A stretch of DNA of 64,000 nucleotides from a virus. Positions 1-64,000 of the stretch are shown one piece after another. The translations under genes were made by a program, and so were the position numbers. Positions within the stretch are counted from its first letter, which is position 1; every line of letters starts with the position of its first letter. The DNA lies in IMG/VR virus record IMGVR_UViG_3300020162_002681, positions 82,233 through 146,232 of that record; one strand, 5' to 3'. The notes under the pieces are model-generated. The model saw only the letters and a list, made by a program, of their open reading frames with translations. It did no database searches and was not told where the DNA came from.

Positions 1-2
1 CT

Positions 3-1127
3 TGCAGTAGATGCAGCGTCATATTTGTAAGGTCTGTTGACCGATTCAACCAAGCGTACTTGTCCAGATTTGTACTGAACAGAGTTGAGTGACTTGAGAG
101 CCGCTATGTTGTCTACTGGCGCATCCCAGAAAAGAAGGTCTTGTAAAAGTGCGTAATTGACCAGCTTAGGGTAGATACTAATGAAACTCTGTGCCGATAC
201 CCCATCTAGAAGCTGTGAAGATGGTGTGACCTCGATTACTACTGCTGAGCCATCGGGAATACCTTTGTTGAGCGCAATATCAAGTGTTGGGTACTCTTGC
301 ACCACTCCGAGGTTGTCGATGCCAGTAGTGTCCAAGGCGAAGGAACTGAGACTGATGTAGCCAATGATTTTAACACCAAAGACGAGCCTGATAGCTGGGT
401 CAGAACTGTATTCGCTTAGGTTAAGTCGCAAGCCAGTCAGAGTGCCGCCAGTGTCGTTCACAATCCAGTATTTGATAGGCACTGGTATGGAATTGATATT
501 TTCGAGTGGGGCAACGAGTAATGTATCTTGGTCAGCGCTGATTACGTCTATTTCGGCTAGGGCGGTCGTTTCATAGAGGCTAGCTTCTCTTGTCTTGAAC
601 CACCTGCCGCTTGAGTGCGTGAGGATTGTTACGTTATCAATCTGAACTACCGAACCGCTAACAAATTCGTAGCAAAAACCATTTCCGTTGAGCAGTACCC
701 TGAAGCCTGTTAATAGACCTGTGAGCGCACTGATGTCTGCGGGATTAGAGTAGCTAGTAGGACTGTTTAAAGTGGCGTTAGCAGTGATTACTACGTCACT
801 GGGAGTGATTGGAGTAACGTAGTCATCTTCAAAGTGCGAGAACTTGTAGATGATTCGTGAAGAAGCGTAGTCATTGGTGGTGGATACGCTGATTAGGGTT
901 TCATGGATGTCTTCGTATGAGAGGGCAGTGAAATTTTCAGATTCGAGGGTAATGCTGCCGCTTGCGCCTACGACAAGAGATTTTACAGGGCTTTCAGTAG
1001 TATACCCAGCTCTGTTTCTTTTTACAACCCAGAAAAAATATGTGTCTGCATCGATTGACCCACCAGATGTGGTTGTGATGGTGGGAGCTACAAGTGTTTT
1101 GCTGGAGGCGTAGATTGTTTTAGACAT
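3..1127 (-). CDS. Tail fibre/spike-like protein, runs off the window edge (not in ORF track)
   Basis: ATG at 1127 gives MSKTIYASSKTLVAPTITTTSGG...; it is Thr/Ser-rich and contains YEFVSGSVVQIDNVTILTHSSGRWFK and DNIAALKSL modules typical of tail-fibre proteins. Confidence 0.6.
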   Translation of the reverse strand, partial: MSKTIYASSKTLVAPTITTTSGGSIDADTYFFWVVKRNRAGYTTESPVKSLVVGASGSITLESENFTALSYEDIHETLISVSTTNDYASSRIIYKFSHFEDDYVTPITPSDVVITANATLNSPTSYSNPADISALTGLLTGFRVLLNGNGFCYEFVSGSVVQIDNVTILTHSSGRWFKTREASLYETTALAEIDVISADQDTLLVAPLENINSIPVPIKYWIVNDTGGTLTGLRLNLSEYSSDPAIRLVFGVKIIGYISLSSFALDTTGIDNLGVVQEYPTLDIALNKGIPDGSAVVIEVTPSSQLLDGVSAQSFISIYPKLVNYALLQDLLFWDAPVDNIAALKSLNSVQYKSGQVRLVESVNRPYKYDAASTA

Positions 1128-1278
1128 TTCGAGCTAATTTCTCAGTTTCTTTTGTAATATATGCTAACCAATCTCGACCTTCAGCCACTTTTAGTTGTGG
1201 GTACTCAGGCTTGAAGGACTCGGCACGTTCTAGCCAGTCTTGGTCTATTTTACAGAGGTTATTTATGGCTTTTGGCAT
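1120..1278 (-). CDS. Small hypothetical protein (likely start MPKAINN at 1278)
   Basis: Fits between neighbouring genes; the longer start in the ORF track overlaps the upstream gene. Confidence 0.45.
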   Translation of the reverse strand: MPKAINNLCKIDQDWLERAESFKPEYPQLKVAEGRDWLAYITKETEKLARNV

Positions 1279-1282
1279 ATTG

Positions 1283-1846
1283 TTAGTAACGAATACGGGC
1301 TTTAGGCATTCTAACACCTGTAGATACCATGTCAACAGGTTCTTCCATCATTCCACCCATTCCTTTGTATGAGTCAGTTCTAAATCCTAAGTATCCTGTT
1401 GGACTTGCAGCTTCATCGGTTGTTTTGCGAATATCTGTGAAGCCTTTAGTGTCTGGGGTTTTCACGTAATCTCTTTTTAGTGGGTCAGGTGCATAGAGGT
1501 CTTTATATTCGTACCCTTTAGGCTTACGCATTAGTTGTGGTAATCCAGCCTCTTTTCTTAGTCTGGTTCTATTGCCGCCTCGGTCGTTATACCACTCATC
1601 CTTTAAAAGAGTATTTCCACCATCTCTAGTATCGAAACTATAAGGCTTTAATGACTCTCTAGCTACTCTAAGTGTATTTGCAGGTTTAGTCTGGCTTCCA
1701 AACGGTTTTAGTTTCTCATTTAGAGTGTCTTCTACTCCCTTACCGTACTTTTTTGTATATATTTCGTCAGCTTTACCTAATTGAGCATTTCTTTTCAGTT
1801 GTTTGTTTTGCTGCTTGATTACACCAAAATCTGCGAAGTGTTGCAT
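1283..1846 (-). CDS. Basic hypothetical protein with N-terminal MQHFADF leader (putative capsid internal protein)
   Basis: 187-aa Lys/Arg-rich ORF; the leader matches the internal MQHFANF of 40842..41816. Confidence 0.6.
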   Translation of the reverse strand: MQHFADFGVIKQQNKQLKRNAQLGKADEIYTKKYGKGVEDTLNEKLKPFGSQTKPANTLRVARESLKPYSFDTRDGGNTLLKDEWYNDRGGNRTRLRKEAGLPQLMRKPKGYEYKDLYAPDPLKRDYVKTPDTKGFTDIRKTTDEAASPTGYLGFRTDSYKGMGGMMEEPVDMVSTGVRMPKARIRY

Positions 1847-1848
1847 AG

Positions 1849-2001
1849 TTATTTAATATCCAATAGTGTATTTGCGCCCCTTTTAAAACTCACCCAAGCA
1901 TGGTAGGGGATATTCACAAAACTTTTGTAAGGTACACCAGAAAGTCGCTCATCAGGGATAGTGAGGTCAACTTTTAGCTGCTTAGTTCTTTTTCTGTGCA
2001 T
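1849..2001 (-). CDS. Small hypothetical protein (50 aa)
   Basis: MHRKRTKQLKVDL...LLDIK, packed 2 bp from both neighbours. Confidence 0.45.
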   Translation of the reverse strand: MHRKRTKQLKVDLTIPDERLSGVPYKSFVNIPYHAWVSFKRGANTLLDIK

Positions 2002-2003
2002 AT

Positions 2004-2174
2004 TTATTTCATGATTGTAGAGGAGGTCACTGGAGGAGAGATATTGAAAACGAACGTGTCGCTGCCTTGGACTAAAGTTACTTTGTTGCCAGAGACTTGA
2101 ACCCTCGGTAAAACGTTTTGAAAACCTTGCTTGATGTCGGCTAATGCTTGTGCGTAATCGATGTTTTGTGCCAT
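2004..2174 (-). CDS. Small hypothetical protein (56 aa)
   Basis: MAQNIDYAQALADIKQGF..., just downstream of a TATACT -10-like box. Confidence 0.5.
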   Translation of the reverse strand: MAQNIDYAQALADIKQGFQNVLPRVQVSGNKVTLVQGSDTFVFNISPPVTSSTIMK

Positions 2175-2196
2175 TTATTAAGTATACCGCAGGAGG

Positions 2197-2225
2197 TTGA
2201 CAGGTTGTATTAGCTAAGATAGACT
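2197..2225 (+). promoter_or_regulatory. Sigma70-type promoter
   Basis: TTGACA-17 bp-TAGACT upstream of the ATG at 2249. Confidence 0.65.
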
Positions 2226-2248
2226 TAGATATCTTATAAATAAAGTAT

Positions 2249-2680
2249 ATGATTATTATCGATGATGTAATTGTTCCACCTCCGACATCAGAACAAAAAG
2301 CAAGTATGCTCAGGCTGTACCAAGAACATTTGCGATTTGACTATCTAAATGTTCTTGGTATTTCTAATTACAATCACAATTTTGGGGTTGCTAACACTGC
2401 TGAGCTATAGAATAGACTTGCCGCTAAGAAGCTAGACGAAGAGCTATGCGAGAAATTCAGAATCCGTCACGCAAATTCAGAACAAGAACTGCAAAAAATG
2501 TGGGGTTGCAACGAGATTTACCGCAACTTTGGTACAAGACTTATTCTCCTTAATATCGAAGAAAGCTTTTTACGAATTACGACTAATTTTGGTGTGTTGG
2601 AATTTTTTGCAAAGCCAGAAGAGGAATTTTTTCGAGGAAAAGACCGTAGTTTACCCGTAGTAAGTTTGATTGATTATTAA
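2249..2680 (+). pseudogene. Antisense moron-like ORF interrupted by one in-frame TAG (2408-2410)
   Basis: MIIIDDVIV...TAEL*NRLAAKK...QKMWGCNE is one continuous frame with the 2498..2680 ORF. Confidence 0.55.
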
Positions 2681-5367
2681 AGTCCACTTCCTCCATTATC
2701 GACCCAGCGCCCAAAACCAGCACTGATTCCACTGATGTCATTGCCAATCAAGTTCGGTAAATTTGTAACTTCAACAGTAGTCACCAATCCACCCTTGATA
2801 GTATTTAGCGCCGTAGCGGTCGTGCTGACTGTCGTGAGGCTAACTGGTATCACTTCCCCAAATGTGACGTTGACAGGCTGATTAAGCGCACTTCCGTTGA
2901 TAATCTGCGTAGTGAACGTACTCGACTTGGCAGCCCACTTTTGCCCGAAGTATTGAAACACGCTATTTGGCTTCACCGCGTTTTGTGTCCATGTAAAGGA
3001 TGTGCTCAGGCTGGCTCCATCGAACACATCTTTATGCAGCTTGAATGTAGCTCCCTTAATTGCTTCTTGTATGTTGTTTGCTCCAGTGATTGTTACGTCA
3101 CTCAGTATGTTGCGGTCACGTACATTTGAGGTTATATAGGTCAGCGAGTCCTTAAGTCCATCCTTATCCTGCTTGGGGTTTAGCTGATTGATTGGCTTAC
3201 GAACTGTGGCACTAGGAGGTCGCCCAAGAGCTGTACTGAAACTCGAACTCTGTATATTGCCTTTAAAGCTTGCATCTGCAACGGTACGGATAGTCCCATA
3301 GACAGAATAAGAATCATCCTTAAAGCTGGCATCATTACTTGCAGTCGAATAGCTTGGAATTGTGTCAGGGTCTTTCTTCTGTTGTGTAGCAATAACTCTG
3401 CTAGTATCAATAGTCGGTAGCACACCAGTACCAATAACTGCATTGTCAGGGACATTCATATAACTGAAAGGTCTATAGAACGTGCCAGTGTATAGCTGAT
3501 TCTGGTCAATTGAAGTCAGTAGACCGCCAAGGTCATTAAAAGTTTCGTAAATCCTGTCAATATTTGGTTTAGTCGTCTTGCTAGGACGAATCATGTAGCG
3601 AGTATGTTCGTAAACCTCTTCACCAGTGGTCAAATAAATAGGATTCTTGCCCCATAAACTTGCAGCTTGGTCATTATACTCAGGATTCCCGCTAACACCC
3701 GCAGAAATTGAATATCGGGACTTAGCGACAATCATCAAGTTGGGAACCCAGTCAGGACTAGGGAACAGTACTGCTACAGGGTCTTGGGTACTCGCTACAT
3801 TAGGTAATTGTGCTTTGGGAATATACTCAACATTCCAATCAACTTTGTCGCCATCTTTGTAATATTTGCTGAATGGTTCAATAAAGTAATCGACACGCTC
3901 AGTAATAGGTATTTTGCGGTATAGGAAGCTTTCAAGAGCACACTTCGCCTTGTAGACAGAAAGATAGTAGTATTGAAGGCTTATTGGGTCATTAGCGACC
4001 AGACTGCCAATTTCAAGCAGGTATGTCAGCCGTATCCATGCTTCGATACTTCCTTTTGACCAGTTAGCCGCATCTTCATTAGCAAACCGCTTCACAGCCC
4101 AACCTTCAGACTGCTCAGCTACTAGAACTTGAGAATGGCACTTGAGCAGATTGTCGAACTGAGGGGGAACTGTAGTTGCAACATAATTGCCGTTGGCATC
4201 TCTGACTTGCGGTTTAATGTTGAGGTCAAGATTCTGATAAAGGAAATCTGTCTGTTTAATACTCGTAACGCGCCACACAATAGGTCTTGCAAAGATATTC
4301 GCACCAACCATACCCATCGCACTATTAGCAAGGTCTTTGAGTAGTCCACCGAATGCATTTGCTTGAGCTGCTGGATTACTTTGCATCCTATCGAGAATAG
4401 AATAATCGATGTTGAGTGGAGCTAGAGGATTGCTAACTAATTCGAGCGCTGAGTGACTAAATCCGTAAGTGCCAGATATTTCCGAGCTTGGTTGCCCATA
4501 TTTATACAGCGTAATCTTGAATTGCTTGCTCAGACCGCCATTATCTACAAATACACTGAGGTCGCGAGGAACCAAACTTCCATCCCCAACTTCTACTGGA
4601 GGTAAGTGAGGATTGCTATCACCTTCATATAGCACATATTCATCATCAGTTACTTGGACGTAGGTGTTTTGAAGCGCGTAGTTAGTCCCACCATTCCAAT
4701 TCAATAAGGTGTTCTTATAGCAAGGCGTTTCATTATCAGATAAAGTTACCTCAGTAAGTGGTGCTGAGGTAATGGCGCGACCTGACCCCAAATCAACATA
4801 ATCAATACCTGACTTGGAGAAAACTGCTACTTTGGCATCTAGGGCAGCACGTTCATCAAGAAAAGAGCGAAGCGTAAAGAAATCCGTGTTAGCTGGTCGG
4901 TAAGGTAGATTGACAAAACCACTAAGCCCTGTGATTGGGCAAGTGATGCCAGTAAATGCCGAAACTTGAGCTAGTAAGCCTGAAAGCGGAAAGCGATAAA
5001 ACTGTTCGCCAATGATTTGAGCCGACCGCCCATAAGCCAAAACAAACTTAGCTGTATTAATTCCTTTTTCTGTAAACAGCTTGCTGACATGGGCGTAGCT
5101 GAGAGAAACTTCGTACCGAACAACTGCATTACCTATCTTTTGTACTTGAGGAGATTCTTTATAGCTGTAATTGGTTAGATAGAAATCGTAGTTACCAAAT
5201 GTCAAGTCACTTCCCAAATTTGGCACATCTTCAAGAGTTGCAACATAAATGATGGCAGAAAGAGATGGAGGTTGGTTAAGCTCCTGATTTAAGGTGTAAG
5301 TGCCTACAACGGCTCTGAGAGGATTTTCGGCGCTACTGGATAGATTATTTGCTACGGGCACAGGCAC
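2677..5367 (-). CDS. Putative tail tip/baseplate hub protein
   Basis: 896 aa, downstream of the tape measure cluster; called from position only. Confidence 0.5.
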   Translation of the reverse strand: MPVPVANNLSSSAENPLRAVVGTYTLNQELNQPPSLSAIIYVATLEDVPNLGSDLTFGNYDFYLTNYSYKESPQVQKIGNAVVRYEVSLSYAHVSKLFTEKGINTAKFVLAYGRSAQIIGEQFYRFPLSGLLAQVSAFTGITCPITGLSGFVNLPYRPANTDFFTLRSFLDERAALDAKVAVFSKSGIDYVDLGSGRAITSAPLTEVTLSDNETPCYKNTLLNWNGGTNYALQNTYVQVTDDEYVLYEGDSNPHLPPVEVGDGSLVPRDLSVFVDNGGLSKQFKITLYKYGQPSSEISGTYGFSHSALELVSNPLAPLNIDYSILDRMQSNPAAQANAFGGLLKDLANSAMGMVGANIFARPIVWRVTSIKQTDFLYQNLDLNIKPQVRDANGNYVATTVPPQFDNLLKCHSQVLVAEQSEGWAVKRFANEDAANWSKGSIEAWIRLTYLLEIGSLVANDPISLQYYYLSVYKAKCALESFLYRKIPITERVDYFIEPFSKYYKDGDKVDWNVEYIPKAQLPNVASTQDPVAVLFPSPDWVPNLMIVAKSRYSISAGVSGNPEYNDQAASLWGKNPIYLTTGEEVYEHTRYMIRPSKTTKPNIDRIYETFNDLGGLLTSIDQNQLYTGTFYRPFSYMNVPDNAVIGTGVLPTIDTSRVIATQQKKDPDTIPSYSTASNDASFKDDSYSVYGTIRTVADASFKGNIQSSSFSTALGRPPSATVRKPINQLNPKQDKDGLKDSLTYITSNVRDRNILSDVTITGANNIQEAIKGATFKLHKDVFDGASLSTSFTWTQNAVKPNSVFQYFGQKWAAKSSTFTTQIINGSALNQPVNVTFGEVIPVSLTTVSTTATALNTIKGGLVTTVEVTNLPNLIGNDISGISAGFGRWVDNGGSGL

Positions 5368-6017
5368 ACATCCCCATTAAGCTTGAAGAAGGTATTTTTA
5401 GGGAAGTCTAAGTATTTGTCGAAGCGATAGACTTGACCGTAATAGCTGACTGTATTTGAATTAGGGGCAACACCAACAATTTTCAGCAGCTTCTTTTTTC
5501 GTATAAATGGGGAAAAACCTAAGAATGGGTAAAATAAATCAAAACTAATGCGTACTCGAATAGTTGTTCGGTCAGTTATGGACAAGCCTTTGAGGTCGGC
5601 TACTTTATACTGTGTGGGTTCTCGGTCTTTGTAGATTGCCGCTTCATTGGCGTAATAATTCACCCAATCCAAGTCTCGGTAGCTGTTGAGGTCTGTAAAG
5701 TAAAACTCCAGTTCCGCTTGTTTTGATGTAGGAAAATCTCCAATAGTCAAGTAATAGCAAGCATTGAGGTCAACGGTAGGTCGTCTCGAAGCCGAGTTGT
5801 TGTATCCATCTACACCGAGATTGGTAACTAAAAATCCCGCTAGAAATGGCAACTTACTTTTCTGCACGAAGTTCATGGTAGTCAGGTAAGAAGCTTGTGC
5901 TTCGTAGCTGTTGAGTGAAATGGTTTCTGTAGTTAGAGAAGCATCATAAGGAGACAAGGATGTACCGCCTACCCAAGTTGGTAATCGTTTGGGAGTGTCT
6001 TGAAGAATTTTCCACAT
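5352..6017 (-). CDS. Putative tail protein
   Basis: 221 aa within the tail operon. Confidence 0.45.
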   Translation of the reverse strand: MWKILQDTPKRLPTWVGGTSLSPYDASLTTETISLNSYEAQASYLTTMNFVQKSKLPFLAGFLVTNLGVDGYNNSASRRPTVDLNACYYLTIGDFPTSKQAELEFYFTDLNSYRDLDWVNYYANEAAIYKDREPTQYKVADLKGLSITDRTTIRVRISFDLFYPFLGFSPFIRKKKLLKIVGVAPNSNTVSYYGQVYRFDKYLDFPKNTFFKLNGDVCLCP

Positions 6018-6026
6018 GAGTCTCGC

Positions 6027-6398
6027 CTACTGTATCGTAAATTCTGGGGTATTGATTTCAACTGCTTGGAGTGTATATGTTCTATAGCACTGGTCGGCTC
6101 CGATAGTATAAATACCTCCATAGTCTATTCCAGTAACTACCCAAGTCTTGCCCCGAAAGGTGAACGTTTGATTTCCAAAAGTAGTTAGTGTAGGTTTCTC
6201 GAAAGGGATATCTGCAACTTTGATTCCCTCAATTGTTACCGAGATTGTCTGATAGGAGACAACTCCAGCAAGCAAAGTCGAGTTGTTGAGTAGGAAGAAG
6301 GCGTTCGCGTTTTGAGCATTAATTTTCCCAAAAGAAATTGCCCCCGATTTTAAGGGGTAGCCAAATAACTTCTCTTGGGAAAAACTAAGCCCAGCCAT
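6027..6398 (-). CDS. Putative distal-tail-like protein (paralog of 6402..6809)
   Basis: Position after the tape measure; visible similarity to its neighbour. Confidence 0.45.
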   Translation of the reverse strand: MAGLSFSQEKLFGYPLKSGAISFGKINAQNANAFFLLNNSTLLAGVVSYQTISVTIEGIKVADIPFEKPTLTTFGNQTFTFRGKTWVVTGIDYGGIYTIGADQCYRTYTLQAVEINTPEFTIQ

Positions 6399-6401
6399 AG
6401 G

Positions 6402-6809
6402 TTAACCCAGTTTACCGATATATTTGTTAGTGACAAAAGTAACGGGAAACGATTTGAGGGTTTCTTCAGTCGCTCCTACACGAATACCACCAGTTTCCTC
6501 ATATTGGTAAGGGTACATGGTGTTACCGCGATAGAGAATACCTCCAGTCAAGCCAGTACCAGCAGTCAAGTTTACCTGACCTAATAGCATAGCTTCTTGG
6601 TTGGCATCGCAAATAGCTTGGATGTCTTCAGCAGCAGAAAGAGAGATACCACCGATATCGAAGGTGTAAGTACGGGCAGAGATGTTACCAGTAGCAACAA
6701 AGTCGCCAAGGTTAGCAACTGTAGAGTCGATAGATAGTTCACCAGCAGTAATTTTGTCTGCGGGAACAGGGATGCCATAAATCTTTGTTTGTTGAACGTT
6801 TAGAGACAT
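6402..6809 (-). CDS. Putative distal-tail-like protein
   Basis: Immediately downstream of the tape measure. Confidence 0.45.
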   Translation of the reverse strand: MSLNVQQTKIYGIPVPADKITAGELSIDSTVANLGDFVATGNISARTYTFDIGGISLSAAEDIQAICDANQEAMLLGQVNLTAGTGLTGGILYRGNTMYPYQYEETGGIRVGATEETLKSFPVTFVTNKYIGKLG

Positions 6810-6869
6810 TTATTTTAGTTTGTTCACTATTTTCTCCAATTATACCACCGAGGAAGGATTGACAAAAAG

Positions 6870-9800
6870 CTACACTCCAAAGGCAGTTTTAGACAAGTCA
6901 AGAAATTGTTTGCCAAAATCATTGAATGCCTTAGAAATAACATCACCACTCTTACCGACAGCAGCACCAACTTTATTAAGGCTATCTCCACTAAACGAAG
7001 TCTTAACTCCATCAAGGCTAATAGTGTTGTTAACGACTACAGATAGATTTTGCTGACTAGAAGCTGATGCGGGGTTCTGAGGCTTGTTAGGAGATGCAGC
7101 AGCAAACTCATTGGTGATTTTCTTTGCATCTTTTTGCAGGAATGCTTGGTACTCTTGAGCTTGCTGTTTTATAGTATCTCTAGTGTTTCCGCCAATACCT
7201 TGCAGTTCCTTTTGTGTTTGGTCAAACGAAGCACCAAAAGGCTTGCGCTCCTCTATTTGTTGAATAGGTTGCTGCCTAGAGAGGTTGATTCCATTGCGTA
7301 ACGCTGCAAAGACTTCGGGCGAACCTAAGCCAGCCGTAGGATTATTTTTAGCAATTTCCAAAATTTGAGACTGACCACTCAAATCAATGTTACGGATTTT
7401 GCTTTGAGTTTCCTGTCTAACTACGTTTTGAGTATCAGTATTCAGTGCTAATGACTTAGCTGTTTGTGCTTGCGCGTCAGCAATGTTTTTTGGTATGTTT
7501 CCGATAACTTGATTGACTGAACTGATGTCGCCAACTTGAATACCGCTTGTAGGGTCAATTTTTTCTACGAGTTTGCCTAGCAACTGAGTCTGAGTCAACG
7601 CATTAGTCAACATCAAATTCTCAGTCAGTAATTGTTGGCGCTGAACTTCTAGTGTATTGAGTTCTTTTTCCCCAGTTCGACCAGCTTCATTCTTATCGGC
7701 TTTTGTTTTGTCGATTGTACCGAGAATTTCGTTGCGTCCAACTAAGGCTTGAGCCGCAGGGTTGTTTTGTCCAAACAAGCCAAGAACTGAGTTGCTGAAA
7801 CCTCTGGTAGCCTGATTACTTTGTAGTGTAGTCTGTTCTCTTCGTCCTTGCAGGTCTAGCCGCGCATTAGCTAGATTGGCAACCTTATCAAGTTTGTCTG
7901 CCCCTTCTTTAGCAATTGCGCCAAATCTTTCAAGGGAAGCGTTTACTCCTTCGAGAATAGTGCGTTGCTTGATATACTGCAAGTCACGGTCGGCTTCAGC
8001 TTTAGCAGTCTTAAGTTGTTTTTCAATATCCTTTTGTTGTTTTTCAAGGTCAGGATTACTTACACCACTTTTTTTAGCATCGGCATTGGCGCTAGCTACT
8101 CGGTCACGAACAACTTGAACTGTGTTTAGTCGAGCAGTTATTTTGCTGATTTCTTTGTTGGCATCAAGAAGTACTTGACCAGTCCTATCGGATAGCTTAG
8201 AGCCAATATTACTAAAGACAGAGCCAAGCGAAGAGGCAGAAAAGAGAGACGAGGCAGTGGAGCCAAGCGAACTAAATGCATCTCCTATACCTTTAGAGAT
8301 ATCTATTAGACGTTGTTGCCCAGCAAAGCTTGCGTCAATGGCAGCTTCATTACGTGCAATAGTCTCAGCTAACGCCCCAATCTCTTGTTTGAGGCGATTA
8401 GCTACGACTGTGAACTTAAGGTCTTGCTCAGCTTGCTGAACGACTTTCTTGGCACTTTCGAGGTCTATGCTATTCACACGCTCTTTAAGTTGGTCAGAAG
8501 CGCCTACTACATCGCTAGCACGTTTTTTTGCGGAGTCTATATCAGATTGTTTAGAGCTTTCTGATTTTTGAGTGTTTGCAAGCAATAAGTCAGCTATTTT
8601 TGTTGCTTCATCGCCTTGACCATTACCTAAGTTTTGAAGTTCTCTCAAATTAATAAATTTGCCGTCTTCATTAGAGGTAACTATGCTATTGACCTTTTCA
8701 TTAGCAATCTTATCTACTTTAGCTGTATTGCTTACCCTACCTGAATTACGAAGCTTAGTCCTTTGCTCTTCTATTAGGGTAGTTATTTGCGAATCATCAA
8801 TTTTGACTAAACCTTTATCGGTAGCCTCTCTGCTTTTTTGCAAAGACTGTTCAGCTAAAGTCTGGTCTTTTTTAGCTGTATCTTTTACTTGTTGCACTGC
8901 TTGGGTATTTGCCAAGTCAATTTTGGTATTTGCTGCCCCACTTGAGCTAGAATCTTCTACTGAAATATTTCCAGATTTCAAGACTTGTTGCAGTTGTTTT
9001 TGCCTGTTACCCAGTTCAGCTTGTGCAGCTTCAAGAATATTGTTTTTCGTGATTTCTTCTTCTCGCGCCGAGATAGCCAAAGACTCTTGCTTGACAGACA
9101 ATTCCTTTTCTGCCGCAGCCAGCTTAGCTTGTGCCAATGAGACACTAAAGGAGCCAAATTTACTTTCTTGTGCAAATACAGAGACAATATTTTTCTGAAC
9201 TTCAAGCAAGCCTTGATTGAAAGTCAATAGTTGCTTACGTTTACCAAGTTCTTCGCTAATTTGCCCAGAATTTTTTACACTAAAAGCTTCGGCACTTAAA
9301 TCCGCAATCTTACTTAATCTATCTGCATAGTCCTGAGCGCTAATGTTGGGAGCAGCAAGAGAGGCACGAAGAGCTTCGATGTTACCTTTAATGCCTTGAA
9401 GACTTTTCTTAGTCGCACTGCCAATAGCTTCGCCCCCAACAGCACCAGCCCCTGAAATTACTGAGAATAATTTTGTGTAAGAATTTGTTACGGTGTTGTT
9501 GTAGCTAAGTATTTTATCAGTGGCAACCTTAAAGGCTTCATCCATTGCTTTTTGAGCAGTGGGGTCTGAAGCAACAAATTGCATCACTCTAACATCTTTA
9601 GTTAGTCTTTGTAGACCTTCTATAGCTCCTTTAGGGTCTATATCCGCTTGAACGGTAATATTGCTCAAAACACCCTGTAATTTAGGAAGTATCTTGGAAA
9701 ACTCTTGTGGGTCTACTTTAGAGATATCAATTTTATCTATAACAAAAACTTTATCCAGAGTTTCTTTTAGTTGATTAAATTGAGCCTTTGCTGAACTGTT

Positions 9801-12641
9801 AAATGCTACGCTGGTACTTACTGCAATAGGAACTGCACTATTAAAACTTTGGAGTTTCCTTAGTTGACTAGAAAGGATAATTCTTTTTTGTTCATTATCC
9901 GCAGCTTTCTCTTGTTCTTTACTTTGAGCTTGTAAGGCTTGTAGTTGGTCTTGAAAATCTTGAACTCTTTCCCGACTTCCAATACCACCCTTCTCTTCTT
10001 CACTCTTTATTTTTGCGCGAATACCTTCAAGACGTTTTTCAATTATATCTTTCTGACCTTCAAAAGAACTCTTGACAGCTTGAACATCTTCTTCATTAAG
10101 AACAATCCCAAGTTGAATTTTCTGCTTTACAGTTTTTTCAGACTCTGTAATAGCTTTAAAATCGCCAGTCTTTATATTTGCTTGGTCAGTATTGATTTGG
10201 GAAGTTAACAGTGCTGTTGACTGGTCTATCTTCTTTTGGAATACGTCATTTTGAGCAGCATTACCATTGAGTATATTGAAACTTTGACCTAGGTTACTGA
10301 TTACAGTATTGAGTACTCTCGCTTCTTCGCTCATAGCTTTTAGTTGAGAGCGAGTATCTGTAATACCTTTTACAAAGTCGTCAAGTCCTGCAACACCCTT
10401 AAGTTCCTTTAAATTCTCAGTAAGCTCCTGTACTTCGGGAATACTAGCAGCATTACTATAAGCGTTGAAAGCTGTGATACCTCCAGCTATCGCTGTGGTG
10501 GCGAGGGCAATCCCTCCTCCGACAAGACCTGTAGACAAGGCAAAACTTCCAAGCTCTTTAGCCGCACCGCCAATAACGTTACGAATTGGTGCAGTAGCTT
10601 TACCTAATTTGCTTATTGCTCCCCCTGCTTTATTAAGTAAATCATTATCGCCAGAAGCCAACCCAATAACACCACTTACAGTACCTTTGACAGTATTCCC
10701 TACTGCTCGACCAGCACGTAGAATTTCACTGCGCTCTGTTATAGATGCAGGATTTTTAACGGGGGCAGGTTTTGTGACTACAGGAGAAGTTTGTGGTGTC
10801 TGTACTTGGGGGGAAGATATAACATCGGCAGCTACTTTTGCGGTATCACTGCCAACCTTAGCAATTTCGTCATTAACTTGAGTTACAAGCCCCTTAACTC
10901 TCTTTACTACAGCACTAGCTAGACGAACTACAGCATCTTCAATCTTTTGAGCTAAGGTCTTAACATTAATATCCCCCTCATCAAGTTTCAATGCAGATTT
11001 AATTGTCTGACCTAAACGACCAAGATTCTTAAACAGAAAGGAGAAAAATGCAAGAGGAGCGACCACACTGAATACGCTACCGATAAACCCAGAGACAGCT
11101 TGAAACTTATTAGCTATACCATCAAGTTGACCTGCAAATGTACCAAAACTACTGCTGCTCTTAGTCGCAAGAACACCAAGCAATGTATTGGTATCTTGGA
11201 GGTTCTTTTTGACTTCTTCCCCTACACCAGAGCCAAAATCTTCTACAGCAGCTTGAGACTTATTAAACGAAGACCTAAATGCTCCTTCAAGAGTTTGCCC
11301 TCTTTCTTTGGAGCTTTGGGTTAATTTATCTTGACCTTGAGTAGTTCCAGCCTCCTCGATAGTGGCTCGGAAGTTCTTACGGTTTTCACCGCCAGATTGC
11401 AACAATGCGTTAGCGGCTTTGACTGCTTCGCTTGAACCAAAGACTTTATTAAGAGCATCACGACTTCCTCCAGTCGCTTTACCCAAACGTTCAATAAGTT
11501 TTACCAAACCCTCTTCTTTAAGAGCGCCAAAACCAAATTGAATAGGCTTACCAGCTTCGTCTCTTAAAGTACCAAGAGCTTCCTGAGCCTTAGAGCTATT
11601 ATTGACAATTTCGTTGACAAGAGATTTAATTGCAGTAGAGCCTTCCCCTGCTGAAATACCTTGGGTAGTAACAAGAGCTAACGAGGTAGCCATTTCCTCA
11701 AAGGAAACTCCAGCAGACGCACCAGTTGAGGTTAATTCAGCCGCCTCAGCATTTAATTGGTCAAGGGTGAGAATACCTACCTTAGTCGTTGCAAAGAGCT
11801 GTGCAGCCCGTTTGTCGGCATCTCTAAAGCTGTCACCAAGATTCTTGTTTGCAGCAAGTATTTTAACAATACCTTCGTTAGTTCCTTCCAGATTACCGAA
11901 ACCAACTTCCGAAAGATTTACGGAAGCTTTACCGACACTTTTTTGAGCTGACTTAGAGTTAAAGCCAGCAGAAGCAATATCATACTGAGCATTTAAGGTT
12001 TGTGCAGAATTAGTTGCAAAGTTTGTTTCGCGTTGCAATTCTCGTAATGCTTTGATACGAGCGCCAACCACACTCAAGGCAGACTCCTCTGACGAGGTGG
12101 TGATTGTGGCAAGTCGGAATGCTGCACTCTCTACTTTGCTGTAAGCTGCAACTGCGCCAATAGACCATTTTTGATACGATTGGTTGTCAAAGATAATTTG
12201 ACTGGCAGTACTGATACGGTTGAACGTGGTATCAGAAGTTTCTTCAAGAATTTTAATGTTGGCAGCAAATTCTTTTGTCCCTAGAATCGCTTCACTGAAA
12301 CTAATGCTTTTACTTACACCCGCAAGACTTTTTAAAGATTGCGCAGCCGCATCTATAATGCTTTTTGCACCTTGAAGCTTACTAAAGGCACTACTAATAT
12401 TTGCAATACCGAATGTGGCATTTACCGCAATAGAGCCAACCGCAGTGAGAGATGTACCTAGCTTAGCCGTTTGACTTATATTAGACGACCAAGCCCCTGA
12501 TAACTTTGTAAGCCCTTTTTCAAGCTCTACAACGTTACCAAGCGTACCTTTAATATCGTCCCCAATATTTAGAGTGCCTTTATTGATGGCATCTCTAAGC
12601 CCTAACTGAGCTGGAGTTGTATCTATTGCTGGCGCTGCCAT
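6870..12641 (-). CDS. Tail tape measure protein
   Basis: 1,923 aa, Ala/Gln/Lys-rich and helical; TP901-like core (AQYDIASAG...GVSFEEMATSLALVTTQGISAGEGSTAIKSL); follows the frameshifted chaperone pair. Confidence 0.92.
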   Translation of the reverse strand: MAAPAIDTTPAQLGLRDAINKGTLNIGDDIKGTLGNVVELEKGLTKLSGAWSSNISQTAKLGTSLTAVGSIAVNATFGIANISSAFSKLQGAKSIIDAAAQSLKSLAGVSKSISFSEAILGTKEFAANIKILEETSDTTFNRISTASQIIFDNQSYQKWSIGAVAAYSKVESAAFRLATITTSSEESALSVVGARIKALRELQRETNFATNSAQTLNAQYDIASAGFNSKSAQKSVGKASVNLSEVGFGNLEGTNEGIVKILAANKNLGDSFRDADKRAAQLFATTKVGILTLDQLNAEAAELTSTGASAGVSFEEMATSLALVTTQGISAGEGSTAIKSLVNEIVNNSSKAQEALGTLRDEAGKPIQFGFGALKEEGLVKLIERLGKATGGSRDALNKVFGSSEAVKAANALLQSGGENRKNFRATIEEAGTTQGQDKLTQSSKERGQTLEGAFRSSFNKSQAAVEDFGSGVGEEVKKNLQDTNTLLGVLATKSSSSFGTFAGQLDGIANKFQAVSGFIGSVFSVVAPLAFFSFLFKNLGRLGQTIKSALKLDEGDINVKTLAQKIEDAVVRLASAVVKRVKGLVTQVNDEIAKVGSDTAKVAADVISSPQVQTPQTSPVVTKPAPVKNPASITERSEILRAGRAVGNTVKGTVSGVIGLASGDNDLLNKAGGAISKLGKATAPIRNVIGGAAKELGSFALSTGLVGGGIALATTAIAGGITAFNAYSNAASIPEVQELTENLKELKGVAGLDDFVKGITDTRSQLKAMSEEARVLNTVISNLGQSFNILNGNAAQNDVFQKKIDQSTALLTSQINTDQANIKTGDFKAITESEKTVKQKIQLGIVLNEEDVQAVKSSFEGQKDIIEKRLEGIRAKIKSEEEKGGIGSRERVQDFQDQLQALQAQSKEQEKAADNEQKRIILSSQLRKLQSFNSAVPIAVSTSVAFNSSAKAQFNQLKETLDKVFVIDKIDISKVDPQEFSKILPKLQGVLSNITVQADIDPKGAIEGLQRLTKDVRVMQFVASDPTAQKAMDEAFKVATDKILSYNNTVTNSYTKLFSVISGAGAVGGEAIGSATKKSLQGIKGNIEALRASLAAPNISAQDYADRLSKIADLSAEAFSVKNSGQISEELGKRKQLLTFNQGLLEVQKNIVSVFAQESKFGSFSVSLAQAKLAAAEKELSVKQESLAISAREEEITKNNILEAAQAELGNRQKQLQQVLKSGNISVEDSSSSGAANTKIDLANTQAVQQVKDTAKKDQTLAEQSLQKSREATDKGLVKIDDSQITTLIEEQRTKLRNSGRVSNTAKVDKIANEKVNSIVTSNEDGKFINLRELQNLGNGQGDEATKIADLLLANTQKSESSKQSDIDSAKKRASDVVGASDQLKERVNSIDLESAKKVVQQAEQDLKFTVVANRLKQEIGALAETIARNEAAIDASFAGQQRLIDISKGIGDAFSSLGSTASSLFSASSLGSVFSNIGSKLSDRTGQVLLDANKEISKITARLNTVQVVRDRVASANADAKKSGVSNPDLEKQQKDIEKQLKTAKAEADRDLQYIKQRTILEGVNASLERFGAIAKEGADKLDKVANLANARLDLQGRREQTTLQSNQATRGFSNSVLGLFGQNNPAAQALVGRNEILGTIDKTKADKNEAGRTGEKELNTLEVQRQQLLTENLMLTNALTQTQLLGKLVEKIDPTSGIQVGDISSVNQVIGNIPKNIADAQAQTAKSLALNTDTQNVVRQETQSKIRNIDLSGQSQILEIAKNNPTAGLGSPEVFAALRNGINLSRQQPIQQIEERKPFGASFDQTQKELQGIGGNTRDTIKQQAQEYQAFLQKDAKKITNEFAAASPNKPQNPASASSQQNLSVVVNNTISLDGVKTSFSGDSLNKVGAAVGKSGDVISKAFNDFGKQFLDLSKTAFGV

Positions 12642-12685
12642 TCCTACCTACATTCTTTTCTGCCTCTGTTTATTGTACCATCAGG

Positions 12686-13138
12686 CTAATTGAAAAACTC
12701 AAAGCTGTATTTCTTGATACCTCTTAATGTCTTTTTCTGTTCAAGTCCTCGCCAAGAGAAAGGTTTGTCGGACACTTCATCCAACAGCTCGTTGAATTTT
12801 TCATTCTTCAATTCTTGGATTTTAATATCGGGAGAACGTGCAGATTCGCGCTTAAGGGCTAAAAGTGTGCGAATTTCCCAGTAATCGAGAGTTCTCCACA
12901 ACTCCAAAGCATTCTCTGGATATGCAGAGAGAAGGCAGTCGAGTATAATATCGCTGCCCTCAAATTCTACAGGGTCTTGAAACTGAGGGAAATACGGTTC
13001 GGTTAGTTTGCTTCTGTTTTTGGTTTTGACGCTTCCACCAGAGTCTCCAGTTCCTTCTCTCTGTCCAGAAGAATCTTGCCTTGACTCAATCTCCACTGAT
13101 GCCAGTGAATTTGGAGTTGAGACTGGAAGGGCAAAAAA
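12686..13138 (-). CDS. Tail assembly chaperone, gpT-like part reached by -1 frameshift
   Basis: The -1 frame is open from TTTTTTG (13132-13138) through VEIESRQD to the stop at 12686. Confidence 0.75.
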   Translation of the reverse strand, partial: FFALPVSTPNSLASVEIESRQDSSGQREGTGDSGGSVKTKNRSKLTEPYFPQFQDPVEFEGSDIILDCLLSAYPENALELWRTLDYWEIRTLLALKRESARSPDIKIQELKNEKFNELLDEVSDKPFSWRGLEQKKTLRGIKKYSFEFFN

Positions 13139-13533
13139 TGTAATTTACTTACCTCTGGTTCGGTAGCACCTTCTACATATGCGCGAGTTTTTTCGTCAAT
13201 TGAACCGTTAAAAATTAGCTTAACAAGTTGCTCCCAATTGTCTTTGATGTCTTCATAATCTAAATAAACATCATTGTTGTCTGCATCTTTTTTACCTTGT
13301 ACTGGAAGTAGCCCCACATATTCTCTGATAAGCTCTACTACATCGTCCTCTACAAAAAGTTCAGCAATAGCACCATTGGATTGTACATACTTGCCAGTCA
13401 ATTCACTTTGTAATTCAATAAGCCGTTTCAAATTGCTTTGAGGTGTACGTTTAACTCGGCATTTAGTTCCATCATCTAGAACGACTTCGAGGGTTTGGTA
13501 AGATGGTTTGCTTGATACTGATGAGGCTGCCAT
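13003..13533 (-). CDS. Tail assembly chaperone (gpG-like)
   Basis: 176 aa, upstream of the tape measure, with slippery heptamer T TTT TTG. Confidence 0.75.
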   Translation of the reverse strand: MAASSVSSKPSYQTLEVVLDDGTKCRVKRTPQSNLKRLIELQSELTGKYVQSNGAIAELFVEDDVVELIREYVGLLPVQGKKDADNNDVYLDYEDIKDNWEQLVKLIFNGSIDEKTRAYVEGATEPEVSKLHFLPFQSQLQIHWHQWRLSQGKILLDREKELETLVEASKPKTEAN

Positions 13534-13909
13534 AGAATTGTCCTAGTTCTGTTTTTTCGTTGAGTAAAGTATTGTTTTGTAAAATCAAGTCTGGCTGGAA
13601 GCTGTATATTCCTTTATAGCCATAAGACTCATTTCGAGGCTCTTCAGTCTGATGCACAGACCTTAGAAAGAAGGTTTCTATTTTTCCGTCAAAAGATATA
13701 ACGTAGAAAAATAAGTCAAATATGTAGTCCAATACGAGTGGACTTTCGTAGTAACTACTATAGCATAGCTCTATGGTGCTATTTTTCTTGAAGTCAGACT
13801 CGATAATTACACTGTAAGGTGAAGGAAATGTAAAAAAATTGCCATCAATATCTCTAATAAAGAGGCTACTGATGGCAAAGTATTTAGTTCCAAGGCATTC
13901 GATAGCCAT
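13472..13909 (-). CDS. Hypothetical protein in tail region
   Basis: 145-aa ORF in the operon. Confidence 0.5.
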   Translation of the reverse strand: MAIECLGTKYFAISSLFIRDIDGNFFTFPSPYSVIIESDFKKNSTIELCYSSYYESPLVLDYIFDLFFYVISFDGKIETFFLRSVHQTEEPRNESYGYKGIYSFQPDLILQNNTLLNEKTELGQFYGSLISIKQTILPNPRSRSR

Positions 13910-13915
13910 GCATTA

Positions 13916-14767
13916 TTATACGCCAGTTGGAGCAGCTACACCAGCAAGAGTGCGGTAGGTGTCGAGGTCAGTTTCATAACGACCGATGTTGTTGTAGGTC
14001 AGGCTGTCGTATACCAAGCCGTTAAATCCCTCAGTACTACCCTTAACTTGAGAACCGTTAAGTGCTGTAGTGTCAATGGTAATAACTGCTTTGGCAGTTG
14101 TCAAGCTATCGACTGGAGTTACTTTCAATACGGTGAATACTCCATCAATTGCGCCACCCTTGATAGTAACGTTGCCAGCAACACCAGTAGTTGCTACCGT
14201 AGAGTCGAAATCAACTTCGTTAGGGTTAGAGGTTGCTGTGCTCTTGCGAACGGCTGTGACACGAATTTTAGGGGTAATGGTGAGGTCAGCAATCTTACTT
14301 TCCGTAAGTGTTTTGTCAACGTAAATTTTCCTAGCTACATAATCAATCTTAGTAACAATTGTACTAGCTGGGATGCCAGTACCCGCAGAAGCTACTGTAA
14401 TTGCGTCACCAGATTTCACACCAAGGTTGGTGCTGTTATAAGTTTCGTCGAAGGTAATCTCTTTCAGTCCAGAAGCGAGGTAAGCGTCAGCAACAGTAAC
14501 GTTGCTCTTTGCGGTCAGCGAACCAGTAGCAACCGCAGTAATAAAATCGCCTACACGAACACCATCAAATGCACCAGCAACTTCAGCCTTCAGCTTGGAT
14601 TGAGTAGCGATAGGGATGACCGACGCAGTGATGTCAGCTTGAGCAAGAGCGATAGTGATAGGGATGTACTCAGAATCACCAATTGTCTTAATTGGGTTAG
14701 TACCGAAGTCTAGAGTTGTGAGAACTTTAGGGTTAGCTACGCCCAAAGCAATTTGAATATTTGACAT
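13916..14767 (-). CDS. Virion structural protein (possible major tail or accessory protein)
   Basis: 283 aa, Thr/Ala/Val-rich, own extended -10 promoter, between neck and chaperone genes. Confidence 0.5.
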   Translation of the reverse strand: MSNIQIALGVANPKVLTTLDFGTNPIKTIGDSEYIPITIALAQADITASVIPIATQSKLKAEVAGAFDGVRVGDFITAVATGSLTAKSNVTVADAYLASGLKEITFDETYNSTNLGVKSGDAITVASAGTGIPASTIVTKIDYVARKIYVDKTLTESKIADLTITPKIRVTAVRKSTATSNPNEVDFDSTVATTGVAGNVTIKGGAIDGVFTVLKVTPVDSLTTAKAVITIDTTALNGSQVKGSTEGFNGLVYDSLTYNNIGRYETDLDTYRTLAGVAAPTGV

Positions 14768-14815
14768 TTAGTTTTTGTTCTTATCGATAAGATTTACTTT
14801 AAGTATACCATTTGC

Positions 14816-15297
14816 TTAATAGGCAAACACAGCGCAATTAATTTTAGCGTAATCGTATACAAGGTCAGTAGTTGTAGATGATTCATATTTGATAGTGATA
14901 CCTTTCTCTTTGTCGATAGTAAAAGGTATAACATCGTCAACTTCACTATTTTGAAGAATGCGCTTAATTTCTTTAGCTACATGAAAAGTTAGTCCTGATG
15001 CTGTATCTTTGGCACTGTAGGCTAACACATAAGCGATAGTGAGACTGACTATATCTCCATTACCAATTTGAAATAGAGAAGATTCCTCATTTCTAAATAT
15101 CTTCAAAAGGGGGTAGATATTCGTCCCTAGAGGCAGTTTATTAGTATTGTCTACTGTGTAACTAGAGATAGCTTTCTTGCCACCTAGAGCCGTATTAAAC
15201 GTAATGTTGACTTCATTACGGATATAAGCTGCAATAGTTTGTAAATCTACATCAGGGAATTTATAGTTAGCTACATAGTTGGGGCGCTCAATAAACA
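14816..15297 (-). CDS. Putative tail completion/terminator protein (likely start MFIER)
   Basis: Size and position after the head-tail adaptor. Confidence 0.45.
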
Positions 15298-15300
15298 TAA

Positions 15301-15999
15301 TTACCAAAAGCTCACTGTATCTTGGTTACGCATATCAGCAGAGTAGTATGGGTAGCGCGTTCGTCTTGTTTGTACATTATTTCTGATAAATTCACCATCC
15401 ATGCCGCCCACTGACTCACTAAAATCATCCGCACAGTAAAAGCTAGGTTCTATACTATTTCGTTTGAAAATATCTGTGTCGCCGTTACCATCATTGTTAT
15501 AGTCATAACCAATGTAGTCCTTAAGAACTTCACCAGCAAGTACAATATTTTTATTAGCTAGTTGAGGTGCGTTGGCATCATTCTGAATAGCTTGTAGACT
15601 AGCATTTGCACCAGCTACAAAGATGCCTGTACCAGCAAATAGCGATTGCAAGCGGTCTAAGCCACGTTGTAGAGTTACCTGACTAAATCCATCGTTATTG
15701 GCATCTCCATCGGTTTGACGCGGAAATTTGAAATCGACGATTTTGGCAATAGCTAGGTCTTCAGCAATCATCTTCAGATAGTTGACCGTAGATGCTTCTG
15801 TAAGCTTTAGAGGAAATTCATAGAGCATTTGAAGGTGAGTATCCATATCTCCAATTTCTACTTCCTCTACAAGCATTTCTACAGTAGCTTCATCGATTTC
15901 TTGAGTAGCAATTCCTGTGATGCCAGAGGTCTCTTGTTCTACAACTTCGAGACGACCTTTGAGTTTGCGTGTGAGTGAAACTAGATTTGCGTATTTCAT
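15301..15999 (-). CDS. Putative head-tail adaptor (Mu gp36-like)
   Basis: MKYANL...DTHLQMLYEFPL...LKMIAEDLAI pattern; position after the capsid gene. Confidence 0.55.
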   Translation of the reverse strand: MKYANLVSLTRKLKGRLEVVEQETSGITGIATQEIDEATVEMLVEEVEIGDMDTHLQMLYEFPLKLTEASTVNYLKMIAEDLAIAKIVDFKFPRQTDGDANNDGFSQVTLQRGLDRLQSLFAGTGIFVAGANASLQAIQNDANAPQLANKNIVLAGEVLKDYIGYDYNNDGNGDTDIFKRNSIEPSFYCADDFSESVGGMDGEFIRNNVQTRRTRYPYYSADMRNQDTVSFW

Positions 16000-16533
16000 T
16001 TAACCGTACAGTAATTTTCCAGCGTAGGGTAGATAACCTTGACGAATTGCAGACTTACCTTCCCTAAAGGTGTCTAACTTGGCTCGATAGTTAGCACGTT
16101 GGTTAGCACTCTCACGGATTTTATTCTTGGCTTCCACTTCTTGCTGACGATGGATTGCTTCGTTAATCTGTTGGTCAGACATTTCCGCTAGTTCGTCGTC
16201 AGGAATGTCGTCGATGCTGTAGTATCTTTGACGACCTGTTAGGTTGAGAAATTCGGCTACTCCGCTACGCTCCGAGGCAGAAAAAAGAATTGAGGGCTTG
16301 CCAGAACTGAAAGAAGTGATGTCGGTATTCATGAATGCGAATGTCATGTTTTTGCCCATACCTTCTGAGATAACACCTTTGCGGCGTTTTACGACTGGCG
16401 CTGTGAAACCACCGCTTTTCTTGTTGGTTGCGTTGGGACGAGACTGGGGCAACCGTTCACCGAACATCGGTTTCATTGCCCCTTGCTTCATCTTGTTGGG
16501 TAGCGAGTTAGTTGGAAGTTGATTGGTTAGCAT
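16000..16533 (-). CDS. Hypothetical protein with internal AEF motif (putative head cargo)
   Basis: 177 aa; contains LFSASERSGVAEF linker. Confidence 0.5.
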   Translation of the reverse strand: MLTNQLPTNSLPNKMKQGAMKPMFGERLPQSRPNATNKKSGGFTAPVVKRRKGVISEGMGKNMTFAFMNTDITSFSSGKPSILFSASERSGVAEFLNLTGRQRYYSIDDIPDDELAEMSDQQINEAIHRQQEVEAKNKIRESANQRANYRAKLDTFREGKSAIRQGYLPYAGKLLYG

Positions 16534-17041
16534 TGATATTCTCTGCGGTGTAGCCGAATGTCTTTAAGCCTTCATAAACTAGACCTACTGTGGGGTCGGG
16601 TAGTTCAAAGTCGATAACGGCGATGTCTTCCCATTTCTTGCTTTTAAGTGGGGAAATTTTGTCTAGTTGACTGTATGATTCAATCTTAGCATCTTTACGA
16701 TATTCGACAATTTTTTGGGTTGCTACTTTTCCTACGAACTTAAGAGCTTCGATTTCGGATGCGGCGCAAGAGTTAATCTTCAGCTTTTTGACACTGGCGA
16801 TGACTGGAACGTTTTGGAACGAGACATCGTTGCTGGAGACGAAGTTGATGTCAGGTGCTGCGGTTGTGGGTTGGATGGACTGGAAGTCTGAGGCATTCAC
16901 TAAGATTGCAGTGGACTTAGCTCTAGCTTCTGCAATGTCGATTTCATATTCTTTATACTCACCTGCTAAGACAGTGTGACCATCTGAGTTGATGTACGCA
17001 GGGAAGATGCGGTAGATGCGTGGAGGTGTTTTTTGGGTCAT
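16508..17041 (-). CDS. Helix-hairpin-helix (ComEA-like) DNA-binding protein
   Basis: LKINSCAASEIEALKFVGKVATQKIVEYR...IESYSQLDKI; likely start MTQKTPP at 17041. Confidence 0.75.
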   Translation of the reverse strand: MTQKTPPRIYRIFPAYINSDGHTVLAGEYKEYEIDIAEARAKSTAILVNASDFQSIQPTTAAPDINFVSSNDVSFQNVPVIASVKKLKINSCAASEIEALKFVGKVATQKIVEYRKDAKIESYSQLDKISPLKSKKWEDIAVIDFELPDPTVGLVYEGLKTFGYTAENINANQSTSN

Positions 17042-17063
17042 TTTTGTATAAGTATAGATGTAT

Positions 17064-17880
17064 CTATGATAGCAGAGATTGGAGAGCTTCTTGCCTAGCG
17101 GTATAAGCAAGTTCTGGTGTATCAAACGTACCAATATAGATTTTTTGTTTGTTTACGACTAATCGAGCTTCATACTTGTCGTATTTACCTTTTTTATACA
17201 CACCAGACGGTAGCTTTCGGGATTTTTTGGGGCTGGTCAGTTGAGCCTTATCTAATTCTTCTTTTACAGAGCTATCTTTGTCCCAGTAAAATTTTTCAGC
17301 TAAGATTCTAACATAACAAGCTTCTTTCTCTGTTTCGTAAGACCCCAGATAGATTGATTTTTTTATTTACCTTAATACTTGTTTCCCACCTTGCACCTTC
17401 GGATTTCCTATAGGCACTATCTCCCCTCTTTCTTCTCGATTCTATCATAAGCGTCTTATTTTCTTCTGAATGAGTTTTTCCGTAAAAGGGATTATTCTTA
17501 CCTAATGTTTGCTGTTTCTTTTTTATTTTTCTGTGAGGCTCATCTTCAGATATTTTACCAAAAGCTCTAGTAGACCTAGTTTGGTTGTAGCAAAGTTTCC
17601 AATCTGTAATTGAATCTAGGTAAGTTTGTTCAATATCTAATAAATCCTCATTGCTCTTATTTTCACAATTTTCTAAAACTTCTATATTAAAAATAGAATC
17701 CCCATGCAGATTGAAAACTCTTTGTAAATGCTTATTATTGTGTGTCTGCTTCCTTAATTTGTAAAAATGCTCCCTAATCCTAATTCTAATGTTTTGGCTA
17801 CTGCCAATGTAGAAGAATTTAGAGTCTGTATTGGTTATTTTGTAAATACCTTTAATATTAGGTATATTGTTTAAATCCAT
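17064..17880 (-). pseudogene. GIY-YIG homing endonuclease with NUMOD3 and two AP2-like domains, frameshifted at an A7 run
   Basis: GIYKITN...FYIGSS; NPFYGKTHSEE; removing one A at 17358-17364 restores KKSIYLGSYETEKEA...KIYIGTFDTPELAYTAR to the stop at 17064. Confidence 0.85.
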
Positions 17881-17973
17881 AATTTTTTTACTGGTTAATC
17901 TGGAAAATTAAAAAGTGGCAGGGTTCCAGAAACCTTTTCCCGTAGCTATCGGTATCCACATACCTATAATAAC

Positions 17974-18012
17974 AAAAATCCCTCAACCAACAATCTGTCG
18001 GAAGAGGGATTT
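17974..18012 (-). terminator. Intrinsic terminator after the major capsid gene
   Basis: AAATCCCTC...GAGGGATTT stem followed by a T-run on the minus strand. Confidence 0.7.
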
Positions 18013-18036
18013 AATTTTTGATTATCTCAACTAAGA

Positions 18037-19272
18037 TTAGGAGATGATTGTTTGACCCCTAGAACTATCGAAAGTCAGGAAGTCTGCAAGAGAAATAGAC
18101 GACGCAATATTTACATTTTTTGCAACCTTACGTGCCATTCCGCATTTCGCGATAGTCGGACACGCTATGAGCTGCATCGAGACCGACTCAGAAATATCTA
18201 AAATTGGGGTCTTAGACCATGTTCTTTGGAAAATTCCTGCCCGTTGATTGTTCTCGATAGTTCCGCCAAGAATACGGTTAAATTGTCCTTGACGAGACAA
18301 GAATACAACAGTACCTTCATCCAACAAACGAGTCGGTGCTGAAGCGCCATTCGCATCACTAAGCTCAACTTGTCCATCTTCAAGAACAAACTTAGGCAAG
18401 AAACGACGACTCATTACTTCGTTAAGTTGGTCAATAGAAGGTGTGCCAGTGATTACGTTACCAATAACGTTAGCAGCAACTACAGCTTCTTTAACAGACT
18501 TACAACGAGCAATATTCAAAAGCAAGCGCTCAGAGATTGCAATTTCGTCAGCAGGGAAACCATTAGTGTACTTGTACTGAGTGTGCATATCTGCAAGGTC
18601 TTGCAGAGGGTCAGCAGTTTCGTGCTGAGTCCAATCACGCTTCAATGAGTCAACAGTTTCAGTCCCAGCAAAGTCGGTTTGGTAGATTGGAAATGGAAAG
18701 TGGTTGGCGCGAATGCCGATTGCCTTTGTCCAGTCCAAGTCTGCGCGTAGACCTGTACGTTGGTCAGTGTACTGCATCTTACCAGTCTGCAATGTCTGCC
18801 AAGCCAAGTAGTCGATAAGGTTAATGTGACCGCGAACAAGCGAAGCAAGAGTACCAAAGATATTCTTGGCGAGTTCGTTATCTTGACCGAGTTGAACCTT
18901 ACCTTCCGAAACTTGAATGTTCTGAATGGTGATGTTGCGAATCTTAGCAAGCTCAGAAACCTCAGCCATTCTCCATTGGGTATCTTCATCCCAGTGGTAA
19001 GCAATCGCAGCTTTGTAGTTACGAGCTTGAATTTTGCTGAAGTCTCCTTTTTTAGCTTCAGGATAATCTTGTCCTGTAGCTACGAGAGACGCAATGGGGT
19101 CAACAGTTGTCGAGATGTAAGCAAGCCAGTCACGACCAGTCTTCTCAACCAAAGGAACGTAAGTATTGAGAACCTTAGAGCGTTCCTTCAACTGACGGAG
19201 GGTGTTGTTTACAACGAGGTCGGCAGCTTTAGCAGCGCGTCCTTCTTTTAAGAAATTTTCAATGTATGCCAT
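18037..19272 (-). CDS. Major capsid protein (lambda gpE-like)
   Basis: 411 aa; WQTLQTGKMQY...LDW and WT...ADPLQDL motifs of the gpE family; follows protease, scaffold and decoration genes. Confidence 0.85.
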   Translation of the reverse strand: MAYIENFLKEGRAAKAADLVVNNTLRQLKERSKVLNTYVPLVEKTGRDWLAYISTTVDPIASLVATGQDYPEAKKGDFSKIQARNYKAAIAYHWDEDTQWRMAEVSELAKIRNITIQNIQVSEGKVQLGQDNELAKNIFGTLASLVRGHINLIDYLAWQTLQTGKMQYTDQRTGLRADLDWTKAIGIRANHFPFPIYQTDFAGTETVDSLKRDWTQHETADPLQDLADMHTQYKYTNGFPADEIAISERLLLNIARCKSVKEAVVAANVIGNVITGTPSIDQLNEVMSRRFLPKFVLEDGQVELSDANGASAPTRLLDEGTVVFLSRQGQFNRILGGTIENNQRAGIFQRTWSKTPILDISESVSMQLIACPTIAKCGMARKVAKNVNIASSISLADFLTFDSSRGQTIIS

Positions 19273-19290
19273 TTTTTGTATTATTCTCCG

Positions 19291-20202
19291 TTATTTGTTG
19301 AAGTATGGTTTAATGTGCAAGTGCAGACCAAACAAACGCTTCAATTGGCGGTCAACGTAGGGCAAGTTATTTTGGTAGACTCCTGCAATCTCAGAGATAA
19401 CTGCAAAGTCCCGTTTAGGTTCGCCAGTCAAATCTACAGGGTCAGGATATAAGCCAAGAACTTCAGCAACATCGATACCAACAATAGAGTTGATAGGTAG
19501 AGCTTGAGCAGCATTAGCAGCCAAAGTTACAACACGAACACCAGTGGTAGCATTTTCAGCACCAATTGCAAGAATCGTACCAAGAGGAGTGAGGTTGTTA
19601 CCTAAGAAACCAGCTTCAGTGGTTTGAACTACGACTTGACCAGCAGCTCCTGTTGTTGCGAAGTAAATATCGTAACTATCGTCAGCGTAAATGGTAGCAG
19701 CAGCCGTCGAAGAGACTTGAGCGATTGTGATGCCAGCAGCCAACAGAGCAGCAGCATTAGCAGTGATAAAGTCAGCAACAGCACCAGCACCAGTTTGAGT
19801 AGCACCAACAGTAGCCGAGTAGGTCACACCAGCGATACGAGCAGTGATAACATCAGAAGTTGCAAAAGTACCGATGAACTTAACTAGAGCGTAGCAATGC
19901 TTTGCGTATAGAACGTCGCCCACTTTAAATTGAGAGCAAGGAGACTTGAGAGAAACAGAAGCCGAGTTAGTTGCGGTTGCAGCAGCAAGGCGAGTGCGAG
20001 GCAAGAAACGTGCGACTCTAGAGCCAGAGACACCAGTAGTAGCGATAAATGAACCTTCGGGAGCTACAGTCTTCCCTTCGGCATTAAGTAGGATATCGGC
20101 GCTATTAATCTGAACGGCATCGATTGCAACTTTCTTAGCTGCGGCGTTGAAGATAATAGCTCTACCGTTTTTGGTAATTGCTTGAGTTGTTAAATAAGTC
20201 AT
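19291..20202 (-). CDS. Head decoration protein
   Basis: Ala/Thr-rich, immediately upstream of the capsid gene (gpD position), C-terminal GVYQNNLP. Confidence 0.6.
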   Translation of the reverse strand: MTYLTTQAITKNGRAIIFNAAAKKVAIDAVQINSADILLNAEGKTVAPEGSFIATTGVSGSRVARFLPRTRLAAATATNSASVSLKSPCSQFKVGDVLYAKHCYALVKFIGTFATSDVITARIAGVTYSATVGATQTGAGAVADFITANAAALLAAGITIAQVSSTAAATIYADDSYDIYFATTGAAGQVVVQTTEAGFLGNNLTPLGTILAIGAENATTGVRVVTLAANAAQALPINSIVGIDVAEVLGLYPDPVDLTGEPKRDFAVISEIAGVYQNNLPYVDRQLKRLFGLHLHIKPYFNK

Positions 20203-20217
20203 TGTGTTTTATGCTCC

Positions 20218-21099
20218 TTATAGTCCGAAATCCAGACCCATAGCAATCAAGTCACCTTTGGCGGCTTCTTCAAGGCTAGATGAGAAATTAGCAGTTGCAA
20301 CTTCTTCAGCACTAACACTGAAATCGGTGAACTGAGTAACATTAGCAATATTACGGAGCAAGCTATAAGCGAACTCCGACATATTAAGTTGTTCTTGCAA
20401 GTCACGCGCACCGTTAGTTTGAGCGATACCACTAAACTGAGCTACTCGTTGGCGAGGGTCAGAGAAGTTACCGATAAGAGCTTCCTTCATTGCTGGGGTA
20501 ATAACACCATCAACAACGTCTTGGCTAATACGTGCGTTCAAGTCGCTCAACGCTTGGGAAAGTTGTGCTTCAAAGTTAGCTTGTGCAAAGTTAGCTTCAA
20601 GAGCTTCTTTTTCTGCGCGTAGCTTTTGAATTTCACTAACTACAGTCTTATTAAAGTTAGCTTGGATTGCGGGGTTATAAGCAGCCGCATAATCTGCTCC
20701 TTCTTGTGCCATATCTGGTTCTACGCCTCCTTCAGCGTCATCCGTATCATATTGAGCTTCTAGAGCTTGTTTATCCTGTTCTAAGACTCCATCAGCAACT
20801 TCGATAATTTGTTCAATATCTTCATCGTTAGCGTCAGGGAAAGCTCCAATCATTGCTTCGAGAATATTGACATCATCAACAATGTTTTCACCGCTAATGT
20901 AGCCAGTTACATCTTCTTCACTCAGTCCAGTAGATTGAACGAGAGCTTGAATACCAGCATCAATGTCGCCTTCATATTGGGCTTCAATTAAGTCTAGAAG
21001 TAATTCGCCAAAAGCATTGGTTGGATTGAGTTCGGTCATTTCCTGACCTGCCCCTTCCATACCAGCGTCCTGAGCGCCTAAATCTTGTTCTTCATCCAT
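20218..21099 (-). CDS. Capsid scaffolding protein
   Basis: Very acidic with a coiled-coil segment and four ANF motifs; upstream of the decoration and capsid genes. Confidence 0.65.
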   Translation of the reverse strand: MDEEQDLGAQDAGMEGAGQEMTELNPTNAFGELLLDLIEAQYEGDIDAGIQALVQSTGLSEEDVTGYISGENIVDDVNILEAMIGAFPDANDEDIEQIIEVADGVLEQDKQALEAQYDTDDAEGGVEPDMAQEGADYAAAYNPAIQANFNKTVVSEIQKLRAEKEALEANFAQANFEAQLSQALSDLNARISQDVVDGVITPAMKEALIGNFSDPRQRVAQFSGIAQTNGARDLQEQLNMSEFAYSLLRNIANVTQFTDFSVSAEEVATANFSSSLEEAAKGDLIAMGLDFGL

Positions 21100-21130
21100 T
21101 TTTATTATTTTCGTTTTTTAGGATTAAAAC

Positions 21131-21166
21131 AATAATGCCACACTAATTTCTCAGCATGGCATTATT
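21131..21166 (-). terminator. Hairpin/terminator between the cargo cluster and the scaffold gene
   Basis: AATAATGCCA...TGGCATTATT inverted repeat. Confidence 0.5.
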
Positions 21167-21189
21167 TATGGTTTTTTCCCGTAAGTGGA

Positions 21190-22842
21190 TTATTCTATAG
21201 GAATGTTAGGAATTTTACCCCTTTCTTGGGGGTTTGGGTTGGTTTTTGCCATACCTTTATTTTTACTTCTCCAGTCTTGCAGTTGCTTTTGATTGAGTCC
21301 GTAGCCAGCCGCCGAACCAACTCCACGACCCACAGCTCCCCCAGCAGCACCTAGTCCAAGCACTTTACCAGCACGCCCAACCAAACCTGTACTTCTGCGT
21401 TGCTCTTCTGTCTCATTAATCCCAGCTCCCTCAAGAACCCCCAAACCAGCACCTACAGCAGTACCTACATTAGCAGGGTTAATTTGTGGAGAGAGATTCA
21501 TAAAACGTTTTGCAGTTCCAGCAGCAGCCTTTTGAGCGCCTTGAACCAGACCCGTAGGAATCATGCCAAATGATGCAGACTTACGAACTGTCTTATTGTA
21601 ACGAGCTTCATCTTCCTTTTTTCTTAGCCCATTAGCGGCAAGCAATCCACCACCAGCAAGTGCAGTACCACCAACTCCGATAGCAGCAAGTCGAGCAGCT
21701 TTATCAGTGTCAAGAACCTTGGCAGCACCTTGTAATGCATCGTAAGTACCAGCAGCCGCCTTGTTAGCTCCTCCATTGAGTCTAGAGCCAATAATAGGAA
21801 TACCACCTAAAAATTTATCTGTGGTGTTGATTTTGCCAGCAGCCTTACGAACTGCTTTAGCTGCGGGTTGTGTGATATACTTACCTGCCGAGGTCAACGC
21901 ACTGTTAATTTGTGCACCAATTCCAAAATTCGCTTCTTGTTGGTGTTTTAGGAAGTTTGCAGATTTGCGGATTTCTTTATTAAAGTACTTACCAGTTGGC
22001 TTGCCAGATTCAATCATCGAGTTGATGTCCTTAACTCCCATGCTTGCTGGGATTTTAGGTTCTCTCAACTTCTTTTTCTGCATCTTACCTTTAAGTGTTG
22101 TTTCAAGGGTAACAACTCCAGTATTGTCTTGAGGGATATAGGTACTACCTTTTTGGATTAGTCTTTGAATTGTAGCTGGGTCTTGGAAATTAGCCGCTTT
22201 GCGAATTGATTTGCTCATATCTATTGTTTGTCCATTAAGTCCTTGGTTAGTTGCTCCTGTTGGCTTGCGTCGAAACACATTACCAAAGAATTGCTTAGTT
22301 GTTTCAATGTCTTGTTGTGCTTTACCAGCAGCCCTGTCTAGAAGTGAAGGTTGACTACCACTAGACTGACGTTGTAAATCTTCATTCATTCTAGCTTCAC
22401 GTTGCTCTAGATTAGGATTAACAATCTTTTGAACTTCCTGCTTAACATTCTGAATTTCGTCACTTACAGCTCTTCCAGTATCTTTGACTACTTTAACTGC
22501 TTTACGGATGCCTCTAGGGTTAGCTGCTTCATGTTCAGCCACAACAGCTTCTCTACGTTGTAACTCTCTTTCTGGAGCTTTAGATAAATTGTAGCGATTA
22601 GCCGCATATCCAGCACCAGCCCCCAGTCCAGCACCTACAGTCGTGCTTGTCAGTACTTTACCTAAACGATTGCCAACATTAGTAGCTTTCTTTTCTGCAT
22701 CTGACTCCAGAACTCCAGAGCCTTGTAGCAATCCAACTCCAGCACCAACACCAGCACCAATTTTCACTGCGTTAGGGAGGGCAGAAAGGAGGGATGGTTT
22801 GGCAAACTCAGCTTTTTTTTGTAGTAGTGATTTTTTATTCAT
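21190..22842 (-). CDS. Modular Gly/Ala-rich putative capsid-cargo polyprotein (Gly-zipper modules, KTSC-like domain)
   Basis: Likely start MNKKSLLQKKAEF at 22842 (TAATG overlap with the upstream stop); AEF, three ANF and ASF delimit modules. Confidence 0.65.
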   Translation of the reverse strand: MNKKSLLQKKAEFAKPSLLSALPNAVKIGAGVGAGVGLLQGSGVLESDAEKKATNVGNRLGKVLTSTTVGAGLGAGAGYAANRYNLSKAPERELQRREAVVAEHEAANPRGIRKAVKVVKDTGRAVSDEIQNVKQEVQKIVNPNLEQREARMNEDLQRQSSGSQPSLLDRAAGKAQQDIETTKQFFGNVFRRKPTGATNQGLNGQTIDMSKSIRKAANFQDPATIQRLIQKGSTYIPQDNTGVVTLETTLKGKMQKKKLREPKIPASMGVKDINSMIESGKPTGKYFNKEIRKSANFLKHQQEANFGIGAQINSALTSAGKYITQPAAKAVRKAAGKINTTDKFLGGIPIIGSRLNGGANKAAAGTYDALQGAAKVLDTDKAARLAAIGVGGTALAGGGLLAANGLRKKEDEARYNKTVRKSASFGMIPTGLVQGAQKAAAGTAKRFMNLSPQINPANVGTAVGAGLGVLEGAGINETEEQRRSTGLVGRAGKVLGLGAAGGAVGRGVGSAAGYGLNQKQLQDWRSKNKGMAKTNPNPQERGKIPNIPIE

Positions 22843-23291
22843 TAGTTGTTCCAGTGATGTGCTACAGTATTTCCGAGTAGACCTGTTACAGCACCTAATC
22901 CAGTATAGCTTGCTTGTTGACCTAAGCCTTTTAGACCAGCCCAACGTTGCAGTTTAGCGGATTCATAGTCAGCTTTAGATTGTGCTTTTTCGATTGCCGA
23001 AGCACGTTGCTTAGGGTCTTCAAGTTGTTGTGCAGCCTCCAGTTGAGCAGTTAAGGCTTGGTTGTGACGCTCAGTGGGGTCAGCACTACGTCTCAGAGCT
23101 TTCGCTTTGGTTTGAGCAGCAGCAGCCCGACCTACTTCAGAGCCAGCAAGACCTCCTAAAGTAGTACCAAGATAATCACCAACACCTTCACTTACTAAGG
23201 CTGAAGGGTCGAAGAAGTTTGCAACCGCTTTATCGTATGCACGTTTGAACTGCGAGTAAGTTGAATTATGTTTGCGAAAGAATTTAGCCAT
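22842..23291 (-). CDS. Putative capsid internal protein
   Basis: 149 aa; leader ends AVANF|FDP; Gly-zipper segments. Confidence 0.6.
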   Translation of the reverse strand: MAKFFRKHNSTYSQFKRAYDKAVANFFDPSALVSEGVGDYLGTTLGGLAGSEVGRAAAAQTKAKALRRSADPTERHNQALTAQLEAAQQLEDPKQRASAIEKAQSKADYESAKLQRWAGLKGLGQQASYTGLGAVTGLLGNTVAHHWNN

Positions 23292-23299
23292 ATATTTTC

Positions 23300-24628
23300 C
23301 TATTGTAATGCCTCCCAGTTAGCACGTTTTAATCCAGTCCTAAGTACTGACCTAACATCTCCATTGAGAACTGAATCAATAATTCTATTCTTGGAGTCAT
23401 CATCGATAAACCTATTCTGAGCTTTGTTTAGCAGTCCTCGGCGCAGTTGCTTATCCTTAATACCATCAAGAGCAGCTAACTTCTGAGCTTCAAACACTTC
23501 ACTCTGTTCATCTGCGGCTTTCTTTTTGTTGTAAATACCATAAGCTGCACTACCGATAGCTAGGCTAGGGGTAATGAAAGGGTCGAAGAAGTTGGCAGTC
23601 TTACTTGTACCTCTAGAGTATTTAGCAGTACCTTTAGGTTTAGCTTGTTGTTGTGCAGGAGTTAGTCTATCAAGGGGATTGTCTGTAACACTAGCTAACA
23701 AAGGATTACCAGTAATATTAGCAGCCTCACGAATCAGATTATCTGCGTGGTACTGAGGACTGTCGAAATAATTAGCCGCAAAGTCTTGGGCATTCTTATC
23801 TTTGAGGCTATTTACCTTGTAAGCATCCAACGCTCTTTGCTTATTGAGCTTAGATAACAAACCGTACCCAGCTACTAAGGTTCCCCCAACAGCAGCTAAA
23901 GGCAGAGCTTTTTCTTTTTTAACGAAGAAAGGATTGCGAACACCAATTTTAGGGAATGCAAAATTCGCTGGAGCCACTAAAGGCGCAGCACTGAAGAAAT
24001 TGTAAGGTACTTTAGGCTGAGTAGATTGTTGTTGTGCTTGTCTTTGTTCCAATAGCAGATTCCTCTTTGCAATAATTTCAGCCACCTTATCTCGATGACC
24101 TTGTGCCTGTGCTTGCTTTTCTTGTTCGACTTCTTTGTTTTTGTTATTTTGGTATATGGCTGTACCTGCGGCGATAGGGGCAAGGGTCAGTCCTCCTAAA
24201 GTTCCGTAGATGGCATTCTCACCAAAGCCTCTATCAATCAACTTATTGGCGACATGATTGACGACAGGAGTGACCAGAGGAATTCCACCACCACCCGAAA
24301 ATTTGTCCCGCAGTCTTTGAGTTTCTGCATCGGCAAGCGCAGCTCTCTTAGCAGCTACTCTTTGACCTTGAGCACTACCTATCTCTGCTTGTGTGGGAGG
24401 GACTACAGGAGGCGCAGGAGGATTTAATTCTTGCAACCTCTTGTTATATACATCTTTACCCTCGGCTTGCAATCTTTTTTGTGCGAGAAACTTCTCAGCC
24501 TCAGTCATTGCAGAAGGTACTGGGTTTGCAGTAGCTTGCAACCTTCTCTTCTGCCTCATCCCAGCATTATAAATGAGAGCAGACTTCCCGCCTCTAGGAT
24601 TTTGTCTCACAGCAAATTCGCTTAGCAT
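23300..24628 (-). CDS. Modular putative capsid-cargo polyprotein
   Basis: 442 aa; MLSEF, PANF, AANY and TANF|FDP, with hydrophobic Gly/Ala segments. Confidence 0.6.
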   Translation of the reverse strand: MLSEFAVRQNPRGGKSALIYNAGMRQKRRLQATANPVPSAMTEAEKFLAQKRLQAEGKDVYNKRLQELNPPAPPVVPPTQAEIGSAQGQRVAAKRAALADAETQRLRDKFSGGGGIPLVTPVVNHVANKLIDRGFGENAIYGTLGGLTLAPIAAGTAIYQNNKNKEVEQEKQAQAQGHRDKVAEIIAKRNLLLEQRQAQQQSTQPKVPYNFFSAAPLVAPANFAFPKIGVRNPFFVKKEKALPLAAVGGTLVAGYGLLSKLNKQRALDAYKVNSLKDKNAQDFAANYFDSPQYHADNLIREAANITGNPLLASVTDNPLDRLTPAQQQAKPKGTAKYSRGTSKTANFFDPFITPSLAIGSAAYGIYNKKKAADEQSEVFEAQKLAALDGIKDKQLRRGLLNKAQNRFIDDDSKNRIIDSVLNGDVRSVLRTGLKRANWEALQ

Positions 24629-25644
24629 TTAGCTGCACTTCCTCTTACATACTTTTTGACAGTACCTTTCGATAGGTTAAACAGAGCCAACTTATTAGTC
24701 CCCCGCTTGTATGTGGTTTGTTGTTGTAACTGAGGGATAGTCATCCCACTCTCAGTCCCTCCTTGCAACTGTGCTTGGGTCTGTGCCGCTTGGTCTTGAG
24801 GAGTCATTACCCCAGCCTGTGCTTGCTGATTCATTTGTTGCATCAACTGAGTCAAACCGAGTAGTTCGATAATCTTGACGCTGAATCCATTCAATTGTGA
24901 GTAAATCAACTGCAATAGAACTTCGGGGCTGTCAATGTTAATCGCATCATTGTCGTAAGCGTTCTTGAGTAGGAGCCAAAGCTTTTGGCAGACATCATTG
25001 TACTCTTCTTGCAAGTCATCGATTTGTTGGTCACTAGCATCAAGCTCGTCCCAAGTTACAGCATTCGAGGAGTCTGGAATACCTGTAAAGTTAGCAGTCA
25101 TTGCTTTGCTTACTTTCTTGTGGAAAAGCCCCATGTTAGGGATTGCTGGAATAGGTACTAGAGACAGCTCCATAATACGATGTTCATTTGGGTCAAGGTT
25201 TAATCCCATGCTGACGCTCTTAACACCACTACGCAATGCTTCGATTCCTTTGGCTGCTGCAACTTTAACACCAGACAAGAACATTCCAAGCTTACCAACT
25301 AGATGCTGAGAATTTTGGTTAGGTAAATCTTCTTCTGTGATAACTTTGGTGTAAGCGCGTCCACTAATGCTTCCGATAGTATTTGGAATATCTTTCTTGT
25401 GGTCTGCACAAACGGGAACGACAGTACCGCTATCAATAGCTCGATTAGTATGCTCAACGATTGTATTTAAACGTTCGGCACTAAAATCGTGTTCAATATC
25501 TGTAGAGTCGGTGAACTTACCCTCAGTGGCAACGAGTGCGGTATATTCACTTTTAATTGGAGTGCCAGATACCAACACCTGCCCCAACTCAAAGTTGGCT
25601 CTTGATGCTGGGGCTTTAAAATAGGCGATGTTGGTTTTCTTCAT
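24622..25644 (-). CDS. Prohead maturation serine protease
   Basis: VCADH, KSVSMG and MELSLVPIPAIPNM motifs of the Mu gpI/HK97-type protease; located in the head cluster. Confidence 0.8.
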   Translation of the reverse strand: MKKTNIAYFKAPASRANFELGQVLVSGTPIKSEYTALVATEGKFTDSTDIEHDFSAERLNTIVEHTNRAIDSGTVVPVCADHKKDIPNTIGSISGRAYTKVITEEDLPNQNSQHLVGKLGMFLSGVKVAAAKGIEALRSGVKSVSMGLNLDPNEHRIMELSLVPIPAIPNMGLFHKKVSKAMTANFTGIPDSSNAVTWDELDASDQQIDDLQEEYNDVCQKLWLLLKNAYDNDAINIDSPEVLLQLIYSQLNGFSVKIIELLGLTQLMQQMNQQAQAGVMTPQDQAAQTQAQLQGGTESGMTIPQLQQQTTYKRGTNKLALFNLSKGTVKKYVRGSAAKC

Positions 25645-25670
25645 TGTCAGTTAATAGGTCTTTAGATTAA

Positions 25671-26453
25671 TTATATACCAAACGCTTGCTTAGCTTTAGT
25701 TAGGTATGCTAATCTATCATCCCAACCATTTGTCCCACCATTTATGATGCGGGTGATACTCTCGAAATCATCTGCATCTGCGTAATCATTTAGGTTTCGA
25801 CTTGACCAGAACCACCCTGCACCAATAGGGGCAAGTTCGTCCGTTCCTAGCAACGAAGGGTTAGCTACCAAGTTAATACCCTTGTACTTAGGGTCAAGGT
25901 CAAGGTAGTCAGTCAATTCCTGATAGTTAGCTCTCCCAGTTACTTGAATAAAACTGCGTCCTTTAAAACGTACACCATCACCTTTATAATTATTGCCGAG
26001 GTCGCGCCGCCATTCGTAGTCAGCACCACTTGCATACTCTTCATTAGTATTGAAGCCGTCACTCTCATGGGCAATTTGGGCTAAAAAATGACAAATACGA
26101 AGAGGTGTATTGATTCCGTACTTAAAAAGAGCTGCGTTGATTGGTTCGAGTATAGCTTCTATCCTTTCCCATCCAACATGTGTAGCAATGTTCCCTAGTT
26201 GCTCACGCGACAGAAAAAAAGGTTTGATGAATTTAGGGTCGTTAAGCTCAATGTGGAGTCTCCACGCATACACGTAAACATTCTCAGCTACTTCAAGTTG
26301 TACATGACCATCATCAGTGTCACTCCAAGATAGAAACTCACCAACCTTTTGACCTTCAAGAAATTCGCGCTTCTCTCCTTCTTTCAACGCAGAGGATTGA
26401 AGCGGTTTTAGCTTGAACCAAGTGTTCTCTTTGATAGTTGCTATGTATTTCAT
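25671..26453 (-). CDS. Endolysin, glycoside hydrolase family 19
   Basis: HFLAQIAHES, DGVRFKGRSFIQVTGRANY, ITRIINGGTNGWDDR. Confidence 0.92.
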   Translation of the reverse strand: MKYIATIKENTWFKLKPLQSSALKEGEKREFLEGQKVGEFLSWSDTDDGHVQLEVAENVYVYAWRLHIELNDPKFIKPFFLSREQLGNIATHVGWERIEAILEPINAALFKYGINTPLRICHFLAQIAHESDGFNTNEEYASGADYEWRRDLGNNYKGDGVRFKGRSFIQVTGRANYQELTDYLDLDPKYKGINLVANPSLLGTDELAPIGAGWFWSSRNLNDYADADDFESITRIINGGTNGWDDRLAYLTKAKQAFGI

Positions 26454-26457
26454 CTTT

Positions 26458-26871
26458 TTACTTGATGAGCTTCAAAAGGTTGAGAGGGTTCTTGACAACA
26501 TCAACTACTTCTTGTGCATCATCAATCACATCTTGCACAGTATTCAGTGTAGTATCTACAACTACATTCACAGACTCATCTTTGCCTAGTGGCAAGCTGA
26601 TTGTTTGGACTTCTGGGTTTTCAAGCACTTGCGATTTACTCTTCCCAAGAGGTTCCCAATTTGGCGTATAAAGATTAGGCTCATTCTTCATTTTTTCAGC
26701 ACTAACTCCAAGTCCCGCTAAAACTACAACTAGTAAATTCAAGTACTTATCTACTGTCCCGCCATTTTTAATGATGTCACTGATATTGGGGGTAGATGCA
26801 GTTATTAGACCTATTGCCAAAGAAATAAAAGTGTTGGTAGTGAACAGATTTCTAGGTTGAGGAGTAGACAT
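26458..26871 (-). CDS. Putative holin
   Basis: Two hydrophobic segments, directly upstream of the endolysin. Confidence 0.55.
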   Translation of the reverse strand: MSTPQPRNLFTTNTFISLAIGLITASTPNISDIIKNGGTVDKYLNLLVVVLAGLGVSAEKMKNEPNLYTPNWEPLGKSKSQVLENPEVQTISLPLGKDESVNVVVDTTLNTVQDVIDDAQEVVDVVKNPLNLLKLIK

Positions 26872-26911
26872 GAGGGATACGCTATTATAGGTATATGGTC
26901 TTTATTTTATC

Positions 26912-27154
26912 ATGAACGACAAATTACTATTTAACCAGCAAGTCGGAGAGAAGCTGCGTAGCTTACGCAAGGCTAGGAATAAGTCTCAGGCTAGTGTTGC
27001 GGCAGATTTTGCTTTCGGGCAAGATGTTGTTAGTGAAATTGAGCGTGGGGTTAAAACAATTAGTGCATTTGAGCTGGTAGCTTTCAGTGCATATTACGAA
27101 AAACCGATTACCTACTTCTTTATGAACTCGGCGCTACCCACTAAAAATTCTTAA
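26912..27154 (+). CDS. XRE-family helix-turn-helix regulator
   Basis: VGEKLRSLRKARNKSQASVA...VSEIERG...YFF. Confidence 0.88.
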   Translation: MNDKLLFNQQVGEKLRSLRKARNKSQASVAADFAFGQDVVSEIERGVKTISAFELVAFSAYYEKPITYFFMNSALPTKNS

Positions 27155-27725
27155 AATGTTTGAACGAACTAGACATCGGTGCTATTTGAGGGGAACCTTT
27201 TCCACGTAATTTAGACAATACTCCGCCAGCACTTTTTATAGCTGCTAAACCTATCTTTGGCGCATCATGAAAGTACATCTTAGGTCTTGTCACTATTTGC
27301 TTTTTAGCCGTCTCTAGTGCAGCTTTACCAGATTCCTGCATAACCTCTCTTGGCGTTAATTTACGTCCAAGCTGTTTACTTTTATCCGCAACTCCTCGAA
27401 CATTTCGATAGGTTGCCGCCATACCATCAGCAATCGGATTTCCCCAGCCTTCACTATCACGCAACACATGACCACCAGTTTCAAGTGCTGCCTTAGCAAC
27501 TCGTTGTGGCAGCTTATCGCCAGCATTGGCTTGGTAAGTGTCTTTAGCTGTCTTTGCCCATTTAGGGAAGTTAGGGGCATTCATGGCTACGGGAAGTGCA
27601 CTCATGTCACCAAAACTAGGATGATAACTATATACCGCATTTCTAGCTGCATCAAAAGCTGAAGGAATATCAACGTGTTGCAGAGCTTGAAGCCCCTCAA
27701 ACATAAAGTCAGCTTGTCTGGTCAT
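27141..27725 (-). CDS. Putative capsid internal protein (MTRQADF leader)
   Basis: 194 aa, basic and Ala-rich; ADF at residues 5-7. Confidence 0.55.
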   Translation of the reverse strand: MTRQADFMFEGLQALQHVDIPSAFDAARNAVYSYHPSFGDMSALPVAMNAPNFPKWAKTAKDTYQANAGDKLPQRVAKAALETGGHVLRDSEGWGNPIADGMAATYRNVRGVADKSKQLGRKLTPREVMQESGKAALETAKKQIVTRPKMYFHDAPKIGLAAIKSAGGVLSKLRGKGSPQIAPMSSSFKHFKNF

Positions 27726-27833
27726 GGGTGTAAGTGTTGAAGCAAGTAAAGTAGCGCATAAAATAATCTCGCTAAGTTAATTCTATCAGGGTCGGGAGGA
27801 AAGACCAATAGAAAAAGTAGGGCTATACCTACA

Positions 27834-29474
27834 CTAAAAGTGACTGACGATTTGGACACTTCGAGCCACGTTATTAACTATATTTTTTTCTGCCCCAACA
27901 AAGTTGAGTGCCTCTATTCCTGATTCTACTATTCGGGGTAAGTTAGCTGCATCAGGTGACGGTAATCTAGGTGTTGTGAAAGTCGAGTATATGGCTTTGG
28001 CTGTTGCATTTCCTAGTGATTTATTAGAGGCAAGTAGTGCAAGTCCAGCAACGAATGCAGTAGCTGCAATAGCAATCTTAATTGGTGTACCTAAACCGCC
28101 TTGAGGTGGTCGATTAGGAGGTTGTTTCTTAGGGTCGAAATCTTCTTCATCAACGTCTTCCACTAGAGTCCAGAAGCACTGGCACTGTACATGAAAAGGT
28201 ATAGAAGGTTTGCTGTGATTACGCCACACAGTTCCCCCGCCTTTTTTATAATTAATAACGTCACCTGCACTTCTTTGGTTTTCAAGTATCTCAAATAGGA
28301 AATACTCAAGTCCATCTTGAAGTTCACAATCTTCACATGGTACAGGGTCAGTTCTTTTACTGCCGCTTGCTAATCTTTTGTAACGACTAATCAGCGCATA
28401 CTCTCTATCAACATTCCATCTGAACCTCTTGTATCTATCAGCTTTTCCTCCAAATGCAGCTATCTTCCCAAAATTGTATGCGATGTTCAATTCAGTCTTT
28501 ACAATGACATCTGGCGATTGTTGCTTAAATGCACCTTGCAAGCCAGTTTGGTCTTTGTTAATAATATTGCGAATACGCACTTTTAATAGGTTGAGGTCAT
28601 ATTCATATTTGTTTCGTTGAGACTTGATGTTGGTGATGTACTCGCGGTTGTCTGCGAGAAATAGTGCGACAGCTTTGCGGATTTGCTTATTGCTTTCAGT
28701 CGAGTAAGAGGCTTGTAATACTCGACGGCGCTTACCTAAATAGTTGCTCGATATGAAGTTCTGTTTCTCGTCACTACTACCATACAAAAAGTTCATCATG
28801 GCAGCTTTACCTGCATTGGTGCTATCACTTATCTTGTTGAGCATATAAACGTTGCGGGATACTTCATCGGCTATTTTGACTCGCTCTTGCACGTTGGCTA
28901 AGTCATTAATATTAGTTTGCTCGGCTCGTTGCTTCAGCAGGTTGTTGACGGCATTTCTGGTCAAGCTATACCTTGCTCGATTTTGCATATTTTGCCCGTA
29001 ATCATCATTGGCTGCAAACTCAGCCGCTAACTCTTTAGTGTCTTCTGCAATAACTACACTGTCAAAATACTTGCGAATATCGTCATCACCATACTCATAA
29101 AGATAGTCATACATCTGATGCCTCAGCGCCAACTTAATCATCGACTCAAAATTAGTGGTCAATACCTTGTTAAACTCAACTTGCACCTTTAGAAAGTACT
29201 TGTCGGTAACATCGCTTACATTCTTTTCTGCAAACTTGTCAAACAATTGGTCTGGCACTTCATAAATACTTGCATTCGATTTAGCAATCCACTTAGCTAG
29301 TTCATCGACAAACGTGGTCTTAGCAAACTCACTATTAATTGCCATACGAACACCCAAAATAGATTCAGCCAAGGCTTTGAAGTACTCTTGCGTCTTAAAC
29401 TCTTTGAAACTATTGGACTGTCTACGCATGGTGCTAAGATTATTAAGAATATGTATATCTATATAGTATGACAC
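27834..29474 (-). CDS. Minor head protein, SPP1 gp7/Mu gpF-like
   Basis: KTELNIAYNFG, CEDC and IPFHVQCQC motifs; C-terminal hydrophobic segment; the true start may be MRRQ (~29429). Confidence 0.75.
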   Translation of the reverse strand: MSYYIDIHILNNLSTMRRQSNSFKEFKTQEYFKALAESILGVRMAINSEFAKTTFVDELAKWIAKSNASIYEVPDQLFDKFAEKNVSDVTDKYFLKVQVEFNKVLTTNFESMIKLALRHQMYDYLYEYGDDDIRKYFDSVVIAEDTKELAAEFAANDDYGQNMQNRARYSLTRNAVNNLLKQRAEQTNINDLANVQERVKIADEVSRNVYMLNKISDSTNAGKAAMMNFLYGSSDEKQNFISSNYLGKRRRVLQASYSTESNKQIRKAVALFLADNREYITNIKSQRNKYEYDLNLLKVRIRNIINKDQTGLQGAFKQQSPDVIVKTELNIAYNFGKIAAFGGKADRYKRFRWNVDREYALISRYKRLASGSKRTDPVPCEDCELQDGLEYFLFEILENQRSAGDVINYKKGGGTVWRNHSKPSIPFHVQCQCFWTLVEDVDEEDFDPKKQPPNRPPQGGLGTPIKIAIAATAFVAGLALLASNKSLGNATAKAIYSTFTTPRLPSPDAANLPRIVESGIEALNFVGAEKNIVNNVARSVQIVSHF

Positions 29475-30025
29475 AACCTACACCACTCCAACCTTACGTC
29501 GATACTGTAAGGAAGCAGAAAGAGAAAGACCTTATCAATGTCACGAAGAGGACTCGTAAACACATCCCTGCATATGTGTTTCAAGCTCATGCCAACTTGC
29601 TCGCCCGATTCCCAGATACAGGTAGTTTCTTGACACCAGCATTCGTCTATCAAACTCTGAGAGAGATTACCAAAGCTATTGAAGCTCAGCTATGTGCTGA
29701 TGAAACTGCGCCTATCGATATCTTTGGTCTTGGGAAATTCATACTACTTCGTAAGAAAGCCTACAGAAGTGAGGATAAAACAAAAGAACAACTTTACCTT
29801 AAGTTTCGCCACTCTCAAGTCTTTTTGTATAAGCTGAGACGACATCATGGTACAGCTACACCAGCAGAACTAAAGACGTTGCAGAAGTCAGATAACTACA
29901 TGAAAGAGTTGAAAGCCAAACGCGAGAAGTTTTTGCGCGAACGGGAGATGAAGCGGAAAGGAGAGTTGGACGAACTTGACCCAAGCAATTACGTTGCTCA
30001 GTTTTCAAGTATCTTAGAACTCTAA
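29468..30025 (+). CDS. HU/IHF-like DNA-binding protein
   Basis: IDIFGLGKFILLRKKAY...LKFRHS resembles the HU beta-arm signature. Confidence 0.55.
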   Translation: MTQPTPLQPYVDTVRKQKEKDLINVTKRTRKHIPAYVFQAHANLLARFPDTGSFLTPAFVYQTLREITKAIEAQLCADETAPIDIFGLGKFILLRKKAYRSEDKTKEQLYLKFRHSQVFLYKLRRHHGTATPAELKTLQKSDNYMKELKAKREKFLREREMKRKGELDELDPSNYVAQFSSILEL

Positions 30026-33000
30026 ACTGCATAAGCACTACTAGGTAGGGCAAAACTTGTACCATTGTAAAGTGAAATCCGCCTGTACACCACAAATGAA
30101 TCTAAATTGATGTTCAAGCCACTTGTAGTTATTGCAGTGGCTTGCCCTATTTGTGCGTTAGTGTTCCAGTCACGATACTCATAGTCGTCAGCAGCTTCGT
30201 ATACTCGTACTCCACCAACATACAATCTAAGTGTTCCATCCTGTCTTGTAAGAGCAATATGATTGAACACAGTTGAGGATATAGGCAAAGCTATAGAGAA
30301 GAGGGCAAATCCAAGTATTAATGAGCGCCCCAAGTATAGTCGGTCGGCTGAAAAGAAGAGGCTGAGTCCTTGTTGTGTGTAGATGTTGATAACTTCGCTT
30401 CCAGTGGTAGCTCGGTCAGTAAGTAACCAACCTGCAACTGTGAAATCATCCAACAGAAAAGAGAAATCTGAGTCATTAGGTATTTGCACATAGGCTGGCG
30501 CACTGTTCTTGCTAATAGGGAAACTGGCGGCTCCAAACTTCTTGGTCACGGTGTCCAGTATAGAGATGTTGCTAGTCAGGGTCTTAGCGCGGTAACTCTG
30601 GTCAATGATACTACTATCGAAGTTCAACAACGTAACTATCTTAGCTGGCTGGTAATAGTCTCGAATGCTTCGCTCGATGGCAGAAAAAGAAGTTGGGCTT
30701 ATCTTGTAGTCAATGATGCAAAACATGGCTACGCTACCTTTCACGCTTCTATCGTCAAACACCCTGTCCTTGGCAATAGAGTTAATGGTCACTAGGTCGG
30801 TCGAATTGAATATCACTACACTTAGAGATTCTTCAGGTAGCACATAATCACGTTCTCTTTCTGCCCCGTTTGCCCAAACGTCACCAAAAAAGTCTGTTGC
30901 TAGGAGTTCGCCGTCATTGCCAGAGTTGAATATGTTGTTGCTGGCTTGCCCGAATAAGAAAGCTGCTCCAGTTTGCCCTGCTTTGCGAATGTATGCCATG
31001 ATAAAGCAATAACCACTACTGCTGCTAGGTGTGCCAAAGTCTAGCCGTGAAGAGCCATCTATGTTAAATCTAGCTGCGGGTAGCCCGTCAAGTTGTGCTG
31101 GTGTGATGTAGTTGACTGCGTTTGCTCCAATTAGTTCTTGACCATTAGTTCTATATTCAACTAATTGCATAATGTTGCCACTGGATAAGGTGACAACATC
31201 AGGGGTGACGATGAAGAATGAGCTGAAGGTATTAAGGAGAGTTTTGAGATTGATGTAGAGTTGGTTAGTTAGTAATGTGATACTGATGTTGAAACTGAAT
31301 GTGAGTGATTCAGTGCTAGTGTAGGCGCGAATAGTGAAGCTAATGAAGTCGTCGGTCGGGCAAGTGAATGTGAGGTCGTTCCCAGTTATCGTTGCTGAGT
31401 AGTGATTAACAAGTATCTCGTAGTCTACAGTGTTGCCAGCTATCTCAGTGACTTTCTTGTTGAGGTTAACAATAACGTCTTCAGTGTATCGAAATTCTGT
31501 CTCGGTACTAAAAAGCAATAACGTAGAGTCAAAGAATTTATTTGCAAGAAGATGAGTCGCCTCTGCTAGTTCGCTATCATTCAAAGCAACTGACCAGCCT
31601 ATAAAGTATAGCAATTCTCCTTTTAGCTGTGAAGTAAAACCATTGAAAGGTATTGCGGCTCCAGTGTTTGTAGCTGTAATGATTGCTCCATATTCAGTGG
31701 GAAATTGGTAGTTAAAGGCATTGACCCCAATTTTGTTCACCTTCGTATTTAATTGGGTTACGGCTGTTGTGCCGAATATCTCTTCACTAGTGGGAGTAGT
31801 CCATAGAACTCCATTAGCAAATATGTCTGGAAAGCCATTCGCAATGAAACGTTCCCCAATTTGTTTCTGCTTGTATACCCAGATGTAGGTCTTGCAGTTG
31901 ACTGATGTGCCAGATAGTGATTTGGGGTTGAGAGAACTGTTGGTAATGAAAGATGCTTTGACTCCATCGTAAGTAATCTGGTTAACTCCTACGTCACTTG
32001 CTATGTAAAGAGGCTTGCTAGGCAGTCGTCGGCAGTCTTCCCACTGAACTATATTGCCAAACGTATCAGTATAAATCCCGTAAGGAATGTCGTCACCATC
32101 TTTAAGTGTTGATAGGGACGCTGCAATATTAAATTGCTGAGGGAAATCAAGAATAAAAGGGTCTGCTATTACAGTTTCTAGCGAAAAACTAAAATAAGAC
32201 ACCATAGAGTTGCTATTAGTGATGCTGATAGTGAAGTTACCGTCAAAGACCTCTGGGATATAGCCCGATAGAACTGAGCCTGTAAAACTAAGTCCTAGAC
32301 CACTAGGAGATATGTAGGTGTAAGTAGTGATATCAAAGAACTCATCGACAGCAATAGTCGCAAAGTCAAAGCTGAAAAATGCATCAACAAAATTTCTGAA
32401 TGAAGGTTGAGACGAAATTACTACACCGTTGTAGTTGACATATATCTCTGCTAACTTAGCTTCCACTGCTGCCAATGTAAGCGATGGACAAGGCGATTCA
32501 GCCGTGATGATTGCTGCAATTTTTCCTCTTACACTCAGCCCTCCAGTAACTGCGCTTCCACCGAATCCGCCGACTATTTCATATTCGTTTGCATTATCTA
32601 TATTAGTGACACTAAGTATTCTTGGATTGTTGGTCGGTATGAAGGCTGTAGGAGGCACACTGCGACTATTGATTCGTGAAGTAGCATTATATACAGAGTT
32701 ACCAGCTAGAGGTGCTTCAGCCCACAAGGTAGTACTACCTGAACGAAAGATGTCAAAGTATGTCGGTGGGTCACCCGCAATAACTCCAGAAGAAGCTATG
32801 GGAAAACTTCCAGCAACTCTTGTAAGGTATACGAGTATTAATGTACCTACCTTAACTGGGCTGCGGAAAACTAAGGACTGATTACCGTTATCTGCAAAAT
32901 CTATACTGGGTTGACCGTTAAACTGACTATCACTAGTAACCAGAGTGGGAGGATTACTGGAAGCTTGCAGGAAATTTCCATCAAATAAAAGGTTGTAGAT

Positions 33001-33171
33001 GGTTTGAACTTGGTTAGCTCCGTTAGACCCTATCTTTGAAAAGGTCAGATATTCTGGGTCACATAAATATAATCCATTCAAGTTGGGAATTAGTTTTGCA
33101 ACATCATACACCTGACTCGCGTATGAATAGCCAGCAGAAAAGGAATGATTATAAGCTGCCGATAATTTCAT
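30022..33171 (-). CDS. Tail fibre/receptor-binding protein with repeated LamG/ConA-like domains
   Basis: C-terminal KKFGAASF...DFTVAGW...HIALTRQDGTLRLYVGG LamG signature; repeated internal lectin-like units. Confidence 0.75.
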   Translation of the reverse strand: MKLSAAYNHSFSAGYSYASQVYDVAKLIPNLNGLYLCDPEYLTFSKIGSNGANQVQTIYNLLFDGNFLQASSNPPTLVTSDSQFNGQPSIDFADNGNQSLVFRSPVKVGTLILVYLTRVAGSFPIASSGVIAGDPPTYFDIFRSGSTTLWAEAPLAGNSVYNATSRINSRSVPPTAFIPTNNPRILSVTNIDNANEYEIVGGFGGSAVTGGLSVRGKIAAIITAESPCPSLTLAAVEAKLAEIYVNYNGVVISSQPSFRNFVDAFFSFDFATIAVDEFFDITTYTYISPSGLGLSFTGSVLSGYIPEVFDGNFTISITNSNSMVSYFSFSLETVIADPFILDFPQQFNIAASLSTLKDGDDIPYGIYTDTFGNIVQWEDCRRLPSKPLYIASDVGVNQITYDGVKASFITNSSLNPKSLSGTSVNCKTYIWVYKQKQIGERFIANGFPDIFANGVLWTTPTSEEIFGTTAVTQLNTKVNKIGVNAFNYQFPTEYGAIITATNTGAAIPFNGFTSQLKGELLYFIGWSVALNDSELAEATHLLANKFFDSTLLLFSTETEFRYTEDVIVNLNKKVTEIAGNTVDYEILVNHYSATITGNDLTFTCPTDDFISFTIRAYTSTESLTFSFNISITLLTNQLYINLKTLLNTFSSFFIVTPDVVTLSSGNIMQLVEYRTNGQELIGANAVNYITPAQLDGLPAARFNIDGSSRLDFGTPSSSSGYCFIMAYIRKAGQTGAAFLFGQASNNIFNSGNDGELLATDFFGDVWANGAERERDYVLPEESLSVVIFNSTDLVTINSIAKDRVFDDRSVKGSVAMFCIIDYKISPTSFSAIERSIRDYYQPAKIVTLLNFDSSIIDQSYRAKTLTSNISILDTVTKKFGAASFPISKNSAPAYVQIPNDSDFSFLLDDFTVAGWLLTDRATTGSEVINIYTQQGLSLFFSADRLYLGRSLILGFALFSIALPISSTVFNHIALTRQDGTLRLYVGGVRVYEAADDYEYRDWNTNAQIGQATAITTSGLNINLDSFVVYRRISLYNGTSFALPSSAYAV

Positions 33172-33685
33172 TTAGTTTAGTGTTGGTGTATGCCGTCAAC
33201 AGATTGGTTACTGTTTGCTTAGAGTAAGTGAACCCAAACTCTTTCCATATCTGTAAAAAAGTGAGCCAACCTTCGTCTTGAGTCACATGATTCTTAATTT
33301 GGTCAGCTTCACTTCGGGTTAATAAGGTAGGAGAAAAATACCCTGCGATTCCATTTACTTTAGGTAAGGGGGGTATATCAGCACTCATATTTATTTCTGG
33401 AAGGTTCCTTACTATCCAACGCCACGCTTCTACGGCAGCTTTAGTTTCTTCAGATAGATGTGCTGCACCAATTATCCAATCAACACTTGTTAAGGCAGCT
33501 TTTCTTTGTTCTTGTGTGGCAGTCTGGCTAACTGTGTTAGTTAGGTCTAGGGCAGGAAAAAATCCATACAAGGATAGTGTGTCATCATCAATGTAGGCTG
33601 GCTGAACTACACTGCCAAGTTGAGTAAGTATGTTGACAATAGCCGAAGCACGACTAAAAATACTACCATCTTTTCTATATAACAT
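33149..33685 (-). CDS. Putative tail fibre assembly protein
   Basis: RKAALTSVDW...WRWIVRNLPE pattern; adjacent to the fibre gene. Confidence 0.5.
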   Translation of the reverse strand: MLYRKDGSIFSRASAIVNILTQLGSVVQPAYIDDDTLSLYGFFPALDLTNTVSQTATQEQRKAALTSVDWIIGAAHLSEETKAAVEAWRWIVRNLPEINMSADIPPLPKVNGIAGYFSPTLLTRSEADQIKNHVTQDEGWLTFLQIWKEFGFTYSKQTVTNLLTAYTNTKLNEIIGSL

Positions 33686-34459
33686 CTAAACAATCCTCAG
33701 CTTTTTCTTGAACCAATCCGCAACTTTAGTGAAACGGGATGTCCCCCTATCGTATATTAAGCTGTTAACTTGCATGGCTTTATCATAGGCAGCTTCTCTT
33801 GTGATGTCGCTCCATCCAACTTCAGATTCGTTTTGAACTTCGCATTTTTCTCGACTATCATACTGAACAAAAATAATTCCATGAGGGTCTTCTGCCACAT
33901 CATCTACAAGTAACATCACATACTGCCCAAACATGTAGCAGGTAGATAAAAACCTCTTTTGTTTGTTAGATATCGTGGGTAAGTCTTGGTGGGTATGTAT
34001 AAATGCTTTTGCAGCTTGTAATTTGTCTAGGTATTGGTAATCTGCTAAGGACATTATAGAGAAAGTATCTACATCTTTTAGCTTAGTTCCTACAGGCTCT
34101 ATGCCAAGTCTGGTTGCCTCGGCTAATACTGACACTCTCTTCCAGTGGTAGACTGCGTTTTGTTTACCATTATGGAAACCAGCAATCAACACTCGGTCAG
34201 CTTTAGTGACTTCTCTTAACTCTACTGCAATATCATCAAGACTCTCAAGCAACTCTAAGTCCGAACCTCGGAGCAGGTCAATTGCAAACTCTACTGGCTT
34301 GGACTTGAATAATGATATAAGTCTCTCAAGAACCATCAATAGTATAATGATGTTGGTTATATTTGAGGGTAAGGTTATAGTTGTCCCAAACAAATCGAAC
34401 GATGGAGCATCACTAGGGTTAGGTGTAGGTTGGACTTCGTACTGTTTAGTTGTTGCCAT
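33686..34459 (-). CDS. Membrane-anchored GAF-like protein (T4 holin T-like architecture)
   Basis: N-terminal transmembrane segment, then ELREVTKADRVLIAGFHNG...HGIIFVQY. Confidence 0.55.
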   Translation of the reverse strand: MATTKQYEVQPTPNPSDAPSFDLFGTTITLPSNITNIIILLMVLERLISLFKSKPVEFAIDLLRGSDLELLESLDDIAVELREVTKADRVLIAGFHNGKQNAVYHWKRVSVLAEATRLGIEPVGTKLKDVDTFSIMSLADYQYLDKLQAAKAFIHTHQDLPTISNKQKRFLSTCYMFGQYVMLLVDDVAEDPHGIIFVQYDSREKCEVQNESEVGWSDITREAAYDKAMQVNSLIYDRGTSRFTKVADWFKKKLRIV

Positions 34460-35429
34460 TGGTGAATGCTTCCATATTGCGGTTTTTGTAAAGAATTATC
34501 ACCTTTAGTTTAACATCATCCTTATATACCAGTAGAGTGTAGGTATTGTCGAGCTTGCTTATTTTAGGTAGATAACCATTTTCAAAAACTATATCCGCAT
34601 CAGCGCTGAAGCTAAGTATTCCAACAAAGTTGATTATGTTGAGTGTGAAGAACTTCAAGTGAGATTGGTTAACTAATACATTAAGTGATAGCACTTTAAC
34701 AGTGTCGGCGCAGACTATATTTGTTTCGTTATATGTGATTGTGTCAATAGAGGCGCTAGATAAAGGTAGTATAGCTTCGATGTCTTGGCACTGATAGATT
34801 AGATTGTTGAGTACTTTACCGTTGCAATCAAGTGCACCGCCTAGAATGGGCGACCTATCCCAACTAATATTTAAAGGTAGTATGCGGTAAGATTCTCCAA
34901 ATCCTCCAGTGCCAGAGGGCGCGAAGAAGGACACAAAAACCCCATACGCAGGTGTAGAAAACGTGACATCATCAAATCTTCCGAGAGCGGAAGCTTCGGG
35001 TCTATATTCCCAACTTACTCCGTTATAGGTAAGAGCATATTTGTTAGGTGCAACAGTATCTACTACATCGCTCAGCTCACTGACACTATATTCTTTTCTG
35101 CTTACGTTAGTGACAGTGCCAAGAGTGGTGACTGCAAGATAATCTCCAGCTCCGCCAATGACAGTACCTTCAATATCTCGGAGGTATATGTTAGGGACAG
35201 TAGTAGTAAGTTTGCCGTTCTCAAATCGAAGTATTGAGCCATCGCTGTACGAATAATACTCTATGAAGTCCTTGAGATTACGTTTGCTATTACCTGCAAT
35301 GATTACTGTATTCTTGTATGTCTTTGTAGTAATATTCCTAGAAGTGAATCCTAAGAGTAAAGTTCCTACTGGAACTAGGTTGTAGTCGGCTTCGCTCTCG
35401 TTGATAGTATGTGGAAATATGGTGCTCAT
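34446..35429 (-). CDS. Tail fibre-like protein (paralog of 35432..37276)
   Basis: Similar N-terminus and shared DxSPxLGGxLxxNG motif. Confidence 0.6.
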   Translation of the reverse strand: MSTIFPHTINESEADYNLVPVGTLLLGFTSRNITTKTYKNTVIIAGNSKRNLKDFIEYYSYSDGSILRFENGKLTTTVPNIYLRDIEGTVIGGAGDYLAVTTLGTVTNVSRKEYSVSELSDVVDTVAPNKYALTYNGVSWEYRPEASALGRFDDVTFSTPAYGVFVSFFAPSGTGGFGESYRILPLNISWDRSPILGGALDCNGKVLNNLIYQCQDIEAILPLSSASIDTITYNETNIVCADTVKVLSLNVLVNQSHLKFFTLNIINFVGILSFSADADIVFENGYLPKISKLDNTYTLLVYKDDVKLKVIILYKNRNMEAFTNGNN

Positions 35430-35431
35430 TG

Positions 35432-37276
35432 CTATGAAAATATCTGGTTCCCAATACTTCGGTGAAAGTAGTTGAATGATTGAGAGTGAACCACATCTTC
35501 AAGACCACCTAAGCGCCCAAACCTCATAGCTGGTGGTTGGTAAACTGCATCAGTATAGCGCCCCTTACCTACTGTCAGACGTACAGAGTCAATACGCCCA
35601 AGCATACTTATTTCTGCTGATGCAATAGCCAAGTTAGTAGCAGGAGAATCAGTAGCAAGCCCAGACTTCTCCGTAAGCAACTGACCATCACAATGTACCT
35701 TGATGCTCGTCCCAACTCGCGTGACAGAAAAGAATATGTAGCGACTGTTTTGGTATCTAAAAAGGCGATTGGCGTTATCAAATGTGTAGGTGTTAGCACC
35801 GATGGTTACAATAAGCGTTAGATTCTGAGTGCTGGTGGTTAGTTGACCTGTGTAGCTAATGCTGAAGTTGGTGGAGCTGAAATAGTCATGGGTAAGTGTT
35901 GTTACCGATTCATAAAAAGCTGTGTCTTGATATTGTAAATAGAACTCGTAAGTAAAGTCTCCAGTTACATTGATGGTGGAAGCGGGAGCGATGGTGATGG
36001 TGTCAATTACATTATCAAACTCGGCAATTTGATTAGGAATACCAAAGGTGATGATGTCTGTATCTTGTTGGGTCACTCCTAGTATTGTTACTGGAACTGA
36101 CAGACTACTTTTATCCTCGTACCAAAGTTTATCTCGCCATTCCTGAGCCTCAAAGTCGAGCAAGAGTTTGACATATTTGAAATAATCATCATAAAGTTTA
36201 GGAGCTGCTAGGAGTTGAGTCTGGTTGTCGTCGATGTTATAGCGCCAAGCAGGTATGCCCCCCTGACCTAGAGCAGCTATGTTAAGTGCAGTGGCGGTGA
36301 CGTATGTAGTTATTACTCCAGCTACGTTTTGGACAGATATTGTGATGATATCTGTTTTCCCAGCGCCAGACAACCGAATAGCTTTACCGTCTTCATATTT
36401 GACGTTAGTAAGCCCACCAATCAAGATTTGTCCAGTGTCTTGTCTTATCTCAATGAGCATCACGGCTGCTTGATTGGTACTGGGAGATAACTGCGGTAAC
36501 AAAATGCACTGAGCTTGAGTAGCTACAGGTAATCCAGTGACTATCCAATAATCTGAAGTAGCATAAGGCAGATTAACAGTAGCGGCGTTACCCACCACTG
36601 TAGAAATATTAGTAAAAGAATTATAAAAATAATTACCATTGGCGTTGAGGTTCCCACCTAGTTGTGGTGATGTGTCACGGACAATGTGCAGGTCTTGATT
36701 GCTCCAAACAGTCCCGCTAGCATCAAGCGAGAGTATCTGGTGTCTATGTGGGTCGCCTTCGGTTCCTGCTGTCGGTACTAGTTCTACGTCATCGAGTTGG
36801 TTGACAAGATTAAGTCGAGTTCGGGGTCGCCATCGCGCAGTAGGTAAGTCCCAATAGAGTGTCTGATTGTTAGTAAGACCTGCTAGATTTACGTCTGTAA
36901 GCTGAGATAGAGCGTAAGCTGGGCTTGCATTAACATACGCTTCTTTGAGGGGGTCATAGCGCAGGTACTGACCATCTACAGGTGACACTATCTCAAGGTC
37001 ACTCAGTCGGTTGAGGTTGCCAATCTGCGAAGCTGCTGTAAACTCGTTACCATCCTTAACAAAGAAATCGCCATCACGCGCATTGGTTATGTTTACATCT
37101 TGAAGCTCAGTAAACTTCTGTACGCCCTTGCCAATCTCGAATACTTTGCCAGTGAAGTCCTTAGTGTATAGGACTGCTTGCTCATCCTTAAGTGCTAAGA
37201 CAAGTTCACCAACAGCAATTTCATAGGGTGCTGGAAGTGAATCGTTGTTAAGGGTGTGCTTAAGGATTGTTGACAC
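35432..37276 (-). CDS. Tail fibre protein with LxDV repeats and C-terminal LamG-like domain
   Basis: Four (F/L)xxLxD(V/L) repeats, DTSPQLGGNLNANG, GRIDSVRLTVGKGRY. Confidence 0.72.
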   Translation of the reverse strand: MSTILKHTLNNDSLPAPYEIAVGELVLALKDEQAVLYTKDFTGKVFEIGKGVQKFTELQDVNITNARDGDFFVKDGNEFTAASQIGNLNRLSDLEIVSPVDGQYLRYDPLKEAYVNASPAYALSQLTDVNLAGLTNNQTLYWDLPTARWRPRTRLNLVNQLDDVELVPTAGTEGDPHRHQILSLDASGTVWSNQDLHIVRDTSPQLGGNLNANGNYFYNSFTNISTVVGNAATVNLPYATSDYWIVTGLPVATQAQCILLPQLSPSTNQAAVMLIEIRQDTGQILIGGLTNVKYEDGKAIRLSGAGKTDIITISVQNVAGVITTYVTATALNIAALGQGGIPAWRYNIDDNQTQLLAAPKLYDDYFKYVKLLLDFEAQEWRDKLWYEDKSSLSVPVTILGVTQQDTDIITFGIPNQIAEFDNVIDTITIAPASTINVTGDFTYEFYLQYQDTAFYESVTTLTHDYFSSTNFSISYTGQLTTSTQNLTLIVTIGANTYTFDNANRLFRYQNSRYIFFSVTRVGTSIKVHCDGQLLTEKSGLATDSPATNLAIASAEISMLGRIDSVRLTVGKGRYTDAVYQPPAMRFGRLGGLEDVVHSQSFNYFHRSIGNQIFS

Positions 37277-37580
37277 AAGCTTGTGGTACTAATTGTACTT
37301 GTAAGCGTTCGAGATACTCTAGGCAGGTAAGGTCGTGTTCAATTGGTGTAAGTATGCGGATGATGCCATAGAGGTCATCTATATCAGCTAAACGATTCAA
37401 CTCATACTTCTTCCAGCTGTTTGCAAGTTTGTATAGTAAGTCAAAGTCATTCTGATACAAGAACTCGCCAGTTAGATACAAAGCATTAGACAGAAAATAA
37501 AGCTGACGTTGAGGTGTGGTTAGTTCGAGCGCCACTACTAGGTCGCGCCAATGCATCATGAACATCCTCACCTTAGCCAT
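37260..37580 (-). CDS. Hypothetical protein
   Basis: Downstream of TerL; the longer start in the ORF track overlaps TerL. Confidence 0.4.
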   Translation of the reverse strand: MAKVRMFMMHWRDLVVALELTTPQRQLYFLSNALYLTGEFLYQNDFDLLYKLANSWKKYELNRLADIDDLYGIIRILTPIEHDLTCLEYLERLQVQLVPQACVNNP

Positions 37581-37635
37581 AGGGAAGGATAGGCAAGCTT
37601 TATACACAATTTGGTCAGTGATAAGTTCGGTGTTA

Positions 37636-39327
37636 CTAGAAGCTGATACCATTGATGTCGTCGCAGTTGGGGAAGGTGTCGGTGAATATGAGGAGGTCAT
37701 TTGCTTCATTATACTCTGAGCTGTACTTACGAGCAAACGCATCAGCCGCCCAATATTCGTCTTCAGTAAGGAGGTTATTCTTGTCATCGCCAAATATCAT
37801 TATAGTGTTGTTGCTTGTTTTTTGGCTGAGGTAGCCTATAGCATACGCTGTGCAATCTACCCACTCGTTAGTTGAAAACAGAGGAAATCCAACCAGCTCG
37901 TTGATAGCGTGGTCAGGGTCGTAAGTTTCATCTAAGGTGTAGTCCGTCGAGTGAGGTTTGTAAAAATATAGTTGCCCATTCTTGATGAAGGGTACAGCCG
38001 CACCAAATCGCTTTTCTTTGTCAGCTTGTGCCTTACCCCCCCATTCGCTAGGTCTGAAAGGGACAATGTTGGGATACTCACTGGCAAGCAATCGCATCAC
38101 TGCTTCACCATTAGCTTTTGCCTCAACACCAATTTCAGCTTCAGGATACTTCTTGGCTAACTTTTTGATAGCAGTCATTTGCCCCACAATATCCAGCTTA
38201 GCTCGAATACCGTCAATCACATAATAGCTGTCTTCTTTTCTGCCCACCACAGCACCGAGGTTCCAGCTCGTAGAAGCGGTTGATGCCGAAAAGGTTAAGT
38301 CCCACATAATAATCATCGAGTCCATCTTAGTCGGCTTCTGAGACACAATGCGAATATCTTTCTCGTCGAGCGTGATGCCCTTACCACCACCTGAAGGGTC
38401 TTGCTGGAATAAGGTCTTGCGTCTAATTGGGTTGATTGTGTTGAGATAACTGAGAGGTAGGCGTATTTTGTCCATAAGCTCACCTTCAGTCTTACGTGGG
38501 TCGTTCCACTTAGCTCCAAGAGGGGAAAAGTATGTCTTACGAGCAGCAAACTCAGCAGGGATACAAAGCTCGAAGAAGCCGTCTTCACCTCTGTATTTCT
38601 CGAATAAGTGAGCAATCAAGTCATCATCACCAAGACGCTGACAAATAGCTATCTTGATGTCTTCATTAACATCATTGGTACGCCCGAATAACTGGTCAGT
38701 CACCCATGAGTTTCTGTCTCTTCGGATACTCTCATTTTTGTACATTGTCTCATCAATAATATCGTCGATGAGGAAGACTGTTGCTCCATTACCAATAATC
38801 CCAGTCTCAGGTGAGGATATGTTAATTGCACCATATGCAGTGTTTGTTACTTCTTTTTTAGTTGATTGGTCATCAGATAACTTAAAGGAGTATTGAGGAC
38901 TATTTGGATTACAGTATCTATCCTTGTACTTAGGGTTGTTGATAATATTTCTAGTCCCAAGTAAGTTTTTGGTACATAGGTCTAGTTTGTGGGACGACAG
39001 GAAGAAACGCTCTTCGGGATGACTAATCCATCTATATGCAGGGGCTGAAACCGAGGCTATTGTTGACTTTGAGCTGCGGGGTGATACAGTAATTGCAAGC
39101 TTTCTTATCTGTCTATTTAGTGCTGCCTCGATATGTTCAGCAATACAATCAATGTGCCAATTAGATGTTAAGTTTGTACCTTGATGAAATCCCCATGACC
39201 AAGGAAAGAAATGTCGTAGCTTCTTACTCGCTTTTTCTGCCAACACATCATCGAGCGCATCAGTCATCTGCCGAAGTTCAGCTTCGCTCATGTCATTAGA
39301 TTGTTTTTGTGTGGTTCTTGCTGCCAT
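37636..39327 (-). CDS. terL: Terminase large subunit
   Basis: NWHIDCIAEHIEA, VSPRSSKST (Walker A), FLIDD (Walker B), CQRL, FQQDP, WDLTF, VEAKANG. Confidence 0.95.
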   Translation of the reverse strand: MAARTTQKQSNDMSEAELRQMTDALDDVLAEKASKKLRHFFPWSWGFHQGTNLTSNWHIDCIAEHIEAALNRQIRKLAITVSPRSSKSTIASVSAPAYRWISHPEERFFLSSHKLDLCTKNLLGTRNIINNPKYKDRYCNPNSPQYSFKLSDDQSTKKEVTNTAYGAINISSPETGIIGNGATVFLIDDIIDETMYKNESIRRDRNSWVTDQLFGRTNDVNEDIKIAICQRLGDDDLIAHLFEKYRGEDGFFELCIPAEFAARKTYFSPLGAKWNDPRKTEGELMDKIRLPLSYLNTINPIRRKTLFQQDPSGGGKGITLDEKDIRIVSQKPTKMDSMIIMWDLTFSASTASTSWNLGAVVGRKEDSYYVIDGIRAKLDIVGQMTAIKKLAKKYPEAEIGVEAKANGEAVMRLLASEYPNIVPFRPSEWGGKAQADKEKRFGAAVPFIKNGQLYFYKPHSTDYTLDETYDPDHAINELVGFPLFSTNEWVDCTAYAIGYLSQKTSNNTIMIFGDDKNNLLTEDEYWAADAFARKYSSEYNEANDLLIFTDTFPNCDDINGISF

Positions 39328-39375
39328 GTGTATATTGTGATATATTGTGTAAGTATATCATTAGGATGAATTTGA

Positions 39376-39618
39376 ATGGTTCCAGACTATTTTCACCAAA
39401 AAGCTGCATACAATCATAAAAAAGATGATAACGTTGCTGTATCTAAAGGTTTCCAAGATTTTATAGATACGTTACCTAAGACTTATGAACCTAAAGATAT
39501 TCGGATTGGTTCTAAAGTACCCATGACCTACAAAGAGCGTGTAAAGTACTTGCACAATTCTGAGTTAGGTAAATTAATGGGTTTTAAACAAGATGGCTCG
39601 ATTCAAAGTTCAGATTAA
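39376..39618 (+). CDS. Hypothetical protein
   Basis: First ORF of a plus-strand island. Confidence 0.5.
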   Translation: MVPDYFHQKAAYNHKKDDNVAVSKGFQDFIDTLPKTYEPKDIRIGSKVPMTYKERVKYLHNSELGKLMGFKQDGSIQSSD

Positions 39619-39940
39619 AGGCAGCATACTCAAGCAGCCAATGAAGCGCTACATTCCTCCAGATGTTATTGGTGTGCAGTTCTTGATTGATTTTGCTAAG
39701 TGTGATGCTAAGAATCCTCATACTATTGAATACTTGAAGGTCATAGTACCGACAGAAAAGAATGTGGTAGCTGCCAATGCCGTAATGGTGTGGACAGTAT
39801 TGCATAAAGAGCTAGACTTGAAGCTCTATAGCCCTAAGCAGAGCGTGGTAGACTACATAGACAATCACCTCACTCCGTTCGGGGTGCAGAAAAAAGAGAT
39901 TAGGAGATGTGAAGCTAGTGGCACAATACAGAGTAACTAA
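39593..39940 (+). CDS. Hypothetical protein
   Basis: Overlapping operon arrangement. Confidence 0.55.
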   Translation: MARFKVQIKGSILKQPMKRYIPPDVIGVQFLIDFAKCDAKNPHTIEYLKVIVPTEKNVVAANAVMVWTVLHKELDLKLYSPKQSVVDYIDNHLTPFGVQKKEIRRCEASGTIQSN

Positions 39941-40127
39941 GCTCGATGATGAGTTGTGGGGTGTTCAGCAAAAGGTATTGTTATGGTGGCTAAACTACAG
40001 CGTTGTACAGTGGGTGTCTGAGAACAATTTCCATTCTGTACCTGAGAAGATGGCAGTTGTCTTTTTGTCTGAGCGAGAAGCTGAAGATTTTGTCGAATTA
40101 ATGAATAAGAGGGAATTAAATGTCTAG
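39909..40127 (+). CDS. Hypothetical protein
   Basis: Overlapping operon arrangement. Confidence 0.5.
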   Translation: MKLVAQYRVTKLDDELWGVQQKVLLWWLNYSVVQWVSENNFHSVPEKMAVVFLSEREAEDFVELMNKRELNV

Positions 40128-40845
40128 TCCAATCGAGCAAAAGTTAAAATCACTACGCAACTTGAATAGTGGTCAGCCCGAATTACAAAAGCTAACTATT
40201 CACAAACTCAGCAAGACAAGCTGGGTCAACTGGAATCATATTAGGCAAGCGTATATTCTTGGCAAGCGTATTGAAGAGTTCGACGAGGAGACGGGGCATA
40301 CACGAATTTGGTCTGAGAGCTACAACTTAGAGGAACTGGCACGAGAGTTTGGTGTTGGTGTCAGTCAGCTAACGAAGAAATCTGCAATTGAAGGTTGGGG
40401 TGGATTGCGCGATAGCTATTTGGCGCGAGTACAGGAGGAGGCGCTTGGTACTGAGCTTGGCTATTTCACTAATGAGGAGAGCGAGACTGAGGCAAACAGC
40501 TTGGCTATCATTCGTAAGGGTATGAAGCTGATTAACTTGGGACTTGAGCAAGAGTACGGAGACTTACTTGAGGCTGTGGACGCTGATGGTGATGTGGACT
40601 TGCGTGAATATAGTAAGGTCAACTTGAAGGCTTTAGCTGAGGGAATCAAGGGGTTGAAAGCACTGCATGAACTACATGGCAAGATAATGGAAAATGCCCC
40701 TAAAACTAATCAGGAGCTGCTAGAACAATTGAATCGCAGTAAGACGGTGGAGAGACTAAAGAATCCTAAAGAACGTGAGAAACTGCAAAAGGAGCTACAA
40801 AAGAAATTGCAACTCCTTAGTCAGATTGAAGAGGATGAGGACTAA
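40120..40845 (+). CDS. terS: Putative terminase small subunit
   Basis: WNHIRQAYILG...LEELAREFGVGVSQLTKKSAIEGW helix-turn-helix followed by helical oligomerisation-like region; near TerL. Confidence 0.6.
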   Translation: MSSPIEQKLKSLRNLNSGQPELQKLTIHKLSKTSWVNWNHIRQAYILGKRIEEFDEETGHTRIWSESYNLEELAREFGVGVSQLTKKSAIEGWGGLRDSYLARVQEEALGTELGYFTNEESETEANSLAIIRKGMKLINLGLEQEYGDLLEAVDADGDVDLREYSKVNLKALAEGIKGLKALHELHGKIMENAPKTNQELLEQLNRSKTVERLKNPKEREKLQKELQKKLQLLSQIEEDED

Positions 40846-41816
40846 GCTAAGTTGTCCATGTCTTGATATGCTTTACGTCTCTTGTACATGGTGTTGCTAA
40901 CCCTTGCGGCGTTCTCACCAGCAAGACCTAAACTTCCGCCGACAACTCCACCAGCAGCAGTGTTACCAAGAACTTTGCCAAGCCGACCTAATCCTGTAGT
41001 GTTAGCTTTTTCTTCTTCTGTCTCACCAATGCCAGCTCCTCTAGCCAGCCCAGCAGCAGCCCCAAGCCCTGCGCCAATCTGTACACCTCTAGTTGCACCA
41101 AATGCTTGAGCCGTATCCTTAAGTGCGCCTCCAGCAGCTTTAGCGTTGTTTAAGTAAGGCTGAGCTTTGTTTAGCATTGAAGGTAATGGGTTTGTAAAAC
41201 CGAAGTTAGCGAAGTGTTGCATGTTTTTGTGTTGTGTGAAATTGATTCTACTATTGTAGCCTGTCATAAATGGCTTGCCTAATCTCTTAGCCGCATATAG
41301 GTTCTTTACTTCAGCTTCGTCATACTTATCTTTAATATTCTCAATTGCTGCATTATCGATAAGCCTAGCTTCGCGACGCTTTGGGTTGGGGTGTACTATA
41401 TTTCCTTCGTGTATATCGACATGACCAAGATTTTGCTCACGTAGACGATTTTGGATACGACCAACTTGGCTCCCCAGTTTATACTGCTCCTTTGGTGCTA
41501 TACCTTTTAATTTGTTAGGTAGAGGTTGACCAGCGTAATCTTGCGTGTAGGAGGTCATATTGCCACGTTCACGGTAGTTTTGCACTGGAGGCACTAGTCC
41601 TGTCGTTGTAGCTGCTTTACCTGCATTTGTATATTCTTTTCTACTGGCTTTTATGGCTGCTGCTCTGACTTGAGGTGACTCAGGGTAGTAAGTACCGTCA
41701 GGGAGAATGTTGTCGATGCGTACCTTGTTTGTGGCAGGGAAATGTAGTACACGCTTATCTGGTGTGAGAAGAAGTGCTTTGGCGTTACGGATACGAGCGA
41801 AGGATGAGATGTTCAT
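40842..41816 (-). CDS. Protein kinase-like (Bud32/RIO/Kdo-type) domain fused to a Gly-zipper module
   Basis: KEYTN, VPPV, HVDIHEGNI (HxDxxxxN) and RLID; then MQHFANF and the Gly-zipper module. Confidence 0.75.
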   Translation of the reverse strand: MNISSFARIRNAKALLLTPDKRVLHFPATNKVRIDNILPDGTYYPESPQVRAAAIKASRKEYTNAGKAATTTGLVPPVQNYRERGNMTSYTQDYAGQPLPNKLKGIAPKEQYKLGSQVGRIQNRLREQNLGHVDIHEGNIVHPNPKRREARLIDNAAIENIKDKYDEAEVKNLYAAKRLGKPFMTGYNSRINFTQHKNMQHFANFGFTNPLPSMLNKAQPYLNNAKAAGGALKDTAQAFGATRGVQIGAGLGAAAGLARGAGIGETEEEKANTTGLGRLGKVLGNTAAGGVVGGSLGLAGENAARVSNTMYKRRKAYQDMDNLA

Positions 41817-41818
41817 GT

Positions 41819-42184
41819 TTAAAATACTTTGTAGAGGATGTCGGGATTCAGCTCCATAATTTTTAACGACTCTCTGCTAAGAGGTGTCCTGTCTGAGGTA
41901 CAGAAATATAACTTAGTACGTGATTCGTTGTAATGCATTGCGTAGTGCCTGAGCTGGGAAATTGCAGACTTCAAGCTATTTGAATCATTCTTTCTCTTGC
42001 ATTCGATAATGTGCCAACAAACACCGCCATTAGGCAAGTATTCGCGCACCAAGCAATCTATACGTCCTGTGGGTACTTTTACCTCAGTCTGCACAACAAA
42101 GCCGCTAGAGCGCATAAAACTGGCAACTGCGTCTCTGGTATATTTCTCAAGCGGTATATTACTTGTTTTGCGCTTAGCAGCCAT
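41819..42184 (-). CDS. PD-(D/E)XK nuclease-like protein
   Basis: EV...GRIDCLV...IIECK...AISQLRHY. Confidence 0.8.
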   Translation of the reverse strand: MAAKRKTSNIPLEKYTRDAVASFMRSSGFVVQTEVKVPTGRIDCLVREYLPNGGVCWHIIECKRKNDSNSLKSAISQLRHYAMHYNESRTKLYFCTSDRTPLSRESLKIMELNPDILYKVF

Positions 42185-42408
42185 TAGCTTTTGATACGTT
42201 CGATGAGTTCTTTAGATTGATTCTGTTTAGCTAACGCCTTGGGCATGAGAGGGGGCTTGGCGACTTGCTTCTTCATTGCTTTGTCGGCTTTTTTGCCTGT
42301 GAACGATTTGAGGTCGGTTAGTGATGGTGGGAAGATGCTGGGTAGCTTGGTGTCTGGCTTCTTGGTCGTTGTTGGGGTGATGTCGTTCATATTTATGGTT
42401 AGGGGCAA
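42184..42408 (-). CDS. Small basic hypothetical protein
   Basis: Operon packing. Confidence 0.5.
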   Translation of the reverse strand: MPLTINMNDITPTTTKKPDTKLPSIFPPSLTDLKSFTGKKADKAMKKQVAKPPLMPKALAKQNQSKELIERIKS

Positions 42409-42806
42409 GTGTCTCCTATGTTTATTCTATCGTACTGAGCTTCGGGCAAGTCTTTGCGAGTCTGGTCATCACACTCAATGATGTAGCTGAAATCTTGAGT
42501 GAAGAACTTGCGCGATACTTTTGCTGCTGGAGGTGTGAAGGTGGTAACTGTCTTGCTGTCGCCAATCTTAACCGAGTTGTAGGTCGCTTGCGTTACTAGG
42601 TCGTAAGAGCCGTCGCTATAGTAGAGGTAATATTTGTCAGGTAAGGTGAATTGCTTGGCTGTGACGTTGACATGAGCGGATGAAGTAGTGGAAGACGAAG
42701 TGGAGCTGTTTAGTCCTCGGTTGAGTTCGTCGAGTTCGGGGCAACCTACTAAAAGGGGCGTGAGCAAGAGGGCGAGAATTGACGAAGTGGGGAGTAGCTT
42801 AATCAT
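42399..42806 (-). CDS. Putative lipoprotein
   Basis: Signal peptide with LLVGC lipobox followed by a Ser/Thr linker. Confidence 0.7.
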   Translation of the reverse strand: MIKLLPTSSILALLLTPLLVGCPELDELNRGLNSSTSSSTTSSAHVNVTAKQFTLPDKYYLYYSDGSYDLVTQATYNSVKIGDSKTVTTFTPPAAKVSRKFFTQDFSYIIECDDQTRKDLPEAQYDRINIGDTCP

Positions 42807-43221
42807 ATTTGAATTTGTTGCTGTGTTGTTGTTGAACTAATGTGCTGATGTAGTTGAGGATTGAGAACATAGTATTCTTAACGATTTCTTCTCGAAGAAG
42901 TTCTGAGTAAAACACGTTGTTGTACTCAGGAATGTTTAGCTTGCCTAGTTGTTTAATTGTACCTTCAAAGTCCACTTCTTTAGGCAGCTCGAACCACTCG
43001 TTGAAGAAGTCGAAGGTATCGGATAGTTCTTGCTCGGTGAGAAATTCCTCGAAGGCAAGGAGCATGTTGGGTGTTCCGTTGTCCCAGATGGGAGGTACTG
43101 GTAGATGCATGAAAGCAGCTTGGACTAGAGGGGCTTGACCTAATGCAACGTAAGCCAGTTTTTTGCTGGGATGCAGGAATATTTGGATTTGCTGTTTGCG
43201 GGTGATTTTAGTGGTGTTCAT
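42799..43221 (-). CDS. Hypothetical protein
   Basis: 140-aa ORF in the operon. Confidence 0.55.
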   Translation of the reverse strand: MNTTKITRKQQIQIFLHPSKKLAYVALGQAPLVQAAFMHLPVPPIWDNGTPNMLLAFEEFLTEQELSDTFDFFNEWFELPKEVDFEGTIKQLGKLNIPEYNNVFYSELLREEIVKNTMFSILNYISTLVQQQHSNKFKYD

Positions 43222-43257
43222 GGTTTTGGTTTTAGATTAGGTAGATAAATGTCTGTG

Positions 43258-43938
43258 TCATGACTTTGTGTAGTAAATAGCTCTAGATGTGTCTTTGCGT
43301 TCTGTGTAGCCTAAATCTTCCATAATAGATTTAAGGAGCTTCTGTGTACTGTCTGGATAGCCTTCGCAAGCTTTCTTGATATCTTTAAGGAAGATGCGAG
43401 TACGTTTTTTTGTTGTGTAGGTTGAGAAATAGTTTTCAAGATACTCTTCGACGAAATTAACAAGGATATTATCTTGTCTACGCAAAATTGCAAAATACCT
43501 CTTAATTCCAGTTAATAGTACTCCGTAAGGTATATGCCCAGAAAAATAGTTTTGTAAGTCTATTGACAAGAATGCTATACAGTCGTCTCCATCTTTTATT
43601 GGAGAGTTTTTGTAGAGTAGCCGCTTATCTTCTGCATCATAGCTAAATTTGTCTACAAGGTGGGGGGCAGTCACAAAAAACTTAGCTAACTTGGTTTCGG
43701 TTACTCTGGTATCTTTGGCACTTTCAATTAACTCACGTAATTGTGCGTTAGTTTGTTCCTGATTCTTAACTACACTATCTAAATTTTTTACTGTCTCAGC
43801 AAGAGTACCTAGAACTACGCTAAGAACATACCTGTAGTTTTCAGTGTTGGCAGCTTCTAAAATTGCCTCACTGTCTATGGGTCTGGTAGCAAGTGATGTT
43901 TCAATTGTATCAGCCTCTATGGGGTTTGCATACTTCAT
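43258..43938 (-). CDS. Hypothetical protein (coiled coil, possible C-terminal winged helix)
   Basis: 226 aa, first gene of the leftward arm, TGCTATACT upstream. Confidence 0.55.
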   Translation of the reverse strand: MKYANPIEADTIETSLATRPIDSEAILEAANTENYRYVLSVVLGTLAETVKNLDSVVKNQEQTNAQLRELIESAKDTRVTETKLAKFFVTAPHLVDKFSYDAEDKRLLYKNSPIKDGDDCIAFLSIDLQNYFSGHIPYGVLLTGIKRYFAILRRQDNILVNFVEEYLENYFSTYTTKKRTRIFLKDIKKACEGYPDSTQKLLKSIMEDLGYTERKDTSRAIYYTKS

Positions 43939-43977
43939 ATCTATCTTTATTACTATTTAATAAGTATAGCATAACCA

Positions 43978-44012
43978 ACAGCATAGAAAAACTATGCTGT
44001 CTTTTTCTGTTT
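43978..44012 (+). terminator. Hairpin with T-tract
   Basis: ACAGCATAG-AAAAA-CTATGCTGT followed by CTTTTTCTGTTT. Confidence 0.55.
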
Positions 44013-45027
44013 GTAAACTATTGGTAGTCGAGAAAAAGCTAGCGGTATGTCAGGTGTTTGCTGCCTATACTTTCAAATTTGCATACTTATTGAAGTGCCT
44101 CAAACGTCGAGAAATCGTTGAATAACCATTGTTTTTGGTGCGCCTTATATTACTGCTTCTTCTTCTGGTAATCCAAACTTCTACTACTGCTAGGTATGTT
44201 TTAGCCATGCGGCGCTTGAGCCAGTACCTCAGTATCTTCCCTATTTAGCATATGAATCTACCCGTTTTGCCGTACTATCTATGTCATTTCACGATATGTA
44301 TGAAAGCCCGTCGGCGGTGAGACAATGCTGTGATGGCGCAAACTCGTTGGTATATGTGTAGATGATTGCAATTGCAACTATGTTGAGGCTGAAATGTAGA
44401 GTAGGTTGAAGCAAGTGGGGCAAACTATCATCTCTCGTTTAACTCTCGTATATACGAAGATAACATAGTTCTCCATTATCCCTCATATCGTGCTATAATC
44501 CTTACAGTGAAAGCGTTACAGCCTAATCACTACTCTCTCACACAAACATTACTAAGGAGAAATTAAAATGTATTCAGTAAATATTCGTTCAATAAATAGC
44601 ATATTCAATTTGTTGCATAGCCTAAAAATCGCTCTCATGACTTGCGAGTTAGTAAATGCCCAAACATACCTAAAGACATTTTTAAGTAGCTTAGCGGTCA
44701 AACTGCATAATACAGAATTACATATATGCAATTGCAAGAAGTGCACATACAAAATCTTGAAACATGTACGCGCTATATATGTTAATACGAAATTTACGGG
44801 ACAAAAAAGAATTTTCAAACTTTTTTCTCTATACGCTGTAAGACTTTCAGGCACTTTTAAACGGGTACATACTGTAAGGGGGGTTTACATTCTACGCGAT
44901 AGGGTTTATATTGATTCACATGAGATACGAGATAAGCAAAGCCAAGCGGTTAAACGCAAAGTCAAGCTCTCTATCCTATAGCTGACTTGGTTTCTAGCTA
45001 ACCTGAAAAAGATTTATTCAAAAAGGG

Positions 45028-45056
45028 TTGACATTCAAAAAGAAACCTACTAAGCT
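45028..45056 (+). promoter_or_regulatory. Strong sigma70-type early promoter
   Basis: TTGACA-17 bp-TAAGCT with A-tracts upstream. Confidence 0.75.
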
Positions 45057-45096
45057 ACTAAAGCGAACTAAAAAATCGCAAAACAACAAAAAAGAG

Positions 45097-45142
45097 CGCT
45101 TAACTCTTAAATATTAAGCGATTGAACCTTGAAAACTGAATA
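45097..45142 (+). promoter_or_regulatory. boxB-like hairpin plus rrn-type boxA antitermination element
   Basis: CGCTTAA...TTAAGCG hairpin, then GAACCTTGAAAA-CTGAATA. Confidence 0.65.
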
Positions 45143-45439
45143 TAGACTAGCGTTAAATCGCATCAAGTAATCAGTCTTGAGCGTCAAAACTTAGTACCTG
45201 TGTAAAAGATATCCTGTGATAAGGTTACGAGTGGAAAAGTACGGTTAGTCAGCTTATCTAGATAGCCTAGCAAACTACTAGAGACGCTTGCATTATTGCT
45301 TAGTGTGAGGCTGAAAAGCTTGTAACACTTATAAAGAGAAGGGTAGGCGTTATTCAACCGCTAAACCTTAAAAAGTTTTTTCGGAAAAATTTCGCTAAAC
45401 CTCTTAGTCGTGCTTACTGTGCTGTTAGGGACTAACGAT

Positions 45440-45682
45440 ATGTTAACTACCGAACAATACAAATTACTAGAAACATTATCTAGCGATGACATCAGACTAA
45501 TCAAGAGCGCTGTTACTTCTGACAACGTTCTAAACAAAACACGCTTTATTAAAATAGGCGATGCAATGAAAACCCATAAACTCATAGAGAGAGGGATTAT
45601 TGAGTCATACACAATAGACGGAAAATATAAAACAAGCGTTACAAAGGAATATTTTTCTTTGGCTTGCAGACTAGCATCATAA
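45440..45682 (+). CDS. Early hypothetical protein (possible winged helix)
   Basis: ATG at 45440 directly after the left repeat arm. Confidence 0.6.
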   Translation: MLTTEQYKLLETLSSDDIRLIKSAVTSDNVLNKTRFIKIGDAMKTHKLIERGIIESYTIDGKYKTSVTKEYFSLACRLAS

Positions 45683-45843
45683 AACACCAATTATCAACAG
45701 CACAGCAAACACGATTAAGAACTCTCTATAAGTCACACTGTAAGCGCTTAAAACATTCTGAGAATATAGCGCTATATAAAACACTGTTACTTCTTTCTGT
45801 ATTCCATACTGTGCTGTATAACTACACATAGGAGAATACCAAA

Positions 45844-46065
45844 ATGACTGATATACAAGCAATTGAAAGAAAGATTAAAAAGAAAGATGGACTACTAAAC
45901 AGTTTTTGTGACGACTTAAAACAAGAGCGTTTAGATGGTATCAATACTACATCTACAGAAAAGATTATCAATGAAATATCTGATGAGATTGAAATACTAG
46001 AAACAAACCTATATAATTTGATACAGTTTGAATCATCCGCTAATTCTAGCTTATCGTTTGTATAA
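45844..46065 (+). CDS. Early hypothetical protein (coiled coil)
   Basis: AGGAGA Shine-Dalgarno. Confidence 0.7.
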   Translation: MTDIQAIERKIKKKDGLLNSFCDDLKQERLDGINTTSTEKIINEISDEIEILETNLYNLIQFESSANSSLSFV

Positions 46066-46266
46066 ACACTTTACAGCACAGCATAGAGTATAGAAAGAAG
46101 TAACTAAGACAATGACACACTTAACTTAAAACAGTTAAGGTGAGCTATAGGCTACTAGCTGCAAGATTGCTAGGTTAAACTATCCTTGCTACTGTAACTT
46201 GGTTAAGTTAGTCTAGTCCTAACTGTGCTGTAAAGCTTATCACTTGAAAATATAGGAGATAAGACA

Positions 46267-46464
46267 ATGTTAGAATCACTACAACTTTTCTACGGTTGGT
46301 TAGCAATAGCTATAACGTTAGAAATACATCATAATTCGTATATCTGCGAGTTACCTGATAATTTGCACTGTAAAGATATAGAATTTCATTGTATAGAACA
46401 AAACCTTAAATCGGATAGATGGTTAGCAGCAGCTAACGAATTACACAATAAGTTATTTAAGTAA
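46267..46464 (+). CDS. Early hypothetical protein
   Basis: AGGAGA Shine-Dalgarno. Confidence 0.65.
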   Translation: MLESLQLFYGWLAIAITLEIHHNSYICELPDNLHCKDIEFHCIEQNLKSDRWLAAANELHNKLFK

Positions 46465-46619
46465 ACATAGCTACGGTACAGCTAAGACTAGCACTGCTAG
46501 TTCGTATGAGTGAAAAGCTTGTAACATTATGGGAGAAGGGGTGTACCCTTATTCAACCCTATCTCATAATTTCTAAAAATTCTATCCAATAATGGCTTGG
46601 TTTTAACCAAGATAGAAAA

Positions 46620-46910
46620 ATGAATCAATTCTACGGTTTTTATGACGATTCTACTGATACAAGCTTAGTATTTGAAGCTGAGAACGGTAAGCAAGCTAAT
46701 AATTTAGCCTGTGATGAAGGTATCATTTTTGAAAATACCCATACTTGCGGTTGCTGTTCTAATGAAGTTTACAGATATGATGATGATGAAGAAGGGGGTA
46801 CTTGGGAAGAGCTTTTAGAGAGTTATCAAGAACATCCCAAAACTATAGAATATTATCGTCTAAAAGTTCATTTTTTAGATGATACTGTAAAGTATCTCTA
46901 TTCTAAATAA
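46620..46910 (+). CDS. Acidic hypothetical protein
   Basis: 96 aa with CGCC motif. Confidence 0.6.
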   Translation: MNQFYGFYDDSTDTSLVFEAENGKQANNLACDEGIIFENTHTCGCCSNEVYRYDDDEEGGTWEELLESYQEHPKTIEYYRLKVHFLDDTVKYLYSK

Positions 46911-47005
46911 TTGATTTTTCCTAGCTGTATCGTATCGCATGGTACAGCTAAGAGCAATCAAGCTCTTTTCATCCGTACTGGCTAGTCTATAAGGCTAGAT
47001 GATTT

Positions 47006-47314
47006 ATGCAATATCACGCTTTAACTCTCGGTCGCAATATAGGCGATACAGTTGACGCAATTCCTGTAGAGTCTGCTGTACAGTTTGTAGATTCTGAACT
47101 AAATGCACAATACGGTATAGATTGTTTCTCAGTCTATGAAGGTTGTGGGTATTGGTGCGGTAGTCGTGAAAATACTATTCGGTTTGAGATATTTGGGCTG
47201 TCTGATAGTAATGCTAGACAGTTAGCAGCTACTATCGCTACTCGCTTTAATCAGGAAGCTGTAATGCTCTTGTCTATCAACTCACGCCCAAAATTCATTA
47301 AAGGAGATGAGTAG
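47006..47314 (+). CDS. Candidate SAM lyase/DUF3574-like protein
   Basis: GYWCGSRE...A..IA.RFNQEAVML pattern. Confidence 0.5.
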   Translation: MQYHALTLGRNIGDTVDAIPVESAVQFVDSELNAQYGIDCFSVYEGCGYWCGSRENTIRFEIFGLSDSNARQLAATIATRFNQEAVMLLSINSRPKFIKGDE

Positions 47315-47482
47315 ATGGAAGCTTTAATCGGTGCTGTCTTGTTTGGTGCTGTTGCTCCTAGCTTTGTAGCCTTGAATCTGTTTATTTCTGGTATGCAAAA
47401 AGATGACAAAATTCGGAATCTTGAAACAAAGATAGAGACGTTTGAGACGGTTCTATCTGTAATGAAAAAGAAAGAATTTTAA
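47315..47482 (+). CDS. Small membrane protein (55 aa), paralog of 49081..49251
   Basis: MEALIGAVLFGAVAPSF...VMKKKEF; AAGGAG Shine-Dalgarno. Confidence 0.7.
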   Translation: MEALIGAVLFGAVAPSFVALNLFISGMQKDDKIRNLETKIETFETVLSVMKKKEF

Positions 47483-47587
47483 TGAGTTCTCCTATGCGGA
47501 TAGTCTTGTACTATCCCGTTAAGAGCATTCATTTTGCTGAATGTTTCTACTATCCTTTATGGCTTGGCTACACAGTCAAGATAGTTA

Positions 47588-48270
47588 TGTCGCCTAAAAT
47601 CAGTTTTATTCTCGCTAACGTAAATGAAAGCGTTATTCGTTCTCAAGTTGAGAAGTATTACAATCTATCTGTACAACATTATGCAGATACTAAAGATTGG
47701 TACGTTTCAGAATTTCACGAAACAGCAAAATTCTGTCACGCAGTTAACCCGAAGTTTACTTTGATTCAATGGTGTGGCGTTATTGCTGCCCTATCCCCCT
47801 CTACTTCTTGGGATAAAAATGTCTACTATGCGATAAAACTAGCAGAATTGACACAAGCAGAAATCAGTGAACCTGATACGCTGTACAACTTTGGGGTGAG
47901 GGCAATGTATCGGCTATCCTTGAAAAAATCCTTGCAAATTCTATCTATTGAACAAAATGAGTTGCAAGAATCTGCTATTTTGAAAATTTTGAACGCCCCA
48001 AAAACGTCTCATTTTTTCTTGAACGGGTTGTATCCTAATCAAGAAACAGGTAGCACTATAGACAGTCACATGGCACAAATCTTTTGCCCTGACTTAAAAG
48101 GGAGTCTGTCGCCTACTCTCGCCGCCTATCGTGAAAGTGAGAAAATCTTCAATCGTATTGCTAGGGAGAAGGGCTTGCTAAGTCATCAGCTTCAAGCTAT
48201 GGTATGGTGTGCGAAAGTGTATGGTGTGCCACGTCCTAAGCAGCTAAAACTTGACATCAACTTGGTGTAA
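47588..48270 (+). CDS. Conserved phage protein, possibly HhH-glycosylase-like fold
   Basis: WY...GVIAALSP.T.W..N, PKT..F..N, TIDSHM and QLQAMVW motifs; likely start MSPK. Confidence 0.55.
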
Positions 48271-48488
48271 TATCATGAAAAACGAAGATTTAATTGATAG
48301 ATGTATAGGTGTAAGCATATTCCTTATAAGTGCTTACTTATTTACAGCTTGTTTAGCAGATATTATCATTCACATTGCAGCTAAAACTTGAGGTAAAATT
48401 GTGAAAACTTGGGAATATACTAAACGCTCTTGACTATTCCTAGCTGTATAGTGTAAGCTTCTATACAGCTAAGAGTATTCACTCTAAA

Positions 48489-49037
48489 TTGTTCATTACT
48501 AAATCGGAGATGACAGCTATGTTACAAGAACTAGCAGACAGATATATTGAGGGTAGGGATGAGACTTCTTTTCTGCCCAAACTTACAGGCGAAATTCTGT
48601 CGGGTTGGATTAATCATGACTATGATGAAATTATCGATAAGGGCTTGCAAGTTGAGTTAACCGCAAATCCTGCAAGTTACAAAACCACGCAAGAGCTATT
48701 TGACGATATTGCTCAAAACAATCATGTATTTATTTTCTCTCTTTACAATCAACATCCTTTATGGGATGAAGCAACCAATCAAAAGTTGAGAGCAGTACAC
48801 GATTATCGTCATCACTTTGAGTCTGGCAAGAGTTCGCTAGGGTTTAGTCTGTACGGTGAGTTTGAAGCTTACCAGAAAGCAAAAACTGATTTGCATGACT
48901 ACTTGTGGAAACATGAAAGCGTACCTACACTAGAACTCTATCCTACACTTGACAAAATCTTGTTTAGCGAGATAGTCCTACAAGCTGCTGTAAAGCATTA
49001 CACTGGTGAATTTGCAGCACAAAAGATTGTGTTCTAG
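48489..49037 (+). CDS. Hypothetical protein with RAVHDxxHH motif
   Basis: NQKLRAVHDYRHH...GE...SEI..Q; possible metal-binding site. Confidence 0.55.
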   Translation: MFITKSEMTAMLQELADRYIEGRDETSFLPKLTGEILSGWINHDYDEIIDKGLQVELTANPASYKTTQELFDDIAQNNHVFIFSLYNQHPLWDEATNQKLRAVHDYRHHFESGKSSLGFSLYGEFEAYQKAKTDLHDYLWKHESVPTLELYPTLDKILFSEIVLQAAVKHYTGEFAAQKIVF

Positions 49038-49080
49038 TTCACTCGCTTCTACTCGTTAATTAAAAGGAAAATAAAATAAA

Positions 49081-49251
49081 ATGACTGAATTATTTATCAC
49101 AGGTGCGCTTTTCGGTGCTGTAGTACCTAGCTTTCTAGCTTTCAATCTTCTCATCACTGGTATTTCCAAAGATGAAAAAATTCGACTTCTAGAAGTTGAG
49201 ATTGCTTGCACCGACAAAATCTTGGGTGTTATGAAGAAAAAGGAGTTTTAG
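49081..49251 (+). CDS. Small membrane protein (56 aa), paralog of 47315..47482
   Basis: MTELFITGALFGAVVPSF...VMKKKEF. Confidence 0.7.
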   Translation: MTELFITGALFGAVVPSFLAFNLLITGISKDEKIRLLEVEIACTDKILGVMKKKEF

Positions 49252-49851
49252 ATGGCTATTACAAGACTGCAACCACATCGCATGAATTTTTTGGGATTCA
49301 TTGAAAATCTCGACATATTCTTATCAAGTCTCCCAAAAGGTTTTGTGCATGGTAACGAGAAACACATAGCACAGTTGCCACATAATGAGAGTATCAAGGC
49401 GCATTATCGCTTCTGGCTTGAGAATGTACAGCCAACTTGCTATCGTGTCGTGGAGATTGAACCAGAGCTATTCCTTTGCATCCGAGATACTAATTCTACA
49501 ATCAATAAATGTGTAGTTCATAAAACTAGCGATTTTGTTGACTTCCATTCTGGGCGCTATTTTGAAGATGAGATTGCCGCAAACGAATACATCGATAAAG
49601 AATTGGAGAAAGCAAAAAAACCTAAACTGACTCTAAGAGATGGTACGCCCTACAATAAAGGAACTAGGGTAAAACACTACGATAGATTCGAGCGAGACAG
49701 TATAAAAACCCGTCTTGACTATATCGGTGAAGTAGTTTCTATAGAGTATTCTGTACATGGTGCTGACTATGTAGGCGTTTTGATTGATGGTGATATTCGC
49801 CACTTCTTTAGTAGTGAATTAATCCCTGCTGACAAGTACGTTAAACAATAG
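49252..49851 (+). CDS. Hypothetical protein (C-terminal SH3-like)
   Basis: KGTRVKH...IGEVVSI...VGVLID. Confidence 0.55.
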   Translation: MAITRLQPHRMNFLGFIENLDIFLSSLPKGFVHGNEKHIAQLPHNESIKAHYRFWLENVQPTCYRVVEIEPELFLCIRDTNSTINKCVVHKTSDFVDFHSGRYFEDEIAANEYIDKELEKAKKPKLTLRDGTPYNKGTRVKHYDRFERDSIKTRLDYIGEVVSIEYSVHGADYVGVLIDGDIRHFFSSELIPADKYVKQ

Positions 49852-49859
49852 GTAAGATT

Positions 49860-50066
49860 ATGCTCAACATTCAAAAGAAAGCATTCAAAAAAGAACTCAC
49901 TGAACTCCTCAGAAAATACAACGTCTCAATCAGTACAGGTGGTTATGGCGATTATTTTGAGGTTAAGGAGATTGGAACTAATCAAGATATTCTAATCATC
50001 AATGAGATTGAAATAACCTCCTCACAACTCGACAATAATTGTGAAGTAGTCATTAAAGAGGTATGA
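49860..50066 (+). CDS. Hypothetical protein
   Basis: Operon packing. Confidence 0.55.
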   Translation: MLNIQKKAFKKELTELLRKYNVSISTGGYGDYFEVKEIGTNQDILIINEIEITSSQLDNNCEVVIKEV

Positions 50067-50479
50067 CTATGGCTTACTGTGCTTGTAGGATGTGCAATGG
50101 CAATGGTTTGGTTACCTTGCCTAATAGACCCAACTTAGTTTGGAAAACATACAGATGTAGTCACTGCAACGCCACTGGTTGCGATGTAGAAGCTACAAAA
50201 AAACTTGACTTTTCCTATCTGTTCGTGAGAAGCTTACCCTTAACGAACAGACAAGAGCAGTCACGCTCTAACACAAACCATTCACACAATCGGAGTTATT
50301 ACATCATGTCTCAAAATTCACCTTCTCGCGAAGCATTTCTAAATCTTGAACACGCAAAGCTAACAGGCAATCTTCCTGATGTAGCTATCATCCGCAACAA
50401 TGCTCACCGCAAGTCTTGGGAACTGCGCGAAGCATCAACACTGAACACCGAAGCATCACATCCGCTAATCAAATCTTGA
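50063..50479 (+). CDS. Protein with DnaJ-type zinc-finger motifs
   Basis: CRMCNGNG and CSHCNATG. Confidence 0.6.
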   Translation: MTMAYCACRMCNGNGLVTLPNRPNLVWKTYRCSHCNATGCDVEATKKLDFSYLFVRSLPLTNRQEQSRSNTNHSHNRSYYIMSQNSPSREAFLNLEHAKLTGNLPDVAIIRNNAHRKSWELREASTLNTEASHPLIKS

Positions 50480-50546
50480 AACATTACTTGAGAGGGTACG
50501 CCCCTTAATTCCCCCTCTCTTTCTGCCAACTTTTTCGGAGAAAATT

Positions 50547-50864
50547 ATGCCACAAGACACTAGACTCCCTTTTCAAATCGAAGCTGACAAGCAATTCATT
50601 CGAGATTTTGGTACGACTTATTTTGATGGCACTTACCCTTCTTTGGGTAATCCTAATCCTTTACCAGAAATAGCTAAATGTTGTGACATCGAACCCAACA
50701 TCGTAAAACAGACAGAAGTGTTTGTAAACGAATTACTTCCTTATATTGTAATCTCTTGCCCTACTTGCGGTAGACAATCATTTAAGATGTATACAAAGTT
50801 TGGTGTCAAATCTCAGCTACCTTCCGAACCACAAATTAGATATTGGAATAGTGGAAAAACGTGA
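50547..50864 (+). CDS. Zinc-ribbon protein (Lar-like)
   Basis: CC...CPTCG...WN. Confidence 0.45.
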   Translation: MPQDTRLPFQIEADKQFIRDFGTTYFDGTYPSLGNPNPLPEIAKCCDIEPNIVKQTEVFVNELLPYIVISCPTCGRQSFKMYTKFGVKSQLPSEPQIRYWNSGKT

Positions 50865-53800
50865 ATAAAAAATATAATGGACACGCCAACAAAGATACTA
50901 ACGATGTAATTCAAGCTATCTTTGAAGATGATGCTGAATTAACTTTCTATTGCACACACCCCAGACTAGAGTTCGCTTGTAAGTTGAATCAAGACTACAA
51001 ACTTAAATTCCCTCTTGTAGATTTTCTAGAAGTGATGGAATACTTCGAGAGAATGAAGTCTTACTGGAAAAACTATGTACGGTCTGAATGGGGTGATTTC
51101 TATGGAGATTATACAGGATTATGACTAGACCAAAAGAGTTTGGATATTGGGATGTAACCCCAACTAAGCCAAAACCCAAACCAAGAATTAGCAAGCACAA
51201 AGCAAGGCTAAACGATAAGCTTTTAGTTATCACATTAACTAAAACAGAAAGTCATCATGATTTTTCTATCAATTATGATGGTCAAGACTTAGATACATGG
51301 GAGTTTGAGCGATTGATATTTCCTGACCTCTCAGACTTATCTCGAAGTCATCTCAATTTGTTTTCGCCTTGGTTTGTAAATATCTTTGCTCCTGCAAGAT
51401 ATGCACCAGACTACGAAGAGGCAGAAAAGAATAAATTCCCCTCTACTTTCAAAGTAGACCACTGGAATGTTGCTTTGCATATTGTAGAGCGTGTCGAAGT
51501 CGTTTTTAAGGTATTGCAAAATGAGTAGACTCGTATCAATTCAAGTCAAAGGCATTTCCAAGTTCAAGAAGCGTAGACAGTACGGCTCTTTGTACGGTAT
51601 TAAATTCGACCATTGCCTCGAATCTGACAGAGATTATGTAGAAAACAATATGGCACTTTGCATCGAATTTCTAGACACTCTTGAAAGAAGGAAACCCAAG
51701 CCAAAATGAATATTACTAAACTCACTCTTTCCTACCACATCGGAGTGGCAGAAAAAGACGCTAACAAGGCAAAGAACGAGACTAACCTTTGTAGGATAGC
51801 CTCAACACTCCAACAACGCTCTAACAACGCATTACTAGCAAGCATAGGAGAATTTTTAAATGGAACGTGATAACCAAGTACGAAACACTCGCTACAAGGT
51901 CAACAAAAACTGGCGAGTCGATATTCGCGAACCCATTGCTGCTGGTAGAAGACCTTATCTAGTTGTTATTGGTGAGTTCGTTCATAAGTATGGTGTAATC
52001 GATTACCCTATCCACTACAACACTTCTCCTGACTCTATTGCTTACGACTATCCCGAAAGCATTCCTCAGTTCGTCAAAAACAAGGTAACTGACTTGTACG
52101 AGAAATTCCCAGTCCTAAAATGTGAGAATAAACCATCGTGAAAATCTATAACGGACTACTGGTAGATATCTACATCTATCATCCTTCCCAAACGACTTGG
52201 CAAGTCAACCCTGAGACTGGTGAAAAACGAGAGTTTCTCACAAAATGGTGTGTTCCTCCTGTACTAACATACCCTGTTGCTGGTGTTGGCGTTTGCCTCA
52301 AGGGGGCTTCCAAAGTAGTCCCTTATCTCGAAAGAGTCAGAAAAGAAATCCCTCTTACAAGCACTGTCTACGCCTATGCAGACGAGTTGCCAAGTGGTTA
52401 CGACTTCTATATCGTTTACCCTGCCTACTACGAAGCTAGAGCGCAATTACGCAAGAGTACAGCGAAGCTAATCATGCCTTGCACTCCTGTATATCGCTTT
52501 GACACTACTAATCAACTAGAAGGTTTCTTGAACTTCACCAACTCACCCAACAAGGCTTTCGATTTCTCCCAAGACAATTATCACTATAACCAAAACTTTA
52601 AATAAAATGAAAGCAATTCAAGTTTCCTATTCCAGTATCACTCACAAGTATCGCGCTAAAGCTGAAGGTGTTCCCGCTATCTTTCGCAGTGTCGAACAAG
52701 ACGGTGGCTATACTGCTTCGCGCATCGCTCAAGAGCTTGCAGATAAGTACAACTGGCTAACGTTCAACGGCGTAGTCAAGTATCGCCTAGAGCATGGATT
52801 CTTGCCTAACGGTGATGATGTGTTTGTGTTTGTCGAATTACCAAAAGAATTTGCCCCTGATATTCGCAGAGACTTCCGCAAGCTTCTCGAAAAATACAAT
52901 GCTCAGTTGGTTGCAGTGAATAATGACGACCATCAGCCTAGTATAGATGTGGCGCTGAGAATTGAAAGTACTGGAAAGTTTCCCAGAGATATATTGATTG
53001 AATTTCGTTACCCAGTTGTTAATATTGGTGACTACGAATTATCGGAGGAAGCAATCGCTGATGACTAACAAACATTATTACTTTGAGACTACACCTATGG
53101 CATTATCCACAGTACCGATTAAAGAGTATTTAAAGACAATGGCTAAAACTAATCTCTCACGCGAACAACTCCTCGATTCTTTTCTGCACGGAGCTTGCGA
53201 CCTCTCTTCCAGTGGCTTGCAAATCGACCTTCAAGGCTATCTCTATGCCTCTGGCGAAATGATAGCCGCTTGGCGAGGTTATGGTCTTGGCGGTACTCTG
53301 TTCATCGATTGCGGTTCATCTAAGGTATGCAATCGTAGAGCCGCTAACGACCTCAAAGAGTTGGCAGAAAAAGAAGGCATTGTGTATGTTCCTTACAATA
53401 CACATTCATACATCATCTCGCCTGAATTTCAGTTTGCTGAAAGGTTAGTGTCATATACCATCTGGGCTACTCCTAAAGTAGTGAATCCTGAAAATATCTT
53501 TGCTCAATCCAAAAAAGTACTTGACAAAGCAGTGGAGAAGGCAATAAGCTTGGATTCGATTCACACATTGGTTACACAGACACAACACATTGCATCGTTA
53601 TTTAATTTTGATTTCGATGCATCACGTTACACATCACAAGCGACACAAGGAGCGCTTAACGCAAGAGCAGCAAAGCAATTACTAGCACAACATTATCTAC
53701 AACAATATCAACGCATCACACAGGAGCTAGAAGCATCATGAAAGCCTACCTAAGTCTAATTCCACATCCTACTTACCTAGAAGCTAACAAACAGACTCTA

Positions 53801-53956
53801 GAGGTTTGCACAGACTTGACTAACCACTGCTACCAATCTCAAGGGTTCATCAAAGTCTTAACTATTCCTGATTTACTTTCTTTTCTGCAAAACAAGTACA
53901 AAGAAAAGTTTCCGCTAGCTAATTACATCGCAGTTGCCAATTACATTCGCAAATAG
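50861..53956 (+). CDS. Run of tightly packed hypothetical early genes (50861, 51121, ~51521, 51860, 52138, 52607, ~53061, 53738)
   Basis: Consecutive plus-strand ORFs, many with overlapping stop/start codons; no recognisable domains. Confidence 0.55.
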
Positions 53957-54032
53957 ATTCTCTCTCGCTGGATTAGCTCTCCAGCCAAAGGTAATCTCTT
54001 ACCCCAACCAACTACACTAAGGAGCAATTCCA

Positions 54033-54599
54033 ATGACTATCATCACCGTAAAAGAAACCAAAAATCAATGGCAAGACCCTTTCTTCACTTTGTTCATTGA
54101 TGACAAGCAATCTGACTTTTCGTATCACAGTTCTCGCTTGCTGACCAACACTTGCAACGAAGACGGTGGTGGTATTTTCAACACAGAGGATACTGTTGTG
54201 AAATTCAAACGCAAGGACACTTGGGTTACTGTTACTTTCGATTTGTCTTGGGATGCAAAAGATTACAACGACCCCGCAAGAGAAATCAAGCGCCGAATCC
54301 AAGATGTAGAAGAAGCGTTTGAAGCTGTCTCTGAGGGTTACGAGAAAGTTTGGACTGTGAATCTCGGTGATGATAACGAATACATCGAAAAACGCAAGGC
54401 AGAAGCAGCACAAGCGACTCATTACAACGATGGTCTAATCGAATACAAAGTTGATGATTACTTGGCTGATGATGAAGACGAAAACGGTAACGATTGTTTT
54501 CGAGTTGTTAGTGCCGAAGGTTATGACGATACTCACTTGATTGCATTCTGCGACATTCCCCAAGAAGCCTACTTCCTAAAACTCACACGCATCGAGTAA
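54033..54599 (+). CDS. Hypothetical protein, paralog of 58866..59369
   Basis: AAGGAG Shine-Dalgarno; shared N-terminal domain. Confidence 0.65.
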   Translation: MTIITVKETKNQWQDPFFTLFIDDKQSDFSYHSSRLLTNTCNEDGGGIFNTEDTVVKFKRKDTWVTVTFDLSWDAKDYNDPAREIKRRIQDVEEAFEAVSEGYEKVWTVNLGDDNEYIEKRKAEAAQATHYNDGLIEYKVDDYLADDEDENGNDCFRVVSAEGYDDTHLIAFCDIPQEAYFLKLTRIE

Positions 54600-54663
54600 T
54601 CACAAAAGCTGACCTATCGGCTAGACGGGGATATTCGCTCACACTACTTTTCAGGAGAACAAA

Positions 54664-55659
54664 ATGACACTCGCAACTTTACCCAAAAACCCTCTCACAC
54701 ACAAAGAATTTAGCCTTCACGACCTGTTTCTCCGCCAAAGTCTAGAATGTACCTTTGGCAAGCTTGCAACGGGCTACAAGCCATCTAAAATCGCTGGTAA
54801 GCCTTTCACTGTCAAAGAGTTTATTCTCTTGCATACCGAAAAAGAATTGGTGCTGCTCTACAGACATTCAGGACGCTTGATTGAGAAAGTGTTTACCGAT
54901 GTTGACGCTTGCCTTGAATTTGCTCAAACTAGATTTGGAGTGACACTGTAATGAAAGAATTAGAAGCTGTCTGGCAAATTACCAAAGTAGATTTGTAATC
55001 TACTGGCAGAAAGATAAATTTGGCTGAACTCTCTTGGAAACTATCTGAGGAGGGACGCTTTACTGCTCAAGGTGGTATTTGGAACTCGAAACAAACTGAT
55101 TACATTACTTGCGGTCAGATGGTAGATAGAGTCGCTAAGTTCTTTCCTGACAATGCTTTGGTGCAAGAGATACTACAGGTTTGGGAAGTTTGGCACTTGA
55201 AGACTGGTCTACCTAAAGACGTAATCAAACAAATTAAATCATGGGAGAAAAAGACTGATGATTAAGAACATTCAAGACTTCGCCGCCTACTTCGGTGCTA
55301 CAACACCGACCGAACTGCATTGTGCTTTATGGAAGCACGATAGCTACATCTCATCTGCCACGTTAGAAGAGGCAGAAGGAGGAAAGACTTATAGAACTGC
55401 TTACGACCCTGAGTATGAAAAGCTGACTGAGTTTCCTTCGGGTATAGTTTCAGTTTACTTTAGTGCAATTAAAGAGGGTTGCGACTACGAACCAACAATG
55501 ACTCCTTTGGTCTTCCCTTTCCCAGAAGAAGATATCGATGAAGCTATTGATTATCTCAACTCAGAACTCAACCTTGCTGACGATTGGGGTGAAGATTTCA
55601 TTGAGCAATATGCCACAGACCACTCAGTTCCTTTACACGACAAATGGAAGGTAAAATGA
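54664..55659 (+). CDS. Three hypothetical early genes (54664, 55020, 55258)
   Basis: Consecutive ORFs. Confidence 0.55.
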
Positions 55660-55853
55660 CAATCCGCGTAACCATCTCAGGTGAGCCTGAATCTTTGCTA
55701 AGAGACTTATCTAAACTTTTAGGCAAAGACCTCAACCAAACATTTCGCAAAGCCTTGGCGACCGAAGCCTACTTCGCTAAACACGCTAAGGTTGGCTACA
55801 AAATTCTATTACAAGCTCCTGACGGAGAACTACGAGAGGTACTTTTAAAATGA
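55657..55853 (+). CDS. Ribbon-helix-helix (CopG-like) regulator
   Basis: MTIRVTISGEPESLLRDLSKLLGKDLNQTFRKALA. Confidence 0.65.
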
Positions 55854-57327
55854 CCACTACCACATCACTACACCACCGTCAAACCGCACCTCGCAAGTTC
55901 CGCGACCCTTACATTATCGCTCAGCAACTTGCGCTACTCACTCGCGCACAGAAAGACCTCATCCTCTCTTATCACGCTAAGAAGAAGCAAAATAAGTATC
56001 ACTGGTCAGATGACTATGTTGCAAGAGATGGGCAGGGATTTTGGGTTTCCCTTGAAGATTCCACATCTATCCAAGACCACACCCTCTTTTCTGCCCTCCT
56101 AGCGGAAGCGAATGACGAAAACATCTTCGAGATTGTTTTGAATACCGACTACGAAGTGGCTAAACTCGCCCTTCGGATAGATTTACCAACTAGCCCTGAT
56201 ACCGATATCATACTGGTATTAGCTGGTGAGCTAGAACCAGACCGACTCGAATACCAAGATGTGCGACTGGTCACTTGGTACTTGAACGACAAAGCTGATA
56301 GACATGCAACACTACAGAAAGATAGGTACAGCCAATGATTACTACAATTGAGCAAGTCAAAGAACACATCGTACAGAATCACGAACGTAGCTTAGAGTTC
56401 CCAATCACAGTGACGACTAGCTCATCAGGAGAATTTGTAGAGCTTCGTAATGAATACGACCACGAACTCATTGAGCTACCTATTTCCGAGCAAGATTTGA
56501 GTTTTGCTATCGAATCTATTGAAGAAAACGCTATCGAATTTTCGCAGGGGTAACTTCATGACACACAACACATTAGCACGACCTCCTCCGATATACAGGC
56601 AGTGCCTTAAAAGATTTTCAAATTTGGTAAAGATAAATCGCGACACTTAATTCTGAATGGAACTGGTGAAACTTATGCGAACGCCGTTAAAAGCGGCACA
56701 CCATCTAACGATGGCTTCAATCAATCAGGAGCAAAGCCATGCAACTTCTTAAATTTACCTCTTTAGTTAGATGTTATTTAATAGCTCTTGCTGAGACAGT
56801 TAAAGAGAACACCACACCAGCTACAAATTATGGTTGGCAACATCTCATAGTCAACGCTGCTCTGAATCCTTACTGGCAATTTCCAGAGGGACTATACAGA
56901 GCGCACATCGATTTGTATTGCGAAATTTACTATTATTTAGGATACCCACAACCTCATGAAACTAAATCAACTCATTGACCGATTCACACCTTCATATCGT
57001 ACAGTAGAAGCAATTAAGGGTGGACTAGCTATTCTAGGCATTGTTGGCGCAGTAGGCGGCTTCATCTACATCTTTGGCACTGAATCGCTCAAAGCTCACG
57101 ACCGAGCTTATGGGAACTTGGTACAATTCTCTCGCGCCAACAACTTGACTGCTGGCACTTGTAATCAGTGGGACACCGACAATGACGGACGAATCTCCTG
57201 CACAGCTACTGACAAACAAGGGCGCTTCATTCAACTAGAGTGCGGTGCTAACTGGCTCTCCGAAAATACGGCTTCTTGCAATCTCCCCAAGCTACGCATT
57301 CAACCCACCTCTTCTTCCTCTAACTAG
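55850..57327 (+). CDS. Hypothetical genes (55850, 56335, 56739, 56956); the last is membrane-anchored with a Cys-containing domain
   Basis: Consecutive ORFs; 56956 has a transmembrane segment plus CxxxDTDNDGRISC. Confidence 0.55.
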
Positions 57328-57580
57328 GCTCACTATGTTTTTCCCCTTCATCGGTTTCTGGACTGTATCGGCTGGTTTTTGTCTTATTGTCTGCTTTCTA
57401 TCACCTCCTAAAACTAAATGAACCTCGTCAAATTAATTACTAGCTTTGCACTTCCAATTGGGGTCGCTATCGCCTTGTTTCACCCCAACAGCGACAACTT
57501 AGGCAGAGGTTTAGCTCTTGGCTCAACCATTCTTTTCTGCACCGCAACCGCGATTGAAACATTTACTCAGGATTAAATAA

Positions 57581-58693
57581 ATGATAACAGACACTCTCGC
57601 CATTGACAACACCCCAAAATCTCTCCACATTAGTACCACAGGGGCATTCGGTCAGCTCGAAACATCTAAGGTAGTTCCTCACATTACCCCTGATGACATC
57701 ATCGAACAAGCTGAACTCGAAAAGTGGCAAGCATTCATGTATCCCAACATGAACGAAGATAATTTACCTGTAAATGAACTCAAGTCTAACTATATCCGCC
57801 AAGAATTTCTTAAAGAAGATGCAGTTGGTATCAACCCCATTTACCTAGAACAAGGACACATTGACCATCATGGGCGCAATTTCGCCCTCAAGGTTCCCAG
57901 TAAATATCGCATCATCCAATACCAAGATGGTTTGCGTTGGCTTGAAAGCTACACAATGGAAAGCTTGATTGAGATTCAAGATTGGCTTCTACTCGACTCT
58001 GGCGCAATTCTAGCGGTCAACAACCTCATTCCCGATGAAGTCCTCACGATTCAAGGCGAAGCAGACAAAATCACACCTTACATGATTTTCTGCTTATCTC
58101 ATGATGGAACGACACCTCGCGCAGTCTTCTTCAGCTCGTTTCGAGCGATTTGCAAGAACACTCTAATGATGGCTCTAGCTTCTGCGAAAGGCACTGAAAA
58201 GTTCTTTGGATTCGACCCCAAAAAAGGTAGTCACAAGTCACCGCAAGAACTCATGGCGATGGCTAAGAAGAACATCGACTTGGCTAAAACTAAGTTCCAC
58301 GATGAGACTGCTCCGCACCTCGAAGCTCTGCGTGACCTTCAACTTGACGAAAAAGTGGTTGACACACTCACTCGCGACCTCTTTGCAATCCGCCGCACAC
58401 AAGAAATTCCTTTGTTCCTCGATGAGGATGAGACTTATCCTAGCTCAATCAAGAACTACCACAAGTTCATGGACATCTACAGAAGCTTGTCTGATGTTGA
58501 TATCTTCGATGCAAGTCAGCACACTGGATACCGTTACGCCAATGCTGCGACCTCTTTTGTCAAGACTACTGGCAAGGATAATGGATTTGACCCTCTAGCT
58601 GGCTTCAAGGGCAATATGTTTGGCAAAGTTCGCAAAAATGCATCCGACTACCTAAGCGAGTTGCTACCTACAAAACACATCGGCGCGGCTTAA
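57581..58693 (+). CDS. DUF932-family protein
   Basis: YRIIQY, LSHDGT...FRAICKNTLMMAL. Confidence 0.8.
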   Translation: MITDTLAIDNTPKSLHISTTGAFGQLETSKVVPHITPDDIIEQAELEKWQAFMYPNMNEDNLPVNELKSNYIRQEFLKEDAVGINPIYLEQGHIDHHGRNFALKVPSKYRIIQYQDGLRWLESYTMESLIEIQDWLLLDSGAILAVNNLIPDEVLTIQGEADKITPYMIFCLSHDGTTPRAVFFSSFRAICKNTLMMALASAKGTEKFFGFDPKKGSHKSPQELMAMAKKNIDLAKTKFHDETAPHLEALRDLQLDEKVVDTLTRDLFAIRRTQEIPLFLDEDETYPSSIKNYHKFMDIYRSLSDVDIFDASQHTGYRYANAATSFVKTTGKDNGFDPLAGFKGNMFGKVRKNASDYLSELLPTKHIGAA

Positions 58694-58865
58694 GTCTTTA
58701 GGTGGATGCGTTGCCGCAAAACGTGTAGTAAATTAGCACAGAACCCGAAAAAGACGGCTTGCGCTGAGCAAGAGTCGCAGTTACCCGTATCCAACAAAGA
58801 ACGGTTGACGGCTGCTATAGGTTCTTTTCTCTTCTTTTTGTAATTAGCTATCAGGAGTATTCATT

Positions 58866-59369
58866 ATGTCTTACGCTAGAGTTCGAGTTGAAAAAATCGG
58901 TACATATTTCCAGTTAGAGATTGATGGCAAGGTTGCTAAGTTTGGTACAGATTCATCTAATATCTTGACAGGGGATATTAAGTCTGGCTCTGAATTTAAT
59001 GGAATTTTTTCTTCTAACTACGAAGTCCCTTTCTATAAGGGTTCCGTAAAACTACACATCAACTTCACAATGCCTTGGAGTATCGGGAATTATGTGGATA
59101 ACCCACTTGCAGAAATCCGCCGCAGAGTTCGATTGGTGCAAGAAACTTTTGCCAAAGCAGAGGCAGAAAAGGAAGTGTGGGAAGGTATTGTTGTGGGTTC
59201 ACTACTTACTGAGCCTGAGAAGCCAGAAACGTTTACTATCATCTACACTGGTAGTCAAGGTGAAGGGTACAAGTACGTTACCACAATCTCACGCTCTTTA
59301 TTACAAAACAAACTTTCCGAGTTCTCCAATCCAATTTTCGTATTCAAAGGTATACCTGAAACTGTATGA
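58866..59369 (+). CDS. Hypothetical protein, paralog of 54033..54599
   Basis: AGGAG Shine-Dalgarno; shared domain. Confidence 0.65.
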   Translation: MSYARVRVEKIGTYFQLEIDGKVAKFGTDSSNILTGDIKSGSEFNGIFSSNYEVPFYKGSVKLHINFTMPWSIGNYVDNPLAEIRRRVRLVQETFAKAEAEKEVWEGIVVGSLLTEPEKPETFTIIYTGSQGEGYKYVTTISRSLLQNKLSEFSNPIFVFKGIPETV

Positions 59370-59567
59370 GAAAGTTTACTGGCTTTGGCAAACGTGTATC
59401 TGGTATTACGTCCAAGCCACCAGTCCCAACCCCAACCAAACTCGAAATGAAGCGACCTCCTACTACGCCTCTAGAAGAAATGGCTCAGATATTCCGACTC
59501 ATTACTCGATAATCACTCTCGCGGTACTTAGAAGGCAAGTACCGCTTCATTTAATATAGGAGATATT

Positions 59568-59747
59568 ATGTTTGACGTTATTGAAGTTGCGATTGATTCT
59601 AGTAAAGTTCTTGCATTCATGACAGAGAATAAAACCGAAAAAAATGCTCAAGCTGTTGTGCAGATGGCTGTCTACCGTAGAGGTGTTGAAGCTAGCTTTT
59701 ATGCTGTTGTCGAAGCTGGTAAATATAAAATTGGAGATATATACTAA
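59568..59747 (+). CDS. Small hypothetical protein (59 aa)
   Basis: AGGAGA Shine-Dalgarno; preceded by the hairpin at 59521-59545. Confidence 0.6.
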   Translation: MFDVIEVAIDSSKVLAFMTENKTEKNAQAVVQMAVYRRGVEASFYAVVEAGKYKIGDIY

Positions 59748-59927
59748 TGTCTTATCCAAACTGGACTACCGAACCTTGCCTCAATTGTGGTGGTGATGTC
59801 CAAACTTATAGAACCACCACGACACCTTCAGATATAAAGTTGGTGTGTTTCAAGGACGATAGAAGTTTAGAGGTACATAAGAAAATCAAAAAAGTTTGTT
59901 GCGGTGATTGCAGTAAAAAGGTGCTAA

Positions 59928-60674
59928 ATGTATAGACTTAATGTTTGCAACTTGTCTGGTACTTTTGAGAAGAGTTTCGGGCTGAATGGTTTCTCTGAAG
60001 ATTACTATGCGTTGCTAAATGGTTTTAGAGATTTGGAAGGGTCTGTAAATACCTTTTATTGCAGTACAATGTCTGACAAAACGAAATTACGAGACTGGCT
60101 CACAAACTACAGGCTCTTCTGCAAGTTGTCGCATTTCTTCGATGACTTCAACTTCTTCATCAATGAGAGTGTAAGAACAAGAGCCGAACACGACTCGAAG
60201 CACTCGGTTGACAGACGTTTGCATGACTTCATTCGGCGCGTTGAGAGTATGAAAATTCCTCAGCAGACTCAAGATACTATTGCAGGTTTCTTGAAAATGC
60301 AGAGGGCGAAAGCTGCACTTATGGCTACAAGGGAAAATTCGTGGCTAGTTCCTGAAGGATTGCCTCAAGGCAAATTAAATATTTGGCACAGCAAAGCTAA
60401 ACTATACATCACCGACACTCACTTAGAAAAGCTTGGAGCAGCACTAAACAAAGAAGCTGAGATAGGCGAAGACGGACTGAACCAATTCGACCGAACTCGC
60501 ACCCAACTTTTGCAACAACTTGCTACTACTTTGCAGAAATTTCCTTACATGAGATTGGGTCAACTACTCTCAAATTCTCTTCCTGAAGGTACTGACATTT
60601 TCTATGTAACCGATGCTAGATTGATTCAACTACTAAAAGATTTCGAGGCGCAACATGGGAATCGAGATAAGTAA
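59928..60674 (+). CDS. Hypothetical protein
   Basis: 248 aa; C-terminal PYMRLGQLL...DIFYVTD module. Confidence 0.6.
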   Translation: MYRLNVCNLSGTFEKSFGLNGFSEDYYALLNGFRDLEGSVNTFYCSTMSDKTKLRDWLTNYRLFCKLSHFFDDFNFFINESVRTRAEHDSKHSVDRRLHDFIRRVESMKIPQQTQDTIAGFLKMQRAKAALMATRENSWLVPEGLPQGKLNIWHSKAKLYITDTHLEKLGAALNKEAEIGEDGLNQFDRTRTQLLQQLATTLQKFPYMRLGQLLSNSLPEGTDIFYVTDARLIQLLKDFEAQHGNRDK

Positions 60675-60843
60675 AGATTTCAGCTCTAGGGATATCAAGT
60701 TTATTACAAAGTGGTTCGATATTCAATTTTGTTTCCAAGGTATCCGATATTGGTCTTGGCAATTTAGAGTTGAAACTTCAGATTACCTAACTTTCATCGC
60801 ACTACCTACTTTAGACATTTACTTTTGGAGCAAAAAAACTAAT

Positions 60844-61428
60844 ATGGCTAGTACATCTTCTCTCATTGTGTGGCAACAAAGCGTAGCTGACTCCCTGCTT
60901 GCAAGATTGGAAGCGATTGACTCTCACTGCATCATTGCGGGAGGCGCTCCTAGAGACTGGTATTTAGGTCGTCAGGCTAAGGACTTGGACGTTTACCTCT
61001 ATGTGCCTCGAAACTCTTTACTAAGACACTTCAAGACGCAATTGGCAGCTATCGGCATTACTAACATCGAGCAGTCTACGCTTTCAATGGATGACGCTCG
61101 GTACATTATCAATCCACTTGTGCGCTGGGTTTTCAATTACGAAGAGGATGGTGAAAAGGTTCAGTTGATTGTGATGAAAGAGTCAACTTACACTAGCGTT
61201 GTGCAACACTTCCCACTCTCGATTTGCAAGGTTTGGTACAAGGGCGGTAAAATTATTCCGTATTCTCGCCAATTCACCGAGACAACTGACCGCAAAGCAA
61301 TCGTAAAAACTGGTACTGAGTATTCGTCTGATGGTTGGTACATCGACAAGATTCTGGCTAAATTCCCTGAGTTCACTTACTATGAATCGATGAGTGACTT
61401 TGTACTTGCTAACGACCTAACTACCTGA
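60844..61428 (+). CDS. Nucleotidyltransferase (CCA-adding/poly(A) polymerase head-like)
   Basis: IIAGGAPRD...KDLDVY signature; likely start MASTSS. Confidence 0.8.
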   Translation: MASTSSLIVWQQSVADSLLARLEAIDSHCIIAGGAPRDWYLGRQAKDLDVYLYVPRNSLLRHFKTQLAAIGITNIEQSTLSMDDARYIINPLVRWVFNYEEDGEKVQLIVMKESTYTSVVQHFPLSICKVWYKGGKIIPYSRQFTETTDRKAIVKTGTEYSSDGWYIDKILAKFPEFTYYESMSDFVLANDLTT

Positions 61429-61926
61429 AAAACTAACATAGACTACAAGCAAAATCATGAAACTCTACATATTCTTTTCTGCCCTAGCTGCGCTGGCTCT
61501 AAAGTTAGCGCACGATGTTCTTCCCGAAGTTCGCTTCGAGTTCCAAATCGATTGGTTCTGGTTCTGGGCGCTTCTTATTGTCGATGCTTGGATTATCTAC
61601 TCTGTTGTTTTCTTTCTACTTCAAGGGTGATGACATGGAGTTTGATTTTTCTCAACTCGAAAATTATGTTGCACCAATTGCAAATAATTGCAGATGGTTT
61701 GTTCAGTGGAACTCATACACCTACGACAAATCTTCCCCTCAGTATGGGCAGTGGCAAGATGCTAAAAACTGGAATACTGGAAGGTTTGGCTCAGATGAGT
61801 TTGGTGGTCACACTTCAGAAATCATGGCTCATGCATATGCTGCTGAAGCGAGTGAGTGGGGGGAGATTATCAAACCGAGTGAAGATACGAAACAGTACAT
61901 TAGAAATAAACATTGGCGCTATTAGT

Positions 61927-63837
61927 ATGTCTCCAGAACCAGACAGCATTCTTTCCTCATCTGTTTCCCTAGTCATTGATAACCATCACTGGTTTCGTCA
62001 GACTCACGGTGACAATATCACTTGGATTCCGATGTTCGCAGATTATTACTATGCCTATCGCGCAGTAGAAAAGCAGTGGTGGTACGTTGACGGGGAGAAG
62101 AAATTCAAAGTCGATGCAGTACCAGATACTGAAATTATCTACTGGAATCTTGTAATTCCTAAGCAAGAGCCATCACTCCCAAAACCTGAAGTTGATTTTC
62201 AAATCATTACTCCTGCCTACTGTCGAAAAATTTCCAACATTCAGTACTCCAATTTTGCTTGTAGGCATAAAGGGGTTTATTGGGTGAGACATTGGGAATT
62301 ATTTAGAGGCAATGTTAATTTTGTTCGTTGGCACTCCCCTGAAACCTCAGTAGAATATTTCTTTTCACTGAACGATAAATTCCAAAATGTTTGGCACACT
62401 AAGTCTGAGCCTGAAGCAGAGTTTGTTGAGATTAAAGAGATTCCAGATATTGAATTACAATACCAAGCAATTTATCAGGAGACGAAAAAGCCGTGAGTCA
62501 ACCACAGTATCGCCTCGTATCTCGCGGTCAGTCCTTCACTGGTGAAGAAGTAATCGAGCTTCACGTTTACAGTCAGTCTCGCGGTATATATCAAAAAATG
62601 CCAGTGAAAGTTACTATTAATCCAGAGTGTGTAATCAAGACACTCGAAGAGCTTGAGAATTGGGCTAAAGAGAGCTGGAGTACCCACTAATGAACGTAAA
62701 ACGTGTAGTTATAGTTGTCGAGCATGAAGATAGAGAGTGGAGTCGTACAGGCTCCGAGGAGAAAACTACTTGGGCAGAGAGTGTTAATGGTCTTCAGTAT
62801 CAAAAAATAGGTGAAGCAGACTGGCAACACACCTGCAATCGCGGATTGTCTTGGTTGAATTGCAGCAGCACTCCAATAATTGAGAAAGAATATCAGAGAA
62901 AGATTAATGAGTCAGTTTAAAGAGTTAGAATGCGTGACTGATGTTGTTTTTAAGGGTAATCATTGGAATCGTAGACAACTAGACAATTATATTCATTGGT
63001 GTTGCATTGAAGTAACTCACGAATATAAGTATGATGACCCTAGAGATGGTTGGCTATTCAGAAAATCCGTAAACCACTATTGGGATAGCTGCAACGTGCC
63101 TGAGATTGAGACTTTACATAGAAAAGCGGTAGCTAAATATGAGCAATTACAGTCAGCTTGAGTTTTGTCAAGTAGAAGAAGTGCGAGTTGTGACCCCCAA
63201 GAAAATCCACATCATTCACTGCCCTGAGCAAAAAGCGTTCAAAGTAATAGGTTCTTCCAGAGACATTACTAAATGTCTCTCAGAGCTTCAGAAAGGGAAT
63301 CCAATTACTTTGACCTGTTACGTAAGTTTTCACGGCACTAATGATACCAAGTGGACTATCCTCGATGATTGTAAAGAGTTCTCACTTCATGGTGATTGGC
63401 TGCAAGATAATGAGTCAGTTCGAGCATACCTCAACTCACAATTAAATATTTTGGTGAACTAAATGGAAATTTTGAAAACTATCACAACAGTGAATGCAGT
63501 TGGAGTATTTAACCAACTACGCCGTTATGAATATCCCAGTGGAATCATTGATTGGGTTACATTATCTCCTAGAAAAGAGTACAAACTTGAAAACGGGCAC
63601 TGGTCTTTATTTAACGAAGAAATTTGGAAGTATGAACCCCTAACCGAAAAACCTCCAACTTGGGAGCAAGAGTATCAAGAAGCACTTTTGTCACAACACC
63701 CCTTTGAAAAACGTGTCCGTGAGATTATCTCTACTGTATCTAAAGACATAGAGAATAGAGTCAACCATATCATGTGTGAAATAGCTGATGATGTAGACTT
63801 TGAAGACTTAGTTTCGGAGTATTTAGCAAAGACATGA
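61927..63837 (+). CDS. Cluster of small Trp-rich hypothetical genes (61927, 62493, 62690, 62908, 63463)
   Basis: Consecutive ORFs, most sharing W-x-R and P-x-x-E-x-x-Y-Q-like motifs. Confidence 0.5.
63139..63462 (+). CDS. Degenerate T5orf172/GIY-YIG-like protein
   Basis: IHII...KVIGSSRD...LQKGNP...HGDWL. Confidence 0.6.
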   Translation: MSNYSQLEFCQVEEVRVVTPKKIHIIHCPEQKAFKVIGSSRDITKCLSELQKGNPITLTCYVSFHGTNDTKWTILDDCKEFSLHGDWLQDNESVRAYLNSQLNILVN

Positions 63838-64000
63838 TTACCATAACCTACGAGTTTCAGTACCACCCTGAATGGGATTGTGTCGAAGAAGCAGATAATT
63901 GGCTTTTTTCCACAGAAGGGAAGGAGCTAGATGCTATTGAGATTGCAACCCTCATTAATTCCAAGAAATTGAAGGTACTAAGTCATCCTGTAGCAACAAA

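Follow-up and report, generated by a model that had tools for sequence, protein, structure and literature searches.

A phage-encoded assemblin-fold protease is predicted to cleave tagged head proteins after A-x-F in a Pseudanabaena cyanophage

A Pseudanabaena cyanophage with a complete genome of 146 kb, a siphophage akin to Pam2 and PA-SR01, is predicted to mature its head by a system resembling those of T4, phiKZ and the herpesviruses, with a new cleavage specificity, A-x-F↓ (estimated probability of this reading, about 0.7). Five adjacent ORFs on the minus strand, 1,813 aa in all, form a head block punctuated by this tripeptide, and we infer that the tag is cut after its Phe by the phage's own protease. 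All coordinates refer to the window, the whole stretch of 64,000 nucleotides that was analyzed.

Results

A-N-F is concentrated in the head block

A-N-F is the commonest tripeptide across the five head ORFs, where its 12 copies compare with the 0.42 that composition predicts (Poisson 3.8e-14); in 20,000 shuffles within proteins, the count never rose above 5. Its density in the block, 6.6 per 1000 aa, is 41-fold that of the remaining genome (0.16 per 1000; Fisher 5e-13). Those remaining 44,163 aa hold 7 copies, 4 of them within three further glycine-zipper proteins, such that head-block or glycine-zipper proteins account for 16 of the 19 copies in the whole genome, and A-N-F is absent from every tail and early ORF of the 64-kb window. 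A chance origin of the excess is excluded. Recent DNA copying of the tag is likewise ruled out, because codon usage varies from one A-N-F site to another.

The initial annotation had reported 13 A-[N/E]-F motifs in these ORFs (two in the protease, two in the 442-aa ORF, one in the 149-aa ORF, four in the 550-aa ORF and four in the scaffold), two of which continue as F-D-P after A-N-F, and had proposed comparing head with tail and early proteins. Our recount returned 12 A-N-F and one A-E-F, with every string present, identical counts in each ORF and both F-D-P continuations, and the distribution described above agrees with the expected enrichment. Its definition of the motif as A-[N/D/E]-F holds with respect to the fixed Phe and the preference for N, E or D at P2, but is too narrow, the motif being A/S-x-F. 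Similarly, the region it delimited (20218-25644) contains all five tagged ORFs, but the system extends outside it, for example to a 324-aa ORF at 40842-41816. Three head-block sites were additional to its list, namely S-E-F in the 442-aa ORF (residue 5), A-L-F in the protease (residue 322) and A-Q-F in the scaffold (residue 222).

A predicted assemblin-fold protease carries the motif on both sides of its catalytic domain

The 340-aa ORF matches phrog_976 and is predicted to be a capsid maturation protease. This assignment is supported by a catalytic domain with the assemblin fold of capsid maturation serine proteases, by a His and a Ser about 50-70 residues apart together with a third residue, and by the location typical of capsid proteases, in a head module where its gene adjoins the scaffold and major capsid genes. 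Its predicted parts and sites are as follows.

24622..25644, minus strand: predicted precursor of the prohead protease, 340 aa, comprising a leader (1-18), the protease domain (19-186), an acidic helical domain (187-322) and a basic tail (323-340)
25591..25599, minus strand: N-terminal leader site A-N-F, P1 = residue 18 (Phe in 32/32 aligned homologs; flank conservation 0.30; pLDDT <50)
25087..25095, minus strand: site A-N-F after the catalytic domain, P1 = residue 186 (in 16/17 homologs having the segment; disordered stretch 177-192)
24679..24687, minus strand: site A-L-F ahead of the basic K-Y-x-R tail, P1 = residue 322 (Phe in 28/34 and Tyr in 5/34 homologs)

As the initial annotation had stated, the two A-N-F motifs bracket the catalytic domain, and in the structural model both P1 residues, 18 and 186, fall in disordered segments. 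The sites at residues 186 and 322 are analogous to the herpesvirus R and M sites, respectively. Judging from conservation among aligned family representatives, His82 (145/145) and Ser145 (144/147) are likely the catalytic pair, and Glu159 (147/148) may be the third catalytic residue; H82, S145, E159 and S161 are retained in 144-147 of 150 representatives, Ser161 being as conserved as the others. Not all x-F strings are tag sites; the G-L-F with which the protease fold ends is invariant and probably structural.

The gene order protease, cargo ORFs, scaffold, 303-aa ORF and major capsid protein (MCP) is common to the window and 10 related loci. Direct searches with the Pfam model PF10123 (Mu-like_Pro) gave no match at E ≤ 1 in the genome or among 34 homologs, and hhalign of the 340-aa ORF against Mu gpI returned a probability of 0.4. 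For the PA-SR01 ortholog, an HHpred match to Mu protease I (PF10123, E 4.5e-18) has been reported (PMC10286775).

Cutting at the tag would divide the scaffold into acidic and the cargo polyproteins into basic fragments

The scaffold is assigned by position, with the cargo ORFs on one side and the MCP gene on the other, and was kept in 11/11 related loci examined. Its most distal site, A-x-F-S around residue 272, is invariant in 8/8 aligned scaffolds and recurs in 3 further loci, with N, S, Q or E at P2. No internal A-N-F occurs in the 411-aa MCP.

20218..21099, minus strand: scaffolding protein, 293 aa, acidic, five A-x-F sites
20653..20661, minus strand: A-N-F closing the acidic N-domain, P1 = residue 149 (A-x-F in 7/8 aligned scaffolds, within a poorly conserved linker)
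20572..20595, minus strand: pair of A-N-F, P1 = residues 171 and 176 (relatives keep one A/S-x-F nearby)
20434..20442, minus strand: A-Q-F, P1 = residue 222 (Phe 8/8, A/S 8/8, P2 = R/Q/K)
20284..20292, minus strand: A-N-F, P1 = residue 272, 21 aa before the C-terminus (proposed release site of a shell-binding tail)
18037..19272, minus strand: major capsid protein, 411 aa (phrog_29, E=4e-20; 78% identity with the MCPs of Pam2 and PA-SR01)

Three putative cargo ORFs separate the protease from the scaffold.

23300..24628, minus strand: 442-aa cargo polyprotein made up of three basic helical modules, all containing a hydrophobic helix rich in Gly/Ala
24614..24622, minus strand: S-E-F of the 442-aa ORF, P1 = residue 5, very short leader (P3 A/S and P1 Phe in 25/25 homologs)
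23960..23968, minus strand: A-N-F of the 442-aa ORF, P1 = residue 223 (Phe 26/26, Ala 25/26, P2 = N/E)
23588..23596, minus strand: A-N-F of the 442-aa ORF, P1 = residue 347 (Ala 26/26, Phe 26/26, P2 = N/D)
22842..23291, minus strand: 149-aa small cargo protein, basic leader of 26 aa and a Gly-zipper body
23214..23222, minus strand: A-N-F of the 149-aa ORF, P1 = residue 26
21190..22842, minus strand: 550-aa cargo polyprotein (ATG start), leader of 13 aa followed by five modules; a double Gly-zipper module of ~75 aa lies at each end
22804..22812, minus strand: leader A-E-F of the 550-aa ORF, P1 = residue 13
22186..22194, minus strand: A-N-F of the 550-aa ORF, P1 = residue 219 (retained in Pam2 gp17)
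21952..21960, minus strand: A-N-F of the 550-aa ORF, P1 = residue 297 (retained in Pam2 gp17; A-E-F at the matching place of a PA-SR01 403-aa ORF)
21925..21933, minus strand: A-N-F of the 550-aa ORF, P1 = residue 306
21568..21576, minus strand: variant A-S-F of the 550-aa ORF, P1 = residue 425, before the second double Gly-zipper module (A-S-F also in Pam2 gp17)

The predicted fragments differ in charge: those of the cargo have pI 8.2-10.5 (9.3-10.2 for the 442-aa ORF), and those of the scaffold, together with the protease C-domain, pI 4.1-6.3. The 442-aa ORF has no Pfam or PHROG match, and its site 223 sits in the non-helical stretch of lowest pLDDT of a low-confidence model, such that placement in a linker is weak. 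In the 550-aa ORF, jackhmmer recovered two copies of the module (1e-25 and 1e-31). We use "glycine zipper" as a descriptive term for G-x-x-x-G runs, with no family assignment; the Pfam models PF13441, PF13488 and PF05433 gave no match at E ≤ 1, and a weak Atlas lead to PF13441 scored 0.76.

The motif is conserved while its surroundings drift

In relatives at 40-50% identity, P1 Phe and P3 Ala/Ser are fixed at aligned sites, with P2 and the flanks drifting; Phe and Ala are retained where flanking conservation is just 30-50%. Across the N-terminal leaders of 141 protease-family representatives, A.F ranked top of 400 (i, i+2) residue pairs (82 vs 20.9 expected, 4e-24), and in the wider family it was also in excess in the 30 aa following the protease domain (49 vs 17.6 expected) and in the C-terminal 45 aa (41 vs 19.9 expected). 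Cargo-zone ORFs have leaders or linkers ending in the motif, as processed internal proteins of the T4/phiKZ type do in the motif of their own protease, and A/S-x-F occurs in the first 32 aa of 23/41 protease-to-scaffold ORFs vs 15/89 neighboring ORFs (Fisher 9e-6). Together, these data support A-x-F as a motif conserved throughout the family, in which Phe is fixed and P2 is preferentially N, E or D. In the cargo zone taken as a whole, A.F was outside the top enriched pairs in 3/6 distant loci (L014, L017, L019) and also in L023 and L025; site density therefore varies.

The claim that the tagged proteins are modular is strengthened by these relatives, in which, besides the repeated Gly-zipper modules, cargo ORFs fuse, split and gain cassettes precisely at the tags. 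Two homologs of the 442-aa ORF carry an extra Gly-zipper cassette at site 347, flanked by A-E-F and A-N-F, and in PA-SR01 the matches to the 550-aa ORF are split among four shorter adjacent ORFs, all with the Gly-zipper module and two of them initiated by the tag. Counterparts of the 149-aa ORF in six loci (L014, L015, L017, L023, L024, L025) have a leader closing with A-N-F at residues 22-27. Leaders of just 5-7 aa are kept on single-module genes, for which the separation of modules is not a sufficient explanation; they suggest an additional role or another one, for example in targeting. The tag also forms short N-terminal leaders, and it may therefore function both in targeting and in cutting.

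Tagged proteins are found in virions of a relative and outside the head block

Pam2 and PA-SR01 are both in culture. In the presence/absence table of Pam2 virion mass spectrometry (MS), gp15, gp17 and gp189 are positive, while gp14 (protease), gp18 (scaffold) and gp16, the counterpart of the 149-aa ORF, were not found (PMC9382816, Table S2). The positive proteins are homologs of the 442-aa, 550-aa and 324-aa ORFs, respectively, so the earlier proposal that the polyproteins are packaged gains ground for both of them and for a third tagged protein, but not for the small one. The 324-aa ORF is the sole carrier of A-N-F in the window apart from the head block and has the double Gly-zipper module in common with the 550-aa ORF; its homolog gp189, annotated as casein-kinase-like, carries A-D-F at the place of the tag.

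40842..41816, minus strand: 324-aa kinase-like protein, candidate tagged cargo (S-S-F leader at 41799-41807, internal A-N-F at 41202-41210, C-terminal double Gly-zipper module)
27141..27725, minus strand: 194-aa head-module ORF, possible further member (A-D-F leader, residues 5-7; C-terminus K-N-F)

Discussion

In the mechanism that we propose, the 340-aa protease would read a small P3 residue (Ala, sometimes Ser) together with P1 Phe and cut after the Phe. It would free itself at three sites of its own, after the 18-aa leader, after the catalytic domain and before the basic C-terminal tail, and would cut the acidic scaffold at four to six sites, including the invariant A-x-F-S 21 aa from the C-terminus, whereupon the small acidic pieces would exit the shell. 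The basic cargo proteins would remain inside with the DNA, cut into modules of 8-24 kDa; every cargo gene or module bears its own A-x-F leader or linker, and most modules have a glycine-zipper helix or helix pair. The same products would result however the modules are joined, leaving genes free to fuse, split and take up cassettes at the tags, which is the pattern seen in the relatives. The leader may also help to load cargo into the procapsid, and the glycine-zipper peptides may act on membranes or on the packed DNA. We advance more tentatively, as a possibility short of even odds, that A-x-F is a portable load-and-cut tag: the protease or core would draw any bearer of the tag into the procapsid, where it would be trimmed. 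The capsid would then be a vehicle for effectors, carrying into the host, with the DNA, a variable collection of basic glycine-zipper peptides and of enzymes (the kinase-like protein among them), with cassettes swapped at tags.

An alternative is that the tag only docks, binding protease, scaffold, shell or portal for procapsid loading and staying uncut (a tag that both targets and is cut is grouped with cleavage). T4 internal proteins carry an N-terminal targeting leader and offer a precedent, the tag is N-terminal in most cargo ORFs, and short leaders persist on single-module genes, some ORFs starting with Met and then immediately the tag. We nevertheless consider targeting alone unlikely: several sites are internal to the scaffold, the protease domain has sites on either side, and Pam2 virions are without scaffold and protease. 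Moreover, fixed P3 and P1 with free P2 and P1' is the pattern read by proteases of the assemblin fold, and fusion or fission at the tag is neutral only given cutting.

Still less probable is a purely structural tripeptide, belonging to a repeated module or left behind by module duplication, with no part in signaling or cutting. The double Gly-zipper module is indeed repeated, often with the tag 5-35 aa before it, and two sites have 17/18 nucleotides in common over A-N-F-F-D-P; yet the scaffold and protease are tagged without having the module, codons vary among sites, Phe and Ala stay fixed amid poorly conserved flanks, and the sites in the protease model fall in disordered segments. Cleavage after Phe by a host enzyme has a precedent in Staphylococcus phage 80alpha, whose capsid and scaffold proteins are cleaved between F and A by the host protease Prp (PMC5744158), but a review of Prp does not mention cyanobacteria (PMC9405229). 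The Prp model PF04327 had no match in the phage or in a Synechococcus control genome, and the tag is inherited along with the phage protease family and present on the protease itself, which makes a host protease very improbable here. 80alpha resembles the proposed system in its P1 Phe and in the trimming of short leaders off the N-termini of head proteins, and differs in that Prp, a cysteine protease of the host, has another fold and reads a longer, L27-like leader. To our knowledge, Prp is not known in cyanobacteria.

Cleavage by the phage protease after A-x-F would place this system among those in which assemblin-fold proteases read P3 and P1, with V/L-x-A↓S in herpesviruses, L/I-x-E↓ in T4 and S/A/G-x-E↓ in phiKZ and SPN3US (PMC5694885, PMC10052503). 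As with T4 gp21 and IPI-III, an assemblin-fold head protease would recognize a short P3/P1 motif (L/I-x-E in T4), the scaffold would be chopped small, and basic internal proteins with an N-terminal leader ending in the motif would be retained in the head; unlike in T4, P1 would be Phe and not Glu, the cargo consists of multi-module polyproteins and glycine-zipper peptides, and the phage is a cyanobacterial siphovirus. No sequence relation of the 340-aa protease to gp21 was detected. In phiKZ and SPN3US, gp175 and gp245 (S/A/G-x-E) process inner-body and ejection proteins (PMC5694885, PMC7411985, PMC10052503). Our phage would have in common with these a small P3, many processed head proteins (by propeptide removal and internal cuts) and much packaged cargo, whereas here P1 would be Phe, the genome is just 146 kb, tagged cassettes are the units in which cargo modules are shuffled, and cleavage is predicted. 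Herpesvirus pUL26 is likewise arranged, within a single chain, as protease, R site, scaffold part, M site and MCP-binding tail, and the predicted sites likewise lie after the protease domain and ~18-21 aa from the C-termini of protease precursor and scaffold; it differs in cutting A↓S after V/L-x-A, in its Ser-His-His triad, where the third conserved residue here is Glu159, and in that our scaffold is a separate rather than nested gene. The head gene order is also similar to that of phage Mu with protease I and scaffold Z (PF10123), for which we know of no defined cut motif.

Short-motif head proteases have been described chiefly in T4-like and giant phages, with P1 Glu, and in herpesviruses, with P1 Ala. 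If our reading is correct, cutting after Phe would be known for the first time in a head protease encoded by a phage, and A-x-F would add a new specificity class to the assemblin fold. Cutting at the tag would explain how the number and length of the genes between protease and scaffold can change freely, and the tag may be a simple handle for bringing foreign proteins into the heads of cyanophages. For this large group of cyanophages, most of them uncultured, the protein content of the mature virion would then become predictable directly from sequence.

Genomic context and head gene order

The virus record is complete at 146,232 bp and has direct terminal repeats; the window covers its right 64 kb. 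The major capsid protein (MCP) is 78% identical to the MCPs of the Pseudanabaena siphophages Pam2 and PA-SR01, and a 340-aa head ORF is ~92% identical to its counterparts in the same two phages, which were the only named phages matching either protein. The head genes are as follows.

Head genes of the window
27834-29474, minus strand, 546-aa ORF
27141-27725, minus strand, 194-aa ORF
26458-26871, minus strand, 137-aa ORF
25671-26453, minus strand, GH19 lysozyme-like ORF (phrog_181, E 3.5e-54)
24622-25644, minus strand, 340-aa protease
23300-24628, minus strand, 442-aa ORF
22842-23291, minus strand, 149-aa ORF
21190-22842, minus strand, 550-aa ORF
20218-21099, minus strand, 293-aa scaffold
19291-20202, minus strand, 303-aa ORF
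18037-19272, minus strand, MCP

The GH19 (chitinase-like) ORF is of endolysin type and lies within the head module, immediately upstream of the protease; mass spectrometry of Pam2 virions did not find its counterpart (PMC9382816). The Ala-rich 303-aa ORF between scaffold and MCP is kept in all relatives and had no family match in Pfam or PHROG. Its Pam2 homolog, gp19, is present in the virion (PMC9382816, Table S2), and a role as second shell protein or as decoration protein is possible. A 190-aa ORF (17308-17880, minus strand) lies shortly after the MCP gene; by eye, its N-terminus resembles a GIY-YIG homing endonuclease. Upstream of the protease, synteny is kept family-wide (L017, L019, L024 and one further relative record) in the order terminase, ~600-aa protein, ~1,050-aa protein with a Laminin_G_3 hit, small reverse-strand ORF and ~550-aa head protein, and most of these relatives also carry a reverse-strand HTH gene in this block. 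Inteins occur in the relatives' terminase and, in one relative, in the ~550-aa head protein.

Identification of the 340-aa ORF as a capsid maturation protease

We identify the 340-aa ORF as the capsid maturation protease. Its match to the PHROG head maturation protease family is weak (E 1.7e-4), and an AlphaFold model built with 34 homologs is confident over residues 30-176, with disorder at 1-29, 177-192 and 294-340. The best Foldseek matches of this model were herpesvirus proteases, at weak E-values. The wider family comprised 227 clusters at E <= 1e-3, from which 150 representatives were taken; His82, Ser145, Glu159 and Ser161 are conserved in 144-147 of these. The precursor shares its layout with herpesvirus pUL26: the leader and the protease come first, then a site, a helical acidic domain, a second site and a short basic tail.

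An HHpred match of the PA-SR01 ortholog to Mu protease I was reported by its authors (PMC10286775). The Mu-like protease model PF10123 had no match in the phage genome or among the 34 homologs, and hhalign of the protease against Mu gpI was not significant. The phage genome encodes no ClpP-type (PF00574) or Prp-type (PF04327) protease, scanning the five ORFs from protease to scaffold and the 34 homologs directly against Pfam returned nothing usable, and a profile search of PDB sequences found no relative of the protease. A predicted complex of the protease domain (19-190) with scaffold residues 248-293 scored 0.01, which gives no answer and bears neither way.

A-N-F is concentrated in the head block and in glycine-zipper proteins

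The motifs and linkers listed in the initial annotation for the five ORFs are all present in the sequence. Across these 1,813 aa, A-N-F occurs 12 times vs 0.42 expected from composition (Poisson 3.8e-14), more often than any other tripeptide of the block; in 20,000 shuffles within proteins, the maximum count was 5. The rest of the genome (44,163 aa) holds 7 A-N-F vs 8.7 expected, and the tail and early ORFs of the window hold none. Because the Ala, Asn and Phe codons vary from site to site, the repeats are maintained at the protein level, and the motif did not arise by recent duplication of DNA.

Three further proteins, each with glycine-zipper segments rich in G-x-x-x-G, account for four of the seven occurrences outside the block.

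Tagged glycine-zipper proteins outside the block
40842-41816, minus strand, 324-aa ORF
138-aa ORF, with the tag directly after the start Met
240-aa ORF, with one tag close to each end

Head block and glycine-zipper proteins, taken as one class, thus hold 16 of the 19 A-N-F in the genome (Fisher 5e-18). No clear excess of proteins ending in Phe was seen (16/250 ORFs).

Several protein ends share a longer sub-motif, [Q/K]-H-F-x-N-F, which follows the start Met of the 138-aa ORF and forms the final residues of the 194-aa ORF (27141-27725, minus strand) and of another small ORF. It also lies within the 324-aa ORF, and one PA-SR01 ORF opens with it. The sub-motif ORFs outside the window are at genome positions 76377-76766 and 26790-27206, both on the minus strand. 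The MCP, whose N-terminus reads M-x-[I/V]-E-x-[F/W], keeps [A/S/E]-D-F near its C-terminus, 13 aa from the end here and 2-3 aa in distant relatives; a 47-kDa gel band of PA-SR01 fits an MCP of nearly full length (PMC10286775).

The tag is inherited with the protease family

Among relatives the tag is kept as A/S-x-F with Phe fixed. Among 34 aligned proteases sharing 40-93% identity, 32/32 have Phe and 30/32 have Ala or Ser at the N-terminal site, where flank conservation is 0.30; the C-terminal site has Phe in 28/34 and Tyr in 5/34, followed by a conserved K-Y-x-R tail. Across 26 members of the 442-aa family, with identities as low as 40%, the three sites have Phe in 25/25, 26/26 and 26/26, with N, E or D at P2. 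The scaffold carries A-x-F-S 21 aa before its C-terminus in 8/8 aligned sequences and at three more loci (P2 N, S, Q or E); Phe is kept in 8/8 at a second site, and two more sites survive within an otherwise unalignable linker.

With no motif specified in advance, all 400 (i, i+2) residue pairs were ranked by enrichment in those parts of 141 protease-family representatives that lie beyond the catalytic domain on either side. A.F ranked 1 in the N-terminal leaders (82 vs 20.9 expected, 4e-24), 3 in the 30 aa past the catalytic domain (49 vs 17.6) and 2 in the last 45 aa (41 vs 19.9). The commonest P2 residues were N (25) and E (23), and P1' varied, with Ser foremost. The tag is inherited together with the protease family, and its pattern is the one predicted for sites at which a protease processes itself by reading P3 and P1. 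Across the entire cargo zone between protease and scaffold in L014, L017, L019, L023 and L025, five relatives' loci, A.F is outside the top enriched pairs; aligned sites and leaders are present.

Cargo genes behave as tagged cassettes

Related phages carry three to eight ORFs of widely differing length between protease and scaffold, and these cargo genes act like tagged cassettes. A/S-x-F occurs in the first 32 residues of 23/41 cargo-zone ORFs vs 15/89 neighbouring ORFs (Fisher 9e-6). In PA-SR01, four shorter adjacent ORFs divide the matches to the 550-aa ORF among them, each with the glycine-zipper module and two with a tag directly after the start Met. The 442-aa ORF has two homologs in which an additional glycine-zipper cassette of ~120 aa sits exactly at the third site, between A-E-F and A-N-F. 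If tags are cut, such fusion, fission and cassette gain would be cost-free because the final products are unchanged. At one further locus (L018, protease 42% identical), tail-like genes come after the protease, so it is uninformative on cargo.

The 324-aa ORF and both ends of the 550-aa ORF share a ~75-aa double glycine-zipper module (jackhmmer, 1e-25, 1e-31). An Atlas search with a glycine-zipper module yielded one weak lead and otherwise viral clusters without names; the AF2 model of the 442-aa protein, with a mean pLDDT of 45, was not good enough for a fold search. Pam2 gp189, the homolog of the 324-aa ORF, retains the site as A-D-F. The Pam2 record annotates it as casein-kinase-like, an assignment that concerns the N-terminal 200 aa of the 324-aa protein and has a published HHpred probability of 0.94; the 324-aa ORF itself had no kinase match in Pfam or PHROG.

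Predicted products and virion composition

Cuts at the tags would yield cargo pieces of 8.7-23.6 kDa, all computed to be basic (pI 8.2-10.5), and would break the scaffold into pieces of 0.5-15.9 kDa whose pI of 4.1-6.3 is acidic to near-neutral; the predicted protease C-domain is likewise acidic (pI 4.1). By mass spectrometry, Pam2 virions contain gp15 (the 442-aa homolog), gp17 (the 550-aa counterpart, 640 aa), gp19, gp20 (MCP) and gp189 (PMC9382816, Table S2), and gp14 (protease), gp16 (149-aa counterpart) and gp18 (scaffold) are not marked there as virion-found. Taken together, the predicted pieces and the Pam2 table resemble the T4 pattern, in which basic pieces remain with the DNA and acidic ones leave.

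Alternative explanations and proposed mechanism

A tag that serves docking only and stays uncut would account for the very short leaders, but would leave unexplained both the multiple scaffold sites and the missing scaffold and protease in Pam2 virions; we consider it unlikely. That the tag is purely a structural or duplicated element is quite improbable, given that it occurs in unrelated proteins, with differing codons, in disordered segments. Cutting by a host protease has a precedent in Prp, which cleaves the F-A bond in head proteins of 80alpha (PMC5744158), but Prp is undescribed for cyanobacteria (PMC9405229), its model had no match in the phage or in a Synechococcus control genome, and the tag is inherited with the phage protease, which makes a host enzyme scarcely credible.

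The reading we favor, at a probability of roughly 0.7, is a head whose scaffold and cargo are processed by a protease; systems of this kind are known, and this one would differ in its predicted A-x-F specificity, which would be new, and in a cassette-like cargo set. The main lines of the Phe-specific head processing put forward in the initial annotation, namely the protease, the tag and the modular cargo, are supported; the decisive step, cutting after Phe by the 340-aa protease, we infer from the P3/P1 reading of same-fold proteases, the positions of the sites and the evolutionary pattern. In the literature searched, with subscription journals largely outside it, we found no phage-encoded head protease cutting after Phe, which does not prove absence, and the sole Phe-P1 case was host Prp (PMC5744158).

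In the proposed mechanism, protease, scaffold and tagged cargo would co-assemble within the shell, the tag likely serving both docking and cutting. The protease would then cut after the Phe of A-x-F, releasing itself, freeing the C-terminal tails of its precursor and of the scaffold from the shell, shredding the scaffold and splitting the cargo modules apart. For the resulting glycine-zipper peptides, membrane insertion during infection and DNA condensation are candidate functions.

Follow-up and report, generated by a model that had tools for sequence, protein, structure and literature searches.

The 64,000-nucleotide stretch of viral DNA analysed here, referred to as the window, contains a promoter, a hairpin and a boxA element in the order known from the leaders of ribosomal RNA operons, placed ahead of a long row of small protein-coding genes. 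The window comprises bases 82233-146232 of a 146,232-bp IMG/VR record and thus represents the right end of the phage, whose genome has 99-bp direct terminal repeats. The promoter and boxA lie within a gene-free region of 1.5 kb between a leftward gene block, which ends with a minus-strand gene at 43258-43938, and the rightward arm, where every credible ORF is encoded on the plus strand and the only recognised products are DUF7178 and DUF932. The layout suggests that this arm is expressed early. The boxA stands in sense orientation shortly behind the promoter and heads this long one-directional unit, whose transcription start is predicted. A search for tRNAs in the 64-kb window found none, so boxA is not the head of a tRNA block here, and Rfam returned no family at gathering score in the window and none for 44800-45500 at E up to 5. 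The closest named relatives of the window phage are the Pseudanabaena phages PA-SR01 and Pam2, in keeping with the cyanobacterial host claimed by a first-pass annotation of this DNA. That annotation had also taken the boxA as a pointer to such a host, for which it is insufficient alone, as an identical 19-mer occurs in 16S leaders of Clostridia. The features of the region are collected in Table 1.

Table 1. Features of the leader region and the downstream arm, with positions in the window; functional labels are predictions
Feature	Position	Strand	Basis or remark
Candidate promoter P1 (TTTACA, 17 nt, TATATT)	44884..44912	+	Promoter scan 10/12
Purine-rich leader tract GAGATACGAGATAAGCAAAGCCAAGCGG	44922..44949	+	Behind P1
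Probable decayed first boxA AACCTGAAAAAG	45000..45011	+	Layout shared with L259 and L261
Promoter P2 (A-tract and GGG, -35, spacer, -10)	45020..45056	+	Host rrn-type pattern
Start region ACTAAAGCGA	45057..45066	+	Alignment to host AATAAAGCGC
Hairpin in boxB position (7 bp, 10-nt loop)	45097..45120	+	Ends 3 nt before boxA
boxA GAACCTTGAAAA with D4-like tail CTGAATA	45124..45142	+	18/19 to Pseudanabaena spacer
First hairpin behind boxA	45159..45183	+	Common to PA-SR01
One-directional arm, about 40 mostly small ORFs	45440..63837	+	Reaches genome end
Long-range stem 1 around first ORFs	45402-45426 with 45696-45720	+	Inverted-repeat scan
Long-range stem 2 around first ORFs	45786-45818 with 46072-46104	+	Inverted-repeat scan

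The elements named in the first-pass annotation are found where it had placed them. Reading of the sequence confirms the TTGACA-17-TAAGCT promoter at 45028-45056 (-35 TTGACA at 45028-45033, a spacer of 17 nt, -10 TAAGCT at 45051-45056), the hairpin formed by CGCTTAA (45097-45103) and TTAAGCG (45114-45120) and, after the 3-nt spacer ATT, the 19-mer GAACCTTGAAAACTGAATA at 45124-45142. Since TAAGCT agrees with TATAAT at only 3/6 positions, P2 had been overlooked by the generic promoter scan; it is of the same type as the -10 element of the host rrn promoters (TAACTT). Transcription probably starts near 45063, in a start region of which ACTAAAGCGAACTAAAAAA recurs in the related phage L260. The boxA is not a product of chance: for GAACCTTGAAAA, taken as an exact 12-mer, the expectation is 0.02 per shuffled window, and 0/100 shuffles contained the 19-mer with A or C allowed at position 16. 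If one mismatch is allowed, the 12-mer is reached by 52/100 shuffles and alone is not significant. The exact 12-mer is present as a single copy in the entire 146-kb phage genome. The arm contains, at 53521-53549, a second promoter-like site of the form TTGACA-17 nt-TAAGCT, which has AAAAAGTAC in front of it and no boxA behind it.

Folding of 45058-45145 gives a minimum free energy of -9.5 kcal/mol (z -1.9) and a predicted structure in which boxA is single-stranded behind the hairpin. The full leader (45058-45445) folds no better than its shuffles (z -0.29), and we therefore claim local hairpins only and not a structured leader RNA. For the hairpin that follows boxA at 45159-45183, comparison with PA-SR01 reveals two pairs kept through changes on both sides (CAAG/CTTG vs TGAG/CTCA), a covariation that is to be taken as a hint since it involves two sequences only. 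The 110-nt module behind boxA is 87% identical between the window and PA-SR01, and different modules are found in the other relatives. In minus-strand orientation, the T-run CTCTTTTTTG follows the hairpin at 45097-45120, which scores there as a weak terminator-like site, with no minus-strand gene to its right.

For comparison with cellular signals, genome contigs were scanned for GAACCTTGAAAACTGNATA, and hits came from numerous cyanobacteria, among them Pseudanabaena minima Chao 2107 and a MAG of Pseudanabaena. Both Pseudanabaena genomes contain a 16S-23S spacer with GAACCTTGAAAACTGCATA and a hairpin ending 3 nt upstream of it, while the boxA of the host 16S leader is looser (GAACCTAGACAACCAAATA). 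The cyanobacterial boxA has been described as GAACCTTGAAAA and the D4 element as CTGCATA (PMC8461337), and this source and the Pseudanabaena spacers agree with the cyanobacterial boxA and D4 that the first-pass annotation had given. Alignment to the boxA of the cyanobacterial rrn leader and spacer, which it had put forward as a check, yields for the boxA-D4 stretch of the Pseudanabaena spacer a match of 12/12 over the core and 18/19 over the extended 19-mer. The phage tail CTGAATA agrees with D4 CTGCATA at 6/7 positions and is identical to the tail found at the heads of host tRNA operons.

In the host rrn promoter, AAAAAAGGGTTGACA is followed after 17 nt by CTAACTTA and ATAAAGCG, and in the phage promoter AAAAAGGGTTGACA is followed, likewise after 17 nt, by CTAAGCTA and CTAAAGCG, so that AAAAGGGTTGACA-N17-CTAAnnTA-TAAAGCG is common to both. 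Within the 5.4-Mb genome of P. minima, AAAAGGGTTGACA-N17-CTAAnnTA occurs at the two rrn promoters only; it marks rrn promoters of two further host-family genomes as well and is unique within the phage genome. The boxA is located at +61 to +63 in the host rrn leaders and at +66 in the phage (67 nt after the -10 hexamer), and the host 16S begins at +258 or +259 where the contig extends that far. Phage and host leaders align in the same order throughout, from promoter over start region and hairpin to boxA, and their global alignment reaches z = 4.5 against dinucleotide shuffles. The best local match of the host leader in the whole phage is the 45028-45142 locus, although narrowly (score 35 vs 31 for the next). 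The predicted folds of the phage site and of both host rrn sites leave boxA unpaired and place the end of a hairpin 2-3 nt ahead of it. Because the match is confined to the functional blocks and does not extend to the intervening sequence, recent capture of host DNA was rejected as the whole story.

At position 16 of the 19-mer the cyanobacterial rrn spacer carries C, whereas the phage carries A, as do the heads of tRNA operons. The exact A-variant 19-mer is not a spacer sequence in cyanobacteria; at least 11 cyanobacterial genomes carry it shortly before long tRNA arrays, and in many filamentous cyanobacteria GAACCTTGAAAACTGAATA stands 10-150 nt upstream of the array. The tRNA-operon boxA represents a third class of host boxA besides those of the rrn leader and the spacer; in the term counts for a paper on the Anabaena trn operon (PMC10272220), boxA is absent. 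In five Pseudanabaenaceae genomes including P. minima, a chromosomal tRNA operon opens with a consensus promoter, about 40 nt behind which lies G[CT]ACCTTGAAAA[CT]TGAATA (boxA at position 1501 of loci L286-L290); the operon encodes Phe-Asn-Leu-Pro-Met-Thr in P. minima and one other genome and has a similar gene order in the rest. These host 19-mers are identical to those of Pam2 and of the related phage L062, which means that the two phages carry the stable-RNA operon signal of the host. A 1904-bp contig of the Pseudanabaena family (L285; contig C231 of genome G024), in which no tRNA was found, contains tandem units of about 212 nt, each with two TTGACA-type promoter-like sites and an exact GAACCTTGAAAACTGAATA, the boxA copies lying at 737 and 949. 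At the level of sequence, we regard the copying of host rrn and tRNA-operon signals by the phage as solid.

The conservation of the locus was followed across seven phages, namely the window phage, L260, L062, Pam2, PA-SR01, L259 and L261. They contain nine boxA-like 19-mers, each located 40-99 nt behind a promoter composed of TTGACA or TTGCAA, 17 nt, and TAAGCT, TAACTT or AAAGCT. Positional conservation in related phages, which the first-pass annotation had listed as a further check, is thus borne out, boxA being kept behind the promoter in all seven. When the sequences are anchored on boxA, the mean column majority amounts to 0.90 within the 19-mer vs 0.49-0.51 in the flanks, an island of conservation that points to retention of boxA by selection. 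As three unrelated modules follow boxA in different relatives, the element sits at a junction of swapped modules. The boxA of PA-SR01 (GTACCTTGACAATTGAATA) differs at 3/19 positions and resembles the host 16S-leader type (GACAATT); the similar GAACCTAGACAATTAAATA is the 16S-leader boxA in one genome of the host family. L260 and L062 lack the hairpin found at 45097-45120, and Pam2 and PA-SR01 have another, GC hairpin in its place; wherever one is present among the window, Pam2 and PA-SR01, it ends 3 nt before boxA, as it does in the host spacer. The designation as boxB thus has the host-like position in its favour, and against it the loss of the hairpin in two relatives and its replacement in two others.

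Upstream of P2, the position of P1 is occupied in L259 and L261 by TTGACATTCTA...-10...CATGAGATACGAG, with an intact G[TC]ACCTTGAAAATTTCATA behind it, and these two phages feature tandem promoter-boxA units about 160-200 nt apart. Judged by this shared layout and not by alignment, 45000-45011 of the window is probably the remnant of a first boxA. The purine-rich tract behind P1 is conserved in L259, L261 and L062, and its likeness to GAGAGACGAGCGAAAGCGAAGCG of the host rrn leader and to GAGAGCGAGAACGAGAGCG of Pam2 is descriptive, not statistical.

Beyond this group of phages, the exact 17-mer ACCTTGAAAACTGAATA is found in at least 114 IMG/VR contigs, compared to 23 viral contigs for a reversed-control 17-mer and 35 for the spacer C variant. 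Phages thereby appear to favour the A variant over the C variant, which occurs barely above control (35 vs 23). Among the matches listed, these contigs form 64 groups with unrelated flanks, in which the 17-mer lies outside ORFs of at least 80 aa in 43/64 contexts (4/16 for the control) and inside a sense ORF in 3/64 (5/16 for the control), and G is present two bases upstream, outside the query, in 57/64. Coding downstream is mainly on the same strand (41/55 contexts), a TTGACA-like promoter lies within 150 nt in only 12/62, six of the 17-mers precede phage tRNA clusters and no rRNA genes adjoin the 17-mer, again among the matches listed. For the 61 viral contexts listed, the 45 nt upstream fold with a mean of -10.5 kcal/mol vs -6.1 and -6.9 in the controls (p = 3e-7 and 3e-5), a hairpin just upstream being the rule; in 37/61 of them it ends 0-4 nt before the G. 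Genes downstream of these other viral copies encode anti-repressors, ParB-like and MazF-like proteins and serine integrases, and several of the contexts match Faecalibacterium prophage sequence. Many of the at least 64 viral or mobile-element contexts with a hairpin followed by GNACCTTGAAAACTGAATA stem from gut samples. We found no description in the literature of hairpin plus GNACCTTGAAAACTGAATA as a general leader signal. Since one exact 17-mer turns up in at least 64 independent viral settings, the habit of using it may be common.

As regards the factors that could act on such a signal, NusB is present in both Pseudanabaena genomes, while a search for Rho in the same two genomes found none (best match 33 bits vs a cut-off of 509); neither NusB nor NusG was found to be encoded by the phage. 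The established view, to our knowledge, is that cyanobacteria lack Rho. In a host without Rho, classical antitermination directed against Rho cannot be the purpose of boxA, and the probable benefit is that a structured early transcript is made faster and without interruption. Complexes formed on rrn operons bring about faster elongation that resists pauses and hairpins and assist long-range RNA pairing. The proposal of the first-pass annotation that the phage borrows the rRNA antitermination machinery of its host thus stands insofar as rrn and tRNA-operon signals are copied and conserved, and falls where it would imply an anti-Rho function. Its argument that a hairpin-rich arm requires antitermination was dropped, since terminator-like hairpins are not enriched there (18 vs 14.1 +/- 3.9 in shuffles). 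The ORF-enclosing stems it had noted downstream were recovered in the inverted-repeat scan; their arms measure 25 nt and 33 nt, with a complementarity of 88% in either stem, and the first begins 260 nt behind boxA. Concerning a transcription reach of at least 19 kb, the one-directional arm is present as claimed, but the reach itself is doubtful: judging from the two-boxA layout of rrn operons, a single boxA combined with cleavage of the first stem would lead to loss of the tether after about 300-600 nt.

We consider it moderately likely that P2 and its leader serve the phage as a functional copy of the start from which the host transcribes its stable RNA. The host polymerase would initiate at the rrn-type P2, and about 60 nt further on the nascent RNA would expose a single-stranded boxA just behind the hairpin. 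There, host NusB-S10 together with NusA and NusG would bind and remain tethered to the polymerase, converting it to the fast, pause- and hairpin-resistant form of rRNA and tRNA operons. The tethered complex may in addition delay local folding, allowing the long-range stems around the first ORFs to form as in pre-rRNA. Nus binding, the start site and every functional effect are what we infer from the nucleotide sequence, and we know of no cyanobacterium in which boxA function has ever been tested. A wider proposal, which we judge rather unlikely, is that boxA-Nus acts chiefly as an RNA chaperone in Rho-less cyanobacteria, that the early operon is built like pre-rRNA, with an rrn promoter, boxA and genes enclosed by long-range stems whose formation the tethered complex assists for RNase III-type processing, and that phages and mobile elements of Cyanobacteria and Clostridia commonly use a hairpin with GNACCTTGAAAACTGAATA as a signal meaning 'treat me as stable RNA'.

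Other explanations would place the function elsewhere. It is conceivable, albeit unlikely, that the promoter copy is what matters, providing very strong transcription tied to growth rate, with boxA carried along or of minor effect. The promoter, its -10 region and the start region are indeed common to the host rrn promoter and unique to the rrn type, and the need for boxA in a Rho-less host is unclear; however, conservation within the region is highest in boxA (0.90 vs about 0.5), which survives module swaps as well as changes of the promoter (TTGCAA/TAACTT in Pam2, an AAAGCT -10 in L259 and L261) and turns up again in 64 viral contexts unrelated to one another, with a TTGACA-like promoter within 150 nt in 12/62, among the matches listed. 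That the motif is a signal for processing, stability or protein binding unrelated to Nus, for instance an entry site for a ribonuclease or S1, appears quite unlikely to us: the phylum's accepted boxA forms its core, which can be aligned to the boxA of other phyla, and the order of hairpin and boxA is the layout of rrn antitermination. Such a signal would nevertheless fit a conserved unit of 19 nt that is longer than the roughly 8-12 nt read by NusB-S10 (PMC3177189), a CTGAATA/D4 tail to which no function is assigned, and the position of the motif at the head of heavily processed precursors, be it rRNA, tRNA arrays or the stem-enclosed phage ORFs.

Abundant early boxA RNA might also serve as a decoy that soaks up NusB-S10 and lowers rRNA and tRNA synthesis of the host, which the exact match to the host boxA, its two copies in L259 and L261 and the expected strength of the promoter would favour. 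We deem this very unlikely, as a decoy needs no sense orientation at the head of an operon, whereas downstream genes lie on the same strand in 41/55 viral contexts among the matches listed, and as one boxA per genome makes a weak sponge compared to the host's own rrn and tRNA transcripts. A last reading, to which the terminator-like score of the hairpin at 45097-45120 with its minus-strand CTCTTTTTTG run lends itself, sees in this hairpin a terminator or insulator for the minus strand and in the neighbouring boxA a functionless leftover of captured host DNA. This reading is scarcely credible: no minus-strand gene lies to the right of the hairpin, all ORFs at 45440-63837 being on the plus strand, the hairpin is missing in L260 and L062 while boxA stays, and captured DNA without a function would not form the best-conserved island in relatives that have diverged.

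If P2 and its leader do work as a copy of the host's stable-RNA start, a host without Rho would make this phage a natural system in which to look at roles of boxA and the Nus factors beyond Rho, that is speed, resistance to pauses and hairpins, and RNA folding. The leader is short and portable and, provided that it works, would be a useful part for expression in cyanobacteria. The rrn promoter copy and the tRNA-operon boxA, in turn, offer sequence clues for assigning hosts to uncultured cyanophages. We found no paper describing a boxA element in cyanophages, and the papers on PA-SR01 and the Pam phages do not mention promoters or boxA. Outside the lambdoid phages, Nus factors have been viewed as dedicated to rRNA (PMC5725501).

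Compared to cyanobacterial rrn operons, the phage locus has an identical boxA core, a hairpin 3 nt upstream and a similar promoter, start region and spacing; it differs in that its boxA heads about 40 protein genes and is present in one copy instead of two (leader and spacer), and in that its hairpin is unrelated in sequence to the cyanobacterial rrn hairpin and not conserved. With the rrn operons of Escherichia coli, where NusA, NusB, NusE, NusG, SuhB and S4 assemble on boxB-boxA-boxC, it shares the succession of hairpin and boxA, possibly tandem promoters (P1 at 44884 and P2 at 45028) and long-range helices that recall the leader-trailer stalks. The rrn complex is described as a chaperone for long-range helices (PMC10250234). 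Unlike in E. coli, no GT-rich boxC is seen in the phage and an anti-Rho role is inapplicable; the phage boxA fits only about 6/10 specified positions of the boxA GYTCTTTAANA (PMC5725501).

Among phages, the lambda nutL and nutR sites resemble the locus in that a boxA in phage RNA recruits host Nus factors at the start of an early operon, which is a prediction in our case. In lambda, however, boxA precedes the N-binding boxB, whereas the window phage has its hairpin ahead of boxA, with no known N-like protein to go with it; with the order reversed and the hairpin dispensable in relatives, a lambda-type nut site was rejected. Another parallel is T7, for which Savalia et al. 2010 are said to have reported a boxA element downstream of the promoters A0-A3. 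PMC3709561, which describes that work, places a boxA antitermination element behind early T7 promoters and ascribes a phenotype to boxA mutations. T7 and the window phage are alike in being lytic, in having no lambda-N-type protein known and in carrying a host-type boxA just behind strong early promoters (A0-A3 in T7) for host RNA polymerase, so that the window phage fits a T7-type early boxA at the sequence level, with early timing suggested by its layout. T7 has a host with Rho, an element of the E. coli boxA consensus and genetic support for it, whereas the host of the window phage lacks Rho, the phage promoter also copies rrn, and the element is predicted from sequence. The use of a host rRNA-type boxA by phages, known from lambda and T7 in E. 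coli, would thereby extend to cyanophages.

Follow-up and report, generated by a model that had tools for sequence, protein, structure and literature searches.

Why should each of the first three genes of a phage early operon stand between two sequences that can pair with each other? This arrangement is seen in a window of 64,000 nucleotides (positions 82,233 to 146,232 of the IMG/VR record IMGVR_UViG_3300020162_002681; coordinates below are those of the window), in the first-expressed early operon of a Pseudanabaena cyanophage. The three genes, all on the + strand, are orphans: ORF 1 (45440-45682) codes for 80 aa, ORF 2 (45844-46065), which has an AGGAG ribosome-binding site, for 73 aa, and ORF 3 (46267-46464) for 65 aa. 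A search of ORF 1 against Pfam and PHROG gave no match.

The arms were read as + strand RNA. Stem 1 (5′ arm 45402-45426, 3′ arm 45696-45720) has 25 positions, with a C.A mismatch at 45413.45709, an A.C mismatch at 45416.45706 and one G.U pair. Stem 2 (45786-45818 and 46072-46104) has 33 positions, with C.A at 45805.46085, A.C at 45808.46082 and two G.U pairs; stem 3 (46213-46232 and 46472-46491) has 20 positions, with C.A at 46219.46485, A.C at 46222.46482 and again two G.U pairs. The order is common to the three stems: an outer stem, C.A, two A-U pairs, A.C and then CUGUGCUGU. Between the mismatches the two pairs read UU/AA in stem 1, AU/UA in stem 2 and UA/AU in stem 3, and outer stems of 11 bp and 19 bp are private to stems 1 and 2 respectively. 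Stems that enclose ORFs span about 280 nt. Three stems of 25, 33 and 20 nt, framing three ORFs with one mismatch geometry, had been the core of the original prediction, and both the coordinates and the geometry were reproduced.

A chance origin of these stems is excluded. In an inverted-repeat scan of the whole genome, stem 2 ranked first (25.6) and stem 1 second (18.8), against a shuffle maximum of 17.9. A strict motif scan of the 146 kb gave 7 matches on the + strand, five of them clustered at 45.4-48.5 kb, and 1 on the minus strand; shuffles gave 0-3 each, and these were scattered. Folding of the region, proposed as a check on the stems, was carried out on a 1.14-kb sense RNA, and the mean inner base-pair probability was at least 0.92 in all three. 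Duplexes of cognate arms have energies of -30.4, -42.2 and -21.3 kcal/mol, compared with -13 to -20 kcal/mol for non-cognate arm pairs. It had also been noted that all other deviations are G.U wobbles. This holds in the sense RNA, but every deviation is a transition, and the minus strand therefore folds about as well. Stems 1-3 by themselves give 5 G.U against 6 C.A, a count from which the strand cannot be chosen, and the strand was assigned from comparative data.

Nine Pseudanabaena-phage sequences (Pam2, PA-SR01 and metagenome contigs) were used for the comparison. With this genome they contain a family of 30 members, almost all on the + strand, of which 16 are long-range and 14 local, with 24 unique arm pairs. 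Over 21 positions these arm pairs are 92.1% paired and show double compensatory changes at 15 of the 21 positions, counts which take in paralogues and related genomes, so that the events are not independent. Partner-shuffled controls gave 73.5 +/- 2.2% pairing and 9.1 +/- 1.8 compensatory positions (maximum 14), and slid-register controls were 29-45% paired. For the 14 local hairpins taken separately the covariation score was 0.275, compared with 0.101 +/- 0.016 after shuffling, and was reached in 0 of 500 shuffles. The C.A mismatch is invariant (24/24 unique arm pairs), and positions 1-2 of the helix are A-U or U-A without exception. Position 12 is paired in 22 of the 24, position 13 in 15 only; the upper stem ends 12 positions above the C.A and the lower stem has 6-19 bp. 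Both mismatches occupy fixed positions in all 16 long-range members, while in local versions the A.C may be replaced by a Watson-Crick pair. In the sense RNA, deviations other than the conserved ones are 28 G.U against 8 A.C, and in the strict scan of all genomes and loci the minus strand gave 0-1 matches per sequence.

Compensatory changes were also present where the original prediction had suggested looking for them, namely between orthologous stems. Three double changes are seen between the orthologues of stem 2, those with compensatory changes being in Pam2, L014, L061 and L070: CUGUGCUGUA/UACAGCACAG becomes CUGCGAUGUA/UACAUCGCAG, and AU/UA becomes UU/AA. At stem 1, the orthologue in L069 has two pair-preserving changes, G.U to A-U and G-C to G.U; among the orthologous long-range stems as a whole U.G to C-G is found as well. 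The 5′ arm of stem 3 is almost identical across the eight relatives which possess this stem. The pairing of 92% with compensatory changes and the G.U bias in the sense RNA bear out the proposed selection on RNA structure. At the level of sequence, these comparisons demonstrate that each pair of arms makes up one sense-RNA helix, and that such helices are part of the backbone conserved in the early operon of PA-SR01/Pam2-like phages of Pseudanabaena.

The family seems to be confined to that clade, since the elements are absent from the distant relatives L062 and L065, whose 226-aa neighbour has about 40% identity. The P-II-annotated neighbour gene was a poor anchor for finding relatives. A pattern search of viral contigs for the local hairpin gave no match beyond the phage's own record, and an Rfam search of 43-52 kb matched no family. 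Scattered matches to CNNACTGTGCTGT came from a pattern search across the phylum, made with mimicry of host rRNA flanks in mind, and the twelve matches to CTAACTGTGCTGT that were retrieved were all in unrelated genes. The hairpin at 53955-53997 was inspected as a further candidate and its geometry does not fit.

What the stems enclose is far more variable. In this phage and its relatives the 15 enclosed ORFs make up 11 families, which are unrelated to each other. At stem 1 the gene is kept in L069 (90% identical; 19 synonymous and 8 non-synonymous codon differences), stem 2 in Pam2, L014, L061 and L070 encloses ORFs unrelated to ORF 2, and a homologue of ORF 3 (71% identical) is located outside the stem in L070. 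Stem 3 of PA-SR01, which like Pam2 is a cultured phage, is a plain hairpin with no gene inside, and L069 has a family member with a 97-nt loop and no ORF. Some loops hold as little as about 5 nt, others a full unit comprising a ribosome-binding site, an ORF and its stop codon. Every one of the 15 enclosed ORFs reads in the sense direction and has its own ribosome-binding site, 7-8 nt upstream of the ATG; neither this site nor the start codon ever falls within the stem, both being placed in the loop, and the stop codon usually comes 7-8 nt ahead of the 3′ arm. From the compared sequences, the stems are conserved scaffolds, and the enclosed ORFs are exchanged between related phages. As the stems are kept while the genes inside them are swapped, they look like fixed sockets for processing and expression.

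The local members of the family are linked to promoters. Hairpin A (46911-46961, +) has C.A at 46921.46951 and a G-C pair in place of the A.C, and hairpin B (48430-48481, +) has a promoter embedded in it, TTGACT at 48430-48435, N18, and TAAGCT at 48454-48459 in the loop. The early-promoter consensus TTGAYT-N18-TAAGCT is found in 10 of the 14 local hairpins, where the stem contains the -35 box and the loop the -10 box. The local hairpins span 21-25 positions and have about 22-23 bp, with the CNNA/CNNA site in the centre. Their promoters share boxes with the main early promoter, TTGACA-N17-TAAGCT at 45028-45056 (+), identified by reading of the sequence and by a pattern scan; TTGACA-N17-[TA]AAGCT also heads the early arm in L012, L013, L014, L061 and L069. 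Downstream lies an rrn-type leader (45097-45142, +), which consists of a boxB-like hairpin (45097-45120), the boxA GAACCTTGAAAA (45124-45135) and then CTGAATA. Cyanobacterial boxA and D4 sequences were taken from PMC8461337, and GAACCTTGAAAA at the head of the operon is an exact match to the cyanobacterial rrn boxA. A 21-mer of the leader also precedes tRNA arrays in cyanobacteria and a 16S gene of Melainabacteria, and NNACCTTGAAAA is retained in the leaders of the relatives. In a search for pairing between the leader and sequences far downstream, the best result was an 11-bp match, at chance level.

Helices of this kind in series on one transcript are candidate cleavage sites, and RNase III is a plausible best guess for the mechanism. 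An idealised substrate of Ec-RNase III has 22 bp with two-fold symmetry and is cut to leave 2-nt 3′ overhangs, and mismatches limit cutting to one strand (PMC3867540). The CNNA/CNNA site is likewise two-fold symmetric, and from its dyad to the top of the helix there are 11 bp in nearly all the 24 unique members. With 20-33 positions, the helices reach the 20-22 bp or so, about 11 bp on each side, of an RNase III substrate, by a yardstick that is that of Ec-RNase III and may not be that of the Pseudanabaena enzyme. The search of the phage genome for RNase III found none encoded, so a host factor would be needed whether the helices are cut or left uncut. Cyanobacteria generally possess one Mini-III besides two full-length RNase III enzymes, and in vitro these cyanobacterial enzymes cut substrates of E. 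coli (PMC5829567). Formation of long-range RNase III stems is believed to be helped by the rrn antitermination complex (PMC8632103). No ACCU-type site was noticed by eye in the arms. Such a site is preferred by the Mini-III of Bacillus.

The proposed sequence of events is as follows. Host RNA polymerase would transcribe the early operon from TTGACA-N17-TAAGCT, and the boxB-boxA leader would render it resistant to termination in the manner of an rrn operon. On the long transcript the helices would be recognised by a double-strand-specific nuclease of the host, most likely RNase III, cutting at or beside the weak CNNA/CNNA site. Where both strands of a long-range stem are cut, each orphan gene would be released as its own mRNA, and a duplex of about 10 bp, in which its two ends are paired, would shield it from end-dependent decay. 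In the local hairpins an internal early promoter overlaps the site, and the 5′ ends of processed read-through RNA and of RNA newly initiated there would lie within a few nt of each other. One feature counts against cleavage: with stop codons 7-8 nt from the helix, terminating ribosomes would open the inner pairs. We regard it as an even chance that the conserved sense-RNA helices are cut by host RNase III, each orphan gene being freed as an mRNA, and this is the best explanation we have. The circularisation of early mRNAs, raised in the original prediction, found no support; the phage encodes no Rnl1, Rnl2 or RtcB ligase.

One of the closest parallels is with the processing stalks of rrn operons. 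There too the sequences flanking the product pair over a distance and several helices follow in series on one transcript; here the product-flanking helices lie downstream of a leader with an exact cyanobacterial boxA and a boxB-like hairpin at the head of the operon, and are of a length suited to RNase III. Unlike the stalks, those described here, known from sequence, enclose protein genes of 65-80 aa and not rRNA (the loops hold ORFs with ribosome-binding sites and have no Rfam match), span about 280 nt instead of 1.5-3 kb, and carry a sequence-conserved double C.A motif. The RNase III sites of the early and late transcripts of T7 are local hairpins between genes, often next to promoters. Like the stems, these sites (R0.3, R0.5, R1.1 and others) are intercistronic structures, and the phage mRNA that carries them is polycistronic and is synthesised by the polymerase of the host. 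A non-Watson-Crick interruption lies midway along a helix of about two turns, and some are tied to internal promoters. Here, however, three of the sites are split with a whole gene in the loop, the promoter is within the hairpin and not beside it, and the host is a cyanobacterium.

The promoter hairpins also bring to mind the PeSL cassettes of T4-type phages, in which a stem-loop is combined with a sigma-70-like early promoter (PMC2839356, PMC4122927). The stems could be relics of such cassettes, PeSL-like promoter/stem-loop halves which function only as local hairpins (promoter, attenuator or crossover site); ORFs would have been inserted in the loops or swapped by homologous recombination, and the long-range pairing would be tolerated without a function. 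PeSLs cluster where orphan genes form a hyperplastic region, their stem-loop can overlap the -35/-10 interval, and conserved elements border gene swaps among close relatives; the documented shuffling of orphan genes and promoter-overlapping stem-loops of T4-type phages (PMC2839356) speak for this possibility, as do the promoter in 10 of 14 local hairpins, the gene-free loops of PA-SR01 and L069 and the movement of the ORF 3 family between slots. TAAGCT stands directly before the 3′ arm of the stem-3 cassette in four relatives, with AAGCT on both sides of the insert. Stem 3 thus looks as if an ORF had been inserted into a promoter hairpin and had split it, and conservation of its arms could partly reflect other roles. 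Stems 1 and 2 do not have the promoter composite; their private outer stems of 11 bp and 19 bp serve no promoter. With ORFs enclosed, the orthologous long-range stems have changed and kept their pairing (three double changes in stem 2, two of G.U type in stem 1), and the mismatches are fixed in every long-range member. PeSL stems are G+C-rich local terminators that flank ORFs as direct repeats, whereas these are rich in A+U, are followed by no U tract, have a fixed mismatch motif and place the halves of one stem, as inverted arms, on the two sides of an ORF, in another phage lineage and host. On this balance the relic explanation is unlikely.

Decidedly unlikely, in our estimate, is a functional RNA that is never cut and serves to insulate the folding and translation of each cistron, to set the half-life of the mRNA or the access of ribosomes to it (by a block to RNase E scanning, for instance), or to bind a phage or host protein at the CNNA bubble. 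Covariation and strand bias would serve it equally, the exposed ribosome-binding sites and start codons agree with it, and a protein could bind the weak 4-position site as an internal loop; but no candidate binding protein was found, and the distance of 11 bp from the dyad together with the two-fold symmetry is better explained by a dimeric nuclease.

Inverted repeats around variable cargo could also act as DNA, by inversion or excision, as a cruciform or in the movement of integron- or transposon-like cassettes. Integron attC sites share the imperfect inverted repeats, conserved unpaired positions and exchangeable single-gene cassettes, but in an integron each ORF is followed by its attC, a local hairpin which IntI recombines as single-stranded DNA, while here the repeats enclose the ORF and there is no integrase, R/L core site or attI. 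The integron reading was rejected on the lack of a PF00589 match in the complete genome and of GTTRRRY/RYYYAAC in the arms, and a TIR transposon, MITE or IS200-type element on the lack of a Y1 transposase or resolvase and of flanking duplications and on the inner-end conservation. A role as DNA is very improbable: repeats whose cargo differs between close relatives, and the annotation of Pam2_175 (the orthologue of 48510-49037) as a transposase, would favour it, but that family has a confident all-helical model with no match in PDB, Pfam or NCBIfam, the genome is without tyrosine or serine recombinase, no target-site duplications lie outside the arms, it is the inner ends of the arms that are conserved and not their termini, the bias towards G.U is strand-specific, and the uniform sense orientation of the enclosed ORFs gives no sign of inversion.

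Returning to cleavage by host RNase III, a wider reading, which we put forward tentatively and hold to be doubtful as a whole, is that the early operon mimics an rRNA operon. The boxB-boxA leader would recruit the antitermination/RNA-chaperone complex of the host, each orphan anti-host gene would lie in a conserved RNase III stalk and be excised by the host's machinery of rRNA maturation as an end-paired, long-lived mRNA, and the stalks would double as sockets which accept ORFs and offer ready expression signals. Literature searches found no earlier description of this architecture, as had been supposed at the outset, but the T4-type PeSL cassettes (PMC2839356) are a published conceptual relative. 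If the rRNA-operon reading is true, it would be a general and so far unpublished organisation of phage early genes. The element is short, defined and portable, and in cyanobacteria it might find use as an insulator of cistrons. Should the stems prove to be processing sites, a single long, antiterminated early transcript would be turned into separately stabilised messages by the rRNA machinery of the host, and the messages concerned would be those of rapidly changing orphan genes. New early genes are typically genes for host takeover or anti-defence. Processing at the stems would explain how such phages may gain early genes without having to evolve expression signals for each of them.

The phage record is a complete genome of 146,232 bp with direct terminal repeats, the window being its right-hand 64 kb, and the Pseudanabaena phages PA-SR01 and Pam2 are its nearest cultured relatives. 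At ~44–45 kb, leftward genes give way to small ORFs of lower G+C that form a rightward arm. Three early ORFs had been predicted to lie each within its own inverted repeat, which in + strand RNA would pair around a C.A mismatch, two Watson-Crick pairs and an A.C mismatch. Coordinates and geometry were borne out for all three pairs: stem 1 (45402–45426/45696–45720) encloses ORF 1 (45440–45682), stem 2 (45786–45818/46072–46104) ORF 2 (45844–46065) and stem 3 (46213–46232/46472–46491) ORF 3 (46267–46464). Stems 2 and 1 are the top two inverted repeats (≤2.5 kb apart) genome-wide. A strict motif scan gave five clustered + strand sites at 45.4–48.5 kb; the minus strand has one site genome-wide, and shuffles gave 0–3 scattered sites. 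Pairing between cognate arms is far stronger than between non-cognate arms, and in the folded 1.14-kb sense transcript the base-pair probability is ≥0.92 for each ORF-enclosing stem. The stems are not due to chance. All non-Watson-Crick deviations in stems 1–3 are transitions; therefore the reverse strand folds about equally well, and the strand is not identified by these three stems alone. The same C.A mismatch is carried by two local + strand hairpins, A (46911–46961) and B (48431–48481), in both of which a G-C pair replaces A.C.

Early arms of Pam2, PA-SR01, IMG/VR contigs L012–L014, metagenome contig L061, a contig with an ORF 1 homologue (L069) and contigs with homologues of the gene after hairpin B (L070–L076) were compared. 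In all, 30 family members were catalogued, 16 of them long-range and 14 local, and the 24 unique arm pairs among them were aligned, anchored on the C.A mismatch. This mismatch is invariant (24/24). The lower stem has at least 5–6 bp, the two pairs next to C.A are A-U or U-A and covary, and the third position is A.C in 14 arm pairs, G-C in 6 and U-A in 4. In the upper stem, position 12 is paired in 22/24 and position 13 in only 15/24. Over 21 aligned positions, 92.1% of cells are paired and both-side changes occur at 15 positions, as against 73.5 ± 2.2% and 9.1 ± 1.8 positions (maximum 14) when 3′ arms were dealt to other members, and 29–45% paired in slid registers. The 14 local hairpins are 92.5% paired, with a covariation score of 0.275 versus 0.101 ± 0.016 (matched by 0/500 shuffles); the sequences being related, these covariation numbers exceed the independent events, the direction nevertheless being clear.

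Changes within orthologous long-range stems provide the most telling comparative evidence. In stem 2, this phage and Pam2 share CUGUGCUGUA/UACAGCACAG, where L014, L061 and L070 have CUGCGAUGUA/UACAUCGCAG; this amounts to two double changes. The stem 2 pair adjoining C.A is A-U in this phage and U-A in the others, and in the outer stem U.G exchanges with C-G and G.U with G-C across orthologues. Between this phage and L069, stem 1 shows G.U to A-U and G-C to G.U changes. The L069 ORF inside stem 1 is 90% identical, 19 of its codon differences being synonymous and 8 non-synonymous; by these counts, ORF 1 is under purifying selection. Non-conserved deviations among unique members, read as sense RNA, comprise 28 G.U versus 8 A.C. 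The claimed selection on RNA structure is upheld by the compensatory changes in relatives and this sense-strand G.U excess, and the signature of a helix selected in + strand RNA, its mismatch itself selected, is present in the alignments.

The 15 enclosed ORFs sort into 11 mutually dissimilar families, and ORFs 1–3 have no match in Pfam or PHROGs. All 15 are on the sense strand, each with an AGGAG-like site 7–8 nt upstream of its ATG, and the stop codon is usually 7–8 nt ahead of the 3′ arm. Stem-3-type loops keep a conserved leader as far as the ATG and a conserved tail beginning at the stop codon, around coding parts that differ. Stem 3 is a plain hairpin in PA-SR01; in L069, one loop of 97 nt holds no ORF, and a deletion derivative of stem 2 at 6380–6460 has lost the ORF and inner 3′ arm and pairs through the outer stem only. 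Members of the ORF 3 family occur within stem 3 in this phage but just downstream of it in L070. Comparison of these arrangements indicates that the stems are the scaffold and the ORFs the cargo. T4-type phages have PeSL cassettes, in which conserved intergenic blocks guide gene exchange in a hyperplastic region (PMC2839356, PMC4122927); the early arm likewise shows a hyperplastic-region pattern with conserved blocks. A second repeat of ~60 nt (..TGAAAAGCTTGTAACA..GAGAAGGG..TTATTCAACC..) occurs just upstream of stem 1 (45300–45370) and just downstream of stem 3 (46500–46570), a direct repeat bracketing the three cassettes. Copies are also found in PA-SR01 and in L070, whose ORF 3 homologue ends within the repeat.

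The next early genes (46620–46910 and 47482–48270), which match DUF7296 and DUF7178 (PHROGs 4867 and 3842), differ from the enclosed orphan genes in being conserved throughout the clade. A weak DUF3574 match of the 47006–47314 protein (E = 0.0014) fails the cut-off. The 'transposase' label of Pam2_175 is unsupported: for its orthologue (48510–49037), AlphaFold gives a confident model (pLDDT 91.7) that is all-helical, Foldseek found no match to the family model in PDB, and Pfam and NCBIfam gave no sequence match. Members of this family are widespread across lake metagenomes (27 clusters), and the invariant residues include H94, D95 and H98.

Promoter boxes within the local hairpins were no part of the original prediction. 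TTGAYT-N18-TAAGCT is found in 10/14 local hairpins, with the 5′ arm containing the -35 box and the loop the -10 box. Since these boxes are those of the main promoter and of other, unstructured promoters of the arm, the hairpins that bear them are composites of early promoter and helix. In L012, L013 and L014 (reverse complement, ~14222, 14334 and 10729), promoter hairpins have the second mismatch one position nearer C.A (CCUAACUGUC/GACAGUCAAG). Stem 3 looks like a promoter hairpin with a gene in its loop, because its 5′ arm is homologous to the promoter hairpins (TAGTCT-N17/18-AAGCT) and TAAGCT directly precedes its 3′ arm in L012, L013, L014 and L061. Promoter-like boxes are absent from stems 1 and 2. 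The early-promoter consensus of the phage group, drawn from window positions 45028, 48430 and 53521 (the three copies in the early arm) and from L012–L014, L061 and L069–L074, appears to be TTGACW-N17/18-TAAGCT; some main promoters have AAAGCT instead. A looser pattern has 5 copies genome-wide versus ~0.85 in shuffles.

The main early promoter, TTGACA-N17-TAAGCT (45028–45056, +), opens the rightward arm. Downstream on the same strand are a boxB-like hairpin (45097–45120) and, 3 nt after it, boxA GAACCTTGAAAA (45124–45135), then CTGAATA. The same GAACCTTGAAAA is boxA in cyanobacterial 16S-23S spacers, where D4 is CTGCATA (PMC8461337); the phage leader boxA is, base for base, the cyanobacterial rrn boxA. 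A 21-mer around it also occurs upstream of the 16S gene in a Melainabacteria MAG and ahead of long tRNA gene arrays in Laspinema, Cyanosarcina and Aphanocapsa, and boxA-type antitermination may be common to rrn operons, tRNA arrays and the phage early arm. The main promoter and boxA-like sequence are retained in relatives. GenBank contig JAEZWM010000049.1 (146,232 bp), which also has the 21-mer, is assigned to a 'Bacillota bacterium' MAG; since all relatives point to a cyanobacterial host, it is probably this same phage genome placed in the wrong bin.

Processing by RNase III, though unproven, is the best available reading of the site. Its geometry was compared with the idealised E. coli substrate, a 22-bp helix that is two-fold symmetric around the cleavage sites; two cuts across the minor groove produce 2-nt 3′ overhangs, and where the site contains mismatches or loops, RNase III can be limited to one strand, giving protective 3′ hairpins (PMC3867540). 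The site reads 5′-CNNA-3′ on both strands, with the dyad between the two A-U pairs and 11 bp from dyad to conserved helix top; local hairpins have 21–25 positions, with the CNNA site near the middle. If both strands were cut at CNN^A, the loop would come free with its ends joined by ~10 bp. No RNase III is encoded in the phage genome; the cyanobacterial enzymes, two RNase III and one Mini-III, cut E. coli substrates in vitro (PMC5829567). The boxA leader fits RNase III processing, the rrn antitermination complex being thought to aid formation of the 16S long-range RNase III stem (PMC8632103). At the promoter hairpins, transcription would start ~7 nt past TAAGCT, inside the 3′ arm and a few nt before the predicted cut, so that read-through and new transcripts would share a 5′ end. 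In T7, RNase III sites adjoin internal promoters; similarly, predicted processing site and promoter occur together in the local hairpins. The suggested circularisation of the mRNA gained no support, no Rnl1, Rnl2 or RtcB being found in the phage. DNA inversion or cassette transposition is likewise unsupported, there being no recombinase or Y1 transposase in the genome, one cargo orientation and no target duplication.

No description of phage protein genes within long-range processing stems was found in the literature searched, in line with the claim that this mRNA architecture is undescribed in phages. The PA-SR01 paper makes no mention of these repeats, and the Pseudanabaena phage phylogenomics paper, with phages Pan1–Pan5 as its scope, is silent on Pam2. 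The nearest known kinds are rRNA-type processing stalks, T7 RNase III sites and PeSL cassettes. The three stems are confirmed and belong to a family of conserved sense-strand RNA helices that covary and enclose early genes open to exchange; in the cultured phages PA-SR01 and Pam2 this is directly testable.
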